Shown: positions 1 through 33,325 of the stretch, in pieces
Layout: every line of letters starts with the position of its first letter
How positions within the stretch are numbered: the stretch's first letter is position 1
Virus record (IMG/VR): IMGVR_UViG_2619619132_000007
Origin: a virus
Taxonomy: Duplodnaviria; Heunggongvirae; Uroviricota; Caudoviricetes
DNA length: 33,325 nucleotides
Direction: 5' to 3' (one strand)
Position numbers and translations under genes: made by a program
Notes under the pieces: model-generated
The model's database searches: none
Told to the model about the DNA's origin: nothing
Seen by the model: the letters and a program-made list of their open reading frames with translations, nothing else

Positions 1-40
1 TAACTTAAGGGTTGTGGTATTACGCCTGATATGATTTAAC

Positions 41-1159
41 GTGCCGATGAATTACTCTCACGATAACTGGTCAGCAATTCTGGCCCATATTGGTAAGCCC
101 GAAGAACTGGATACTTCGGCACGTAATGCCGGGGCTCTAACCCGCCGCCGCGAAATTCGTGATGCTGCAACTCTGCTACGTCTGGGGCTGGCTTACGGCC
201 CCGGGGGGATGTCATTACGTGAAGTCACTGCATGGGCTCAGCTCCATGACGTTGCAACATTATCTGACGTGGCTCTCCTGAAGCGGCTGCGGAATGCCGC
301 CGACTGGTTTGGCATACTTGCCGCACAAACACTTGCTGTACGCGCCGCAGTTACGGGTTGTACAAGCGGAAAGAGATTGCGTCTTGTCGATGGAACAGCA
401 ATCAGTGCGCCCGGGGGCGGCAGCGCTGAATGGCGACTACATATGGGATATGATCCTCATACCTGTCAGTTCACTGATTTTGAGCTAACCGACAGCAGAG
501 ACGCTGAACGGCTGGACCGATTTGCGCAAACGGCAGACGAGATACGCATTGCTGACCGGGGATTCGGTTCGCGTCCCGAATGTATCCGCTCACTTGCTTT
601 TGGAGAAGCTGATTATATCGTCCGGGTTCACTGGCGAGGATTGCGCTGGTTAACTGCAGAAGGAATGCGCTTTGACATGATGGGTTTTCTGCGCGGGCTG
701 GATTGCGGTAAGAACGGTGAAACCACTGTAATGATAGGCAATTCAGGTAATAAAAAAGCCGGAGCTCCCTTTCCGGCACGTCTCATTGCCGTATCACTTC
801 CTCCCGAAAAAGCATTAATCAGTAAAACCCGACTGCTCAGCGAGAATCGTCGAAAAGGACGAGTAGTTCAGGCGGAAACGCTGGAAGCAGCGGGCCATGT
901 GCTATTGCTAACATCATTACCGGAAGATGAATATTCAGCAGAGCAAGTGGCTGATTGTTACCGTCTGCGATGGCAAATTGAACTGGCTTTTAAGCGGCTC
1001 AAAAGTTTGCTGCACCTGGATGCTTTGCGTGCAAAGGAACCTGAACTCGCGAAAGCGTGGATATTTGCTAATCTACTCGCCGCATTTTTAATTGACGACA
1101 TAATCCAGCCATCGCTGGATTTCCCCCCCAGAAGTGCCGGATCCGAAAAGAAGAACTAA
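41..1159 (+). CDS. insL: IS186 transposase (DDE, IS4 family)
   Basis: 372-aa ORF MPMNYSHDNWSAILAHIGKPEEL...; matches IS186 InsL as I recall it, which starts at MNYSHDN (position 47). Confidence 0.85.
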   Translation: MPMNYSHDNWSAILAHIGKPEELDTSARNAGALTRRREIRDAATLLRLGLAYGPGGMSLREVTAWAQLHDVATLSDVALLKRLRNAADWFGILAAQTLAVRAAVTGCTSGKRLRLVDGTAISAPGGGSAEWRLHMGYDPHTCQFTDFELTDSRDAERLDRFAQTADEIRIADRGFGSRPECIRSLAFGEADYIVRVHWRGLRWLTAEGMRFDMMGFLRGLDCGKNGETTVMIGNSGNKKAGAPFPARLIAVSLPPEKALISKTRLLSENRRKGRVVQAETLEAAGHVLLLTSLPEDEYSAEQVADCYRLRWQIELAFKRLKSLLHLDALRAKEPELAKAWIFANLLAAFLIDDIIQPSLDFPPRSAGSEKKN

Positions 1160-1307
1160 CTCGTTGTGGAGAATAACAAAAATGGTCATCTGGAGCTTAC
1201 AGGTGGCCATTCGTGGGACAGTATCCCTGACAGCCTACAAAACGCAATTGAAGAACGCGAGGCATCGTCTTAACGAGGCACCGAGGCGTCGCATTCTTCA
1301 GATGGTT

Positions 1308-1330
1308 CAACCCTTAAGTTAGCGCTTATG
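1308..1330. repeat. IS186 right terminal inverted repeat
   Basis: 23 bp whose reverse complement (cataagcgctaacttaagggttg) overlaps the window start sequence. Confidence 0.7.
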
Positions 1331-2664
1331 TGTGCCTGCCCCCGGCTGGTACAGCCAAAGGCATCCATCTTCGTGACGTTACGACCGTAACGGGCAATGG
1401 CCTGCGTGTCCTCCACAAGCTCTGTCGCCGTCTCCCAGCCGTTATTCGGGTCAATCCAGTTCACCTCAACGGCATTATGGCGGTCCTTCAGGGCGCTGAA
1501 GCTGTAGCGGAACGGCGCGCCATCATCCGGCATCACCACATTACTGCGGTTATAGGTCCACACCTTATCTGATGGTCGGTCCTGCACGAACGTCAGCGTC
1601 TGCCCGTTCCATACCGGCATACAGCGCATCGCCGAGCAGAAATCACTGAGCACATCCCACGCCTTGCGCTGTGTGGTCAGGTACGCATTACAGGTGATGC
1701 GCGGCTCCGTGCCGCCAAAGCCGTCCGGTACTGACTGGTCGCAGTACTGGCCGATGACATACAGCGCCCATTTGTCCACATCCGCCGCACCAAGACGTTT
1801 CCCCATGCCGTAGCGTGGATGGGTCAGCATATCCCACAGACACCAGGCCATGTTGTTGCTGTATGCCGGTTTAAACGTTCCGTCCCAGATACCGCTGTAT
1901 TGCCGCGTCTGCGGGTTATAGTTCGACGGCACCTGCAGAATGCGCCCGCGAAGATGATAATTACGGCTCACCTGCTGACTGCCGAACTGCTCCGAGTCCA
2001 CCTGCACGCCGACCAGTGCCGTGTTCGGGTAGCACTGTTTCACATCGATGATTTCGGTGTATGACGACCAGAGCGTTTTGTTCTGCAACTGGTCTGTGGT
2101 GCTGTCCGGCGTCATCCTGCGCATCCGTATATTGAACGGGCGCGGCGGCAGGTTATCCACCACCACCGAGGCCAGATACTGCGAGGTGGTTTTGCCCTTA
2201 ATGGTGATGTCTTTTTCCGTCACCCAGCCACCATTACGCTGTATCTGAACCAGCAGGCGGACTTCCGACGGATTCCGGTCCCCCTTTGAGGTGGTTTCCA
2301 CCAGTGCCTGCACGCCGAAGGTAAAGCGCAGACGGTCGATGTTTGCAGACGTAATGGTGCGGGTGATCGGCGTGTCATATTTCACTTCCGTACCCAGCAC
2401 CGTCTCGGAGCCGGAGGATTCAAACCCCTCCGGCGGTGTCTGCTCCTGCTCACCGGCACGGAACACCACCGTGACACCGGAGATGTTGGTATTCCCCTCA
2501 GTGTCCAGCACCGGCGTACTGTTCAGCAGCACGCTTTTTAATCCATCCACCGGACCTTCAACCGGCCCTTCGCTGATGGCATCGATCACACTCAGCAACT
2601 GCGTGGACTTCAGGTTGTCCTTCGCTTCGCGCGGGGTATGCCCCTTACTGCTTCCTTTACCCAT
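1331..2664 (-). pseudogene. J: Tail tip host-specificity protein J, N-terminal ~445 codons only, interrupted by IS186
   Basis: Translation MGKGSSKGHTPREAKDNLKSTQLL... follows lambda J to ...TSRGQAH, then reads 19 IS-derived codons to a stop at 1270. The C-terminal ~690 codons of J are absent from the window. Confidence 0.85.
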
Positions 2665-2724
2665 TCCTCACGCTCCATAAATGACAAAACCGCCCGCAGG
2701 CGGTTTCACATAAAACATTTTGCA

Positions 2725-3396
2725 TCAGCGACCAATCACCACAACCTGACCACCGTCCCCTTCGTCTGCCGTGCTGATCTCCTGAGAAACCACGCGAGAC
2801 CCCACGCGCATTTCCCCGTACAGAACAGGCAGAACATTGCCCTGGGCAACCATGTTATCCAGTGAGGAGAAATAGGTGTTCTGCTTACCGTTATCCGTTG
2901 TCTGTGTACGGGGAGTTCTGGCTTTCGGTGCCAGCATCTGCGCCACACCACCGAGCACCATACTGGCACCGAGAGAAAACAGGATGCCGGTCATACCACC
3001 GGTCCCAATGGCTGCCCCCCATGCTGCAAGGGTGGCTCCGGCGGTAAAGAATGATCCGGCAATGGCGGCAGCCCCCAGGACAATCTGGAATACGCCACCT
3101 GACTTGGCCCCGGCGACTCTGGGAACAATATGAATCACAGCGCCATCAGGCAGAGTCTCATGTAACTGCGCCGTTAATCCGGACGTGCTGACATCCTGCC
3201 CGGCAATCCGTACCTGATACCAGCCGTCGCTCAGTTTCTGACGAAACGCCGGGAGCTGTGTGGCCAGTGCGCGGATGGCTTCAGCCCCCGTTTTCACACG
3301 AAGGTCGATGCGGCGGCCAAATCGTTGCAAATCCCCGTAAAGGCAGATGCGCGCCATGCCCGGTGACGCCAGAGGGAGTGTGTGCGTCGCTGCCAT
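2725..3396 (-). CDS. I: Tail tip assembly protein I
   Basis: 223 aa, same length as lambda I and collinear position; overlaps K by ~100 nt as in lambda. Confidence 0.9.
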   Translation of the reverse strand: MAATHTLPLASPGMARICLYGDLQRFGRRIDLRVKTGAEAIRALATQLPAFRQKLSDGWYQVRIAGQDVSTSGLTAQLHETLPDGAVIHIVPRVAGAKSGGVFQIVLGAAAIAGSFFTAGATLAAWGAAIGTGGMTGILFSLGASMVLGGVAQMLAPKARTPRTQTTDNGKQNTYFSSLDNMVAQGNVLPVLYGEMRVGSRVVSQEISTADEGDGGQVVVIGR

Positions 3397-4037
3397 TTGT
3401 CGGTATACCTCTCTCGTTTGCTCAGTTGTTCAGGAATATGGTGCAGCAGCTCGCCATCACCACAGTAAATGGCGGCATGATTCGGCACCGATGAACCAAA
3501 ACAGCACAGCAGCACATCGCCCGGTTGTGCTGATGACAACGGCACCTGATACAGCCCTGTGGCCTCCAGATTATCCAGATAGAGATTCTGACCGTGACGC
3601 CACCAGTCATCCTCGCGATGAAAATCCGGCATCTCAATCCCCGCCAGATGATAAGCATCCCGGAACAGCGTGTAACAGTCCGTCACCCCGTGCTCAAAGC
3701 GCCGCCCGGTGAGATGCGGCACACAGCGGAACTTATGAATCGCCCCCCGGCAGACCAGCCACCACGGCAAATCACTCTGCACCTGCAGCCGCCGGTCGGC
3801 CTCACTCAGCCAGGGCAGACCACCGGGGTGGCTGTGGACCAGTGCCACAATCTCACCCTGCATTTCTGCCTGCAGCCAGTCCTCCGGCGACATACGGAAA
3901 TACGCCTCCGGCTCACCGGAGATATTCACGCAGGGGAAATATCTTTCCCCCTCCGGCGTGCTTACCACGAAGCCGCACGACTCCGCTGGCGCACATCGCC
4001 GGGCGTGCGCCAGAATCGCTGATTCTGTCTGTGTCAT
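3294..4037 (-). CDS. K: Tail tip assembly protein K (JAMM/MPN-like HSHPGG motif; NlpC/P60-like C-terminal region by recollection)
   Basis: 247-aa ORF starting 6 nt after the L stop. The classical 199-aa lambda K corresponds to the internal Met at 3893 (MSPEDWLQ...). HSHPGG motif present. Confidence 0.85.
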   Translation of the reverse strand: MTQTESAILAHARRCAPAESCGFVVSTPEGERYFPCVNISGEPEAYFRMSPEDWLQAEMQGEIVALVHSHPGGLPWLSEADRRLQVQSDLPWWLVCRGAIHKFRCVPHLTGRRFEHGVTDCYTLFRDAYHLAGIEMPDFHREDDWWRHGQNLYLDNLEATGLYQVPLSSAQPGDVLLCCFGSSVPNHAAIYCGDGELLHHIPEQLSKRERYTDKWQRRTHSLWRHRAWRASAFTGICNDLAAASTFV

Positions 4038-4042
4038 GGGAT

Positions 4043-4741
4043 TTACTGCGAAAGTTTGTTAATGGAAAGGAAGCCGCCAAAGTTGCCGACGTTATTGCGA
4101 AACTTACAGCCACTCAGGCATTTGCTGCATTTATCCTTCGTGATATCGGACGTCGGCTGGTCATATTCATCCGCGACAGCCGGACCGCTATAACCGCACT
4201 CGTCACCGCGATAGGTCCAGGTGCAGGTGTTGGCCAGCATGATACGTCCCGGAAAAACAGCGCCATCCGTTTCCGTCGGCGTGGACAGTACAAAGGAGGC
4301 ACTCACCGCGCTCAGTTCGCTGCACTGCTCGATGCGCCAGCGGCTGATCACCTCCTGCTCCGGATCGGCGTCACTGTTTCCGTTGACGAAGTTCACCGCA
4401 TCCAGAAAACGGGCGTAAACCTTACGCCGGACCACCGTTCCGCCGACCAGACTCTGCAGATCTTCCGCCATCCCGGTGACCATACCGTACAGGTTAGAAA
4501 CCGTCAGCGTGGGGCGCGTACTGGTGCCTTTGCCATTCAGTTCAAAACCGCTCCCCTGAATGGGATACGGCTGATACTGTCGCCCCTGCCAGGTGACCGG
4601 CTCACCTTTTTCGTTCTGCTCATTACAGAAAAAATAACGTTCTCCACCGACCTCTGTCAGGTCGATTTCCCAGAGCACCACGCTGGCCGACTGCTCCGCA
4701 CGGGTGCATTCATTCAGTGTTTCCTGCCGGATATCCTGCAT
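4043..4741 (-). CDS. L: Tail tip assembly protein L
   Basis: 232 aa MQDIRQETLNECTRAEQSASVVLWEIDL...; length and position match lambda L. Confidence 0.9.
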   Translation of the reverse strand: MQDIRQETLNECTRAEQSASVVLWEIDLTEVGGERYFFCNEQNEKGEPVTWQGRQYQPYPIQGSGFELNGKGTSTRPTLTVSNLYGMVTGMAEDLQSLVGGTVVRRKVYARFLDAVNFVNGNSDADPEQEVISRWRIEQCSELSAVSASFVLSTPTETDGAVFPGRIMLANTCTWTYRGDECGYSGPAVADEYDQPTSDITKDKCSKCLSGCKFRNNVGNFGGFLSINKLSQ

Positions 4742-5070
4742 CAGTTCACCACCTGTTCAAACTCTGCGCTGAACTCAACACGCAGCATACTGACCCGCGA
4801 CGACCATTTTGCGCAGGTCACCTTTATCTGCCGCCACTCATAAGGCGGCGTCCACAGAAAGGATTTCCAGCCCCCGTGCTCTTCCAGAAACGACTCCAGT
4901 ACCGTGGCCTCCTCACGGGGGACAGAAAGCGTCACGCTGTACGTTTTCAGGTTGGCATTCAGCCCGGCAGGCGCTCGCTGGGAATAGCCATCACCAAAGC
5001 GCACCTTTCTTACAGAAGGGACCGAAGCCACATCCATACCGGGTTTCACTTTCCAGCGGAAGGTCTTCAT
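4741..5070 (-). CDS. M: Tail tip protein M
   Basis: 109 aa MKTFRWKVKPGMDVASVPSVRKV...; matches lambda M in length and position. Confidence 0.9.
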   Translation of the reverse strand: MKTFRWKVKPGMDVASVPSVRKVRFGDGYSQRAPAGLNANLKTYSVTLSVPREEATVLESFLEEHGGWKSFLWTPPYEWRQIKVTCAKWSSRVSMLRVEFSAEFEQVVN

Positions 5071-7628
5071 CGTCCACCTCCGGAGAACAGGCCACCATCA
5101 CGCATCTGTGTCTGAATTTCATCACGGGCACCCTTGCGGGCCATGTCATACACTGCCTTCATCATCTGTGGACCTGGCAGACCATTCGTACCGTCGTTCT
5201 GAATCACCACGTGATTGTTCTGATTAAAATTAATGCCTTCAGCCCGCCGCATCTGCGCCGGACTTCCGGCACCGCCCACATAACCACCTTCCGCATAGCC
5301 CCGCATCAGGCGGTACAGGTTGCCCACGCCAATCCGGCTGGTTGCCTCCTTCGTGAAGACAAACTCACCACGGTGAACAATCCCCGCTGGCTCATATTTG
5401 CCGCCGGTTCCCGTAAATCCTCCGGTTGCAAAATGGAATTTCGCCGCAGCGGCCTGAATGGCTGTACCGCCTGACGCGGATGCGCCGCCACCAACAGCCC
5501 CGCCAATGGCGCTGCCGATACTCCCGACAATCCCCACCATTGCCTGCTTAAGCAGAATTTCTGTCATCATGGACAGCACGGAACGGGTGAAGCTGCGCCA
5601 GTTCTGCTCACTGCCGGTCAGCATCGCCGCCATATTCTGTGCAATACCATCAAAGGTCTGCGTGGCTGCACTTTTTACCTGCGACATACTGTCCGTGGCG
5701 CTCTCTTCCCACTCACTCCAGCCGGACTTCAGGCCTGCCATCCAGCTCCCGCGAAGCTGGTCTTCAGCCGCCCAGGTCTTTTTCTGCTCTGACATGACGT
5801 TATTCAGCGCCAGCGGATTATCGCCATACTGTTCCTTCAGGCGCTGTTCCGTGGCTTCCCGTTCTGCCTGCCGGTCAGTCAGCCCCCGGCTTTTCGCATC
5901 AATGGCGGCCCGTTTTGCCCGTTGCTGCTGTGCGAATTTATCCGCCTGCTGCGCCAGCGCGTTCAGGCGCTCCTGATACGTAACCTTGTCGCCAAGTGCA
6001 GCCAGCTGGCGTTTGTACTCCAGCGTCTCATCTTTATGCGCCAGCAGGGATTTCTCCTGTGCAGACAGCTGGCGACGTTGCGCCGCCTCCTCCAGTACCG
6101 CGAACTGACTCTCCGCCTTCCACAAATCCCGGCGCTGCTGGCTGATTTTCTCATTTGCTCCGGCATGCTTCTCCAGCGTCCGGAGTTCTGCCTGAAGCGT
6201 CAGCAGGGCAGCATGAGCACTGTCTTCCTGACGATCGCCCGCAGACACCTTCACGCCGGACTGTTTCGGCTTTTTCAGCGTCGCTTCATAATCCTTTTTC
6301 GCCGCCGCCATCAGCGTGTTGTAATCCGCCTGCAGGATTTTCCCGTCTTTCAGTGCCTTGTTCAGTTCTTCCTGACGGGCGGTATATTTCTCCAGCGGCG
6401 TCTGCAGGCGTTCATAAGCCTTCTGCGCCTCTTCGGTATATTTCAGCCGTGACGCTTCGGTATCGCTCTGCTGCTGCGCATTTTTGTCCTGTTGACTCTG
6501 CTGCTCAGCCTTCTTTCGGGCGGCTTCAAGCGCAAGACGGGCCTTTTCACGATCATCCCAGTAACGCGCCCGCGCTTCATCGTTAACAAAATAATCATCC
6601 TTGCGCAGATTCCAGATATCGTCCGCTTTCTTAAACGCGGCCTCTGCCTTAATCAGCATCTCCTGCGCGGTATCAGGACGACCAATATCCAGCACCGCAT
6701 CCCACATGGATTTGAATGCCCGTGCTGTCCTGTCTGCCCAGGTTTCCAGCGTGCCCATGTTCTCTTTCAGGCGGCGGGTCTGGTCATCAAACCCTTTCGT
6801 TGCGGCCTCGTTCGCCGCCTGCAATGCCCCGGCTTCATCGCCGGAACGCTGCAACTGAGCAACATACGCAATCTGCTCCGCCGTCACGTTATGGAACTGG
6901 CGTGCCATCGCCGTCAGCCCCGACGTCGGGTCTGTGGTCAGCTTCCCGAAGGCTTCAGCGACCTTGTCCACCTCCACGCCGGATGCAGAGGAGAAACGCG
7001 CCACACTCTGGCTGATGGACGCAATCTGAGCCTCACCGCTTACCCCCGCCTTAACCAGTGCGCTGAGTGACTCGCTGGTCTGGTTAAACGTCAGCCCTGC
7101 CGCCTGCCCGGCTCTGGACAGGACCAGCATACGATCTGCCGTCAGTCCCGCCTGATTGCCGGAAAGGACCAGCGTTTTGTTGAAATCGGACAGGGTTGAG
7201 TTGCCCTGATACCAGGCATACGCCAGCGCTCCGGTCGCCACCGCCAGCGAGGTAGCCCCCACCATCGGCAGGGTGATCGCACCGGCAAGCCCCCGGAACA
7301 TGGGGATCATCCCGCCGAAGGAGTCCTTCACCTGACCCCCCTGTTGCAGCAGGATCAGCCACGGACTTTGCCCGCCTGCAAGCTGCGTGGCCACGTCGGT
7401 GAACTGTGCAGGCAGCATACGCATGGCGGCTTTATACTGCCCGACGGAAATCCCCGCTTTCTGTGCAGCCAGCGCCTGTCGGCTCAGCGACTGTTCAACG
7501 ACTGCCGCTGTTTTTTTCGCATCAGTTTCCGTACCGGAAAAATGACGCCTGACTCTGGCCATCTGCTCGTCAAATCTGGCCGCATCCAGACTTAAATCAA
7601 CGACCAGATCGCCTACCGGTTCAGCCAT
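5067..7628 (-). CDS. H: Tail tape measure protein H
   Basis: 853 aa, same length as lambda H; Ala/Gln-rich coiled-coil centre and Gly-rich C-terminus; sits between G-T and M. Confidence 0.92.
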   Translation of the reverse strand: MAEPVGDLVVDLSLDAARFDEQMARVRRHFSGTETDAKKTAAVVEQSLSRQALAAQKAGISVGQYKAAMRMLPAQFTDVATQLAGGQSPWLILLQQGGQVKDSFGGMIPMFRGLAGAITLPMVGATSLAVATGALAYAWYQGNSTLSDFNKTLVLSGNQAGLTADRMLVLSRAGQAAGLTFNQTSESLSALVKAGVSGEAQIASISQSVARFSSASGVEVDKVAEAFGKLTTDPTSGLTAMARQFHNVTAEQIAYVAQLQRSGDEAGALQAANEAATKGFDDQTRRLKENMGTLETWADRTARAFKSMWDAVLDIGRPDTAQEMLIKAEAAFKKADDIWNLRKDDYFVNDEARARYWDDREKARLALEAARKKAEQQSQQDKNAQQQSDTEASRLKYTEEAQKAYERLQTPLEKYTARQEELNKALKDGKILQADYNTLMAAAKKDYEATLKKPKQSGVKVSAGDRQEDSAHAALLTLQAELRTLEKHAGANEKISQQRRDLWKAESQFAVLEEAAQRRQLSAQEKSLLAHKDETLEYKRQLAALGDKVTYQERLNALAQQADKFAQQQRAKRAAIDAKSRGLTDRQAEREATEQRLKEQYGDNPLALNNVMSEQKKTWAAEDQLRGSWMAGLKSGWSEWEESATDSMSQVKSAATQTFDGIAQNMAAMLTGSEQNWRSFTRSVLSMMTEILLKQAMVGIVGSIGSAIGGAVGGGASASGGTAIQAAAAKFHFATGGFTGTGGKYEPAGIVHRGEFVFTKEATSRIGVGNLYRLMRGYAEGGYVGGAGSPAQMRRAEGINFNQNNHVVIQNDGTNGLPGPQMMKAVYDMARKGARDEIQTQMRDGGLFSGGGR

Positions 7629-8459
7629 ACCGGACTCCTCCTGCGATCCCTTCTGATACTGTCATCAGCATTACGTCATCCTCCGTCATGTCCGCCACAT
7701 CCGGGGAAGCGGGGATAACTTCATTCCCGTCCGGGCCAAAGCGGACACCTCCGGCAAGCCCTGCCGCTTTCTGCATCAGCACATCATCTTCAGGCTCTTC
7801 GTCAGCCTCGCGCCGGTTCAGCAGACTGAAATCCAGCGGATGCATATCCGGATCGCTGAAAAACAGGCTGAGCACGGTGTACGTCAGCCCGGAAAAGTGC
7901 ATATCCAGCAGAACATCATGAAAATAATGGGTACTGTAAAAGCGGTGCCAGTCGGCATACTCCGTGGATGACATCCCGGCAAGCATGGCACGCCAGTCGG
8001 GTCTCCCCATCTCACGCGCCAGTTTCAGGGCAAAACTCAGCTCACCGTCGAACACTTTCCCGCAGAAACAGGCTCTGCGGGCCCGGCGTCCTCTGTCTGT
8101 TCAGGGGCATTATTCACCACAAACTCATACATACCAGACAGCCGGTACACCACGTTTTCAGCATGAGAAATTGCCTCCGTGGGCCAGGTGGTAAGCACTT
8201 CCTGCTCAATCTGTTTAACGGCTTCATTCATGGACGGCATCTGCGTCTTCTGCGGATGGTTATGCCACAGGGACATCGCCACCAGAAACGCGCCGGTTCT
8301 GATGGCGTCTTCCACAGTAAACTTCCGGTTGCTGTCTGACTCCGCCTGTTCTGCCTGCCGTTTCATCAGGGCGAGATGCTCAATGCGCTGCAGGGCTGAC
8401 AGTTCAGAAAGCGTGACGGTCACACCGTTATGTTCAAATGATTCGGTTTTCAGGAACAT
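7621..8459 (-). CDS. T: Tail assembly chaperone G-T fusion, made by -1 programmed ribosomal frameshift (T frame 7621..8055)
   Basis: T-frame ORF (144 aa) overlaps the 3' end of G; G GGA AAG heptamer is in frame in G. Organisation is identical to lambda G/G-T. Confidence 0.8.
8037..8459 (-). CDS. G: Tail assembly chaperone G
   Basis: 140 aa MFLKTESFEHNGVTVTLSELSALQRIEHL...; matches lambda G; slippery site lies at codons 134-135. Confidence 0.9.
   Translation of the reverse strand: MFLKTESFEHNGVTVTLSELSALQRIEHLALMKRQAEQAESDSNRKFTVEDAIRTGAFLVAMSLWHNHPQKTQMPSMNEAVKQIEQEVLTTWPTEAISHAENVVYRLSGMYEFVVNNAPEQTEDAGPAEPVSAGKCSTVS
8055..8061 (-). promoter_or_regulatory. -1 frameshift slippery heptamer G GGA AAG (G to G-T)
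   Basis: Plus strand ctttccc at 8055..8061 is the reverse complement of gggaaag; in the G frame it covers Gly134-Lys135. Confidence 0.8.
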
Positions 8460-8474
8460 CGCTGACTCTCCGGA

Positions 8475-9215
8475 TTAACTGGCGGTGACGGTAATTTCTG
8501 CAACCGCAGCAAACTCACCATTACCGGATACAACCGGAATGTTGACCTTGCCTGCAGCAACGCCGTTCACGGTGATGGTCATACCACTGACCGACACGGT
8601 GGCTTTTGTTTTATCCGCAGACACCGCACGAAAGCTCTTGTCGGTTACGCCCTCCGGCTGGAAGGCCACGGTCAGCGTGGTGCTCTGCCCTTTCACCACC
8701 GAGGTGCTGGCAGGCGTCACGGTCATGCCGGTTGCCGCTGTTACCGTGCTGCGATCTTCTGCCATCGACGGACGTCCCACATTGGTGACTTTCACCGTGC
8801 GGGTGATCACTTCCTTCGCCGTCACCGCCTTACCGATACTGCTGACCCAGCCACGGAACACATCGACCGTGCCGTTCGGGAAGCGGATTTTATAGGCACG
8901 GGTATCGCCTTCATTAAACCACGCCAGCAGCGCCTGCTGCCCCTGCTCTCCGGGCATCCACGCCAGCGTGAAGCTGGTATCTCCGGCAGATTTCTGCCCC
9001 TGCCCGGTCGCAGTCCAGTCTGCATCTTCATCATCGAGATAGCTGTCGTCATAGGACTCAGCGGTCAGTTCGCCGGGCGTCAGGTCTTTAACTTTTGCCA
9101 GACGCGACCAGTCAACGTCTGAAAGCGGATTCGCATAAGGGTCACCGCTCCCCTTATAAACCCACAGGGTGGTCCCGGCACCTTTCACCGGCATTACAGG
9201 ATTTGGTACAGGCAT
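8475..9215 (-). CDS. V: Major tail tube protein V
   Basis: The ORF in the track extends 10 codons upstream; lambda V (246 aa) starts at MPVPNP...; Ig-like C-terminal region. Confidence 0.9.
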
Positions 9216-9222
9216 AGCGTCC

Positions 9223-9618
9223 TCACATTTCATAGGTAATGACATAAGTCAGATCGGCTGAACTCCACAGGCCCGCATCATCGTCGCGCCGGTAGTCATA
9301 GCCGCTGGCCACCATACTGGTGATCAAATCTGACAGTGCCGGGATATCACTCATCACCGGATAAATCCGGGACTCCATCCACGCATCCAGCTCTGAATCC
9401 GGCACCTGAGCAGGCAGGAAAACTTCGATATGCAGCTCCGCCTGCCAGGTATCGCTGTCCAGCTCTTCGCCCGTGTATTCAGCGCCGGTGAGATAAACGG
9501 CAACTGCCGGAAAATCCGCCTCATCAAAAACAGCGGGGCGACCATCAAAAAACGTCGCCCCGGTGTCATGCTTCTCCAGTGCATCCAGTACGGCTGCACG
9601 GAGTTCAGTATGTTTCAT
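9223..9618 (-). CDS. U: Tail tube terminator protein U
   Basis: 131 aa [26 protein letters not shown]...; matches lambda U. Confidence 0.9.
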
Positions 9619-10193
9619 CGCTTTATTACCATCCTCAGTTGATGCTGCAGCGCATAGCCCAGCTCTTTCGGAAGACGCTCACGCCGTATCCGCTCAATAT
9701 TCTGTTTAAACGCCGTGGTCAGCGGCACCGCCATCGGGATTTTCACCACATCAATGGGGTAACGGTTTTTCCCGGCCACACGCTGCATGACATGCCAGCG
9801 GCCATTTTTCAGTTGCTGAATAAACGCGCCGGGAATACGACGGTTTCCCACCACAAGCACGCTGCCGCCACCTTTCAGGGCTGAACGCTGCCCCTTTTTA
9901 CGACGCCTGCGTCGGGACAGGACAATCCGCGCGTTACCCAGCTTTATTACGGGCAAATCCCCCCGGTTAACCTTGATTCTGGCCTGCGGATTTTTGACCG
10001 TGGCCCTTTTCAGCCTGGCCCTTTCCTTTACCAGTTTCCGGCGTACCTTTGTCTCACGGGCAACCTGTGACGCCGACTGCGATATCGCGGATGAAGCAAC
10101 GCGGTTAATGGCCATTGCGGCGGCACCGGGCACCGCCGTTCTGCTGATACGGCTGAGGTTTTCAACGGCCTGCTCAAGACCTTTTATGGCCAT
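9615..10193 (-). CDS. Z: Tail completion protein Z
   Basis: 192 aa, basic Arg-rich centre; matches lambda Z in length and position. Confidence 0.9.
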   Translation of the reverse strand: MAIKGLEQAVENLSRISRTAVPGAAAMAINRVASSAISQSASQVARETKVRRKLVKERARLKRATVKNPQARIKVNRGDLPVIKLGNARIVLSRRRRRKKGQRSALKGGGSVLVVGNRRIPGAFIQQLKNGRWHVMQRVAGKNRYPIDVVKIPMAVPLTTAFKQNIERIRRERLPKELGYALQHQLRMVIKR

Positions 10194-10204
10194 ACATCCC
10201 CCTT

Positions 10205-10558
10205 TCAGCGGCGACGGTTAACGGCAGGCGGTACGCCCCGCCCAAGCCAGAGATGACAGCTTCCGCCATCATCCGGCGAAATCCGGTCTATCCAGAAGTT
10301 TTCCTCACCGATGGTCAGCGTGTCGCCGCGCCGCAGCTGCCGCACATCATCAGTCCGGACAAACAGGAACGGGCTGGAGCCTTCAACGCGCACGCCCTGT
10401 CCGGCATAGCTGATATTTTCAGGATCATCAAAAACACCACGTATCACAGCACCGGACTGCTCACCGGATGTCATGGTGGCTGACGTTCCCATGTACCCGC
10501 GTATCGTTTCATCGGCGCGGGCAATGGCAGCATCGAACAGGTTATCGAAATCAGCCAC
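10205..10558 (-). CDS. FII: Head-tail joining protein FII
   Basis: 117 aa MADFDNLFDAAIARADETIRGYMG...; matches lambda FII. Confidence 0.9.
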   Translation of the reverse strand: MADFDNLFDAAIARADETIRGYMGTSATMTSGEQSGAVIRGVFDDPENISYAGQGVRVEGSSPFLFVRTDDVRQLRRGDTLTIGEENFWIDRISPDDGGSCHLWLGRGVPPAVNRRR

Positions 10559-10569
10559 AGCGCCTCCCG

Positions 10570-10965
10570 TTATTGCATTCTGGCCAGGCCGCGCTCTGTC
10601 ATTTCAGCTGCCACACCGGCAGAGACACGGAACGCCGTTCCCGGCAGCACAAATGCCACAGCCTCATCCCGCGTGGCGTGAAGTGCATCAGTATGCAGCG
10701 TCACCAGTGCCACAACCGTGACCAGATCAGCCGTATCAGTCACGGTATCCGGCTGCGCTGATACAACCTCATTTTCATGTCCGGTCAGCGCATTTTCCGG
10801 GCTGACAGATGTGTCCTGACCAGCAGCGTCATCCGTGTCATCAAGCTCCTCTTCCAGCTCTGCCACACGGAGTGCCAGTTCTTCTTTCGTCCCCGTCAGG
10901 CTGACATCACGGTTCAGTTGCTCACCCAGCACCTGAAGACGGGCAATCAGTTCATCTTTCGTCAT
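10570..10965 (-). CDS. FI: DNA packaging protein FI
   Basis: Lambda-like start MTKDELIARLQ... is the 14th codon of the listed ORF; C-terminus ...AAEMTERGLARMQ as in lambda FI. Confidence 0.85.
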   Translation of the reverse strand: MTKDELIARLQVLGEQLNRDVSLTGTKEELALRVAELEEELDDTDDAAGQDTSVSPENALTGHENEVVSAQPDTVTDTADLVTVVALVTLHTDALHATRDEAVAFVLPGTAFRVSAGVAAEMTERGLARMQ

Positions 10966-11006
10966 GGACTCCTCCACAGAGAGAAAATGGCCCCGAAGGG
11001 CCATGA

Positions 11007-12032
11007 TTACGCCAGTTGTACGGACACGAACGCATCAGGGTCAGCCAGCAGCATCAGCGGTGCTGACTGAATCATGGTGAACTCACGCGCCGGATCGCCG
11101 GTGGTCACCCAGTTTTTCGGGTAGCGGGCAGAGGCGTTAATACCTTCGCGCTGTGCGTCCGCATCCTGAATGCAGCCATAGGTGCGCAGACCGCGTGCCT
11201 GAGTGTTCCCCAGCACCATCGTGTTGTCCGGCAGGAAGTTCTTTTTGACGCCGTTTTCCACGTACTGTCCGGAATACACGACGATCGCCGTATCGCCATA
11301 CATCCCCTTATAGGACACCGCTTCGCCCAGATCTTTTACCGCTGTCTCCAGCTCGGAATGAGAGCCGCGACGGGTATCCAGCTTCTCCTTGACGGCTTTG
11401 AAGGAACGGAACAGCGCCCAGCCTTTCGGATCAAACACGATGATATTCACCACACCGCTGGCGTTCAGCGCGTAGGCTTCGATATCGTCGGTCGGGTCAT
11501 ACGTGGACTTGTCACGCTTGCTCCACTCCGTACCGCCGGACTGCGTGATGTTGTTCGCCACACTGCGGCCCATATCCACTTCAACCGGATCGAAGGCTTC
11601 ACCGGTCATGGTATATTTGCCCTTAAGCACGGCAGAAACGGCCTGCATCTCTTCGACCTGAGCAATGGCCAGCTCTTCGTCTCGCATGTTCTGCAGAATG
11701 ATGCGACGGCGGCGGTAAGCCGGGTCCGCCAGATTCTGTGGATCTTCATCCGGCAGGCGACGCAGGGTCATCTGCGGATTCACCTCATGCTTCGGCTTGA
11801 CATATCCCGGTGTAAATTCAGAGGTGGAGCCGCCACGGGAGCGGATAACCTCACCGGAAACAATCGGCGAAACGTACAGCGCCATGTTTACCAGTCCCGG
11901 AATTTGTGAGAGATAGACTTTCTCCGTGGTGAAGGGATAGCTCTCACGGAAAAAGAGACGCAGAAACAGCGGATCAAACTTAAATTTCTTCTCATTTGCC
12001 GCCAGCAGCTGGGCGGTTGTGTACATCGACAT
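11007..12032 (-). CDS. E: Major capsid protein E
   Basis: Lambda E start MSMYTTAQLLAANE... is codon 10 of the listed ORF; 341 aa; near-identical to lambda E as recalled. Confidence 0.92.
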   Translation of the reverse strand: MSMYTTAQLLAANEKKFKFDPLFLRLFFRESYPFTTEKVYLSQIPGLVNMALYVSPIVSGEVIRSRGGSTSEFTPGYVKPKHEVNPQMTLRRLPDEDPQNLADPAYRRRRIILQNMRDEELAIAQVEEMQAVSAVLKGKYTMTGEAFDPVEVDMGRSVANNITQSGGTEWSKRDKSTYDPTDDIEAYALNASGVVNIIVFDPKGWALFRSFKAVKEKLDTRRGSHSELETAVKDLGEAVSYKGMYGDTAIVVYSGQYVENGVKKNFLPDNTMVLGNTQARGLRTYGCIQDADAQREGINASARYPKNWVTTGDPAREFTMIQSAPLMLLADPDAFVSVQLA

Positions 12033-12087
12033 AAAAAAATCCCGTAAAAAAAGCCGCACAGGCGGCCTTTAGTGATGAAGGGTAAGG

Positions 12088-12420
12088 TTAAACGATGCTG
12101 ATTGCCGTTCCGGCAAACGCGGTCCGTTTTTTCGTCTCGTCGCTGGCAGCCTCCGGCCAGAGCACATCCTCATAACGGAACGTGCCGGACTTGTAGAACG
12201 TCAGCGTGGTGCTGGTCTGGTCAGCAGCAACCGCCAGAATGCCAACGGCAGCACCGTCGGTGGTGCCATCCCACACAACCAGCTTACGGGTGGAGGTGTC
12301 CAGCATCAGCGGGGTCATTGCAGGCGCTTTCGCACTCAATCCGCCGGGCGCGGTTGCCGTATGTGCCGGGTCACTGTTGCCCAGCGGCTGGTAATGGGTA
12401 AAGGTTTCTTTGCTCGTCAT
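12088..12420 (-). CDS. D: Capsid decoration protein D
   Basis: [27 protein letters not shown]...; 110 aa from the second Met of the listed ORF; matches lambda D. Confidence 0.9.
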
Positions 12421-12429
12421 AAACATCCC

Positions 12430-12825
12430 TTACACTGGTGTGTTCAGCAAATCGTTAACGGCATCAGATGCCGGGTTACCTGCAGCCAGCGGTGCCGGTG
12501 CCCCCTGCATCAGACGATCCAGCGCAGTGTCACTGCGCGCCTGTGCACTCTGTGGTGCAGCTGCCAGAATGCGGCGGGTCGTTTCCACGGTCATACCGGG
12601 GGTTTCGGCCAGCACGCGTGCCTGTTCTTCGCGTCCGTGAGCCTCCTCACAGTTGAGGATCCCCATAATGCGACTGTTTTCTGCCGCAACCGCTGCGGTG
12701 ATCTGCGCGTTCACGTCCGGCTGCGCCGCGCTGGCGTTCTCGCCCTCCGTCGCTTGCACCACGCCAGTAACGTCAGCCTGCGAAGCAGTGGCTGAAACAG
12801 TTGTTGATTGAGTCTCTTTGGTCAT
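12430..12825 (-). CDS. Nu3: Scaffolding protein Nu3, nested in frame in the 3' part of C (start position tentative)
   Basis: Internal Met MTKETQSTTVSATASQ... in the C frame; lambda Nu3 is known to be translated in frame inside C. The exact start is my inference. Confidence 0.45.
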   Translation of the reverse strand: MTKETQSTTVSATASQADVTGVVQATEGENASAAQPDVNAQITAAVAAENSRIMGILNCEEAHGREEQARVLAETPGMTVETTRRILAAAPQSAQARSDTALDRLMQGAPAPLAAGNPASDAVNDLLNTPV

Positions 12826-13729
12826 TCGCCCTCCTGAGAGACGGGATTTACGTGCATCCAGTGCATCACGCATGACGGTGATCGCATCGGTACTGTTAAC
12901 AAGTTCATCAGCCAGTCCGGCATCAATGGCCTCCTGACCGCTGTACACTGCAGCCTCGGTATCCAGCACAGCCTGCACGGACAGGCCGGTATATGCCGAC
13001 ACCTTCTGTGCAAACATCCGGCGGGTTGCATCCATCCGGGACTGCAGTGTTTCCCGGACATCATCCGGTAGATGGCTGTAGGGGTTGCCATCCACCTTAT
13101 GGCTGCCGCTGTAAATCAGCGTGATTTCCACGCCCTGTTTCTCCAGCGCAGCACCGTAATTACTGTGAGCCATCATGACGCCGATGGAGCCTGTCCGGGC
13201 GGTCTGCGTGACCAGACGTCGGGAGGCGGCGCTGGCAAGCAACTGACCTGCACTGCAGTTCATGTCGTTGGCCAGCGCCCATACCGGCTTTATGTCACGC
13301 ACACGGGCGATGATGTCAGCGCAGTCAAATGCCCCTGCCACCATCCCGCCTGGCGTATCCATATCGAGCAGAATGCCGTCCACCATCGGGTCGCTGGCAG
13401 CCTGTTGCAGACGGGCGATAATGCCGTTGTAACCGGTCATCCCCGAATACGGCTGCAGCGCCCGCGTCCGACTGACCAGCGTGCCGGACACCGGCAGCAC
13501 GGCGATGCCGTTCATGACCTGATAACTGCGGGCCTGTCGTGGTCCGTCATCATCAACGGATAACGCCAGCGCCGCGGGTGCCTCTCCGGCAGTCAGGCTG
13601 TCGCCGGATACCGCATCCGTCAGGCGGCTGATCCCAAGCTGGCCTGCAAGCGCACAAAAGAAAACCCGCGCATAGGCGGGTTCAAGCATCAGCGGCTCAT
13701 TAAAGGCCATACTGGCAATATGCGGGAGA

Positions 13730-13749
<20 letters not shown>
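12430..13749 (-). CDS. C: Capsid assembly protease C
   Basis: 439-codon frame equal to lambda C in length; starts at an in-frame GTG (plus 13747..13749 cac) within a longer ORF; overlaps the B 3' end by 20 nt as in lambda. Confidence 0.85.
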
Positions 13750-17430
<3,681 letters not shown>

Positions 17431-17456
<26 letters not shown>

Positions 17457-17976
17457 TCAGCAACCCCGGTATCAGTTCATCCAGCGCGGCTGCTTTGTTC
17501 ATGGCTTTGATGATATCCCGTTTCAGGAAATCAACATGTCGGTTTTCCAGTTCCGGAAAACGCCGCTGCACCGACAGGGGGATCCCGTCGAGAATACTGG
17601 CAATTTCACCTGCGATCCGCGACAGCACGAAAGTACAGAATGCGGTTTCCACCACTTCAGCGGAGTCTCTGGCATTTTTCAGCTCCTGTGCGTCGGCCTG
17701 CGCACGCGTAAGTCGATGGCGTTCGTACTCAATAGTCCCTGGCTGGAGATCTGTCTCGCTGGCCTGCCGCAGTTCTTCAACTTCCCGGCGCAGCTTTTCG
17801 TTCTCAATTTCAGCATCCCTTTCGGCATACCATTTTATGACGGCGGCAGAGTCATAAAGCACCTCATTACCCTTGCCACCGCCTCGCAGAACGGGCATTC
17901 CCTGTTCCTGCCAGTTCTGAATGGTACGGATACTCGCACCGAAAATGTCAGCCAGCTGCTTTTTGTTGACTTCCAT
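17431..17976 (-). CDS. Nu1: Terminase small subunit Nu1
   Basis: 181 aa MEVNKKQLADIFGASIRTIQNWQEQGMPVLRGGGKGNEVLYD...; matches lambda Nu1, winged-HTH N-terminus. Confidence 0.9.
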
Positions 17977-17994
17977 TGTTCATTCCACGGCCAA

Positions 17995-18153
17995 AAACAG
18001 AGAAAGGAAACGACAGAGGCCCAAAAGCTCGTTTTCAGCACCTGTCGTTTCCTTTCTTTTCAGGGGGTATTTTAAATAAAAACATTAAGTTACGACGAAG
18101 AAGAACGGAAACGCCTTAAACCGGAAAATTTTCATAAATAGCGAAAACCCGCG
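17995..18153 (-). promoter_or_regulatory. cosB region (terminase gpNu1 R-site repeats)
   Basis: Three cgtttcc-containing repeats near 18001..18016, 18041..18060 and 18098..18113 between the Nu1 start and cosN, as in lambda cosB. Confidence 0.6.
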
Positions 18154-18165
18154 AGGTCGCCGCCC
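18154..18165 (-). other. cosN cohesive-end site (12-nt overhang sequence)
   Basis: Plus strand aggtcgccgccc is the reverse complement of the lambda cohesive end GGGCGGCGACCT; flanking sequence matches the lambda left and right ends. Confidence 0.85.
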
Positions 18166-18364
18166 CGTAACCTGTCGGATCGCCGGAAAGGACCCGCAAA
18201 ATGATAATAATTATCATCTGCATGTCACAACGTGCATCTACGCCATCAAACCACGTCAAATAATCAATTATGACGCAGGTATCATATTAATTGATCTGCA
18301 TCAACTTAACGTAAAAACAACTTCAGACAATACAAATCAGCGACACTGAATACGGGGCAACCTC

Positions 18365-18598
18365 ATGTCAACGAAGAACAGAACCCGCAGAACAACAACC
18401 CGCAACATCCGCTTTCCTAACCAAATGATTGAACAAATTAACATCGCTCTTGAGCAAAAAGGGTCCGGGAATTTCTCAGCCTAGGTCATTGAAGCCTGCC
18501 GCCGGAGACTGTGCTCAGAAAAAAGAGTTTCTTCTGAAGCAAACAAAGAAAAGAGTGACATTACTGAATTGCTCAGAAAACAGGTCAGACCAGATTGA
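18365..18598 (+). pseudogene. Small ribbon-helix-helix-like ORF (YnfO-like, 77 codons) with an in-frame TAG at codon 40
   Basis: ATG at 18365 gives MSTKNRTRRTTTRNIRFPNQMIEQINIALEQKGSGNFSA, then TAG at 18482..18484, then 37 more in-frame codons (VIEACRRRL...RPD) to TGA. Absent from the ORF track because each piece is under 60 aa. Confidence 0.55.
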
Positions 18599-18640
18599 AG
18601 CAATTTAGATAATCGTGCAGACTACGCCCCCTCATATCAC

Positions 18641-19066
18641 ATGGAAGGTTTATCTATGGATCAGGTAGTCATTTTTAAACAAATATTTGATAAAGTTCGA
18701 AACGATTTAAACTATCAATGGTTTTATTCTGAGCTAAAACGTCACAATGTCTCACATTACATTTACTATTTAGCCACAGAGAATGTTCATATTGTATTAA
18801 AAAATGATAATACAGTGTTATTAAAGGGCCTAAAAAACATTGTGTCTGTCAAATTTTCAAAGGATAGGCATCTTATAGAAACGACCTCTAATAAGCTGAA
18901 ATCCAGAGAGATCACATTTCAGGAATACAGAAGAAACCTTGCTAAAGCAGGAGTTTTTCGGTGGGTTACAAATATCCACGAACAAAAAAGATATTACTAT
19001 ACCTTTGATAATTCATTACTATTTACTGAAAGCATCCAGAAAACTACACAGATCTTACCACGCTAA
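18641..19066 (+). CDS. ydfO: DUF1398-family prophage protein (YdfO/YbcV-like)
   Basis: 141-aa low-GC ORF; likely true start MDQVVIFKQ... at 18656; sits after cos as ydfO does in K-12 Qin. Confidence 0.55.
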
Positions 19067-19217
19067 ACCATAACGTCCGGCTTCTCTCACTCCTGAGCCG
19101 GACTGCATTGGTTTAATAAAAACCATCAACAATTGTGATTTAGATATTCGGAACCATTCAAATATAACAAAACCCCGTAAAAACGAGGTTTATGGATAAA
19201 TTTTATTATTGAATACA

Positions 19218-19394
19218 TCAGATTAAATTAATCTTGACATCATAGCTTTCAAGACCCGTCATTTTTTCCCGTGCGGTAAACTGAATACTGGTAACTTCTT
19301 TCCCGGTCTTTTTCTTAAGTTCAATAATTTTTTTTGTTATATATTCAGAAATATCTGCTTCTGCTTTTGTTTTTAAGTTTTCAATATTCATCAT
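19218..19394 (-). CDS. gnsB: GnsA/GnsB-family small protein
   Basis: My translation: MMNIENLKTKAEADISEYITKKIIELKKKTGKEVTSIQFTAREKMTGLESYDVKINLI (58 codons); below the ORF-track cut-off. Confidence 0.65.
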   Translation of the reverse strand: MMNIENLKTKAEADISEYITKKIIELKKKTGKEVTSIQFTAREKMTGLESYDVKINLI

Positions 19395-19562
19395 TTCCTC
19401 TTTTAGTCTGTTATGACTTTCCAGTTACACAGTAAGTCGATTATATGGTGCAAACGTGTAAAAGATAAGATGAAACATCGCAATAATCAACATACGATAG
19501 TCTAAATTTTACACAAACAGACAAAGAGAATTTTCCTGAATTATCAATGCAATAGCATCAAA

Positions 19563-19793
19563 TCAACTCAAGAGCCTTATTGCTGCTTCCAGAATTTCTT
19601 CTGAAGTAACATGTCGATCCGCGGCTACATAAATGACTTTATGATCTCCGGTCAGAGATGGAAACCCTGCGGCCATTACAGTAAGGTGTGTTTTTTCGCC
19701 ATTTGGATATTCACGCATGATGGTGTTAACTCCAGTCATCGCTGGCACTACCACTGCTGGTTCAGAGTTAAAAAAAACTATGATTTTTTTCAT
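19563..19793 (-). CDS. Hypothetical small prophage protein
   Basis: The listed ORF starts at a TTG; the first ATG gives MKKIIVFFNSEPAVVVPAMTGVN... (76 aa). Weak Shine-Dalgarno sequence. Confidence 0.35.
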   Translation of the reverse strand: MKKIIVFFNSEPAVVVPAMTGVNTIMREYPNGEKTHLTVMAAGFPSLTGDHKVIYVAADRHVTSEEILEAAIRLLS

Positions 19794-19835
19794 GATGTTA
19801 CCGTAGTATGTGAGTATCCATCGAATAGACACCAA

Positions 19836-19858
19836 GCAAAAAAGCTCCCGAAGGAGCC
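19836..19858 (-). terminator. Rho-independent terminator downstream of cspI
   Basis: Minus strand ggctcc-ttcg-ggagc hairpin followed by tttttt. Confidence 0.5.
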
Positions 19859-20064
19859 TTCATTTTCACTTTTTTAAATCCAACGACAGACGGCTGGCAT
19901 TTAAGTATTGTGAAATATTATCAAATGTAATCATCATTGATTTACAAAAGATACATTTTGCCCCGAAAGGATTCATGTCAGAAACATCAAAAGATGATGT
20001 TCTATACTGGGAACCATGACAACACGGGCATCTAAAGTGAATATGGTTTGTAATATTGTCTACC

Positions 20065-20277
20065 TCAAAGCGCCACTACATGAACAGCGGCAGGACCTTT
20101 AGGTCCGTTCTCAATACCAAATTCAACTTCCTGATTCTCAGTTAATGTTTTGAAATCGTTGCTCTGAATTGCTGAGAAATGGACAAACACATCTTTGCTG
20201 CCATCTTTCGGCGTGATGAAACCAAAACCTTTTTCAGGGTTAAACCATTTCACTAAACCAGTCATTTTGTTAGACAT
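20065..20277 (-). CDS. cspI: Cold-shock protein (CspA family)
   Basis: 70 aa [37 protein letters not shown]...; RNP1/RNP2 motifs; position matches Qin cspI. Confidence 0.8.
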
Positions 20278-20639
20278 AATTATTACCTTTTGAAGAAATT
20301 AGCCCTTGGGCAGAATGGTCCGAAAAAAAATATCAGAGAGAAAAACCAACAAGGAAATCTCAAGAGGTACAAATAATAAAATTATAACAATGACTGCTTC
20401 AGATAAATTTGTAACAAACCAGAACACCATTAACGCATGATTAACCACCCATAGCAAGGATTACTTTTGTAAAGAAAAACACAGCAATGAAAGAATAGCT
20501 TTATTTATTAATAAAACGTGTCATTCTGATTAAGACCTTTTATCTTACCCTTAAGATTTCAGGAATTTTGGCTCATGGAAGAGTCCTTTTTATTTAAATT
20601 TTACATTCCGCGATGTAAATGTTCCGATTTAATATTACC

Positions 20640-21663
<1,024 letters not shown>

Positions 21664-21667
<4 letters not shown>

Positions 21668-21975
21668 AGATATTTATGATGAGGACGCTCGTGCTTATTG
21701 GCAGGATTTTCAATCTTAAAGGAGTACTGATGCTGCAGATAAGACTCAACTTTTTCTGACAATTTTTCTGCTACTTCCAGGAAGACTTGCCGGACGCTCC
21801 TTCTGGCTGCTGCCTCATAAAACTCCAGCGCAGCTCCTTCAACACGGTCCATGGCGACATCCAGGTCAAAAATTTCACCGTCAAAGCGTTCTTTGTCCTG
21901 TAAGGCTACAGTTACCGTAACTTTATTCTCAAAATTACGGACTCCTTTCACAACCAGTTCATAGTCTTGAGTCAT
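21664..21975 (-). CDS. ydfR: Hypothetical protein between holin and endolysin (YdfR-like)
   Basis: 103-aa ORF translationally coupled to both neighbours. Confidence 0.55.
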
Positions 21976-21979
21976 TGGA

Positions 21980-22195
21980 TTACTCTCCTCTCGCAGCCTT
22001 ACGCCTGTCTTCTTTAATCTTGAAATAAAGATTTGTCAGATACGTCAGCAGGCCAAAAACCAGGCTACCCAGCACACCGATTGCAGCCCACTGTGACGGA
22101 GTTACTTTATCGAGTAACTGCAATGCCCAGAAACCAGCATTCCCCGCCGATGTGCCATAGGCAACACCTGTTGTTAACTTATCCATTGATTTCAT
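21980..22195 (-). CDS. essQ: Class II holin (S21 pinholin-like) with dual-start motif
   Basis: [71 protein letters not shown]; two TM segments; Met1/Met4 dual start typical of holin/antiholin pairs. Confidence 0.75.
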
Positions 22196-22414
22196 ATCCT
22201 CACCCCGATGTACACGGATGGTGCAATATGTTTGAAAAGATCGGAGTCTACGGGGTAGTTTTGACAGCACACGTTGTTCTCAACGGCGCTAAAAAAACAT
22301 ACACATTAAAAATGTGGGTAATTATTTTGAAAGAAAGTCATATATAAAATAATAATACGAGAAATGTTTTCATATTTAGTGTACTGTATACGGCCATTTA
22401 TACAGGAAAAGCCT

Positions 22415-22585
22415 ATGTCAGAACGTAAAAACTCAAAATCACGCCGTAATTATCTCGTTAAATGTTCCTGCCCAAACTGCACCCAAGAGTCAGAACACAG
22501 TTTTTCAAGAGTACAAAAAGGTGCCCTTTTGATCTGCCCTCATTGCAACAAAGTATTCCAGACAAATCTTAAAGCTGTAGCCTGA
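22415..22585 (+). CDS. Small zinc-ribbon protein (CxxC...CxxC)
   Basis: MSERKNSKSRRNYLVKCSCPNCTQESEHSFSRVQKGALLICPHCNKVFQTNLKAVA; good Shine-Dalgarno (aggaaaag) upstream of ATG at 22415. Confidence 0.45.
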   Translation: MSERKNSKSRRNYLVKCSCPNCTQESEHSFSRVQKGALLICPHCNKVFQTNLKAVA

Positions 22586-22642
22586 TTGATTTTATTAGTA
22601 ACAAGTATTTTTTATATTTTAATAATATATTTAAAGCAGATA

Positions 22643-22666
22643 ATAAAAAACCCGCCTGAGCGGGTT
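22643..22666 (-). terminator. Rho-independent terminator (cspB 3' region)
   Basis: aacccgc-ctga-gcgggtt hairpin with a T-run on the minus strand. Confidence 0.5.
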
Positions 22667-22948
22667 TGAGATTGTGGTGCTTTTTGTGGGAGTCATCCAC
22701 TTACGCACTTTGTTTTGCCATGCCAGCAGTTAGCTTCTGCTGTAAAACTATTCATGCAGCAAACCTGCACTTCACCACAATGGTTAGCATACTTTTCCTG
22801 ATTAAGATTTTGCCAAATATGCTAGCCATTGTTTCATGTATTGGACCTCCTTACTTTTTATTAAAGAGATCCAATATTCACTACTCTGTCCGTATCTCTA
22901 CTCAGGCATCAGCCTTCTTCGTTATCGTATACAGACGAGCGATGAATT

Positions 22949-23164
22949 TTAATCAGTAATGATGACATTTGCTGCTGCAGGACCTTTAGCACCACTCTCT
23001 ATAGAGAAGGTAACCTTTTGACCTTCAAATAAGGTTCGATAATTATCATTCTGAATCGCAGAAAAATGCACAAACACATCTTTACTACCATCAACAGGAG
23101 AAATAAAGCCGAAACCTTTATCAGCGTTAAACCATTTTACTAAACCAGTCATTTTATTTGACAT
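22949..23164 (-). CDS. cspB: Cold-shock protein (CspA family)
   Basis: 71 aa [51 protein letters not shown]... Confidence 0.8.
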
Positions 23165-23464
23165 TCTACATTCCTTAACTTGAGCCTTTCGGCATAAATG
23201 GTTTGCATAACAGAAACGACTTCGTACTTAATTGGAGAGACTCAAAGAAGGAATAAGTGAATAACACCTGAAATGAGAACTGCTTTAGTAAACTACTTCG
23301 TATATCGTCTGTTCTTCAAACCGACGCAATCATTAACGCATAGTTGAACATATGAAGCAATGTTTATTTTAGACATCCAGCCATCTTCAACCCCATCAAA
23401 AAACTATAGCTTTCTTCAGGAACGTGTGTATAGTGCGCCAAGTTATCAGTATTAAGGAATTTTT

Positions 23465-23677
23465 TTGTCCCGTAAAATGACAGGAATTGTCAAAACCTTT
23501 GACGGCAAAAGCGGCAAGGGTCTTATCACCCCATCCGATGGTCGTATCGATGTCCAGCTTCATGTTTCAGCGCTCAATCTCCGCGATGCAGAAGAAATTA
23601 CCACCGGATTACGCGTGGAATTTTGCCGGATAAATGGTCTGCGTGGCCCTTCAGCTGCCAATGTTTACCTTTCATGA
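23465..23677 (+). CDS. cspF: Cold-shock-like protein (CspF/CspH type)
   Basis: 70 aa [70 protein letters not shown]. Confidence 0.8.
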
Positions 23678-23731
23678 GCTATATTAAAGCTTTAATTTCA
23701 GGCCCCATCGGATCACACATGGAGAGTTTTT

Positions 23732-23821
23732 ATGAATAACCCCGTCTGTCTTGATGACTGGTTGATTGGCTTTAAAAGCTTATGCTGTACTTTGGCCGTA
23801 ATAGCTCTGCTAATAATATAA
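23732..23821 (+). CDS. Candidate 29-aa hydrophobic peptide
   Basis: ggagag Shine-Dalgarno 6 nt upstream of ATG; [29 protein letters not shown]; not in the ORF track (under 60 aa). Confidence 0.3.
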
Positions 23822-23971
23822 TAAGCAGACTCATTGTGTTTAGGGACATTGTACTGGAAGAAAACATTTTAAACATCAGGCAAATAACCAAGTCACCAGC
23901 TAAATAATAAGTTAACAGACATGAGTCCCGGGATGAGATTCAACATTACCATTGCCCCATTTAAAGCACAA

Positions 23972-23998
23972 AACCCGCTCATCAGCGGGTTTTCTACT
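23972..23998 (-). terminator. Stem-loop terminator; candidate tR' of the late leader, possibly bidirectional
   Basis: aacccgc-tcatca-gcgggtt hairpin flanked by T-rich runs on both strands; ~40-60 nt downstream of the candidate pR' start. Confidence 0.45.
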
Positions 23999-24038
23999 TT
24001 TTCTTAACGTCGGGTATACAAAGCCCATCGTTGAAAAA

Positions 24039-24067
24039 ATTTTATCCATATTTTTTGAAAAATGCAA
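24039..24067 (-). promoter_or_regulatory. Candidate late promoter pR' (sigma-70, TTGCAT-N17-TAAAAT) just downstream of Q
   Basis: Minus strand ttgcat, 17-bp spacer, taaaat; placed between the Q stop (24099) and the hairpin at 23972..23998, as expected for a Q-modified promoter. Confidence 0.5.
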
Positions 24068-24098
24068 ACATCATGTCGCCATCTTCAGCAAAAATCAT

Positions 24099-24851
24099 TT
24101 ATCTCGTCACCTTCCTCAATTGCGCTTCCGCGTATGCTTCTTCCTGCCAGCACTTTGTTACCAGTTTACCAATGACGTCCGCATACCCCTTATACCACTG
24201 ATAATCGGTCAGGTCTGGTACCAGCTTCTGGACATGACGTCGTGCCAGCGTGGTCGGTAAACGACTAAACCGGTTTCCATTACAACGCCCACAAATCTTA
24301 TATACCGGTACGCCATGAAACCGGGTTCTTTTTTCATCCAGAACAATCCCTTTACCCTTACACCCTCTGCACGCTGTGCTGGCTTCGCCCTTACCATGGC
24401 AATGCTGACATAGTTCCTTCACCCATTCTTCCTTGATTACAGATTCCCCGCGTCTGTAGTGTTTCACCACTTCGCGCAATACATTATAAAATCCCGTACC
24501 TGAACAATGCTCACAGCGAGCCTTACTTGCCGCAGACCTGGAGTAATCAGCAAAGGCAAAACTCACGAGGTAAGGAATAATCTGTAACCGGATTTCTTCA
24601 CTCAATTTGTTCAATGTCGGGTTATCCAGTGCCATCGCGTAATTTAGCAGGCCTTCAATCGCAAACTGAGGGTCCTGAACACCAACTTTTGCCAGAAATA
24701 AGGCCAACCCAAGTGGTGCTTTCGACTGCACCATCCCCTGCGCTGCCATTACATCCGTAATTGTTAAACAACCGGTGCCTGTCGCTGGAGCGTCATCGCT
24801 CAATTTTGGAGATTTTGGGGAGTAATATTTTGGTAAGGCTTCAAGGTTCAT
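24099..24851 (-). CDS. quuQ: Late-gene antiterminator Q (Cys-rich zinc-binding)
   Basis: MNLEALPKYYSPKSPK... 250 aa from the internal Met of the listed 260-aa ORF; CxxC clusters (CEHCSGTG, CQHCHGKG, CRGCKGKG, CGRC). Confidence 0.75.
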   Translation of the reverse strand: MNLEALPKYYSPKSPKLSDDAPATGTGCLTITDVMAAQGMVQSKAPLGLALFLAKVGVQDPQFAIEGLLNYAMALDNPTLNKLSEEIRLQIIPYLVSFAFADYSRSAASKARCEHCSGTGFYNVLREVVKHYRRGESVIKEEWVKELCQHCHGKGEASTACRGCKGKGIVLDEKRTRFHGVPVYKICGRCNGNRFSRLPTTLARRHVQKLVPDLTDYQWYKGYADVIGKLVTKCWQEEAYAEAQLRKVTR

Positions 24852-24864
24852 GCTCGTTCTCCAC

Positions 24865-25953
24865 TTACGCCAGTACGCCAATTGTCAGCGCGCGATCGAT
24901 AAAACGAAATATCAGCTCCAGTTGGGAGCCATACTTATCTTCAAATGCCACTGTATCCGTATGCAGCTCGTTGTGATGCTTTCTGCACAAAGGCAACACA
25001 AAGAGATCATGTGCTTTTGTTCCCATTCCGCCCTGCCCGTGACCAATCAGATGATGCGGATCGTCGGCTGGCATACCGCAGCAAGCACACGGCTGTGTCT
25101 TAACCCAACGTGTGTATTTCTCCTTAACCCAGCGGCGACGTTTAGGCAGCTTCATGAAAGATTCCGGAGACTCTGGATCAACGGTGATGCTTACCACCGT
25201 CTTTTCCTGTGGTGATTTTTGTTGCTGGTGGGCGTAAGGCAACGGTGCAAGATTTTTTGTGCGTTGTTTCAATATGCTGGTGGCGGTCTGCTCTCCCGGT
25301 ACGATGTCGCTTTCGCGGTACACCGAGCAGATTTTTTCCGCTGGTAATCCCAGCGAACGACGCGATACAGCCTCAGGTAGTGCATCCACCACCTGATTGC
25401 AGACCGCCCACCAGGATAATTCAGCCAAAGATAATTCCCGCTCCTGCGTACCGCTTATTGCGTGACGGATGACGTCAATCACCCATGCTGTCAGCTTTTG
25501 TTGAGCAAGCAGCTCCAGTGATTCCGATGTCTGGTCACGCAGTTGGTTGTCGCAGTGCCAGCACAACACCATTGCGCCGGTACCATAACGGTGAATGACT
25601 GTTTCAGTGTGATGGTAATCGCCATTAGGCCACTGGCAGGATGTAACATGACGTAATAGCCAGTCGGACAATGCGCCAACGCCGCCAGCAGCACGAATCA
25701 CCCGTTCGTTACTAAAAAACGGCAGCAATGTTTTGTCTTCCGCCAGCGGCTGGCGAACGGCAGGAACGACTCCGGATGGCAGATTACGCATGCTTTTTGG
25801 TTCCGGTTCCACCAGCACTCGAGGATTATGAAATATCTGTATGGATTCACGGCCCGGCTTAAGGACCACCAGCCCAAGCTCAGGCACCAGAACAGGTCTA
25901 AGTAATACCCGCACGTTACCTCCAGATCCGTTGCTGGAAAGTGCGGGACGCAC
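24865..25953 (-). CDS. ydfU: DUF968-type prophage protein with C-terminal HNH-like zinc-finger nuclease motif (YdfU-like)
   Basis: C-terminal CACCGMPADDPHHLIGHGQGG...CRKHHNELH motif. The listed ORF is 362 aa; the true start may be the in-frame GTG 13 codons in (25914), giving 349 aa. Confidence 0.6.
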   Translation of the reverse strand: MRPALSSNGSGGNVRVLLRPVLVPELGLVVLKPGRESIQIFHNPRVLVEPEPKSMRNLPSGVVPAVRQPLAEDKTLLPFFSNERVIRAAGGVGALSDWLLRHVTSCQWPNGDYHHTETVIHRYGTGAMVLCWHCDNQLRDQTSESLELLAQQKLTAWVIDVIRHAISGTQERELSLAELSWWAVCNQVVDALPEAVSRRSLGLPAEKICSVYRESDIVPGEQTATSILKQRTKNLAPLPYAHQQQKSPQEKTVVSITVDPESPESFMKLPKRRRWVKEKYTRWVKTQPCACCGMPADDPHHLIGHGQGGMGTKAHDLFVLPLCRKHHNELHTDTVAFEDKYGSQLELIFRFIDRALTIGVLA

Positions 25954-26194
25954 GTGGTGGGCGTTCGGAATAAGGCAGCCTGACAGAGATTATCCAGTGC
26001 CGATAGTCGAGACTGAGAGCTTTCTTAACCTCGAACCCGCGCCTGCGGTAAGAATGAATCAGCCATTCGGCCTGTTCTGCAGTGCATGGAGGGTGCTGGA
26101 ACCATTCAGACTTGAATGCGTGAGAATACCGCCCGTGCGTGCAGGCAAGAACGGGCGAATTATCAGAATTGTAATATTTTGCGTTGCGTGCCAT
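25916..26194 (-). CDS. Hypothetical small prophage protein
   Basis: 92-aa ORF immediately upstream of ydfU; no recognisable motifs. Confidence 0.4.
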   Translation of the reverse strand: MARNAKYYNSDNSPVLACTHGRYSHAFKSEWFQHPPCTAEQAEWLIHSYRRRGFEVKKALSLDYRHWIISVRLPYSERPPRASRTFQQRIWR

Positions 26195-26260
26195 CGGTTT
26201 TCTCCGGTGGCACGGTGTTACTCAGCGGGAGTTCAGCCCCGCGCAAGATTGTAGATGAGT

Positions 26261-26512
26261 TTATTCTCCTGAAAAAGCAGAAAAGCCAGCTTTTATTCCG
26301 ATCTCTTTCAATGCCTGTAATGAAGTGACAAACTCACCTTCGCGCAAGATAAATCCGTCCGTGACCCGAGCATCCACAAAATTAATTAACGCAGCCCCAT
26401 TCTTTCGCAAACACATAATGCGGTAATGGCTAACAAGATTTCCATTTTCAACGCACACAGCATAGAGGCCATCTTCACAAAAAATTTTACGCAGTTCTTC
26501 GATGTTCATCAT
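26261..26512 (-). CDS. Hypothetical small prophage protein (possibly the Rem equivalent)
   Basis: 83-aa ORF between the ydfU region and hokD, the position rem occupies in K-12 Qin; sequence identity not verified. Confidence 0.45.
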   Translation of the reverse strand: MMNIEELRKIFCEDGLYAVCVENGNLVSHYRIMCLRKNGAALINFVDARVTDGFILREGEFVTSLQALKEIGIKAGFSAFSGE

Positions 26513-26627
26513 CAGAATCCTTCCGGATAATTAGCTCTCCCCTTTAAGGGACCATCCCTCTTATCCCTGCGCGCTACTTAAGTATTTTTGATTCTATTCC
26601 GGCACCGTCCAGAACTTCAAACGCGTT

Positions 26628-26660
26628 GAAAATAAAAACAAAAACCCGCCGAAGCGGGTT
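26628..26660 (-). terminator. Rho-independent terminator downstream of hokD
   Basis: aacccgc-cgaa-gcgggtt hairpin with T-run (tgtttttattttc) on the minus strand. Confidence 0.55.
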
Positions 26661-26728
26661 AAGTGCGGGTGCGTTGAGGATGCCTGCCACATCAGAGGTG
26701 GCGAGGGATTTCTCCCCCGCCGGGTCTC

Positions 26729-26884
26729 TTACTCCTCAGGTTCGTAAGCTGTGAAGACAGCGACCTCCGTCTGGCCGGTTCGGATTCGTACCTCGCAGAG
26801 GTCTTTCCTCGTTACCAGTGCCGTCACTATGACGGTTAAACAGATGACGATCAGGGCGATTAACATCGCCTTTTGCTGCTTCAT
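26729..26884 (-). CDS. hokD: Hok-family type I toxin (small membrane peptide)
   Basis: My translation: MKQQKAMLIALIVICLTVIVTALVTRKDLCEVRIRTGQTEVAVFTAYEPEE (51 aa); missed by the ORF track (under 60 aa). An overlapping mok-type frame and antisense Sok RNA are expected but not mapped. Confidence 0.85.
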   Translation of the reverse strand: MKQQKAMLIALIVICLTVIVTALVTRKDLCEVRIRTGQTEVAVFTAYEPEE

Positions 26885-26955
26885 AGCCTGCTTCTCCTGT
26901 CAACGCAAAGCAGAAGTGTCACCTTCGGTGCGAAACAGAGATGTCATGCTTTGGT

Positions 26956-27243
26956 TCAGAGAATGCGTTTGACCGCCTCGCTATATACTTCCGAGCGTTC
27001 TCTTTTCCCAACAGAAATCACGAAAACGACAACTTTCTCGTCTATAACCTGGTATACAAGGCGATAGCCTGAAGACCGGAGCTTAATCTTGTAACAATCA
27101 GGCATACCACGGAGCTTGTTTGCTTCAATCCGGGGTGACTCAAGTACTTCAACCAGCTTCTTTTTCAACTGTTCACGTACCGTCGAGCCCAGCTTTCGCC
27201 ATTCCTTTAGTGCCCGCTCGTCAAAATCCAGAAAATACGCCAT
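26956..27243 (-). CDS. relE: RelE mRNA interferase toxin
   Basis: 95 aa MAYFLDFDERALKEWRKLGSTVREQLKKKLVEVLESPRIEANKLRGMPDCYKIKL... Confidence 0.9.
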   Translation of the reverse strand: MAYFLDFDERALKEWRKLGSTVREQLKKKLVEVLESPRIEANKLRGMPDCYKIKLRSSGYRLVYQVIDEKVVVFVISVGKRERSEVYSEAVKRIL

Positions 27244-27482
27244 CAGAGTTCATCCAGCGTCACACGTACTGGCTTAGGATTACGAAGCCGTTCTTTCACT
27301 ATCTCCACAAGTTCAGCATCTTCATCACTCAGGAGTGTCTGTTTGAACGGCAAGCGTTCATTGTCAGCGATATACTCGAGCATGAGACGAAGCGCTTCAG
27401 AAGGAGTTACACCCATTTTTTCAAGCGCGGCGTAAGAACGCGCTTTAAGTTCATCGTCAATACGCAGGTTAATGCTACCCAT
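27243..27482 (-). CDS. relB: RelB antitoxin (RHH)
   Basis: 79 aa MGSINLRIDDELKARSYAALEKMGVTPSEALRLMLEYIADNERLPFKQ...; stop overlaps the relE start. Confidence 0.9.
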   Translation of the reverse strand: MGSINLRIDDELKARSYAALEKMGVTPSEALRLMLEYIADNERLPFKQTLLSDEDAELVEIVKERLRNPKPVRVTLDEL

Positions 27483-27535
27483 GTCTTACACCTCTTGTAA
27501 TTACAAATGTCATTACAAGTATCGCACTACAACAT
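27483..27535 (-). promoter_or_regulatory. relBE promoter/operator region (palindromic relO-like repeats)
   Basis: ttgtaattacaaatgtcattacaag directly upstream of relB contains the palindrome ttgtaattacaa and the related half-site tgtcattacaag. Confidence 0.5.
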
Positions 27536-27812
27536 GCTTAGGGCAAGTCACGAAGGAAGTCAGAAAGTAGTCGTAAGAACGGTGATCACTGTCCGCTTTG
27601 TGCCAGGAGCAGCCATTGCTAAGTCCATCCTGTATTGTGCAGGTCAGCTCGTTTTTAAAGAGTCCGGCCATCATCTTACTGGTACAGACACCATATACTT
27701 TGTGACGGTCAGGCTACATATGCACAACTCAATTTATTCATCTATTTTTTGCTTTAGCATGTCAGTGTTGCTTTCTCGTCGGCGGGTGAGCGGTGACCTG
27801 ACCTGTCGATAA
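27507..27812 (+). CDS. ydfV: Hypothetical protein divergent from relB (YdfV-like)
   Basis: 101-aa ORF starting inside the relBE promoter region; no motifs; assigned by position only. Confidence 0.35.
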   Translation: MSLQVSHYNMLRASHEGSQKVVVRTVITVRFVPGAAIAKSILYCAGQLVFKESGHHLTGTDTIYFVTVRLHMHNSIYSSIFCFSMSVLLSRRRVSGDLTCR

Positions 27813-27964
27813 AGGAACGTAACACGTTTTATGCAACACCCGCATGCGGCAGAAAATTATTGCCGAACGTTTACCCCTGTCAACAAGCTTTACTTTCTGA
27901 GGCGCGCCAGCCCGCGAGGAAAACAATCTGAACATCAAACAATTAATGACACAAGAAATACGAT

Positions 27965-27991
27965 TAAAGATTTTTTTGTGCATGCCGATAG
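27965..27991 (+). promoter_or_regulatory. Sigma-28 (FliA) class 3 promoter of flxA
   Basis: taaag at 27965..27969, 15-bp spacer, gccgatag at 27984..27991; matches the TAAA-N15-GCCGATAA consensus; 24 bp upstream of the flxA ATG. Confidence 0.6.
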
Positions 27992-28014
27992 TGCTTTTTT
28001 AAAAGGAGAAATCT

Positions 28015-28347
28015 ATGTCTGTCACAATTCAGGGAAATACCTCAACCGTTATTTCAAACAACTCCGCCCCGGAAGGAACATCAGAAATAGCCAAAATCAC
28101 AAGACAAATTCAGGTGCTGACTGAAAAGCTTGGGAAAATCTCATCGGAAGAGGGGATGACGACACAGCAGAAAAAAGAAATGGCTGCATTGGTACAGAAG
28201 CAAATTGAAAGCCTCTGGGCTCAACTGGAGCAGTTGTTAAGGCAGCAGGCAGAGAAAAAGAATGAAGACGCGACAGTTCAGCCTGATAAAAAAGAAGAGA
28301 AAAAAGACGATACAAATACCGCTGGCACCATTGATATTTACGTCTAA
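28015..28347 (+). CDS. flxA: FliA-regulated protein FlxA
   Basis: 110 aa MSVTIQGNTSTVISNNSAPEGTSEIAKITRQIQVLTEKLGKI...; aaggag Shine-Dalgarno; sigma-28 promoter upstream. Confidence 0.85.
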   Translation: MSVTIQGNTSTVISNNSAPEGTSEIAKITRQIQVLTEKLGKISSEEGMTTQQKKEMAALVQKQIESLWAQLEQLLRQQAEKKNEDATVQPDKKEEKKDDTNTAGTIDIYV

Positions 28348-28361
28348 GTGACAGCCGTATT

Positions 28362-28385
28362 GTGGCCCTCATCGGGCCACTTTTC
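28362..28385 (+). terminator. Rho-independent terminator of flxA
   Basis: gtggccc-tcatc-gggccac hairpin followed by tttt. Confidence 0.7.
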
Positions 28386-28699
28386 GCCATCAGCCTTTTC
28401 TTTAAAGACATATTATCTTTGTATCATTTCTGATAGTTAACATTACAAGATATAAGTAATGGACGCACTCCCAATTAGTCTATTTAAATCGCCACGAGTT
28501 TAACTGACAACCCATGATCAATTATGAATTGCAACTATTTCTGTAGTCACTTTTGTGGGGACAGTCCACAAAACTGCCAACTTCCGCTTCTTGCTCTTAG
28601 CGGACATTAGCATAGGCTATTTACCATAACGCCTCATTACGCGCACCGCCCAGACTGACTCAGCGCGTTTCTGGCATATCCCCGGTAAAACAAGTAACA

Positions 28700-30160
28700 A
28701 ACCACCCGAAAATGAACACCAGAAACGCGACTTAAGAATCTACCCTATGAATGGATATGCACTCAACCGAATCGATCTTGGTTTCAATCTTTTTTATCGG
28801 GATCAGGCTTCTTTTTAGGTAACTTCGGGGGCTTAACTTGCTGATGACTTTGCGTTCGGCGCGTAAGCCAGGGATGGTCAGCTTTAGGTTTAACATAGTA
28901 TTTTGAGCGTAAATCAATACGGGCATTATCCACTCGTTCATGGACACTCTTTTCATCATCCAGTGGTATAGGCTCCGGGCCATCAACATACTTTTCCCAG
29001 CCCAGCGCTTTCCCGTCATACAGAACGTTAATTTCACCGTCAAAGTTCTCGCATACAGTAACAACCGAATGCCTAAGTCGATATCCCCGGCCCTCACTGC
29101 GTACCTGAAACGCACTGCTTTTGTACTGGAAAGTGAGATTTTTAGACAGAACGCGCTTCGCCTGTAGGCTGAAGATATAACCCAGTTCCTCTTCAGAATG
29201 GTGCACATCAAGATGAGCATTATCAGTAGTACGAGGCGACGTAGCGAACCGGTTGTTATAGGCTTCAATAAAGGTCGGCAACCATGCATTTGCTGTTTCA
29301 ATATCACTGATATTCTGAAGCCGCATTTCTTTGACCAGCCTGTCCTGTAGTGTCTGATTGGCGCGCTCTACCCGCCCTTTTGCCTGCGGGCTGTTGGCAT
29401 GGATTGGCTCGATGCCCAGTGTCTTTATCGCACGAGTGAACTGGGTCAGCTCACCTTCCCGCTCTGGGTTATTTACCCTGAATATACTGTGTCTATCAGA
29501 GTAGAGAGCGAGCGGTACGCCATGATCATTAAGGTAACCCCGGAGGGTTTCCATGTAAGCCCGGGTTGTTTCAGCAGGCACAAAACGCAACGCCATCAAC
29601 GCACTGGTGGCATCATCAATGAAAACGATCAGTGTACATCTGGGGCCTCGATTTTCAAACCAGTCATGAGGTGAGCCATCAATCTGGATCAGTTCACCGT
29701 AAGATGGTCGTCGCATGCGGCGTTGATATATACGGGCAATTTTACGACGGCGTTCACGCCATAACCCCTCTTCTATCATCCACTTTCTGAGAGTTTCAAC
29801 GGATAAAGATAAACCGTGTATCTCGCGCAATTTTTCGCACGCAAACGTAGGTCCAAAATCAGCGTAACGGCCTTTGAGGAGTGAAATTACTGTTGCTCTG
29901 AATTCAGTAGAAAAGGAATTATTAGGACGCTTTCCACGTCGGTGGGAAACCAGACCAGAAGGCCCTTCATTTCTATACCGTTGCACCAGACGTTTAACCT
30001 GCCGAATAGAAATGCCAATGCGTGCCGCAGCTTGTTCCTGAATAATCTGAAGTCGGTGGAGTTCCTTATGACTCATCATAACAGTCTCTTTGATCATGAA
30101 AAATCCCCCAGAGAATTGTCTGGGGACATTTTAGAATGGTTCAAAGGGGACATTACAGCT
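28700..30160 (-). mobile_element. Insertion sequence with rve-type DDE transposase (IS481/ISNCY-like); ends not resolved
   Basis: Single transposase gene replaces the region that follows flxA in K-12 Qin. Boundaries are approximate because I could not identify terminal inverted repeats by eye. Confidence 0.35.
28784..30097 (-). CDS. DDE transposase, integrase-core (rve) type with N-terminal HTH
   Basis: 437 aa; D (IQIDGSPHDW) ... D (LALYSDRHSIF) ... E (QAKGRVERANQTLQDRL) spacing typical of retroviral-integrase-like transposases; Lys-rich C-terminal tail. Confidence 0.8.
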   Translation of the reverse strand: MIKETVMMSHKELHRLQIIQEQAAARIGISIRQVKRLVQRYRNEGPSGLVSHRRGKRPNNSFSTEFRATVISLLKGRYADFGPTFACEKLREIHGLSLSVETLRKWMIEEGLWRERRRKIARIYQRRMRRPSYGELIQIDGSPHDWFENRGPRCTLIVFIDDATSALMALRFVPAETTRAYMETLRGYLNDHGVPLALYSDRHSIFRVNNPEREGELTQFTRAIKTLGIEPIHANSPQAKGRVERANQTLQDRLVKEMRLQNISDIETANAWLPTFIEAYNNRFATSPRTTDNAHLDVHHSEEELGYIFSLQAKRVLSKNLTFQYKSSAFQVRSEGRGYRLRHSVVTVCENFDGEINVLYDGKALGWEKYVDGPEPIPLDDEKSVHERVDNARIDLRSKYYVKPKADHPWLTRRTQSHQQVKPPKLPKKKPDPDKKD

Positions 30161-30431
30161 TGGTGTTAACAATAGCCTGCTTCTCCGTGCCTTTCGGCAC
30201 GTAAGAGGCTAACCTACATGTGTCTAGCATGAAATTGGCCTCAGATTAATGTTAAGCGTCTTGCAGGACGCGTAATGTTAACTGGGGCTTTTCTCTATCT
30301 GCCGTTGGTGTCCATGCCCGAGGCAGATAGCCTCAAGCACCCGCAGTCATTCTACTTAACTAAGATTTCCCCGCAAACCGTTTTTGTCCAGCACAGTAAA
30401 TATCCAACTAAACCAATGGAGTTCGCTGTAT

Positions 30432-30650
30432 TTACCGCCAGTATTCAATGCACATGACCGCCATGAACACCCCTAAAAAAAGGGCATTTATATATCCAAA
30501 TATTAATATCAAAACATCAACTTTTTCCATATACCTTGCTGTGAAGATGATGGGCATACATGATGCGAACAACCAGAACGCAACAAACAAAAACTGCAAT
30601 GCGTTTTTCATTATTCCTCCTACAATCAATGTGCAATTACATTTAAACAC
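30432..30650 (-). CDS. Hypothetical small membrane protein
   Basis: AT-rich ORF; two predicted TM helices (LQFLFVAFWLFASCMPIIF, LILIFGYINALFLGVFMAVM). Confidence 0.3.
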   Translation of the reverse strand: MFKCNCTLIVGGIMKNALQFLFVAFWLFASCMPIIFTARYMEKVDVLILIFGYINALFLGVFMAVMCIEYWR

Positions 30651-30865
30651 ACCTCAATTTGGCCGGACATATAAATATCTAAACCAGAAAAAATCACTTA
30701 CATAGCGTTACAAACTCTTTAGTCTAAAGGTTCATCGTAAAACATTCCCCATACTTATCAGTCCGTTCCGCGCCAGGTAGCTCATTGCCTTATCTGGCAA
30801 CCTGTAATCAGGTTTCCGCTTTTTCAGTTGGCTGGTCGTTTAACCGACATAGTTAATCCATTAAT

Positions 30866-31153
30866 CTAGTTGCCGGATGTTGGTGGATTTTCGCGTTTTA
30901 GTTGTTCATAAAAGTGCACAGCTTTAACCAGTTCTTCTGATGTAACTGGGACTGGTGAGGCAGTGAATAAGGCCTGAATTTGATAGTTCGGCCTGTCGTT
31001 ACAATCCTCTTTTTTCGGTACATATTTCCAGTCACCAGACCACTACTTCCCCTGAAAGTCCGTAACGCCTTTTTTCACGTAGCGATATCGCCATGCCACT
31101 GGTTTTGCTTGCCCCGCCGTTTCATGCCCTTCCTGATAATTAATCTCGCTCAT
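30866..31153 (-). pseudogene. Small ORF (95 codons) interrupted by an in-frame TAG at codon 37
   Basis: MSEINYQEGHETAGQAKPVAWRYRYVKKGVTDFQGK, then TAG at 31043..31045, then WSGDWKYVPKKEDCNDRPNYQIQALFTASPVPVTSEELVKAVHFYEQLKRENPPTSGN; start overlaps the upstream ORF stop (ATGA). Confidence 0.4.
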
Positions 31154-31341
31154 TCATCGCCCCACTCATCACAATATGCTTCGACCGGAGTTTTTCCCGC
31201 TTCATAGTCATCACGCTAGGATTCGACATCAGCAGCACTTCCACCGCGTAACTCACCATAGTCCATTAATAGTTCATCCCGCTCTTCAAAACTGATGTTA
31301 TATTTAGCTGAACAAAAATCAGCCACTTTGTTCTTCCTCAT
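31150..31341 (-). pseudogene. Small ORF (62 codons) interrupted by an in-frame TAG at codon 42
   Basis: MRKNKVADFCSAKYNISFEERDELLMDYGELRGGSAADVES, then TAG at 31216..31218, then RDDYEAGKTPVEAYCDEWGDE; the terminal TGA overlaps the ATG of the next ORF. Confidence 0.4.
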
Positions 31342-31763
31342 CGTCTTTTATTTCGTGGTATGAGTAATTGCAGTAGTTAAAGAAAATTTCTTATGCTCCG
31401 TCATGAATTTCCTCAGGTGTTGCGTCATCGTCCACTTCGAATACATCCTCAAAATCTCCACCAGCTATTCCCGTTTCAATAATAATTTTGAACTTTCGCA
31501 TTTCACTACCGCCCTTTCGGGCGGCCTCCTGATGTTCTGAGGGTGCAGAAATCCATCCGGTTAAGGATTAAATTTTATTTACAGAACTGAATTTAATTAT
31601 TCAGATATACGTATCTGTAGCCTTACGAATCTACTCACTGGATGCCTCTTTCATAAAAATAATCCAGTGGGTTTTATCGTTTTTTCCCTGTTCGTTGACA
31701 GATAACAGGTTTTCTGTCTGTCAGTGCCAGAATCTGGCTTACCGGTATTTGCGTTTCATTCCA

Positions 31764-32120
31764 TTAAAAAATCAGAACGCCGTGCGGCCTCAACACCCGA
31801 AAGGCTTCTTTAAATCTCTGTCGCGAATCATCACGCCAGGCATCTTTATTCAGCCGTCCATATTTCTTTCCCATCCAGGCGTTATCACCAACACTCTCAA
31901 GATGCGGAGGGTCTAATACAACCATCGAAAAAGATGCGTCTGCAAATGATAATGCACGAAAATCTGCGATAATGTCAGGGCTGATAATCAAGCGTCTCCC
32001 ATTGCGTAATGTGTATCCTTCTTTTCTGATATCGCTGAATATCGCCCGTTCGTCAGACTTATCGAACCAGAACATGCGGCTGCCACAGCACATATCAAGA
32101 ATGGTTGCCGGTGCACTCAC
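31764..32120 (-). CDS. Putative DNA methyltransferase fragment (SAM-binding motif I and DPPH motif IV only)
   Basis: 118 aa with LDMCCGS (motif I-like) and VLDPPH (motif IV-like); no C-terminal target-recognition region; GTG start overlapping the upstream ORF stop. Confidence 0.45.
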   Translation of the reverse strand: MSAPATILDMCCGSRMFWFDKSDERAIFSDIRKEGYTLRNGRRLIISPDIIADFRALSFADASFSMVVLDPPHLESVGDNAWMGKKYGRLNKDAWRDDSRQRFKEAFRVLRPHGVLIF

Positions 32121-32539
32121 TGCGCCACGTCCTGAAAATTACCCTGATAGAAAGCCAGTATGCGCTGCATAACTTCGCTCTTCCGGCACTCGCGACAGAT
32201 TATGTTTAGGCGACTGTCGTAGCGACGTATTTCTCCGTCAGGTGATGACCAGATAAGGTCCGGATCAACCACAGCAGGTTTCTTCACCTTTGCCCTCGAG
32301 AGTTTTTTGCGGGCGTTTTGCCAGTCCTTACGCGCCTGTTCAGAGGGGAATAACCCGTAGCCGGAGTTGTATACATCGCCACTGGCTACCAGCTCTCTGG
32401 CAAGAACGCTCATCAGATATCTAGTCGCACCTGTTTTAGCTTCCAGTTGCCGTAACGTCTCACGGCCGCTCTGGCGCACGAGTTCCACCACCTGCCATTT
32501 AATTTTTTCCCGCTCTTCTTGTGTAAAAACTTTTGCCAC
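32117..32539 (-). CDS. Hypothetical prophage protein, possible HTH
   Basis: 140-aa ORF coupled to the methyltransferase-like ORF; no recognisable catalytic motifs. Confidence 0.45.
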   Translation of the reverse strand: MAKVFTQEEREKIKWQVVELVRQSGRETLRQLEAKTGATRYLMSVLARELVASGDVYNSGYGLFPSEQARKDWQNARKKLSRAKVKKPAVVDPDLIWSSPDGEIRRYDSRLNIICRECRKSEVMQRILAFYQGNFQDVAQ

Positions 32540-32579
32540 AAGTCCCCCTTAAAATTACCTCATGACCTGAAATCAACAC

Positions 32580-32921
32580 TTATCCTCTGAAACCAGGCGG
32601 AATTTCTGTATCCGGTTCAGAAATATGATTAACACAACGCTGTACAGGTGAACGTCCCAGGCGGATGATCAGTTCGTCCCATTTTTCGCGGAGCTTTGAC
32701 GGGCTCATGATGTTTTTTACCCAGAATGGATCTCGCTGAACCCGACCAAACATTTCGCAAATTTGTCTGTGGCTTCTGCCATCCAGCATCCGCATTGTGC
32801 GCACGTCATTGGCCCAGGCAGTCCAGTTAGGCTCTTTTGGTCGCATGATCTCGCCATCATCACTGGCTGCCTGTTCGTAGAGACCCACGATCCGCCCCCA
32901 GATCCACTGCGCACACGCCAA
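32580..32921 (-). CDS. Hypothetical protein, probably 5'-truncated by the adjacent IS3-family insertion
   Basis: The listed start is a TTG 3 bp from the IS terminus; the frame stays open across the junction and reaches a stop inside the IS, with no ATG. Confidence 0.35.
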   Translation of the reverse strand: MACAQWIWGRIVGLYEQAASDDGEIMRPKEPNWTAWANDVRTMRMLDGRSHRQICEMFGRVQRDPFWVKNIMSPSKLREKWDELIIRLGRSPVQRCVNHISEPDTEIPPGFRG

Positions 32922-32924
32922 ATC

Positions 32925-33325
32925 TGAACCGCCCCGGGTTTCCTGGAGAGTGTTTTATCTGTGAACTCAGGCTGCCAGATCATCGTTTCCGATGGAAGCA
33001 TAATAAGCTTTTTCTGCTTCTGCCGGAGGAGTATGGCCCAGCCTTTCCAGCAATCGTCGATTGTTATACCAGTCCACCCACGTGAGTGTGGCCAGTTCCA
33101 CTTCTGCACGGTTTTTCCAGCTCTTACGGTGTATTACCTCCGCTTTGTAAAGACCATTGATGCTCTCCGCCATCGCGTTGTCATACGAGTCGCCTGTACT
33201 TCCTGTTGATGCCAGTAATCCGGCTTCCTTAAGCCGCTGTGTGTAGGCCAGCGATACATACTGAGAACCTTTATCACTGTGATGGACCGTGCCGGACGGT
33301 CGACGGGCCCATAACGCCTGCTCCA
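32925..33325 (-). mobile_element. IS3-family insertion sequence, 3' end only (continues past the window end)
   Basis: Terminus tgaaccgccccgggtttcctggagag at 32925 (5'-TG...CA-3' ends typical of IS3 family) and C-terminal OrfB sequence. Confidence 0.75.
32967..33325 (-). CDS. IS3-family transposase OrfB, C-terminal part (partial)
   Basis: Minus-strand translation ...HSDKGSQYVSLAYTQRLKEAGLLASTGSTGDSYDNAMAESINGLYKAEVIHRKSW...WVDWYNNRRLLERLGHTPPAEAE; third-Asp and Glu DDE region of IS3-family OrfB; ORF open to the window edge. Confidence 0.8.
   Translation of the reverse strand, partial: EQALWARRPSGTVHHSDKGSQYVSLAYTQRLKEAGLLASTGSTGDSYDNAMAESINGLYKAEVIHRKSWKNRAEVELATLTWVDWYNNRRLLERLGHTPPAEAEKAYYASIGNDDLAA

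Follow-up and report, generated by a model that had tools for sequence, protein, structure and literature searches.

IS186 abuts a truncated lambda-type tail-tip gene J in a Qin-type prophage

The stretch of viral DNA analysed here, which we call the window, comprises 33,325 nucleotides (IMG/VR record IMGVR_UViG_2619619132_000007) and is the whole of a short-read draft contig that ends inside repeat elements. Positions 1-1330 are occupied, on the plus strand, by the insertion sequence IS186 (IS4 family), from its tenth base to its last. Aligned with IS186A of Escherichia coli K-12 MG1655, all 1330 of the 1330 bases are identical, with no mismatch or gap, a near-identity to the reference of about 1.34 kb that assigns the element to IS186. 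The perfect 23-bp terminal inverted repeat of this element (CATAAGCGCTAACTTAAGGGTTG at the K-12 left end) was read directly and compared with K-12 at both ends; it is complete on the right, where it adjoins J (1308-1330, caacccttaagttagcgcttatg), and is represented by 14 of its 23 bp on the left (1-14, taacttaagggttg). The missing 9 bp (cataagcgc) lie off the contig end. Short-read assemblies break in repeats, which accounts for a contig that stops within IS186. The transposase gene insL, with coordinates transferred from K-12 insL1, to which its DNA is identical, lies at 47-1159 on the plus strand and encodes 370 amino acids from the K-12 start; the mechanically called open reading frame begins at a GTG at 41, encodes 372 amino acids and ends at the same position. 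It belongs to Pfam family PF01609 (DDE_Tnp_1, E=1.6e-26), as the single DDE transposase InsL of the element, and is convergent with the adjoining gene.

That gene is the 5' part of the tail-tip, or host-specificity, gene J (codons 1-445, positions 1331-2664, minus strand). The junction between the two, GCGCTTATGTGTGCCTGCCCCCGG, falls exactly at the terminal IS nucleotide, and codon 445 (CAC) straddles it, its third base being window base 1330. Residues 1-444 are 99.1% identical to J of phage lambda (J02459.1, 15505-16836) and match the solved lambda tail-tip chains PDB 8IYK and 9E7M over the same span, and the gene stands after I, K, L, M and H, in an order identical to that of lambda. The remaining reading frame joins 445 J residues to 19 IS-encoded ones (ISANLRVEPSEECDASVPR), with a stop at 1270, 19 codons into the right end of the IS. 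The resulting 464-residue frame (1270-2664, minus strand) contains FNIII-A_GpJ (PF24801) and a cut Phage-tail_3 domain (PF13550, profile positions 1-114 of 164), and is annotated as EYE13428.1, 'phage tail family protein'. A tblastn search with proteins of the relative L005 detected no J sequence past codon 445 anywhere in the window; only residues 1-445 of a protein of about 1132-1165 residues are encoded, and J here is a gene fragment that should not act as a functional gpJ member. A preliminary description of this DNA had named the element as IS186 and the interrupted gene as lambda J, breaking at about codon 445 into the IS186 terminal repeat at 1330, and all of these assignments agree with the alignments. 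It had also suggested that the other IS186 end be sought upstream, whereas only 9 bp are lacking and that end lies immediately off the window.

What could such a fragment still do? The lambda gpJ is built of hub domains, FNIII-1/2, a helical shaft, a central fibre and a C-terminal receptor-binding domain, and it closes the tail tip as a trimer (PMC11101478). Compared with this architecture, the 445-residue fragment holds part of the hub domains only; the remainder of the hub is missing, as are the two FNIII domains, the helical shaft, the central fibre and the LamB-type receptor-binding domain. Because only part of the hub is present, the fragment should be unable to form a closed trimeric tip or to bind a receptor, and we infer a loss of J function. 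J initiates lambda tail assembly, and J-defective lambda mutants show a tail-less phenotype. Given this initiating role, heads without tails would be a likelier phenotype than non-adsorbing particles. The lambda mutants owe their defect to point or amber mutations, whereas the lesion in the window would be an IS insertion at codon 445.

The other late genes are well preserved. Nineteen further tail and head genes (I, K, L, M, H, T, G, V, U, Z, FII, FI, E, D, C, B, W, A and Nu1/nohA) occupy 2728-17976 on the minus strand, and tblastn with the proteins of the closest complete relative, L005, finds every one of them, from I to Nu1, at full length (100% coverage, no gaps or stops), with Pfam matches for I, K and L; the earlier impression that the morphogenetic genes outside J are intact thus holds for 19 of 19. 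From nohA to ydfW (17448-28968, 11,521 bp) the window is 99.8% identical to, and colinear with, the cryptic prophage Qin of K-12, through nohA, cspI, rzpQ, rrrQ, essQ, cspB, cspF, ydfT, ydfU, rem, hokD, relBE, flxA and ydfW. K-12 Qin has lost every head and tail gene between nohA and stfQ, whereas the window prophage keeps them, the 19 genes from I to Nu1 at full length and J cut. The closest complete relatives, like the metagenome contig L011 described below, sit in ydfJ (the window's own attachment ends lie outside the contig), and the relatives carry pinQ, tfaQ, relBE, hokD, dicA and dicC, as Qin does. On this comparison the window element is a long form of Qin.

In the intact relatives L001 and L005, and in lambda itself, the site at which J is broken reads without interruption (...cagcccggcgcggtgtgcctgcccccggctgg... 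or ...GCGCGGTGTGCCTGCCCCCGGCTGG...), and the N-terminus of J in L001 is identical to that of the window. The pre-insertion target is GGTG(TGCCTGC)CCCC, in J codons 441-446 (coding strand GGGGGCAGGCACACC). IS186 targets GGGG(N6/N7)CCCC, inserts in either orientation and hits single sites repeatedly, and 7 of 59 recovered sites deviate from the motif by 1-2 bases (Lee et al. 2016, PMC5009759). The J site differs from the motif at one base, whether its core is read as N6 (TGCCTG) or as N7 (TGCCTGC), so that what had first been noticed as a GC-rich target is a near-consensus one. Across the prophage region of ~43 kb there are ~18 one-mismatch IS186 loci, the J site among them, and no perfect target. 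The IS186 insertions described in K-12 (fimA, menC and others; PMC5009759) involve the same element and the same palindromic target of a G run and a C run; compared with them, the site in the window carries one mismatch (GGTG) and lies inside a phage structural gene.

The geometry of the junction likewise follows that of IS186 in K-12. There, IS186A sits at GGGG(ATCACT)CCCC with a 10-bp duplication (flanks ...GGGGATCACTCC|IS|GGATCACTCCCC), and therefore the duplicated segment is the core together with two bases from each of the G and C runs. The right flank in the window begins at the base equivalent to that of IS186A in K-12 (TG|TGCCTG...). The left copy of the duplication falls outside the window, and its length, 11 bp, is deduced from the intact sites, the K-12 calibration and two other datasets, L011 and L003, in which the left-hand flanks end ...GGTGTGCCTGCCC|CATAAGCGC. 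The overlap between the right flank of the window and these left flanks is the 11-bp sequence TGTGCCTGCCC, the size expected of a duplication at an N7 site, and its right-hand copy would occupy 1331-1341.

The continuation of J beyond the IS, with this 11-bp overlap, is seen in an independent public sequence, the 66.8-kb metagenome contig OLIQ01000077.1 (L011). At 13877-14017 its J codons 442-1165, a 725-aa J 3' reading frame, meet an IS186 left end precisely where this is predicted (...gcgcggtgtgcctgccc|cataagcgctaacttaagggttgtggtattacg), the left end being the one that the orientation in the window requires. The contig includes 124 bases of the IS: the first 9 supply the cataagcgc that the window lacks, and the remaining 115 agree base for base with window positions 1-115. 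Downstream of the J 3' frame come lom, stf (side tail fibre), tfaQ, pinQ and ydfJ. With strain FDAARGOS_1249, L011 shares 99.88% identity, but the window, on the other side of the site, shares only 98.06% with that genome; L011 and the window may therefore represent different mosaics or a separate event.

A third dataset, L003 (IMGVR_UViG_2585427793_000007), comes from E. coli 3-373-03_S4, an isolate from another subject. At its positions 4199-4245 the 3' part of J is joined to the right end of IS186 at the same J base, in the opposite orientation. The J 3' DNA of L003 and that of L011 are only 93% identical. Since the orientations are opposite, the subject is different and the J 3' sequences are diverged, there appear to have been at least two independent IS186 insertions at this J base. 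With the window and L011 in one orientation and L003 in the other, the site would have received the element both ways, as single sites of IS186 in K-12 do. We also considered a composite or inverted double-IS structure, since the IS end attached to the J 3' part in L003 is the right one, as it is for the J 5' part in the window. It is disfavoured by the different subject from which L003 derives (3-373-03_S4) and by the 93% identity of its J 3' part to that of L011; two independent insertions are simpler. Given the 11-bp duplication, the terminal CAT of the IS provides the J 3' part with an ATG in frame, and the resulting C-terminal J frame has 691 residues in the strain of L003, where it is annotated as KDU23284.1, and 725 in L011. 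No obvious ribosome-binding site lies upstream of this frame.

How widespread is the junction? None of the 5,426 complete RefSeq E. coli genomes contains it, whether searched with the whole 3.4-kb region or with a 201-bp junction probe, and none contains the opposite-orientation junction of L003, while 446 of the 5,426 carry at least 80% of the prophage backbone (window 1331-26000). The window's own right junction was likewise not found in IMG/VR or in a one-genome-per-species collection. The exact 464-aa fusion frame occurs on 5 contigs of 20-50 kb, among them contigs from two or more colony assemblies of E. coli 1-110-08_S3 (GCA_000601175.1 and GCA_000601155.1); it is annotated in 1-110-08_S3_C1 and _C3, colonies of a gut isolate from one stool sample, and the longest contig, at 33,325 bp, has the length of the window. 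For this frame, unlike that of L003, an 'ENA' source is recorded as well, which hints at a metagenome sample shared with L011. Ten predicted partner proteins were looked up by exact sequence, a type of match that any single residue difference defeats, and none was found: these were the J 3' frames of L001, L005, L006 and L008 (two possible starts each), an alternative-start J 3' frame of L003 and the predicted fusion of the J 5' part to the left IS end. The real J 3' sequence, that of L011, differs from the best of these candidates at 29 residues, so the exact look-up is uninformative.

The lon promoter is a hot spot of IS186. Because IS186 ends occur repeatedly at one J base and the sequence there fits the known motif, the J site may be regarded as a candidate preferred target, although with 0 of 5,426 complete genomes carrying the junction it would be a modest hot spot at most. 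We mention only tentatively, as a generalization that is rather unlikely to hold in full, that IS186 might recurrently land at J codons 441-446 and, by knocking out the lambda-type tail tip in either orientation, disarm Qin-type and other lambdoid prophages, leaving a free C-terminal J of 691-725 residues, with the fibre and the receptor-binding domain, that could in principle be made. As a separate observation, the partial J protein HCO6654627.1 (P0009), of 444 aa, ends at codon 444 at the end of a 3186-bp contig. Its end may mark a further break at the same J site; since the ends of other partial J proteins are scattered over many positions, the agreement may be a coincidence.

Taken together, these data are best read as a simple insertion of IS186 into J, to which we assign a probability of roughly 85%. 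A copy of the active type, identical to IS186A of K-12, would have entered the J gene of this lambda-like prophage of Qin type through the DDE cut-and-paste transposition usual in the IS4 family, choosing a near-consensus target and duplicating 11 bp. J would thereby have been split into a 5' frame of 445 J and 19 IS codons, which lies in the window, and a 3' part, from codon 442 to the end, which would lie beyond the left end of the IS. The left junction predicted for the window's strain is J 3'-TGTGCCTGCCC-CATAAGCGC...GTTGTGGTATTACG.

Two other explanations of the same junction have to be weighed. In the first, the IS186 copy is the end-point of a rearrangement, either subsequent to the insertion or due to recombination with a further IS186 copy, that deleted or moved the 3' part of J together with lom, stf and tfa, and J does not continue beyond the start of the window. 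Such an outcome would suit a left junction that lies outside the window, a contig with an IS element at either end and the failure of the exact look-ups to find any predicted J 3' frame, and deletions and recombinations mediated by IS elements are common, with 98 recombinations recorded against 758 insertions (PMC5009759). The same counts, however, place simple insertions ahead by about 8 to 1, and failed look-ups weigh little when one residue difference defeats an exact match. Moreover, in L011 the J 3' part meets the left end of IS186 at the expected base and has the whole distal Qin arm attached, and we consider a rearrangement distinctly improbable. Scarcely credible is the second, an assembly artefact in which a J contig was chimerically joined to a collapsed IS186 repeat while J stayed intact in the genome. 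In its favour, the window comes from a short-read draft and ends in repeats, and the named-strain assemblies are colonies from one stool sample, presumably processed by one pipeline. Against it, the join respects both the exact last base of the IS inverted repeat and an IS186 motif site, which makes a random chimera unlikely. The join is also present in separate assemblies of the colonies, in which the contigs stop at differing places in the IS, and IS186 ends are seen at this J base in two further datasets.

What, then, does the insertion in J mean for this prophage? The feature is real and its first reading was correct, but as an IS lesion it is ordinary and of a familiar kind, with little import beyond annotation; the repeated insertion of IS186 at the J site, with its ends at the same J base in three public datasets and probably at least two independent events, is only a mildly new point. 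The insertion does explain where the contig ends, and it identifies the 464-aa 'phage tail family protein' of GenBank as a J-IS fusion artefact. A second lesion lies at the opposite end of the contig. Based on tblastn with a relative, the replication gene O is represented by its last 114 codons (208-321; 32583-32924, minus strand), and is followed at 32926-33325, likewise on the minus strand, by the end of an IS3-family element, beginning tgaaccgccccgggtttcctggagag, inside which the contig stops. This piece was identified from its translation, which resembles the C-terminus of a transposase with an integrase core, and from its E. coli matches, which are annotated 'IS3 family transposase'. O is thus a second essential phage gene cut by an IS, and the early region holds an ISNCY transposase remnant and two pseudogenes that are common to the relatives. 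Since O is disrupted by an IS and older pseudogenes are present, J would not be the sole reason for a failure to produce phage. The window prophage, damaged by IS186 in J and by the IS3-family element in O, differs in this from K-12 Qin. To judge from its sequence it is already decaying, and this Qin-type prophage may be flagged as having defects in J and O at least, both of them essential genes.

Some further features of the prophage may be recorded. Rfam detects two thermoregulator leaders of the cspA type, which lie upstream of the genes cspI and cspB (20038-20423 and 22933-23325, minus strand), and a sok antitoxin RNA (30171-30342, minus strand) beside the ISNCY transposase remnant. The sok RNA suggests that there is a hok/sok locus here, which K-12 Qin does not have at this place. 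At 28784-30097, on the minus strand, one continuous 437-aa reading frame runs over both the ISNCY pseudogene ('missing C-terminus') and ydfW, which are annotated separately in a related complete genome.

Follow-up and report, generated by a model that had tools for sequence, protein, structure and literature searches.

The late cassette of lambdoid phages has been defined as the Q gene, the promoter PR', a Q-binding element (QBE), an element for sigma-dependent pausing (SDPE), a terminator as well as the late genes (PMC9388147), and the Q proteins themselves fall into families which belong to distinct Pfams without mutual sequence similarity, namely Q21 (PF06530), Q-lambda (PF03589) and Q82 (PF06323) (PMC9388147). 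In the best described of these systems, lambda, the pause element of pR' is AACGAT at +1 to +6 followed by GGG (PMC4005639), the sigma-dependent pause occurs at +16 (PMC4005639, PMC7876045), and a short terminated RNA, 6S RNA, is produced constitutively from a leader of 194 nt. The locus analyzed here lies on the minus strand of a viral DNA of 33,325 nt (the window), which at this place matches identically the gap between quuQ (ydfT) and cspF of the Qin prophage of E. coli K-12; the element was found in 1815 of 5426 complete E. coli genomes, or about one third. The comparison with lambda and its relatives suggested that the site is very probably the late-gene regulatory cassette (pR' and tR') of the lambda-family Q antiterminator of Qin. 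A sequence-only reading had proposed a Q-dependent promoter with a leader terminator at 23960-24100 on the minus strand, where all of the features it described are present, and this core of the reading is strongly supported by the Q gene upstream, the lysis genes downstream, a pause element identical to that of lambda and a mapped short transcript.

The Q antiterminator gene quuQ/ydfT (b1559 in K-12) was identified by Pfam and annotation at 24099-24851 on the minus strand, immediately upstream of the promoter and on the same strand, and its stop codon TAA (24101-24099) lies 66 nt ahead of +1. The 250-aa protein matched PF03589 (Antiterm) with an E value of 4e-54 and a score of 181 bits in comparison to a cut-off of 26.7, together with DnaJ_CXXCXGXG, and aligned end to end with lambda Q at 33% identity. 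Unlike lambda Q, the Qin protein has, by the family alignment, 48 aa inserted into its zinc-ribbon arm, which include two extra CxxC pairs; in lambda Q the corresponding arm contacts the QBE and sigma region 4. A literature search for quuQ and ydfT in connection with antitermination found nothing relevant. The genes presumed to depend on read-through, which include the holin gene essQ, ydfR, the lysozyme gene rrrQ and Rz/Rz1, were located at 20640-22270 on the minus strand by Pfam matches (Phage_holin_2_1 and Phage_lysozyme) and K-12 annotation. Lysis genes are found downstream in lambda as well, but in Qin the stretch from tR' to the lysis genes additionally holds csp genes, with a convergent cspF/ynfS unit on the plus strand and a minus-strand cspB which has a 5' UTR and a terminator of its own. 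The Rfam scan of 22000-25000 at a permissive threshold returned nothing at the promoter or terminator, its matches being limited to a cspA thermoregulator in the 5' UTR of cspB and three that were sub-threshold.

As read from the minus strand, the promoter consists of the -35 hexamer TTGCAT (24067-24062), a 17-nt spacer (24061-24045) and the -10 hexamer TAAAAT (24044-24039), the former placed as TTGACT is placed in lambda relative to the -10 hexamer and the pause element, and the latter supported by sequence and the consensus scan. The discriminator between the -10 hexamer and the start is TTTTTC, with 6 nt as in lambda (TGACTC), and the order of the elements and the -35/17/-10/6-nt geometry are those of lambda. 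The hexamer TTGCAT matches TTGACA at three of six positions and the alternative TTTGCA, with an 18-nt spacer, at four of six, giving a total of 8 to 9 out of 12; the -35 hexamer is weak, weaker also than that of lambda, and CTTGCA is kept at this place among the Qin-type orthologues. Since the consensus scan gave eight such promoter sites in 3 kb in comparison to 5.7 +/- 2.5 in shuffled sequences, the promoter match taken by itself does not exceed chance, and while TTGCAT-17-TAAAAT is present just as it had been reported, its description as near-consensus was an overstatement. The start was predicted at A 24032 (+1), and the mapped cluster falls at 24033-24030 when the K-12 class I (primary) start site RVS_(I)-1640447, obtained by dRNA-seq in exponential growth (cluster 1640444-1640447, v2 coordinates; Romero et al. 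2014, PMC4681348 supplement), is converted to window coordinates, a conversion accurate to +/-1 nt. The Cappable-seq supplementary tables have no entry near this start. The RNA was found in every condition tested, and RNA polymerase with sigma-70 initiates constitutively at A 24032 (+/-1), just downstream of Q.

The first nine transcribed bases, AACGATGGG (24032-24024), are identical to the lambda SDPE at +1 to +9 and are located at the same distance from the -10 hexamer, with the -10-like AACGAT at +1 to +6 and a discriminator-like GGG at +7 to +9. The sequence-only reading had suggested a search for a pause-inducing -10-like element at +10 to +25; the one present lies instead at +1 to +6, as it does in lambda, and it is conserved in most members of the Q-lambda family. 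The sigma-dependent pause would be expected at +16/+17 (24016-24017), a position assigned by analogy to lambda only, and the RNET-seq supplementary tables searched (Sun 2021) list no pause at the pR' locus. Around this position the K-12 leader departs from the family consensus (TATACCCGA in comparison to TATGTCTAC) and also differs from lambda. This difference at the expected pause site, together with the defective state of the Qin prophage, makes a partial decay of the switch possible.

The terminator hairpin, AAAACCCGCT-GATG-AGCGGGTTTT, occupies 23993-23970 on the minus strand and is followed by GTGCTTT. Since it spans +40 to +63 as counted from A 24032, its earlier placement 40-60 nt downstream was right. 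Sequence, scan and folding gave a tR' core with a 10-bp stem and a GAUG loop, within an extended stem at 24000-23963. The terminator scan called the hairpin on the plus strand and missed it on the minus strand because the T-run is interrupted there (UUUUGUGCUUU). The minimal free energy of the leader was -30.4 kcal/mol (z = -5.0), a value which none of the 200 shuffled sequences equalled. In the K-12 Term-seq data, an 'orphan' 3' end at 1642356(-) was recovered in all three growth conditions (Adams et al. 2021, PMC7815308 supplementary file 1), and it corresponds to 23966 in the window, which is +67 and 4 nt past the hairpin stem. The RNA between these ends is ECS025 (23961-24033, minus strand), listed at cspF-ydfT as 1640375-1640447 with 72 nt (Romero et al. 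2014, PMC4681348 supplement) and seen in Northern analysis as a constitutive band of about 65 nt which was raised 2-3-fold by cold shock and unchanged by SOS induction (PMC3175480). The pR' RNAs of lysogens have been described as behaving in this constitutive and SOS-independent way (PMC7547250). In the literature examined, we found no connection to Q in the published accounts of ECS025, the start site or the 3' end. The start near 24030 and the short terminated transcript which the sequence-only reading had called for were thus already on record for K-12, and its statement that the leader is shorter than the 194 nt of lambda agrees with the 3' end at +67. Without Q, transcription stops at tR' and an RNA of about 67 nt, ECS025, accumulates in uninduced cells; by folding, Term-seq and Northern analysis alike, an intrinsic terminator separates the pause element from the late genes.

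Position and comparison with lambda point to the 17-nt spacer TTTTCAAAAAATATGGA (24045-24061, minus strand) as a candidate QBE. It sits where lambda has its QBE and shares 11 of 17 positions with the lambda spacer, and the record of phi80 annotates a Q-binding site at the equivalent place. Most of the Qin-type Q orthologues retain TTCAAAA...TGG in the spacer, while distant Q subfamilies (about 40% identical) carry a different spacer, most of them with TTTCC(C/G)GAA. The spacer varies by Q subfamily, as would be expected of a Q-specific binding site.

To follow the architecture in relatives, viral contigs were searched with the Q alignment, which at first gave only relatives of 94% to 100% identity and was then anchored on divergent Qs. 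At least eight genera were found to conserve the architecture downstream of their Q orthologues, with examples in Mangrovibacter, Kosakonia, Phytobacter, Atlantibacter, Scandinavium, Buttiauxella, Entomohabitans and E. albertii whose Qs diverge to 40% identity, and it was also found in P22, phi80, HK97, HK620 and SfV. The existing annotations of these phages are uneven: pR' and tR' are annotated in P22 and phi80, pR' and a qut site in HK620, only the terminator in SfV, and none of these in HK97. A hairpin with a T-run was present in 26 of the 28 sampled family members, with differing stem sequences, and SfV and Ayreon carry a terminator annotation at the homologous hairpin. Similar to Qin, P22 (gene 23, P late and t late) and phi80 (gp17 and pR') have a Q of the same family, the same position of the pause element and a short leader, the terminator stem ending at +57 in P22, +69 in phi80 and +63 in Qin. 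They differ from Qin in the spacer (QBE) sequences, the terminator stems and the lengths of the Q arm, and the pause hexamer of phi80 is AACGCT in comparison to AACGAT. The Q regions of SfV and Stx2c phage are closer, with about 90% to 91% DNA identity through Q and the promoter and with the pause element and hairpin position shared; they depart from Qin in having TAAGAT as the -10 hexamer, another linker and another 3' arm in the 5' hairpin, a different terminator loop and a longer U-tract. It is the leader fold with z = -5.0, the presence of the architecture in at least eight genera, and the K-12 start and 3' end mapped at this site that lift the observation above chance.

By analogy to lambda, the cassette would operate as follows. 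Sigma region 2 would re-bind the -10-like sequence and the polymerase would pause in a scrunched state near +16/+17; QuuQ, once made, would bind the element between the -35 and -10 hexamers and load onto the paused complex; and the Q-loaded polymerase would then ignore tR' and later terminators, so that read-through would pass the csp gene region and reach the holin, lysozyme and Rz genes. We infer both the pause and the Q-dependent read-through at the Qin pR' from this analogy. The mechanism is an ordinary textbook case, and the short RNA had already been observed and was previously unexplained: ECS025 and the 'orphan' start site and 3' end in the quuQ-cspF gap of K-12 are explained as the Qin pR'-tR' leader. 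The locus also offers a second natural lambda-type Q system, which combines a pause element identical to that of lambda with a different Q 'arm' and a different binding-site sequence.

The alternative which survives best, although we regard it as unlikely, is that ECS025 is a stand-alone trans-acting small RNA gene similar to StxS or HnrS and that its adjacency to Q is incidental. The RNA is abundant, constitutive and responsive to cold shock (PMC3175480), a pR'-tR' RNA acting as an Hfq-dependent regulator has a precedent in StxS (PMC7547250), HnrS is a 66-nt small RNA from prophage late regions (PMC13502914), and an A-rich single-stranded linker separates the two predicted hairpins of the leader. 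This linker, the expected location of a small RNA seed, is however the least conserved stretch of the leader, and an unrelated small RNA gene cannot account for a lambda-identical pause element held in a fixed geometry to Q across genera. Moreover, ECS025 is absent from the RNAs reported as reduced in an hfq mutant, among which ECS007 and ECS009 were named (Shinhara et al., PMC3175480). StxS (Sy et al. 2020) and HnrS (2026) share with ECS025 that they are short and abundant RNAs of lysogens, arise from prophage late regions and end at an intrinsic terminator, and StxS is explicitly a by-product of antitermination control (PMC7547250). The identity of ECS025 with HnrS was rejected, as neither the window nor the related loci compared contain the HnrS fingerprint, which is the complement of the last 15 nt of K-12 mazF; a scan of viral contigs for this 15-mer gave only scattered environmental matches, as expected by chance, and the commensal E. 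coli strain RP437 is reported to lack hnrS (PMC13502914). The milder form of this idea, which gives the leader two roles, does not conflict with the late cassette.

Still less probable is that the hairpin serves mainly as a bidirectional terminator, for the early/Q unit on the minus strand and for cspF-ynfS on the plus strand, and that the promoter-like sequence is incidental. Its A-rich and U-rich flanks, its call on the plus strand by the scan and its location between convergent genes would fit such a role. Against this, the primary start precedes the 3' end by about 67 nt, so the terminated RNA begins at the promoter and not in Q; the Term-seq data report no plus-strand 3' end at the hairpin; and the hairpin persists in homologous loci which lack a convergent gene beyond it, for example SfV, P22 and loci followed by tRNA genes.

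We consider it very improbable that the locus belongs with the late promoters of phage 82 or phage 21, the class to which the sequence-only reading had likened it for its short leader, and as far as Q family membership goes the proposal is refuted. A leader of 67 nt in comparison to 194 nt in lambda makes the assignment tempting, but Q matched PF03589 only, in addition to the DnaJ zinc-finger motif, and neither PF06323 nor PF06530, and the pause element is the 9-mer of lambda itself. Short leaders are moreover usual within the Q-lambda family: among the 28 sampled members (P22, HK97, HK620, phi80, SfV and others), the terminator stem ends at +50 to +70 in 24, and the exceptions with long leaders are lambda and Salmonella phage SF6. 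As judged from these sequences, leader length does not discriminate the Q class, which corrects the tempting inference of class from length. Least probable of all, and rejected as coding, is a small protein from the 51-codon ORF at 24067-23912, which the record of phage PhiR42_1 (PV340562) lists as a hypothetical protein and which has an in-frame AUG at +4, for it has no Pfam match, its annotated form begins upstream of the mapped start and reads through the terminator, the AUG at +4 belongs to the conserved AACGATGGG pause element, and the frame downstream is not conserved (AUG GGU UAA in lambda, with SfV diverging after codon 5).

Apart from the late cassette itself, folding by minimal free energy and centroid predicted a 5'-terminal RNA hairpin at +1 to +27 (24006-24032, minus strand), with an outer helix AACG/CGUU and an inner helix UGGG/CCCG. 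We tentatively propose, at somewhat less than even chances, that late transcripts of the Q-lambda family have a conserved terminal hairpin in which the pause element also serves as the 5' arm and the 3' arm lies at about +19 to +28. The literature searched contains no description of this hairpin, older papers on lambda 6S RNA being outside its scope. Its most likely role would be to sequester the 5' end, so that the leader (6S RNA or ECS025) and the late mRNA are spared 5'-end-dependent decay, and a role after Q loading, for example the prevention of RNA back-sliding through the Q nozzle, is also possible. If the hairpin is real, a single sequence would be under constraint twice, in the DNA through sigma binding and in the RNA through pairing, and this would bear on why pR' leader RNAs are abundant and free to evolve into regulators like StxS.

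The evidence for the pairing comes from geometry-specific ungapped alignments and fixed-register tests, in which the LMessi-type leaders were anchored on the -10 hexamer. RNAalifold predicted no structure on a MAFFT alignment of 71 leaders, a result we read as a failure of alignment because unequal loop lengths put the 3' arms in different columns. The shuffle tests of the 5' helix in single sequences were individually weak, with p values mostly of 0.02 to 0.2 and about 1 for two AATG leaders. For 25 distinct leaders of Qin geometry, 97% of the cells were paired in comparison to 29% to 69% for slid partners. In a set of about 110 distinct leaders of the family, the two arms are associated, and the pairs formed by the pause element and the segment at about +19 to +28 show compensatory and wobble changes. 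Where the pause element differs between lineages, the 3' arm differs accordingly, as in AACG/CGUU, AAUG/CAUU and AACA/UGUU, and, in a second sub-lineage, UCGU/ACGA, UUAU/AUAA and UCAU/AUGA. G-U intermediates are present and the loop length varies among leaders, which argues for pairing in the RNA rather than for a protein-binding site in the DNA.

The site lies among relBE, hokD, rem, ydfU, Q, cspF, cspB, holin, ydfR, lysozyme, Rz and cspI, with the lysis genes downstream. Over 1 kb the region matches Escherichia phage PhiR42_1 at 100% identity; the 301 bases around the site match E. coli K-12 MG1655, also at 100%, and were matched in 1815 of the 5426 complete E. coli genomes. The counterpart in NC_000913.3 (K-12 coordinate = window coordinate + 1,618,390) is the gap between quuQ (ydfT, b1559) and cspF in the cryptic prophage Qin, inside which that record carries no annotation. 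On the minus strand, the Q gene (250 codons) ends with TAA at 24101-24099 and is followed by a -35 element TTGCAT (24067-24062), a 17-nt spacer, a -10 element TAAAAT (24044-24039), TTTTTC, then directly AACGATGGG (24032-24024), and a GC-rich 10-bp hairpin, AAAACCCGCT-GATG-AGCGGGTTTT (23993-23970), leading into GTGCTTT. The sequence-only reading, which proposed a Q-dependent late promoter pR' with its terminator tR' here, described these elements and their positions correctly; its term "near-consensus" for the promoter was too generous, as the score is 8-9 of 12, a level of match no rarer in shuffled sequence (8 observed in comparison to 5.7 +/- 2.5 in shuffles). The leader RNA between pR' and tR' is far more stably folded than its shuffled versions (-30.4 kcal/mol, z = -5.0), and the U-tract of the terminator is interrupted, which calls for caution on mechanism.

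Published data for the identical K-12 sequence showed that this promoter is active. Romero et al. 2014 reported a reverse-strand class I TSS (5'-triphosphate-enriched and at a leading edge of transcription) at 1,640,447, with a cluster at 1,640,444-447 in version-2 coordinates, which corresponds to window 24033-24030 within +/- 1 nt from version conversion and lies near 24030, where the sequence-only reading required a start; the same study listed ECS025, a 72-nt RNA, at cspF-ydfT. The Term-seq data of Adams et al. 2021 contained, under each of the three growth conditions, an "orphan" 3' end at 1,642,356(-); in window coordinates it falls at 23966, 4 nt past the stem. By Northern analysis, Shinhara et al. 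2011 found ECS025 to be a constitutive RNA of about 65 nt, whose level went up 2-3-fold after cold shock and did not respond to mitomycin C or UV, in a text that mentions neither Q, ydfT nor antitermination. Taken together, the mapped start, 3' end and Northern band show an RNA of about 67 nt that begins at the proposed promoter, ends at the proposed terminator and is made in uninduced cells, which is the short terminated transcript that the pR'-tR' reading called for; pR' leaders in lysogens likewise yield a short RNA in uninduced cells (PMC7547250). ECS025 was catalogued before, without interpretation in the publications examined. A second minus-strand "orphan" 3' end, listed for one growth condition at window 23798 (K-12 1642188), lies about 170 nt beyond tR' on the strand antisense to ynfS; it coincides with a small AT-rich hairpin (CTGCT..AGCAG) and may be a stop point of transcripts escaping tR'.

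The window Q gave a match to PF03589 in Pfam (E = 4e-54) and, aligned over its full length, shares 33% identity with lambda Q. PF03589 is the Q-lambda family, and neither Q21 (PF06530) nor Q82 (PF06323) is related to it in sequence (PMC9388147). Relative to lambda Q, the zinc-ribbon arm of the window Q carries a 48-residue insertion with two extra CxxC(xGxG) motifs (region 24285-24510, minus strand, residues ~114-188; DnaJ-type, Pfam PF00684, E = 1.5e-8). The length of this insertion differs between family members: lambda, P22 and HK97 lack it, and the Qs of ~40% identity have a longer one. In lambda, this arm touches the Q-binding element and sigma region 4. The lambda promoter reads TTGACT, 17 nt, TAAATT, TGACTC and AACGATGGG, in comparison to TTGCAT, 17 nt, TAAAAT, TTTTTC and the same AACGATGGG in the window, and the two spacers, the lambda one being the site of its Q-binding element, are identical at 11 of 17 positions. 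In lambda, AACGAT at +1..+6 acts as a -10-like element at which sigma-70 re-binds, giving the pause at +16 on which Q loading depends, and GGG is a discriminator-like enhancer of the pause element (PMC4005639). The pause-inducing element that the sequence-only reading suggested seeking at +10 to +25 is thus present, but at +1..+9, and it is lambda's own. By homology, a sigma-dependent pause would be expected near +16/+17, Q would bind within the spacer, and read-through would depend on Q; we found no pause data covering the locus and, in a literature search, no functional study of QuuQ. The pR'-tR' arrangement is of an ordinary, textbook type, which the sequence-only reading recognized while mis-assigning the sub-class: the Q family and the pause element are lambda's, and the short leader, being usual for lambda-type Qs, carries no information on the phage 82 or 21 class.

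The layout of promoter, 6 nt, pause element, GC hairpin and T-run recurs 3' of Q orthologues (40-71% identity to the window Q) in Mangrovibacter, Kosakonia, Phytobacter, Atlantibacter, Scandinavium, Buttiauxella, Entomohabitans and E. albertii. In a 28-member panel including lambda, P22, phi80, HK97, HK620, SfV, ST104 and phages of Erwinia, Klebsiella and Vibrio hosts, the terminator stem ended at +50 to +70 in 24 members (+63 in the window), and only lambda and Salmonella phage SF6 had a leader of ~190 nt. For P22 and phi80, the depositors marked pR', tR' and the Q site at equivalent positions, and the SfV and Ayreon records annotate a terminator at the homologous hairpin. Stem sequences vary by lineage with pairing always kept. 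The spacer is mostly TTCAAAA..TGG in Qin-type Qs, in comparison to a different spacer, in most cases with TTTCC(C/G)GAA, in the ~40%-identity Qs, and such a change with Q subfamily would be the behaviour expected of a Q-specific binding site. A further point of caution on mechanism is that the K-12 leader deviates from the family consensus precisely at the expected pause position. Signs of decay were seen in two loci: in E. coli SCPM-O-B-8794 (L017) AAAGAT replaces AACGAT, which also disrupts C3:G pairing in the predicted 5' hairpin, and Mangrovibacter plantisponsor (L015) has an unrelated terminator after the Q gene and no recognisable pR'. In more distant loci from an E. coli strain and Entomohabitans (L020 and L021), tRNA-like genes directly follow tR', ~140-230 nt past the Q stop, as they also do after tR' in Klebsiella phage 5 (L133). 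Stx phages have a similar layout.

The leader may have a dual role, StxS being a precedent for such leaders turning into regulators. Regarding ECS025 as an independent sRNA gene would account for neither the lambda-identical pause element nor its constant placement relative to Q. Two observations contradict a purely bidirectional terminator: the primary TSS lies 67 nt upstream, and Term-seq lists no plus-strand 3' end at 23970-23993. The hairpin did receive a plus-strand terminator call too, a role in which it would end the convergent cspF-ynfS unit (ynfS end at 23821), and its bidirectional use is possible but unsupported. Identity with HnrS, a 66-nt prophage late-region sRNA, was rejected because the required HnrS 15-mer is missing from the window and the loci checked. 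The 51-codon ORF at 23912-24067 (minus strand; 3834-3989 in PhiR42_1, annotated as a hypothetical protein) spans promoter, leader and terminator, has no family match and takes its AUG from the pause element; the annotation is almost certainly a spurious gene call.

The one part of the pR'-tR' analysis that might surprise a specialist is covariation in a putative 5'-terminal RNA hairpin (window 24006-24032, minus strand; lambda counterpart 781-803 of locus L003; other Q-lambda-family loci L006-L374). In the predicted window fold, +1..+4 (AACG) pairs with +24..+27 (CGUU) and +6..+9 (UGGG) with +19..+22 (CCCG); in lambda, P22 and HK225, AACGA can pair with UCGUU at +19..+23. The comparison covered about 330 loci in 145 clusters, whose sequences are related to one another and whose start sites are mapped for only a few members. 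Among 74 distinct leaders of lambda-type geometry, a 4-mer within +12..+32 can be predicted from the first four bases: AACG is accompanied by CGTT in 45 of 50, AACA by TGTT in 13 of 13 (CGTT in only 1), and AATG by CATT in 5 of 7, the remaining two retaining CGTT (U-G wobble). Overall, 85% carried the complement in comparison to 10% in shuffles, and Fisher tests on cluster representatives, uncorrected for phylogeny, gave 1e-7, 3e-4 and 3e-8. In the lambda-geometry set (16 distinct), 100% of cells were paired, two pairs changed on both sides (C:G to U:A, G:C to A:U), and none of 500 shuffles reached the observed covariation score. In the Qin-geometry set (25 distinct), 97% were paired in comparison to 29-69% for slid partners, with 7 of 8 pairs varying on one side only, through wobble-compatible transitions. 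A second sub-lineage, LMessi-type Qs (38 distinct leaders), is an independent replicate showing the same pattern with other sequences: TCGT with ACGA (15/16), TTAT with ATAA (7/8) and TCAT with ATGA (4/9), or 68% with the complement in comparison to 12% in shuffles. In most Q-lambda-family leaders the 5'-end pause element has its complement at about +19..+28, and the compensatory and wobble changes seen in two independent sub-lineages suggest that a 5'-terminal hairpin is conserved. Single-sequence tests of the hairpin were weak, and unsupervised RNAalifold was unsuccessful owing to alignment problems. RNA pairing is favoured over a protein-binding inverted repeat because loop length varies and G-U intermediates occur. 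We found no published description of this hairpin in a search that did not include the old 6S RNA literature. A conserved structure is plausible from these comparisons, and 5'-end protection is the most economical idea for its putative role.

As a last point of caution on mechanism, before reaching holin, read-through from pR' would have to traverse the convergent cspF-ynfS unit and cspB, which has its own 5' UTR and terminator. That 5' UTR (22933-23325, minus strand) matched the Rfam cspA thermoregulator (RF01766, 158.8 bits, E = 8e-43); three csp genes (cspF, cspB, cspI) lie within the late region, and ECS025 is itself the RNA reported to rise on cold shock. The terminator after cspB (22645-22723, minus strand) gave a sub-threshold Rfam match to isrK, a Salmonella prophage RNA, which is probably due to chance (18.3 bits in comparison to a gathering score of 50, E = 0.7).

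Follow-up and report, generated by a model that had tools for sequence, protein, structure and literature searches.

Rem and an orf92–ydfU cassette encoding a predicted HNH protein upstream of the Q gene of a Qin-type prophage

Three open reading frames lie between the toxin-antitoxin genes and the late antiterminator gene on a stretch of Caudoviricetes DNA (IMG/VR record IMGVR_UViG_2619619132_000007; 33,325 nt, in the following called the window). A reading of the sequence alone had described them as a DUF968 protein with a C-terminal HNH-like motif, placed like the NinG/Rap functions of lambda, and two uncharacterised small ORFs without recognisable motifs. This raises the question of what the three genes encode and whether they form one functional unit.

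Gene order, context and rem

The locus was found to belong to a Qin-type lambdoid prophage of E. coli. All three ORFs, including the small ones of 92 and 83 aa, are present on the minus strand and agree with the RefSeq annotation of almost identical E. coli loci (99.9% identity). Neither frameshifts nor internal stops were found in ydfU, the 92-aa ORF (orf92) or rem, and for each of the three genes an own Shine-Dalgarno sequence could be read from the sequence. The flanks are likewise those named in the sequence-only reading. The annotated genes hokD, relE and relB (26,729–27,482, minus strand) are located upstream, and ydfT/quuQ, a Q-type late antiterminator gene (24,099–24,851, minus strand; annotation and Pfam Antiterm, E = 4e-54), directly follows ydfU.

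After hokD, an intrinsic terminator-like hairpin (AACCCGC-TTCG-GCGGGTT with a T-run; 26,633–26,660, minus strand) parts the toxin-antitoxin genes from rem. A sigma-70-like promoter candidate (TTGAAG, 18 nt, TAGAAT; 26,591–26,620, minus strand) was identified upstream of rem in a consensus scan, for which the evidence is weak because the scan gave five sites compared to 3.4 expected. In other prophages the toxin-antitoxin slot holds parDE or hok. A functional tie between the cassette and the neighbouring toxin-antitoxin modules was rejected since the type of these modules differs or they are missing between loci, which favours a variable 'moron' slot.

The 83-aa ORF is rem (26,261–26,512, minus strand; annotated as 'protein Rem', PHROG 340), and its product is identical to Rem of MG1655. 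Rem was experimentally shown in 2023 to be an antirepressor of the Qin repressor DicA in K-12, where dicBp was derepressed 165-fold (PMC10448788). The description as uncharacterised therefore holds for the 92-aa ORF and not for rem. Similarly, the small ORFs were without motifs in the Pfam-A copy used, but a Pfam family 'Rem' (PF27490) was found on a Rem homologue and both proteins belong to PHROG families. A match of Rem to SocB was judged to be due to chance (14.9 bits compared to a cut-off of 210 bits). No LexA box was found nearby upstream of rem, and LexA control was rejected for this reason. Rem is comparable in kind to the Gifsy-type antirepressors GfoA and FsoA, which differ from it in this respect. 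In the window, the rem product would inactivate a DicA-type prophage repressor.

Taken together, this is a standard nin/Q-proximal segment of the lambdoid type; most of it is ordinary, and the larger part was known already. Judging from the sequence and from analogy with characterised relatives, we consider it reasonably probable that it represents the distal end of the delayed-early ('nin') operon, whose genes lie on the minus strand and run in the direction of Q, and that it holds two functionally separate units, namely the rem antirepressor gene and a coupled orf92–ydfU cassette encoding an HNH nuclease, YdfU.

The two domains of YdfU

The gene ydfU (24,865–25,914, minus strand) encodes a DUF968 protein of 349 aa with a GTG start at 25,914 and a TAA stop at 24,867–24,865, as annotated by RefSeq in the 99.9% identical loci. 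In the mechanical ORF list the frame begins at an upstream GTG (25,953) and comprises 362 aa, compared to 349 aa for the annotated product. The DUF968 model (PF06147) was matched over its complete length (positions 1–171 of 171) with 255.7 bits (gathering threshold 27.8 bits; E = 3e-76), and PHROG 96, 'HNH endonuclease', matches YdfU at full length (E = 2e-169). The dN/dS ratio of ydfU was determined to be 0.10–0.30, which indicates purifying selection.

Homologues of YdfU were found in PhiR42_1, SfV, mEp390, Stx phages and phages of Klebsiella and Vibrio. At every lambdoid E. coli or Shigella locus examined, the ydfU homologue is located immediately before Q or RusA-Q. Many truncated or chimeric YdfU fragments are present in the databases; apparent 'fusions' to other domains were identified as chimeras in which YdfU adjoins a fragment of a tail, portal or capsid protein, i.e. 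deletion scars, and rejected as real architectures. A strong Rho-dependent terminator has been described upstream of ydfU (PMC9160355).

The C-terminal domain (residues 243–349; 24,868–25,188, minus strand) combines a CxxC...CxxH zinc knuckle with a DPHH...HHNELH catalytic motif. The Cys/His motif quoted in the sequence-only reading corresponds to QPCACCGMPADDPHHLIGHGQGGMGTKAHDLFVLPLCRKHHNELH, residues 274–318 of YdfU. Its core from C276 to H318 (24,961–25,089, minus strand) was delimited by column conservation in 31 diverse homologues and by a one-to-one match to Gp16 of the Staphylococcus phage PhiNM1. The predicted zinc ligands are C276, C279, C310 and H313, and the predicted catalytic or metal-binding residues are H287/H288, D303, H314 and H318. 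The catalytic and zinc columns are kept in 25 to 31 of the 31 homologues; H288, H314 and H318 are each conserved in 28 of them, and three lack the catalytic histidines. A beta-hairpin followed by an alpha-helix, as in the metal finger fold, is present in YdfU (AF2 model, pLDDT 86.7), where strand 1 ends in a general-base histidine and the helix provides a metal-ligand position (His/Asn). In the alignment, H288 corresponds to H157 of Gp16, and H314 and H318 correspond to H185 and H189.

Profile comparison with hhalign gave probabilities of 85% for YbcO and 80% for Ref. The HNHc_6 model (PF16784) scored 26.1 bits on full-length YdfU, slightly below the threshold of 26.6, and 27.6 bits on the C-terminal half alone; only model positions 123–184 of 204 are covered. 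The model of the Ref family (RecA_dep_nuc, PF16786) remained below its gathering threshold (17.6 compared to 26.9 bits). No significant match was obtained in PDB sequence searches with each protein and the YdfU family profile, and NCBIfam and PADLOC searches gave no meaningful matches. A Foldseek search of BFVD with YdfU retrieved only small stand-alone DUF968/Ref-like HNH proteins; the N-terminal domain had no match there, and NinG was absent. The sequence data thus support the Cys/His motif as a true domain of the HNH/His-Me finger type, whose predicted active site seems to be intact. The assignment is not new, since DUF968, with YdfU named, was placed in group 7 of a His-Me finger survey published in 2017 (PMC5714182).

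The N-terminal domain (residues 1–160; 25,435–25,914, minus strand) is family-specific, has no Pfam match and was modelled with a pLDDT of about 84–95. It contains a putative second, structural zinc site formed by C93, H101, C118 and C121 (25,546–25,638, minus strand; motif LCWH[HC]DN) on a beta-hairpin-helix, with strands at 105–110 and 113–118 and a helix at 119–125 in the AF2 model. C93 and C118 are invariant in the 31 homologues. Positions 101 and 121 are C or H in 30 to 31 of these; YdfU has H at 101 and C at 121, whereas C and H, respectively, are found in most homologues. W119 and D122 are conserved in 30 and 29 of the 31 sequences. Strand 1 does not end in a conserved catalytic histidine, position 108 being variable in the 31 homologues. 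The motif order is the same as in the HNH domain, but at the sequence level an origin of the N-terminal domain as a degenerate HNH duplicate was not supported (hhalign E 0.09, probability <1%). Its role may be the binding of DNA or of a partner.

YdfU would accordingly be a two-domain zinc protein, in which the N-terminal domain is joined by a helical, partly disordered linker to a beta-beta-alpha-metal (HNH) nuclease domain of the DUF968/HNHc_6/Ref type. It may nick or cut DNA during lytic development, with H288 acting as general base and the metal bound by H314 and H318. Judging from Ref and Gp16, the only relatives that have been characterised, its substrates could be host DNA or intermediates of recombination or replication, whereby YdfU would help phage replication and recombination. 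It would not be essential to the phage.

Alternatively, YdfU might be stabilised by zinc but not catalytic and bind DNA or protein as an accessory of late-gene activation or replication, its HNH fold being only a binding module. This would fit to the loss of the catalytic histidines in P1 PdcB and in three of the 31 homologues, which keep the zinc motif of the N-terminal domain and the architecture, and the core function of the family may therefore not require catalysis. The ydfU-type gene also adjoins a late regulator gene (Q in lambdoid phages, lpa in P1), and C93 and C118 are among the most strictly conserved residues of YdfU. However, YdfU and 28 of the 31 homologues keep all residues for catalysis and zinc binding. 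The conservation of H288, H314 and H318 is hard to explain without catalysis, and the YdfU residues match those whose mutation abolishes the activity of Gp16 (PMC12817073). A non-catalytic YdfU is thus regarded as unlikely.

orf92, its coupling to ydfU and the function of the cassette

The 92-aa ORF (WP_012304870; 25,916–26,194, minus strand) was called by PGAP, belongs to PHROG 1212 (E = 2e-35) and encodes a basic protein with a pI of 10.2. The MG1655 reference annotation (NC_000913.3) lacks it, and it is the only modestly new item of the locus. Its dN/dS ratio of 0.23–0.38 indicates purifying selection; codons 27–92 are constrained and codons 1–26 are neutral. The C-terminal 20 codons show a pN of 0.013 and a pS of 0.21, and encode an invariant, Arg/Pro-rich and strongly basic tail (pI 11.8). 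A match of orf92 to the CAS-II region of RNase T2 (PDB search, E 0.099) was judged to be due to chance, since the first catalytic histidine is not kept.

Six further prophage loci were examined, and in each of them orf92 directly precedes a DUF968 gene; the pair is kept while both flanks vary. In total, orf92 was found in 8,527 places in 4,529 of 5,426 E. coli genomes (~83%), which nearly equals the 9,085 places of the 5′ part of ydfU in the same 5,426 complete genomes. No orf92 homologue was found near the YdfU homologues of SfV, mEp390, P1 and the Vibrio phage Cla.

At the junction GGAGG-TAA-C-GTG (25,912–25,923, minus strand), the Shine-Dalgarno sequence of ydfU is located inside the last orf92 codons; the orf92 stop comes next, and a single base separates it from the GTG start of ydfU. 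The 16-nt sequence ATCTGGAGGTAACGTG is identical in the window and the six homologous loci, and nearby codons vary synonymously. From this arrangement, translational coupling of orf92 and ydfU is predicted. A programmed +1 frameshift at AGG-TAA-C leading to an Orf92-YdfU fusion was judged unlikely because a GGAGG 4 nt before GTG is typical of reinitiation and +1 re-pairing of the AGG tRNA would be poor. The sole fusion protein of this kind in the databases (438 aa) arises from a small deletion.

Orf92 and YdfU would be translated from one mRNA, Orf92 shortly before YdfU, and in this subclade of Escherichia Orf92 probably serves YdfU as a stoichiometric partner or as a regulator. The prophage repressor, together with Rho-dependent termination ahead of ydfU, may silence the cassette in lysogens of the K-12 kind. 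A more speculative extension, to which we assign a low probability, describes orf92–ydfU as a two-component nuclease module. In this module the Orf92 tail would gate or target a Ref/Gp16-like, RecA-linked HNH nickase, and derepression, e.g. via Rem, would damage or remodel host DNA.

The invariant junction in the window and the six loci, the order of a small upstream gene followed after a 1-nt gap by a larger one, and the conservation of the pair between variable flanks resemble antitoxin-toxin operons. YdfU could then be a nuclease toxic to the host, rival phages or mobile elements, which is neutralised or gated by Orf92 with its basic tail, and the relatives Gp16 and Ref are indeed growth-inhibitory or DNA-damaging in their own hosts (PMC12817073, PMC4713147). 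In such a pair, however, the effector should never occur without its protector, whereas many YdfU homologues occur without orf92. Furthermore, PADLOC gave no match and the basic Orf92 does not resemble the acidic mimics of DNA, so that a toxin/immunity-like pair appears quite doubtful compared to the coupled nuclease cassette proposed here.

The sequence-only reading had placed YdfU in the position of NinG/Rap, and a functional equivalent, i.e. a Holliday-junction or D-loop resolvase of the phage, would follow from it. The positional part of this claim was confirmed. Lambda NinG/Rap, a structure-specific nuclease, is encoded at the same map position near Q, and HNH-type Cys/His motifs are found in NinG/Rap as well as in YdfU (PMC5714182). 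However, no match to Pfam NinG (PF05766) was obtained for YdfU, and hhalign with NinG gave a probability of 6% over 18 columns. In addition, the dedicated resolvase RusA is encoded beside YdfU homologues in SfV, mEp390 and many E. coli prophages. The analogy to NinG/Rap is therefore positional only and YdfU is not an alternative junction resolvase, which makes functional equivalence very unlikely.

That the genes are decaying remnants without current function, or that orf92 is not a real gene, is highly improbable: although Qin is defective in K-12, ydfU is silenced by Rho, fragments of YdfU occur in databases and orf92 lies outside the curated MG1655 annotation, the ORFs are all intact, dN/dS is well below 1 for ydfU and orf92, the same cassette is found in inducible and functional phages, and the prophage carried by the window is far more complete than Qin of K-12.

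As submitted, the locus matters little, since the HNH assignment of YdfU and the function of Rem were published in 2017 and 2023, respectively. YdfU and Rem are still included in the K-12 y-ome list of 2024, and YdfU, with about 9,000 copies in 5,426 complete genomes, is among the most widespread uncharacterised E. coli prophage proteins. Its catalytic core matches a newly characterised RecA-dependent phage nickase residue for residue, which provides a concrete and cheap hypothesis. As orf92 is clearly under selection, naming it and testing it as a partner of YdfU would be worthwhile. If the two-component module were true, it could, like P1 Ref, affect the outcome of the SOS response and the lethality of antibiotics.

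Comparison with known systems

The P1 protein PdcB is a full-length homologue with 26% identity over 91% of YdfU (DUF968, E = 4e-50). In P1 its gene stands between the small ORF pdcA, which is preceded by the phd-doc toxin-antitoxin module, and the late activator gene lpa, which comes directly after it. The two systems differ in that pdcA is unrelated to orf92 and that the HNH active site of PdcB is degenerate and without the HH motif. PdcB is dispensable for lytic growth of P1.

YbcO (PDB 3g27; DUF1364) shares group 7 of the His-Me finger proteins with YdfU (DUF968). It is a stand-alone HNH protein of 96 aa, whereas YdfU adds the 160-aa putative zinc-containing N-terminal domain and the helical linker, which is covered by the Pfam model only in part.

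P1 encodes, separately from PdcB, the RecA-filament-dependent HNH endonuclease Ref (PDB 3plw), which has a disordered basic N-terminus instead of the folded N-terminal domain of YdfU. RecA-dependent cleavage was described for both Ref and Gp16 (PMC3973344, PMC12817073). In the HNHc_6 protein Gp16, a NinB/Orf-like N-terminal domain is fused to the HNH domain, which is not the case in YdfU. Since YdfU has neither this NinB-like domain nor the basic N-terminus of Ref, a RecA dependence of YdfU would be an analogy only.

Gp16 of PhiNM1, a RecA-dependent nickase, also exceeds the DUF968 threshold and, like YdfU, is the product of an early non-structural phage gene in the vicinity of RusA. The HNH core of Gp16 is 41% identical to that of YdfU over 59 aa, with an identical pattern CxxC...H...CRxHHNExH. 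All six mutagenised residues of Gp16 (C148, C181, H184, H157, H185 and H189), whose mutation abolishes its activity, are kept in YdfU (PMC12817073).

Gene order and integrity of the ydfU locus

The window contains an E. coli Qin-type lambdoid prophage. Many complete genomes carry annotated loci with 99.9% identity to positions 24000-27600. The minus-strand gene order was found to be relB, relE and hokD (26729-27482), rem (26261-26512; 83 aa), the gene of a 92-aa hypothetical protein (orf92; 25916-26194), ydfU (24865-25914) and the Q-type antiterminator gene ydfT/quuQ (24099-24851). The three ORFs placed between the toxin-antitoxin genes and Q by the sequence-only reading agree exactly with RefSeq features of near-identical loci, with zero frameshifts and zero internal stops. 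The annotated ydfU start is the GTG at 25914, which is preceded by a Shine-Dalgarno sequence and yields 349 aa; a mechanical ORF list gave 362 aa from a GTG further upstream.

The window differs from MG1655 in its more complete prophage, which includes head and tail genes of the lambda type. MG1655 Qin is co-linear with the window over 17448-28968 only, and the window prophage (1330-17400 and the whole window) shows 98.9% identity to a DH5alpha locus and is not K-12 Qin. The window YdfU carries the substitutions N140K, L209Q and A344T relative to K-12, whereas Rem, the 92-aa protein and Q show no differences.

Domains and predicted active site of YdfU

Residues 160-346 of YdfU match Pfam DUF968 (E 3e-76), and PHROG 96 'HNH endonuclease' covers the full-length protein. 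Two further Pfam models matched weakly, HNHc_6 with 26.1 bits (cut-off 26.6) and RecA_dep_nuc, the family of Ref, with 17.6 bits (cut-off 26.9). Profile comparison identified YbcO (85%) and Ref (80%). The structure, predicted from 31 aligned full-length homologues (25-80% identity to YdfU), had a mean pLDDT of 86.7, and the matches among viral models in Foldseek were small stand-alone DUF968 and Ref-like proteins. The HNH fold first suggested by a Cys/His motif is borne out. YdfU is an HNH protein, as was already in the literature: the HNH motif of DUF968 proteins was noted by Curtis et al. (2014, PMC4118853), and Jablonska et al. (2017, PMC5714182) assigned DUF968 and DUF1364/YbcO to His-Me finger group 7, mentioning Qin YdfU by name and suggesting a function in recombination. 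No experimental characterization of YdfU was found in the literature, and the y-ome list of 2024 still includes it.

Gp16 of the Staphylococcus phage PhiNM1 was shown in 2026 to be a RecA-stimulated nickase that inhibits host replication and favours phage propagation (PMC12817073). HNHc_6 has Gp16 as its archetype, and the protein scores above the DUF968 threshold as well; its HNH core shares 41% identity with YdfU over 59 residues (E 4e-11). The residues mutated in Gp16 for zinc binding (C148, C181, H184) and catalysis (H157, H185, H189; PMC12817073) correspond to C279, C310, H313 and H288, H314, H318 of YdfU, respectively. These six columns are kept in 25-31 of 31 diverse homologues, among which C276 and D303 are invariant. 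Ref and YdfU have the motifs LPC..C, HH(I/L)(A/I)G and LPLCR(W/K)HH in common. Because of the residue match to Gp16 and Ref and the column conservation, the active site of the window YdfU looks intact. We infer nuclease activity and, possibly, a dependence on RecA.

Residues 1-160 matched no Pfam family and are a confident part of the predicted model. Four ligand residues (C93, C/H101, C118, H/C121) are strictly conserved and lie within a hairpin-helix that bears the sequence LCWH[HC]DN; we read them as a putative second, structural zinc site. Strand 1 of this module does not end in a conserved histidine, position 108 being variable, so a catalytic function is improbable. As to a possible degenerate His-Me finger in the N-domain, the motif order matches between the N- and C-domains in hhalign, at a non-significant E of 0.09.

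A few assemblies contain YdfU-Q read-through fusions (P0003, P0004, P0006; 607 aa), and one Orf92-YdfU fusion (P0002; 438 aa) was caused by a small deletion; both types are probably due to indels or sequencing errors. Long YdfU 'fusion' proteins with tail, portal and capsid fragments in the representative library are chimeras and were rejected as real architectures. In P0125, P0145, P0174, P0189, P0191 and P0255, the YdfU N-terminus is joined to J/tail-fibre/portal/capsid fragments at varied breakpoints, and such ORFs are deletion scars of decaying prophages with ends inside ydfU.

Rem and Orf92

Both small ORFs had been regarded as uncharacterized. This holds for the 92-aa ORF, whereas the 83-aa ORF is Rem, which was found by iterative searches starting from Gifsy antirepressors, derepresses dicBp 165-fold and causes filamentation dependent on DicB and DicF; its natural inducing signal is not SOS (Ragunathan et al., 2023, PMC10448788). 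In keeping with this, no LexA box was found upstream of rem, in contrast to the Gifsy antirepressor genes. A terminator-like hairpin with a T-run after hokD is followed by a weak sigma-70-like −35/−10 pair upstream of rem (26591-26660, minus strand). In K-12, a strong Rho-dependent terminator was reported upstream of ydfU (PMC9160355). The minus-strand transcript shows a modest C-over-G bias around the rem-orf92 intergenic region (26140-26260), which might, tentatively, be this terminator.

The orf92 gene is not annotated in the curated MG1655 reference (NC_000913.3); in other strains PGAP annotates its product as WP_012304870. The ATG of orf92 is preceded, at a distance of 7 nt, by a separate Shine-Dalgarno sequence (GGAG), and the last orf92 codons contain GGAGG, followed by TAA, one base and the ydfU GTG. 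The 16-nt junction stretch is identical in the window and six homologous loci, with synonymous differences in neighbouring codons. The pairwise dN/dS of 0.23-0.38 indicates purifying selection: codons 1-26 are neutral (pN 0.26, pS 0.28), codons 27-72 constrained (pN 0.13, pS 0.53), and the Arg/Pro-rich tail (codons 73-92) nearly invariant in protein sequence (pN 0.013, pS 0.21). An antisense 137-aa ORF lies opposite orf92/ydfU (window 25841-26254, plus strand; 4607-5020 in the PhiR42_1 locus L004). It is annotated as a CDS in PhiR42_1, where orf92 is left out; since selection acts on the orf92 frame, this CDS is probably a mis-annotation. A weak resemblance of Orf92 residues 11-61 to the CAS-II active-site region of a plant RNase T2 (1dix; E 0.099) is probably due to chance, because Orf92 does not keep the first of the catalytic histidines.

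The orf92-ydfU pair is retained between differing flanks in six other prophage loci, with rem, hok, parDE or other genes upstream and RusA and four different Q families downstream. The upstream toxin-antitoxin modules vary by prophage (relBE and hokD, parDE or hok; window 26729-27482, and prophage loci L009 4303-4865, L015 3624-3836, L016 3678-3833 and L018 3242-3454), which points to a variable 'moron' site and not to a functional link. In complete E. coli genomes, 8527 copies of orf92 were found in 4529 of 5426 (~83%), and 9085 copies of the ydfU 5' part in 4540. Relatives of orf92 were found in Escherichia and Shigella only, and none is present near the YdfU homologues of SfV, mEp390, P1 or Vibrio. 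On this evidence orf92 is a real gene, and its product probably acts as a subclade-specific partner of YdfU.

Comparison with other phages

Homologues of YdfU were found in functional phages, namely PhiR42_1 (99%), SfV (orf45), mEp390 (gp45) and Stx, Klebsiella and Vibrio phages. In the lambdoid E. coli/Shigella loci examined, they are located directly upstream of Q or of RusA-Q. Their co-occurrence with RusA means that they are not the alternative junction resolvase, and the profile comparison with lambda NinG was negligible (6% probability, 18 columns). The observation of the sequence-only reading is confirmed and its interpretation partly supported, the equivalence to NinG/Rap not being upheld. 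Almost all of these findings had been published or annotated before. Modestly new are the correspondence of YdfU to Gp16 and Ref at the level of single residues, the second zinc site (putative), the degeneracy of the PdcB lineage, and the conserved coupling of ydfU to orf92, which the MG1655 reference lacks.

PdcB of phage P1 (locus L007, 3905-4948) is a full-length YdfU homologue that is dispensable for lytic growth. The P1 order of phd-doc, pdcA, pdcB and, directly following, the late activator gene lpa parallels Qin in its layout of toxin-antitoxin module, small ORF, YdfU-like gene and late activator. Unlike the window YdfU, PdcB has lost the HNH histidines and with them its HH motif, and 3 of 31 homologues are similarly degenerate, which keeps a non-catalytic role alive for part of the family.

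Follow-up and report, generated by a model that had tools for sequence, protein, structure and literature searches.

The window, a 33,325-nucleotide stretch of DNA from a Caudoviricetes virus record (IMGVR_UViG_2619619132_000007), very probably carries, at positions 26898..30171, a single ISEsa1-type transposon of the IS1202 family. This transposon would have been targeted to the initiation region of a hok gene, thereby creating the relBEF arrangement, and the K-12 form of the locus would reflect a later loss. The parts of the unit lie in the order IRL, tnp, flxA, ydfV', relB, relE, IRR. The family is known, but the structure, duplication and hok targeting of the element appear to be undescribed; a search of the literature for a link between hok, IS1202, ISEsa1 or a relBE transposon gave nothing beyond the statement that relBE had integrated into hokD. 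The features discussed below are as follows (window coordinates).

26729..26884, minus strand: hokD (relF), the 51-aa toxin frame, severed from its leader; annotated hokD in K-12 and W5-6
26883..26897: target-site duplication beside IRR; plus strand ATAGCCTGCTTCTCC, minus strand GGAGAAGCAGGCTAT
26898..30171, minus orientation: transposon unit, 3274 bp
26898..26947, plus strand: right end, IRR; terminus TGTCAACGCAAAGC..., outer site AGAAGTGTCAC at 26912..26923, inner site AGAGATGTCAT at 26937..26947
26956..27243, minus strand: relE, a type II toxin-antitoxin pair with relB (ORF and annotation)
27243..27482, minus strand: relB, right-end module with relE (ORF and annotation)
27507..27812, plus strand: ydfV, a chimeric ORF with its 3' part in the cargo
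27587..27616: boundary palindrome hpB; consensus AATGTCCGCTT-CTGGCACA-AAGCGGACAGT, left arm degenerate in the window
27617..28578: variable cargo, consisting of flxA, the 3' part of ydfV, an AT-rich spacer and the palindrome 28551..28573
28015..28347, plus strand: flxA, within the variable cargo
28579..28609: boundary palindrome hpA, AATGTCCGCT-N10-AGCGGACATT in most copies; end of the transposase module
28784..30097, minus strand: transposase gene tnp, 437 aa, DDE/RNase H core and N-terminal HTH domains
30105..30126, minus strand: hairpin 5' of tnp, CCCCAGA-caattc-TCTGGGG followed by ATTTTTC and the tnp ATG; terminator-like
30122..30171, minus strand: left end, IRL; terminus TGTTAACACCAAGC, outer site GTAATGTCCCC at 30146..30156, inner site AAAATGTCCCC at 30122..30132
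30172..30186: target-site duplication beside IRL, the identical 15-mer ATAGCCTGCTTCTCC
30171..30342, minus strand: orphaned hok leader (mok/Sok region) of hokD, running toward IRL and tnp

Ends of the element and their binding-site repeats

The left end begins TGTTAACACC... at 30171. All contexts compared were identical as far as this position and diverged beyond it, and IRL instances were collected (n = 185). The right end terminates ...TTTGCGTTGACA, in longer form ...GCGTTGACA, at 26898; judged from sequence comparison, it is placed there by the 15-bp duplication, by uninterrupted sites in other strains and by the same ends in relatives. IRL and IRR were identical at 19 of 26 positions (16 of 22), IRR being the best IRL match in the window, where about 0.02 matches of this 19/26 grade were expected by chance. 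The unit thus shows the TGT/ACA termini and imperfect terminal inverted repeats (about 22-29 bp; Harmer & Hall 2023; Siguier et al. 2022) of the IS1202 family, as well as the second internal repeat copy typical of it, since each end contained two AATGTCC-type sites spaced approximately 25 bp apart. This bipartite layout was kept across the clade, including Hahella and Castellaniella, and the left ends of relatives carried two AATGTCCCC repeats at a spacing of 24-25 bp even where protein identity had fallen to 38-50%. Single-gene relatives from Hahella, Rhabdochlamydiaceae and Castellaniella (1.43-1.47 kb) had the same two-site ends and TGT/ACA termini, and the right terminus TTTGCGTTGACA was identical in a 1466-bp Rhabdochlamydiaceae relative. 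In at least ten other contexts, IRR was followed by a locus-specific duplication.

A sequence-only reading of this DNA had pointed to direct copies of GGGGACA as transposase-binding sites or ends. The copies exist (plus strand 28557, 30122 and 30146, the positions given earlier being off by 0-3 nt), and those at 30122 and 30146 coincide with the conserved IRL sites; they are very probably transposase-binding sites at the element end. The copy at 28557 belongs to element-specific cargo and was missing from elements with other cargo. The motif was not enriched in the window (4 copies versus 3.6 expected; at least 4 in 49 of 100 shuffles). The same reading found no canonical inverted repeats, which holds inside 28400..30260; inverted repeats of the element do exist, with IRR farther out, and they were missed because the right end does not lie beside tnp. 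A third right-end-like sequence was seen at 27617, at the junction of cargo and relBE, matching IRL at 17 of 26 positions and missing from other elements; about one match of that grade is expected by chance in the window (binomial estimate). A consensus scan for a transposase promoter in IRL and for a hok promoter gave nothing convincing. In a circle joining IRR to IRL, a candidate promoter would arise from TTGACA at the right terminus and TGTAAT at IRL nt 15-20, with a spacing of 17 bp if the ends were 3 bp apart.

Insertion at hok initiation regions and the K-12 relBEF locus

The minus strand of the duplication, GGAGAAGCAGGCTAT, corresponds to the hok Shine-Dalgarno sequence through the 'AT' of the ATG. 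Beyond IRL, the leader matched Rfam RF01794 (sok) over its full length (score 104 bits, gathering cutoff 59, E 1e-23); the model ended exactly at the junction, its final AUG aligned to AU plus the first T of IRL. The two flanks therefore make up a hok locus, that is, a mok/Sok leader up to the start codon and then a Hok ORF of approximately 50 aa. The leader and the HokD ORF are 3289 bp apart in the window and contiguous in two E. coli prophages (L087 and L088), in which rem, hokD and the leader followed one another and the 15-mer occurred once. In-silico removal of the unit gave a sequence aligning across the L087/L088 junction at 98.7%. Comparison with an uninterrupted Qin region had been proposed in the sequence-only reading as a way to define the boundaries and the target-site duplication. 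flxA and relBE were also missing from the uninterrupted hokD sites.

Elements with the same ends and differing cargo were bracketed by locus-specific 13-16-bp duplications at a minimum of eight hok-type sites (Qin hokD, L005, which is a pnd-type locus on an IncI plasmid, L006 on IncF, L224, L227, L204, L026 and L152) and at three non-hok sites (L019, L079 and L039, 15-16 bp). Among 59 distinct enterobacterial IRL flanks, 44 (~75%) were hok initiation regions, entered within ~2 nt of the same position, and non-hok sites made up about 25%. The independent events are fewer than the distinct flanks, because some hok-flank variants may descend from one insertion. One of the hok insertions (L022) was in reverse orientation, and some hok insertions formed tandem arrays. 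Duplication lengths in the IS1202 family are subgroup-specific, at 3-6, 15-18 or 24-29 bp (Harmer & Hall 2023; Siguier et al. 2022). The 15 bp in the window fall in the 15-18-bp class, contradicting the published 'none' for ISEsa1; other complete enterobacterial elements had 13-16 bp, and the duplications of relatives measured 15-17 bp in Hahella and 15-16 bp in Rhabdochlamydiaceae and Castellaniella.

These observations suggest a mechanism in which a single IstA/TnsB/MuA-like DDE transposase would bind both sites of each end, pair the TGT...ACA termini and join them to the target with a 15-16-bp stagger. The hok-type translation-initiation region would be strongly preferred, with IRL facing the hok leader. 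Insertion would duplicate the segment from the hok Shine-Dalgarno sequence to the AT and strand the mok/Sok control region upstream of tnp. The hokD ORF, keeping its own ribosome-binding site, would be placed directly downstream of relE, giving relB-relE-hokD ('relBEF'). The normal control of hok-type plasmid-stability toxins would be inactivated by such elements.

K-12 matched the window only from 25110 to 28968, at 99.9%, a stretch that includes its relBEF genes. It retains the right 2.1 kb of the element, and its ydfW corresponds to the last 49 codons of tnp. The earlier proposal that the transposase gene replaces the K-12 region after flxA does not hold, as K-12 keeps the last 185 bp of that gene. 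From the alignment, K-12 is a deleted or rearranged form, which would later have lost everything leftward, in element orientation, from window position 28968 inside tnp: the leader, IRL and the 5' portion of tnp. With its left half missing from K-12, the element cannot be recognized there for what it is. relBE and hokD are co-transcribed (PMC3598666), and Ramisetty and co-workers described relBE as 'integrated' into the hokD/mok locus (PMC6379469); in the reports covered, that integration was not attributed to a vehicle, ends, duplication or transposase. One transposon insertion would explain K-12 relBE together with its odd link to a leaderless hok gene (relF/hokD). It would also expose annotation artefacts present in thousands of genomes, namely ydfW, ydfV and the 'incomplete ISNCY transposase'.

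Modular cargo and alternative readings

From its left end to its right end, the element is laid out as IRL with two putative transposase-binding repeats, the terminator-like hairpin, tnp, a 200-bp conserved tail ending in hpA, exchangeable cargo (here flxA), the second, related palindrome hpB, the relBE operon and IRR with two putative binding repeats. tnp was the only gene conserved across all elements. Copies at 70% identity aligned to the window only from 30171 to ~28583, and the block of relBE and the right end recurred separately: the module 26898..27610 was found beside the right end at 90-99% identity in L019, L023, L024, L026, L048 and L079. Copies of 70-100% identity retained hpA, homology stopping just past it, and the predicted RNA fold of hpA reached -18.7 kcal/mol (z -3.15). 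hpA is both a cargo boundary and a hotspot for IS insertion, as ISEsa2 and two other insertions interrupted hpA or its edge. hpB marks the junction of the variable cargo with the relBE module, and it also preceded a different TA module in a 70%-diverged Scandinavium element (L039). Between the palindromes, 27617..28578 was replaced by other genes in same-end elements and was missing from the uninterrupted hokD sites. The cargo ORFs across elements included FlxA, RelBE, cytochrome b561, a cation-efflux (CDF) transporter and LysR-type regulators, among others. Genes for metal efflux and regulators thus travel with an addiction module on these elements, which move between prophages and large resistance plasmids. 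One element (L133) had the same Qin-site flanks and different cargo, and homologous exchange therefore also shapes these elements. The 200-bp tail had given an early visual hint of hok likeness (ATAGCCT, TAAGAG); its origin as a captured hok piece was rejected, since local alignment scored 16-20 and shuffled sequences averaged 18.5 and reached 25.

The related elements measured 3.3-4.7 kb, or 7.7 kb with nested IS elements; other copies, of 4.2-4.7 kb, carried two to four passenger genes each. A few 'transporter IS' with one extra ORF are known in the IS1202 family (Harmer & Hall 2023; Siguier et al. 2022). The window unit exceeds the single-gene size of the family (1.3-1.75 kb) and has flxA, relB and relE besides tnp; owing to these passenger genes and its 3274 bp, 'transposon' or 'transporter IS' is the better name for it within the IS1202 family.

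The sequence-only reading had instead proposed a simple single-gene IS of ~1.6-1.9 kb at ~28400..30260, with motifs and palindromes near ~28555 and ~30125 as its ends or sites. The palindromes were confirmed (ttttgtgg/ccacaaaa at 28551..28573 and ccccaga/tctgggg at ~30105..30126), diverged copies do cease to align near 28583, and the published length of ISEsa1 is 1609 bp. We nevertheless consider this reading highly improbable. The two right-end candidates in that region, TGTGGGGACAGTCC (28554) and TGCCAACTTCC (28574), matched IRL at only 8-9 of 22 positions with the site motif wrongly oriented, the GGGGACA at 28557 being direct, not inverted. No duplication flanked ~28400..30260. The palindrome 28551..28573 (fold -12 to -14 kcal/mol, z ~ -1.6) was not conserved in elements with other cargo and is not an end, the 1610-bp boundary coincides with the ISEsa2 insertion, and the uninterrupted sites also lacked flxA and relBE. 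The insertion does not run from ~28550 to ~30125: its left end is at 30171 and its right end at 26898, which lies 1.7 kb past the interval first proposed, and tnp belongs to a larger element extending beyond flxA, ydfV and relBE, an outcome that the sequence-only reading had itself listed as refuting its proposal.

A related reading, only marginally less improbable, is that an autonomous 1.6-kb ISEsa1 (28583..30171) landed beside an older relBE-flxA island and that the IRR-like stretch at 26898 arose by chance or came from another element. The transposase and relBE modules are indeed separately conserved blocks, and in three plasmids (L003, L004 and L008) no relBE accompanied the transposase module over the stretch retrieved. 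However, the whole IRL..IRR unit including cargo was bracketed by locus-specific duplications in no fewer than ten contexts, it was missing as a block from uninterrupted sites, its right terminus matched that of single-gene relatives, and none of the 185 IRL instances was a 1.6-kb part standing by itself with a duplication. Equally improbable as the simple IS is a spread of the unit from one hok locus to another through homologous recombination of hok sequences, instead of targeted transposition, the hok link then reflecting flanking homology. hok loci are numerous and related, and the Qin site has had its cargo exchanged in place (L133). Under such exchange the element-proximal flanks of the donor should have travelled along, whereas each locus had its own perfect two-sided duplication; the junction offsets varied by 1-2 nt, the non-hok insertions in L019, L079 and L039 had 15-16-bp duplications, and single-gene relatives showed duplications of 15-16 bp at many unrelated sites.

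The preferred reading of one transposon can be extended, with moderate confidence, to a fuller account. In it, a lone IstA/TnsB-like transposase without ATPase or selector would target hok/pnd initiation regions, uncouple the toxin ORF from mok/Sok and install relBE or, in a diverged lineage, tacAT with exchangeable, palindrome-bracketed cargo; K-12 relBEF would be the truncated right half of the element and the 1609-bp ISEsa1 an artefact of the ISEsa2 insertion.

The transposase and its relation to described elements

In the sequence-only reading the 437-aa ORF was taken for the DDE (rve-type) transposase gene of a mobile element, which is correct. The protein matched NCBIfam NF033594 (transpos_ISNCY_2; E 7e-137, 456 bits versus a cutoff of 250), Pfam HTH_29/32/28 and, below threshold, rve_3. 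It was 92-98% identical to proteins named 'IS1202-like element ISEsa1 family transposase' by the NCBI pipeline. The D, D and E residues in IDGS, YSDR and RVERAN (positions 140, 201 and 244) were invariant in 30 homologues. A PDB sequence search gave only a marginal integrase-core match (E 0.0098), and a fold search was therefore needed to place the transposase. The predicted model combined HTH helices with an alpha/beta core and a domain rich in beta structure, and its top Foldseek matches were IstA, TnsB and MuA (E 2e-14 to 6e-9). The protein is accordingly an ISNCY/IS1202 DDE transposase with HTH, RNase H fold and beta-barrel, as in the IS1202 family.

ISEsa1, whose source is Cronobacter sakazakii ATCC BAA-894, is classed in the ISNCY category, IS1202 group, in ISfinder. 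Its published entry gives a length of 1609 bp and a TIR of 15/22, and lists neither a duplication nor a target (Harmer & Hall 2023, PMC10132070, Table 7). We compared it through this published description and NCBI protein names. The left end is probably the same, and the distance from IRL to the ISEsa2 junction is 1610 bp versus the published 1609 bp; the elements described here differ in being 3.3-4.7 kb long with a distal right end (19/26), in making 15-16-bp duplications, in carrying relBE among their passenger genes and in strongly preferring hok initiation regions. The catalogued 1609-bp ISEsa1 appears to be truncated at an ISEsa2 insertion, in which case its last bases would be ...GCTAAGAGCGAGA, followed by ISEsa2. 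A reported gap for the ISEsa1 branch is filled by evidence pointing to 15-16-bp duplications and a preferred target.

Within the family, the ISTde1 subgroup has 15-18-bp duplications (Siguier et al. 2022, bioRxiv 10.1101/2022.12.17.520857; Harmer & Hall 2023). It resembles the window element in its TGT/ACA termini, imperfect repeats of ~24-26 bp, internal repeat copy per end, single DDE transposase and duplications (15-17 bp); its members are single-gene with no reported target, whereas the window element has cargo and a site preference. ISAjo2/ISAba32-subgroup elements and ISKpn21 insert beside dif and pdif sites. These elements share orientation-specific insertion with IRL beside a short conserved site, tandem multiple insertions at one site and the lack of an encoded accessory targeting protein, and ISKpn21 likewise carries a passenger ORF. 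They differ in having a Xer recombination site as target, a 5-bp duplication and transposases ~41% identical to that of ISEsa1. The ISEsa1-branch target thus differs from the dif sites of the ISAjo2 branch without any accessory protein, which makes the IS1202 family a natural comparison for target reading by a single DDE transposase.

The TnsB of Tn7 and type V-K CAST, MuA of Mu and IstA of IS21 resemble the window transposase in predicted fold (HTH, RNase H core, beta-barrel), and the elements share multiple subterminal sites and TG/CA termini; Tn7 also has a specific attachment site. The window element has neither an AAA+ partner (TnsC, MuB, IstB) nor a selector (TnsD, TniQ), so the likeness is one of transposase fold and end architecture only. 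Its duplications of 15-16 bp also differ from the 5 bp of Tn7 and Mu. IS21 duplicates 4-8 bp.

The predicted hairpin preceding tnp (fold -20.5 kcal/mol, z -1.6) overlaps the inner IRL site and a G-run that is a candidate ribosome-binding site. None of its seven pairs showed a compensatory change, and the C-run/G-run pairing was kept in relatives. Compared with 446-aa copies, the window transposase has an in-frame 9-aa deletion in its N-terminal HTH region, which is fixed at one site in ~760 E. coli genomes; the window copy may for this reason be inactive.

Boundaries of the element and its uninterrupted site

The window is part of an E. coli chromosome and extends from the mar-ydf region into a prophage of the Qin type. 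The left-end alignment comprised five contexts, the window and four plasmids, which were identical through ...GGGGACATTACAGCTTGGTGTTAACA (window 30171); beyond this position the sequences were related but clearly different (approximately 70-80% identity). On the minus strand these outer sequences were hok leaders. The Rfam sok model (RF01794) gave a full-length match at 30171..30342 (104 bits); the model ends at the hok AUG, and its final AUG aligned with 'AU' and the first T of the element. The leader part of the first query alone was matched by thousands of E. coli genomes. The leader ended, on the minus strand, in ...GGAGAAGCAGGCTAT|TGTTAACACC, and the 15-mer at its end also preceded the hokD start (...TTTGCGTTGACA|GGAGAAGCAGGCTATGAAG). 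The sequence at 26898 (TGTCAACGCAAAGCAGAAGTGTCACC) agreed with the left end at 19 of 26 positions, the best such match in the window (approximately 0.02 expected by chance). The shared 15-mer and this match therefore delimit a unit of 3274 bp with the following features.

Features of the unit (window coordinates)
26883..26897 and 30172..30186: flanking copies of ATAGCCTGCTTCTCC
26898..30171, minus-strand orientation: the unit
26898: right end (IRR), relBE/hokD side
27610..26898: block of relB, relE and IRR
27587..27616: palindrome hpB
28579..28609: palindrome hpA
28784..30097, minus strand: tnp, encoding a 437-aa transposase
30171: left end (IRL), tnp side

Uninterrupted sites were found in two E. 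coli prophages (L087 and L088), where rem, hokD and the leader form a continuous stretch that holds the 15-mer once; after removal of the unit, the window sequence aligned across this junction at 98.7%.

Transposases 45-62% identical to that of the window belonged to plain single-gene IS elements, found in Hahella (1449 bp, at least 10 copies), Rhabdochlamydiaceae (1466 bp, at least 9 copies) and Castellaniella (1433 bp). All three had TGT...ACA termini, and each of their ends carried a pair of AATGTCC-type sites at a distance of 25 bp. The duplications of the single-gene relatives were 15-16 bp long (up to 17 in Hahella); on the IRL side, a CAA-like motif usually preceded the duplication directly. 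The Rhabdochlamydiaceae right terminus ...TTTGCGTTGACA equals window 26898..26909, and the two sites of the window right end (AGAAGTGTCAC and AGAGATGTCAT) were spaced as expected. Together these observations independently identify 26898 as the true IRR.

The sequence-only reading had proposed GGGGACA repeats and two palindromes as transposase-binding sites or ends. The repeats were present at 28557, 30122 and 30146 (plus strand), at an unremarkable count (4 in the window versus 3.6 expected). Given the two-site ends of the single-gene relatives, those at 30122 and 30146 are the paired left-end sites of the family. The repeat at 28557 was not conserved elsewhere. Both palindromes were located (28551..28573 and approximately 30105..30126), and the former, which contains the 28557 repeat, belongs to the flxA-type cargo, close to the outer edge of hpA, and lacks conservation in other elements. 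It is not an end, and it is not counted here as a binding site.

Independent insertions and preference for hok loci

The compared loci (plasmids, prophages and contigs, numbered L) were those encoding protein relatives and 151 more with an exact IRL (viral and metagenome contigs). Complete units, from IRL through ...CTTCTGCTTTGCGTTGACA, had flanking duplications that varied between loci.

Duplications flanking complete units
L005: TGGAGGGGCTATGAT; pnd-type locus, IncI plasmid
L006: GGAGAAGAAGGCCAT; hok, IncF plasmid
L224, L227: GGAGAAGAAGGCCATG; hok, two different loci
L204: GGAGAAGAAGGCCGT / ..CAT; hok
L026: GATGTTAGCCATG; hok
L152: GGAGATGTATGGGTCC; hok-type
L019: TACCAAAACAAGCCCC; non-hok
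L079: GGATTCACGACGGAT; non-hok
L039 (Scandinavium element, 70% identity): CATTAAGCTGCAAAT; non-hok

Distinct 45-nt IRL flanks were counted with Hahella excluded (n = 59). Hok initiation regions accounted for 44 of them, with cut positions agreeing within approximately 2 nt, and unrelated sites for the remaining 15. The hok flanks comprised 37 clear leaders, two of pnd type, four of Shine-Dalgarno type and one in reverse orientation; in the four, the hok Shine-Dalgarno was preceded by the end of another element, tandem arrays included. Recombination between hok loci would also have carried the element from one hok site to another; it was ruled out by the repeats, which are each locus's own on both sides, and by the non-hok insertions of the same geometry. 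This evidence argues that the element spread by transposition with a strong site preference. As tnp was the only gene conserved across the elements, target choice would be a property of the transposase or of a host factor that binds the hok initiation region.

Tandem arrays were observed in L023 (5502..5590), L222, L163 and Hahella (L028, 5378..5395). They consisted of the right end of one element, one duplication-length spacer and the IRL of another element, in some cases a diverged one. This indicates that one target served for two insertions, a pattern also reported for ISKpn21 at dif-like sites.

Conserved modules, variable cargo and the catalogued ISEsa1

Copies at 70-90% identity aligned to the window only from 30171 to approximately 28583. 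The transposase module ended in the conserved palindrome hpA (AATGTCCGCT-N10-AGCGGACATT; -18.7 kcal/mol, z -3.15), in which both arms had changed from C:G to T:A in some lineages. The block of relB, relE and IRR recurred beside the right end in many elements and started with hpB, a palindrome related to hpA. It was hpA and hpB (TGTCCGCT-N10-AGCGGACA) that flanked the variable cargo; both hold the transposase-site motif as inverted pairs, and possible roles for them are as additional sites for the transposase, as an enhancer-like element or in recombination. The corresponding palindromes in L019 were at 5519..5544 and 7809..7834. In the 70%-diverged Scandinavium element hpB was kept despite a different toxin-antitoxin pair, TacA/GNAT, in the place of relBE.

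Cargo between hpA and hpB
Window: flxA
L019 (4600 bp): cytochrome b561 and cation-efflux (CDF) transporter
L026: YdcZ-type exporters and LysR-type regulator
L023: LysR-type regulator, TauE, thioesterase
L133: alpha/beta hydrolase and LysR-type regulator
L039: GrpB and hexapeptide acyltransferase

L133 had the 437-aa allele and the exact flanks of the window with different cargo, so the cargo is exchangeable in situ, most simply through homologous recombination between the conserved modules on either side. A sequence located precisely at the junction of cargo and relBE, 27617..27642, matched IRL at 17 of 26 positions in right-end orientation; a match of this quality is expected by chance in the window, but its position suggests an older right end. 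On the ncrABCY plasmids (L003, L004 and L008) the ncr nickel/cobalt resistance cluster followed the transposase module on the cargo side, in sequence that stops short of any distal right end; ncr is thus a possible cargo of a longer element.

Harmer & Hall described ISEsa1 as 1609 bp, with a TIR of 15/22 and no detectable duplication, and they reported a target for neither the long-duplication nor the no-duplication groups. An IS110-family element, ISEsa2, interrupted the 4600-bp L019-type element inside hpA in six loci (L007, L009, L010, L012, L013 and L015; about 5537..7017), at a distance of 1610 bp from IRL, and the ISEsa2/hpA junction was found in 330 plasmid records. We infer that the catalogued right boundary of ISEsa1 is this junction, which would account for the lack of a duplication. 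Two further foreign insertions lay at hpA or beside it: a 1.2-kb element ending TGTGAGTTCAAC in L011/L024 (about 5533..6752), and an insertion after GTTATGGTAAAT in L022 and L224 (duplication of approximately 29 bp in L224). With at least three different foreign insertions at hpA or its edge, hpA is an insertion hotspot.

The transposase gene, its K-12 remnant and the disrupted hok locus

The 437-aa protein matched Pfam HTH_29, HTH_32, HTH_28 and, below threshold, rve_3; it also matched the NCBIfam equivalog NF033594 'ISNCY family transposase' (E 7e-137); near-identical plasmid genes are named 'IS1202-like element ISEsa1 family transposase'. Its predicted structure (pLDDT 73) was nearest to IS21 IstA, CAST/Tn7 TnsB and MuA, all of which bind several subterminal sites. 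The window allele lacked 9 aa (ESLNRHITQ) in the first HTH region in comparison to 446-aa copies, and the window copy may be immobile. This allele occupied the same Qin site in approximately 760 of 5426 complete E. coli genomes, and partial forms, the K-12 truncation among them, were present in approximately 550 further genomes. The intact-gene version (3301 bp) occupied three or more distinct hok sites, namely Qin, L005 and L006. Immediately 5' of the tnp ATG, and overlapping the inner site, lay a terminator-like hairpin with ATTTTTC after it; the alignment showed no covariation in this hairpin. It would restrict read-through and translation from outside transcripts.

The sequence-only reading had the gene replacing the K-12 Qin region that follows flxA. 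MG1655, however, matched the window at 99.9% over 25110..28968 before diverging into ydfX-dicC, and its ydfW (formerly intK) corresponds exactly to the last 49 codons of the tnp ORF (28784..28933); K-12 thus holds a remnant of the gene rather than sequence that the gene has replaced. The K-12 breakpoint (window 28968) lies inside tnp and is followed by ydfX-dicC-dicA..., none of which is present in the window; K-12 has lost IRL and the hok leader together with the 5' portion of tnp. In full-gene strains, the NCBI pipeline annotates ydfW apart and labels the remainder an 'incomplete' ISNCY transposase, so that the intact gene is called incomplete. The ydfV ORF (27507..27812) crosses the hpB cargo boundary, and its C-terminus differs with other cargo (64 aa in L019). 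Both K-12 'genes', ydfW and ydfV, look like transposon artefacts.

The insertion left the hok leader stranded on the upstream side of IRL, oriented like tnp. Downstream of relE, hokD retained its own Shine-Dalgarno copy and its ATG, which adjoin the right end. The relBE promoter would drive hokD, consistent with the published co-transcription of relBEF as one operon (PMC3598666), and hokD would be free of mok/Sok control. The right-terminus TTGACA and TGTAAT at nt 15-20 of IRL could make a promoter on a circular junction, as proposed likewise for other IS1202-family members. Previous work described relBE as 'integrated' into the hokD/mok locus and acquired from plasmids (PMC6379469). The accessible literature on relBE/relBEF described no ends, duplication, transposase or hok targeting, and a recent hok-locus survey did not mention the element. 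The family is known; the element structure and target preference appear new.

Just downstream of hokD, 26639..26720 (minus strand) weakly resembled isrK in Rfam (25 bits, under the gathering score); a strong terminator hairpin closes this stretch, which is probably the hok mRNA 3' end rather than an isrK homologue. Two full-length cspA thermoregulator matches (RF01766; 20038..20423 and 22933..23325, minus strand) corresponded to the Qin cold-shock genes. At approximately 31286..31294, strain W5-6 (L002, 6945..9031) carried an IS66-family insertion (ISEc22) absent from the window; the BLAST blocks overlapped by 9 bp, consistent with a target duplication. Near the window end, the ORF at 32967..33173 (minus strand) finishes in the C-terminus of an IS2/IS3-family OrfB (...AEVIHRKSWKNRAEVELATL...), an IS fragment similar in position to insD7 in K-12 Qin.
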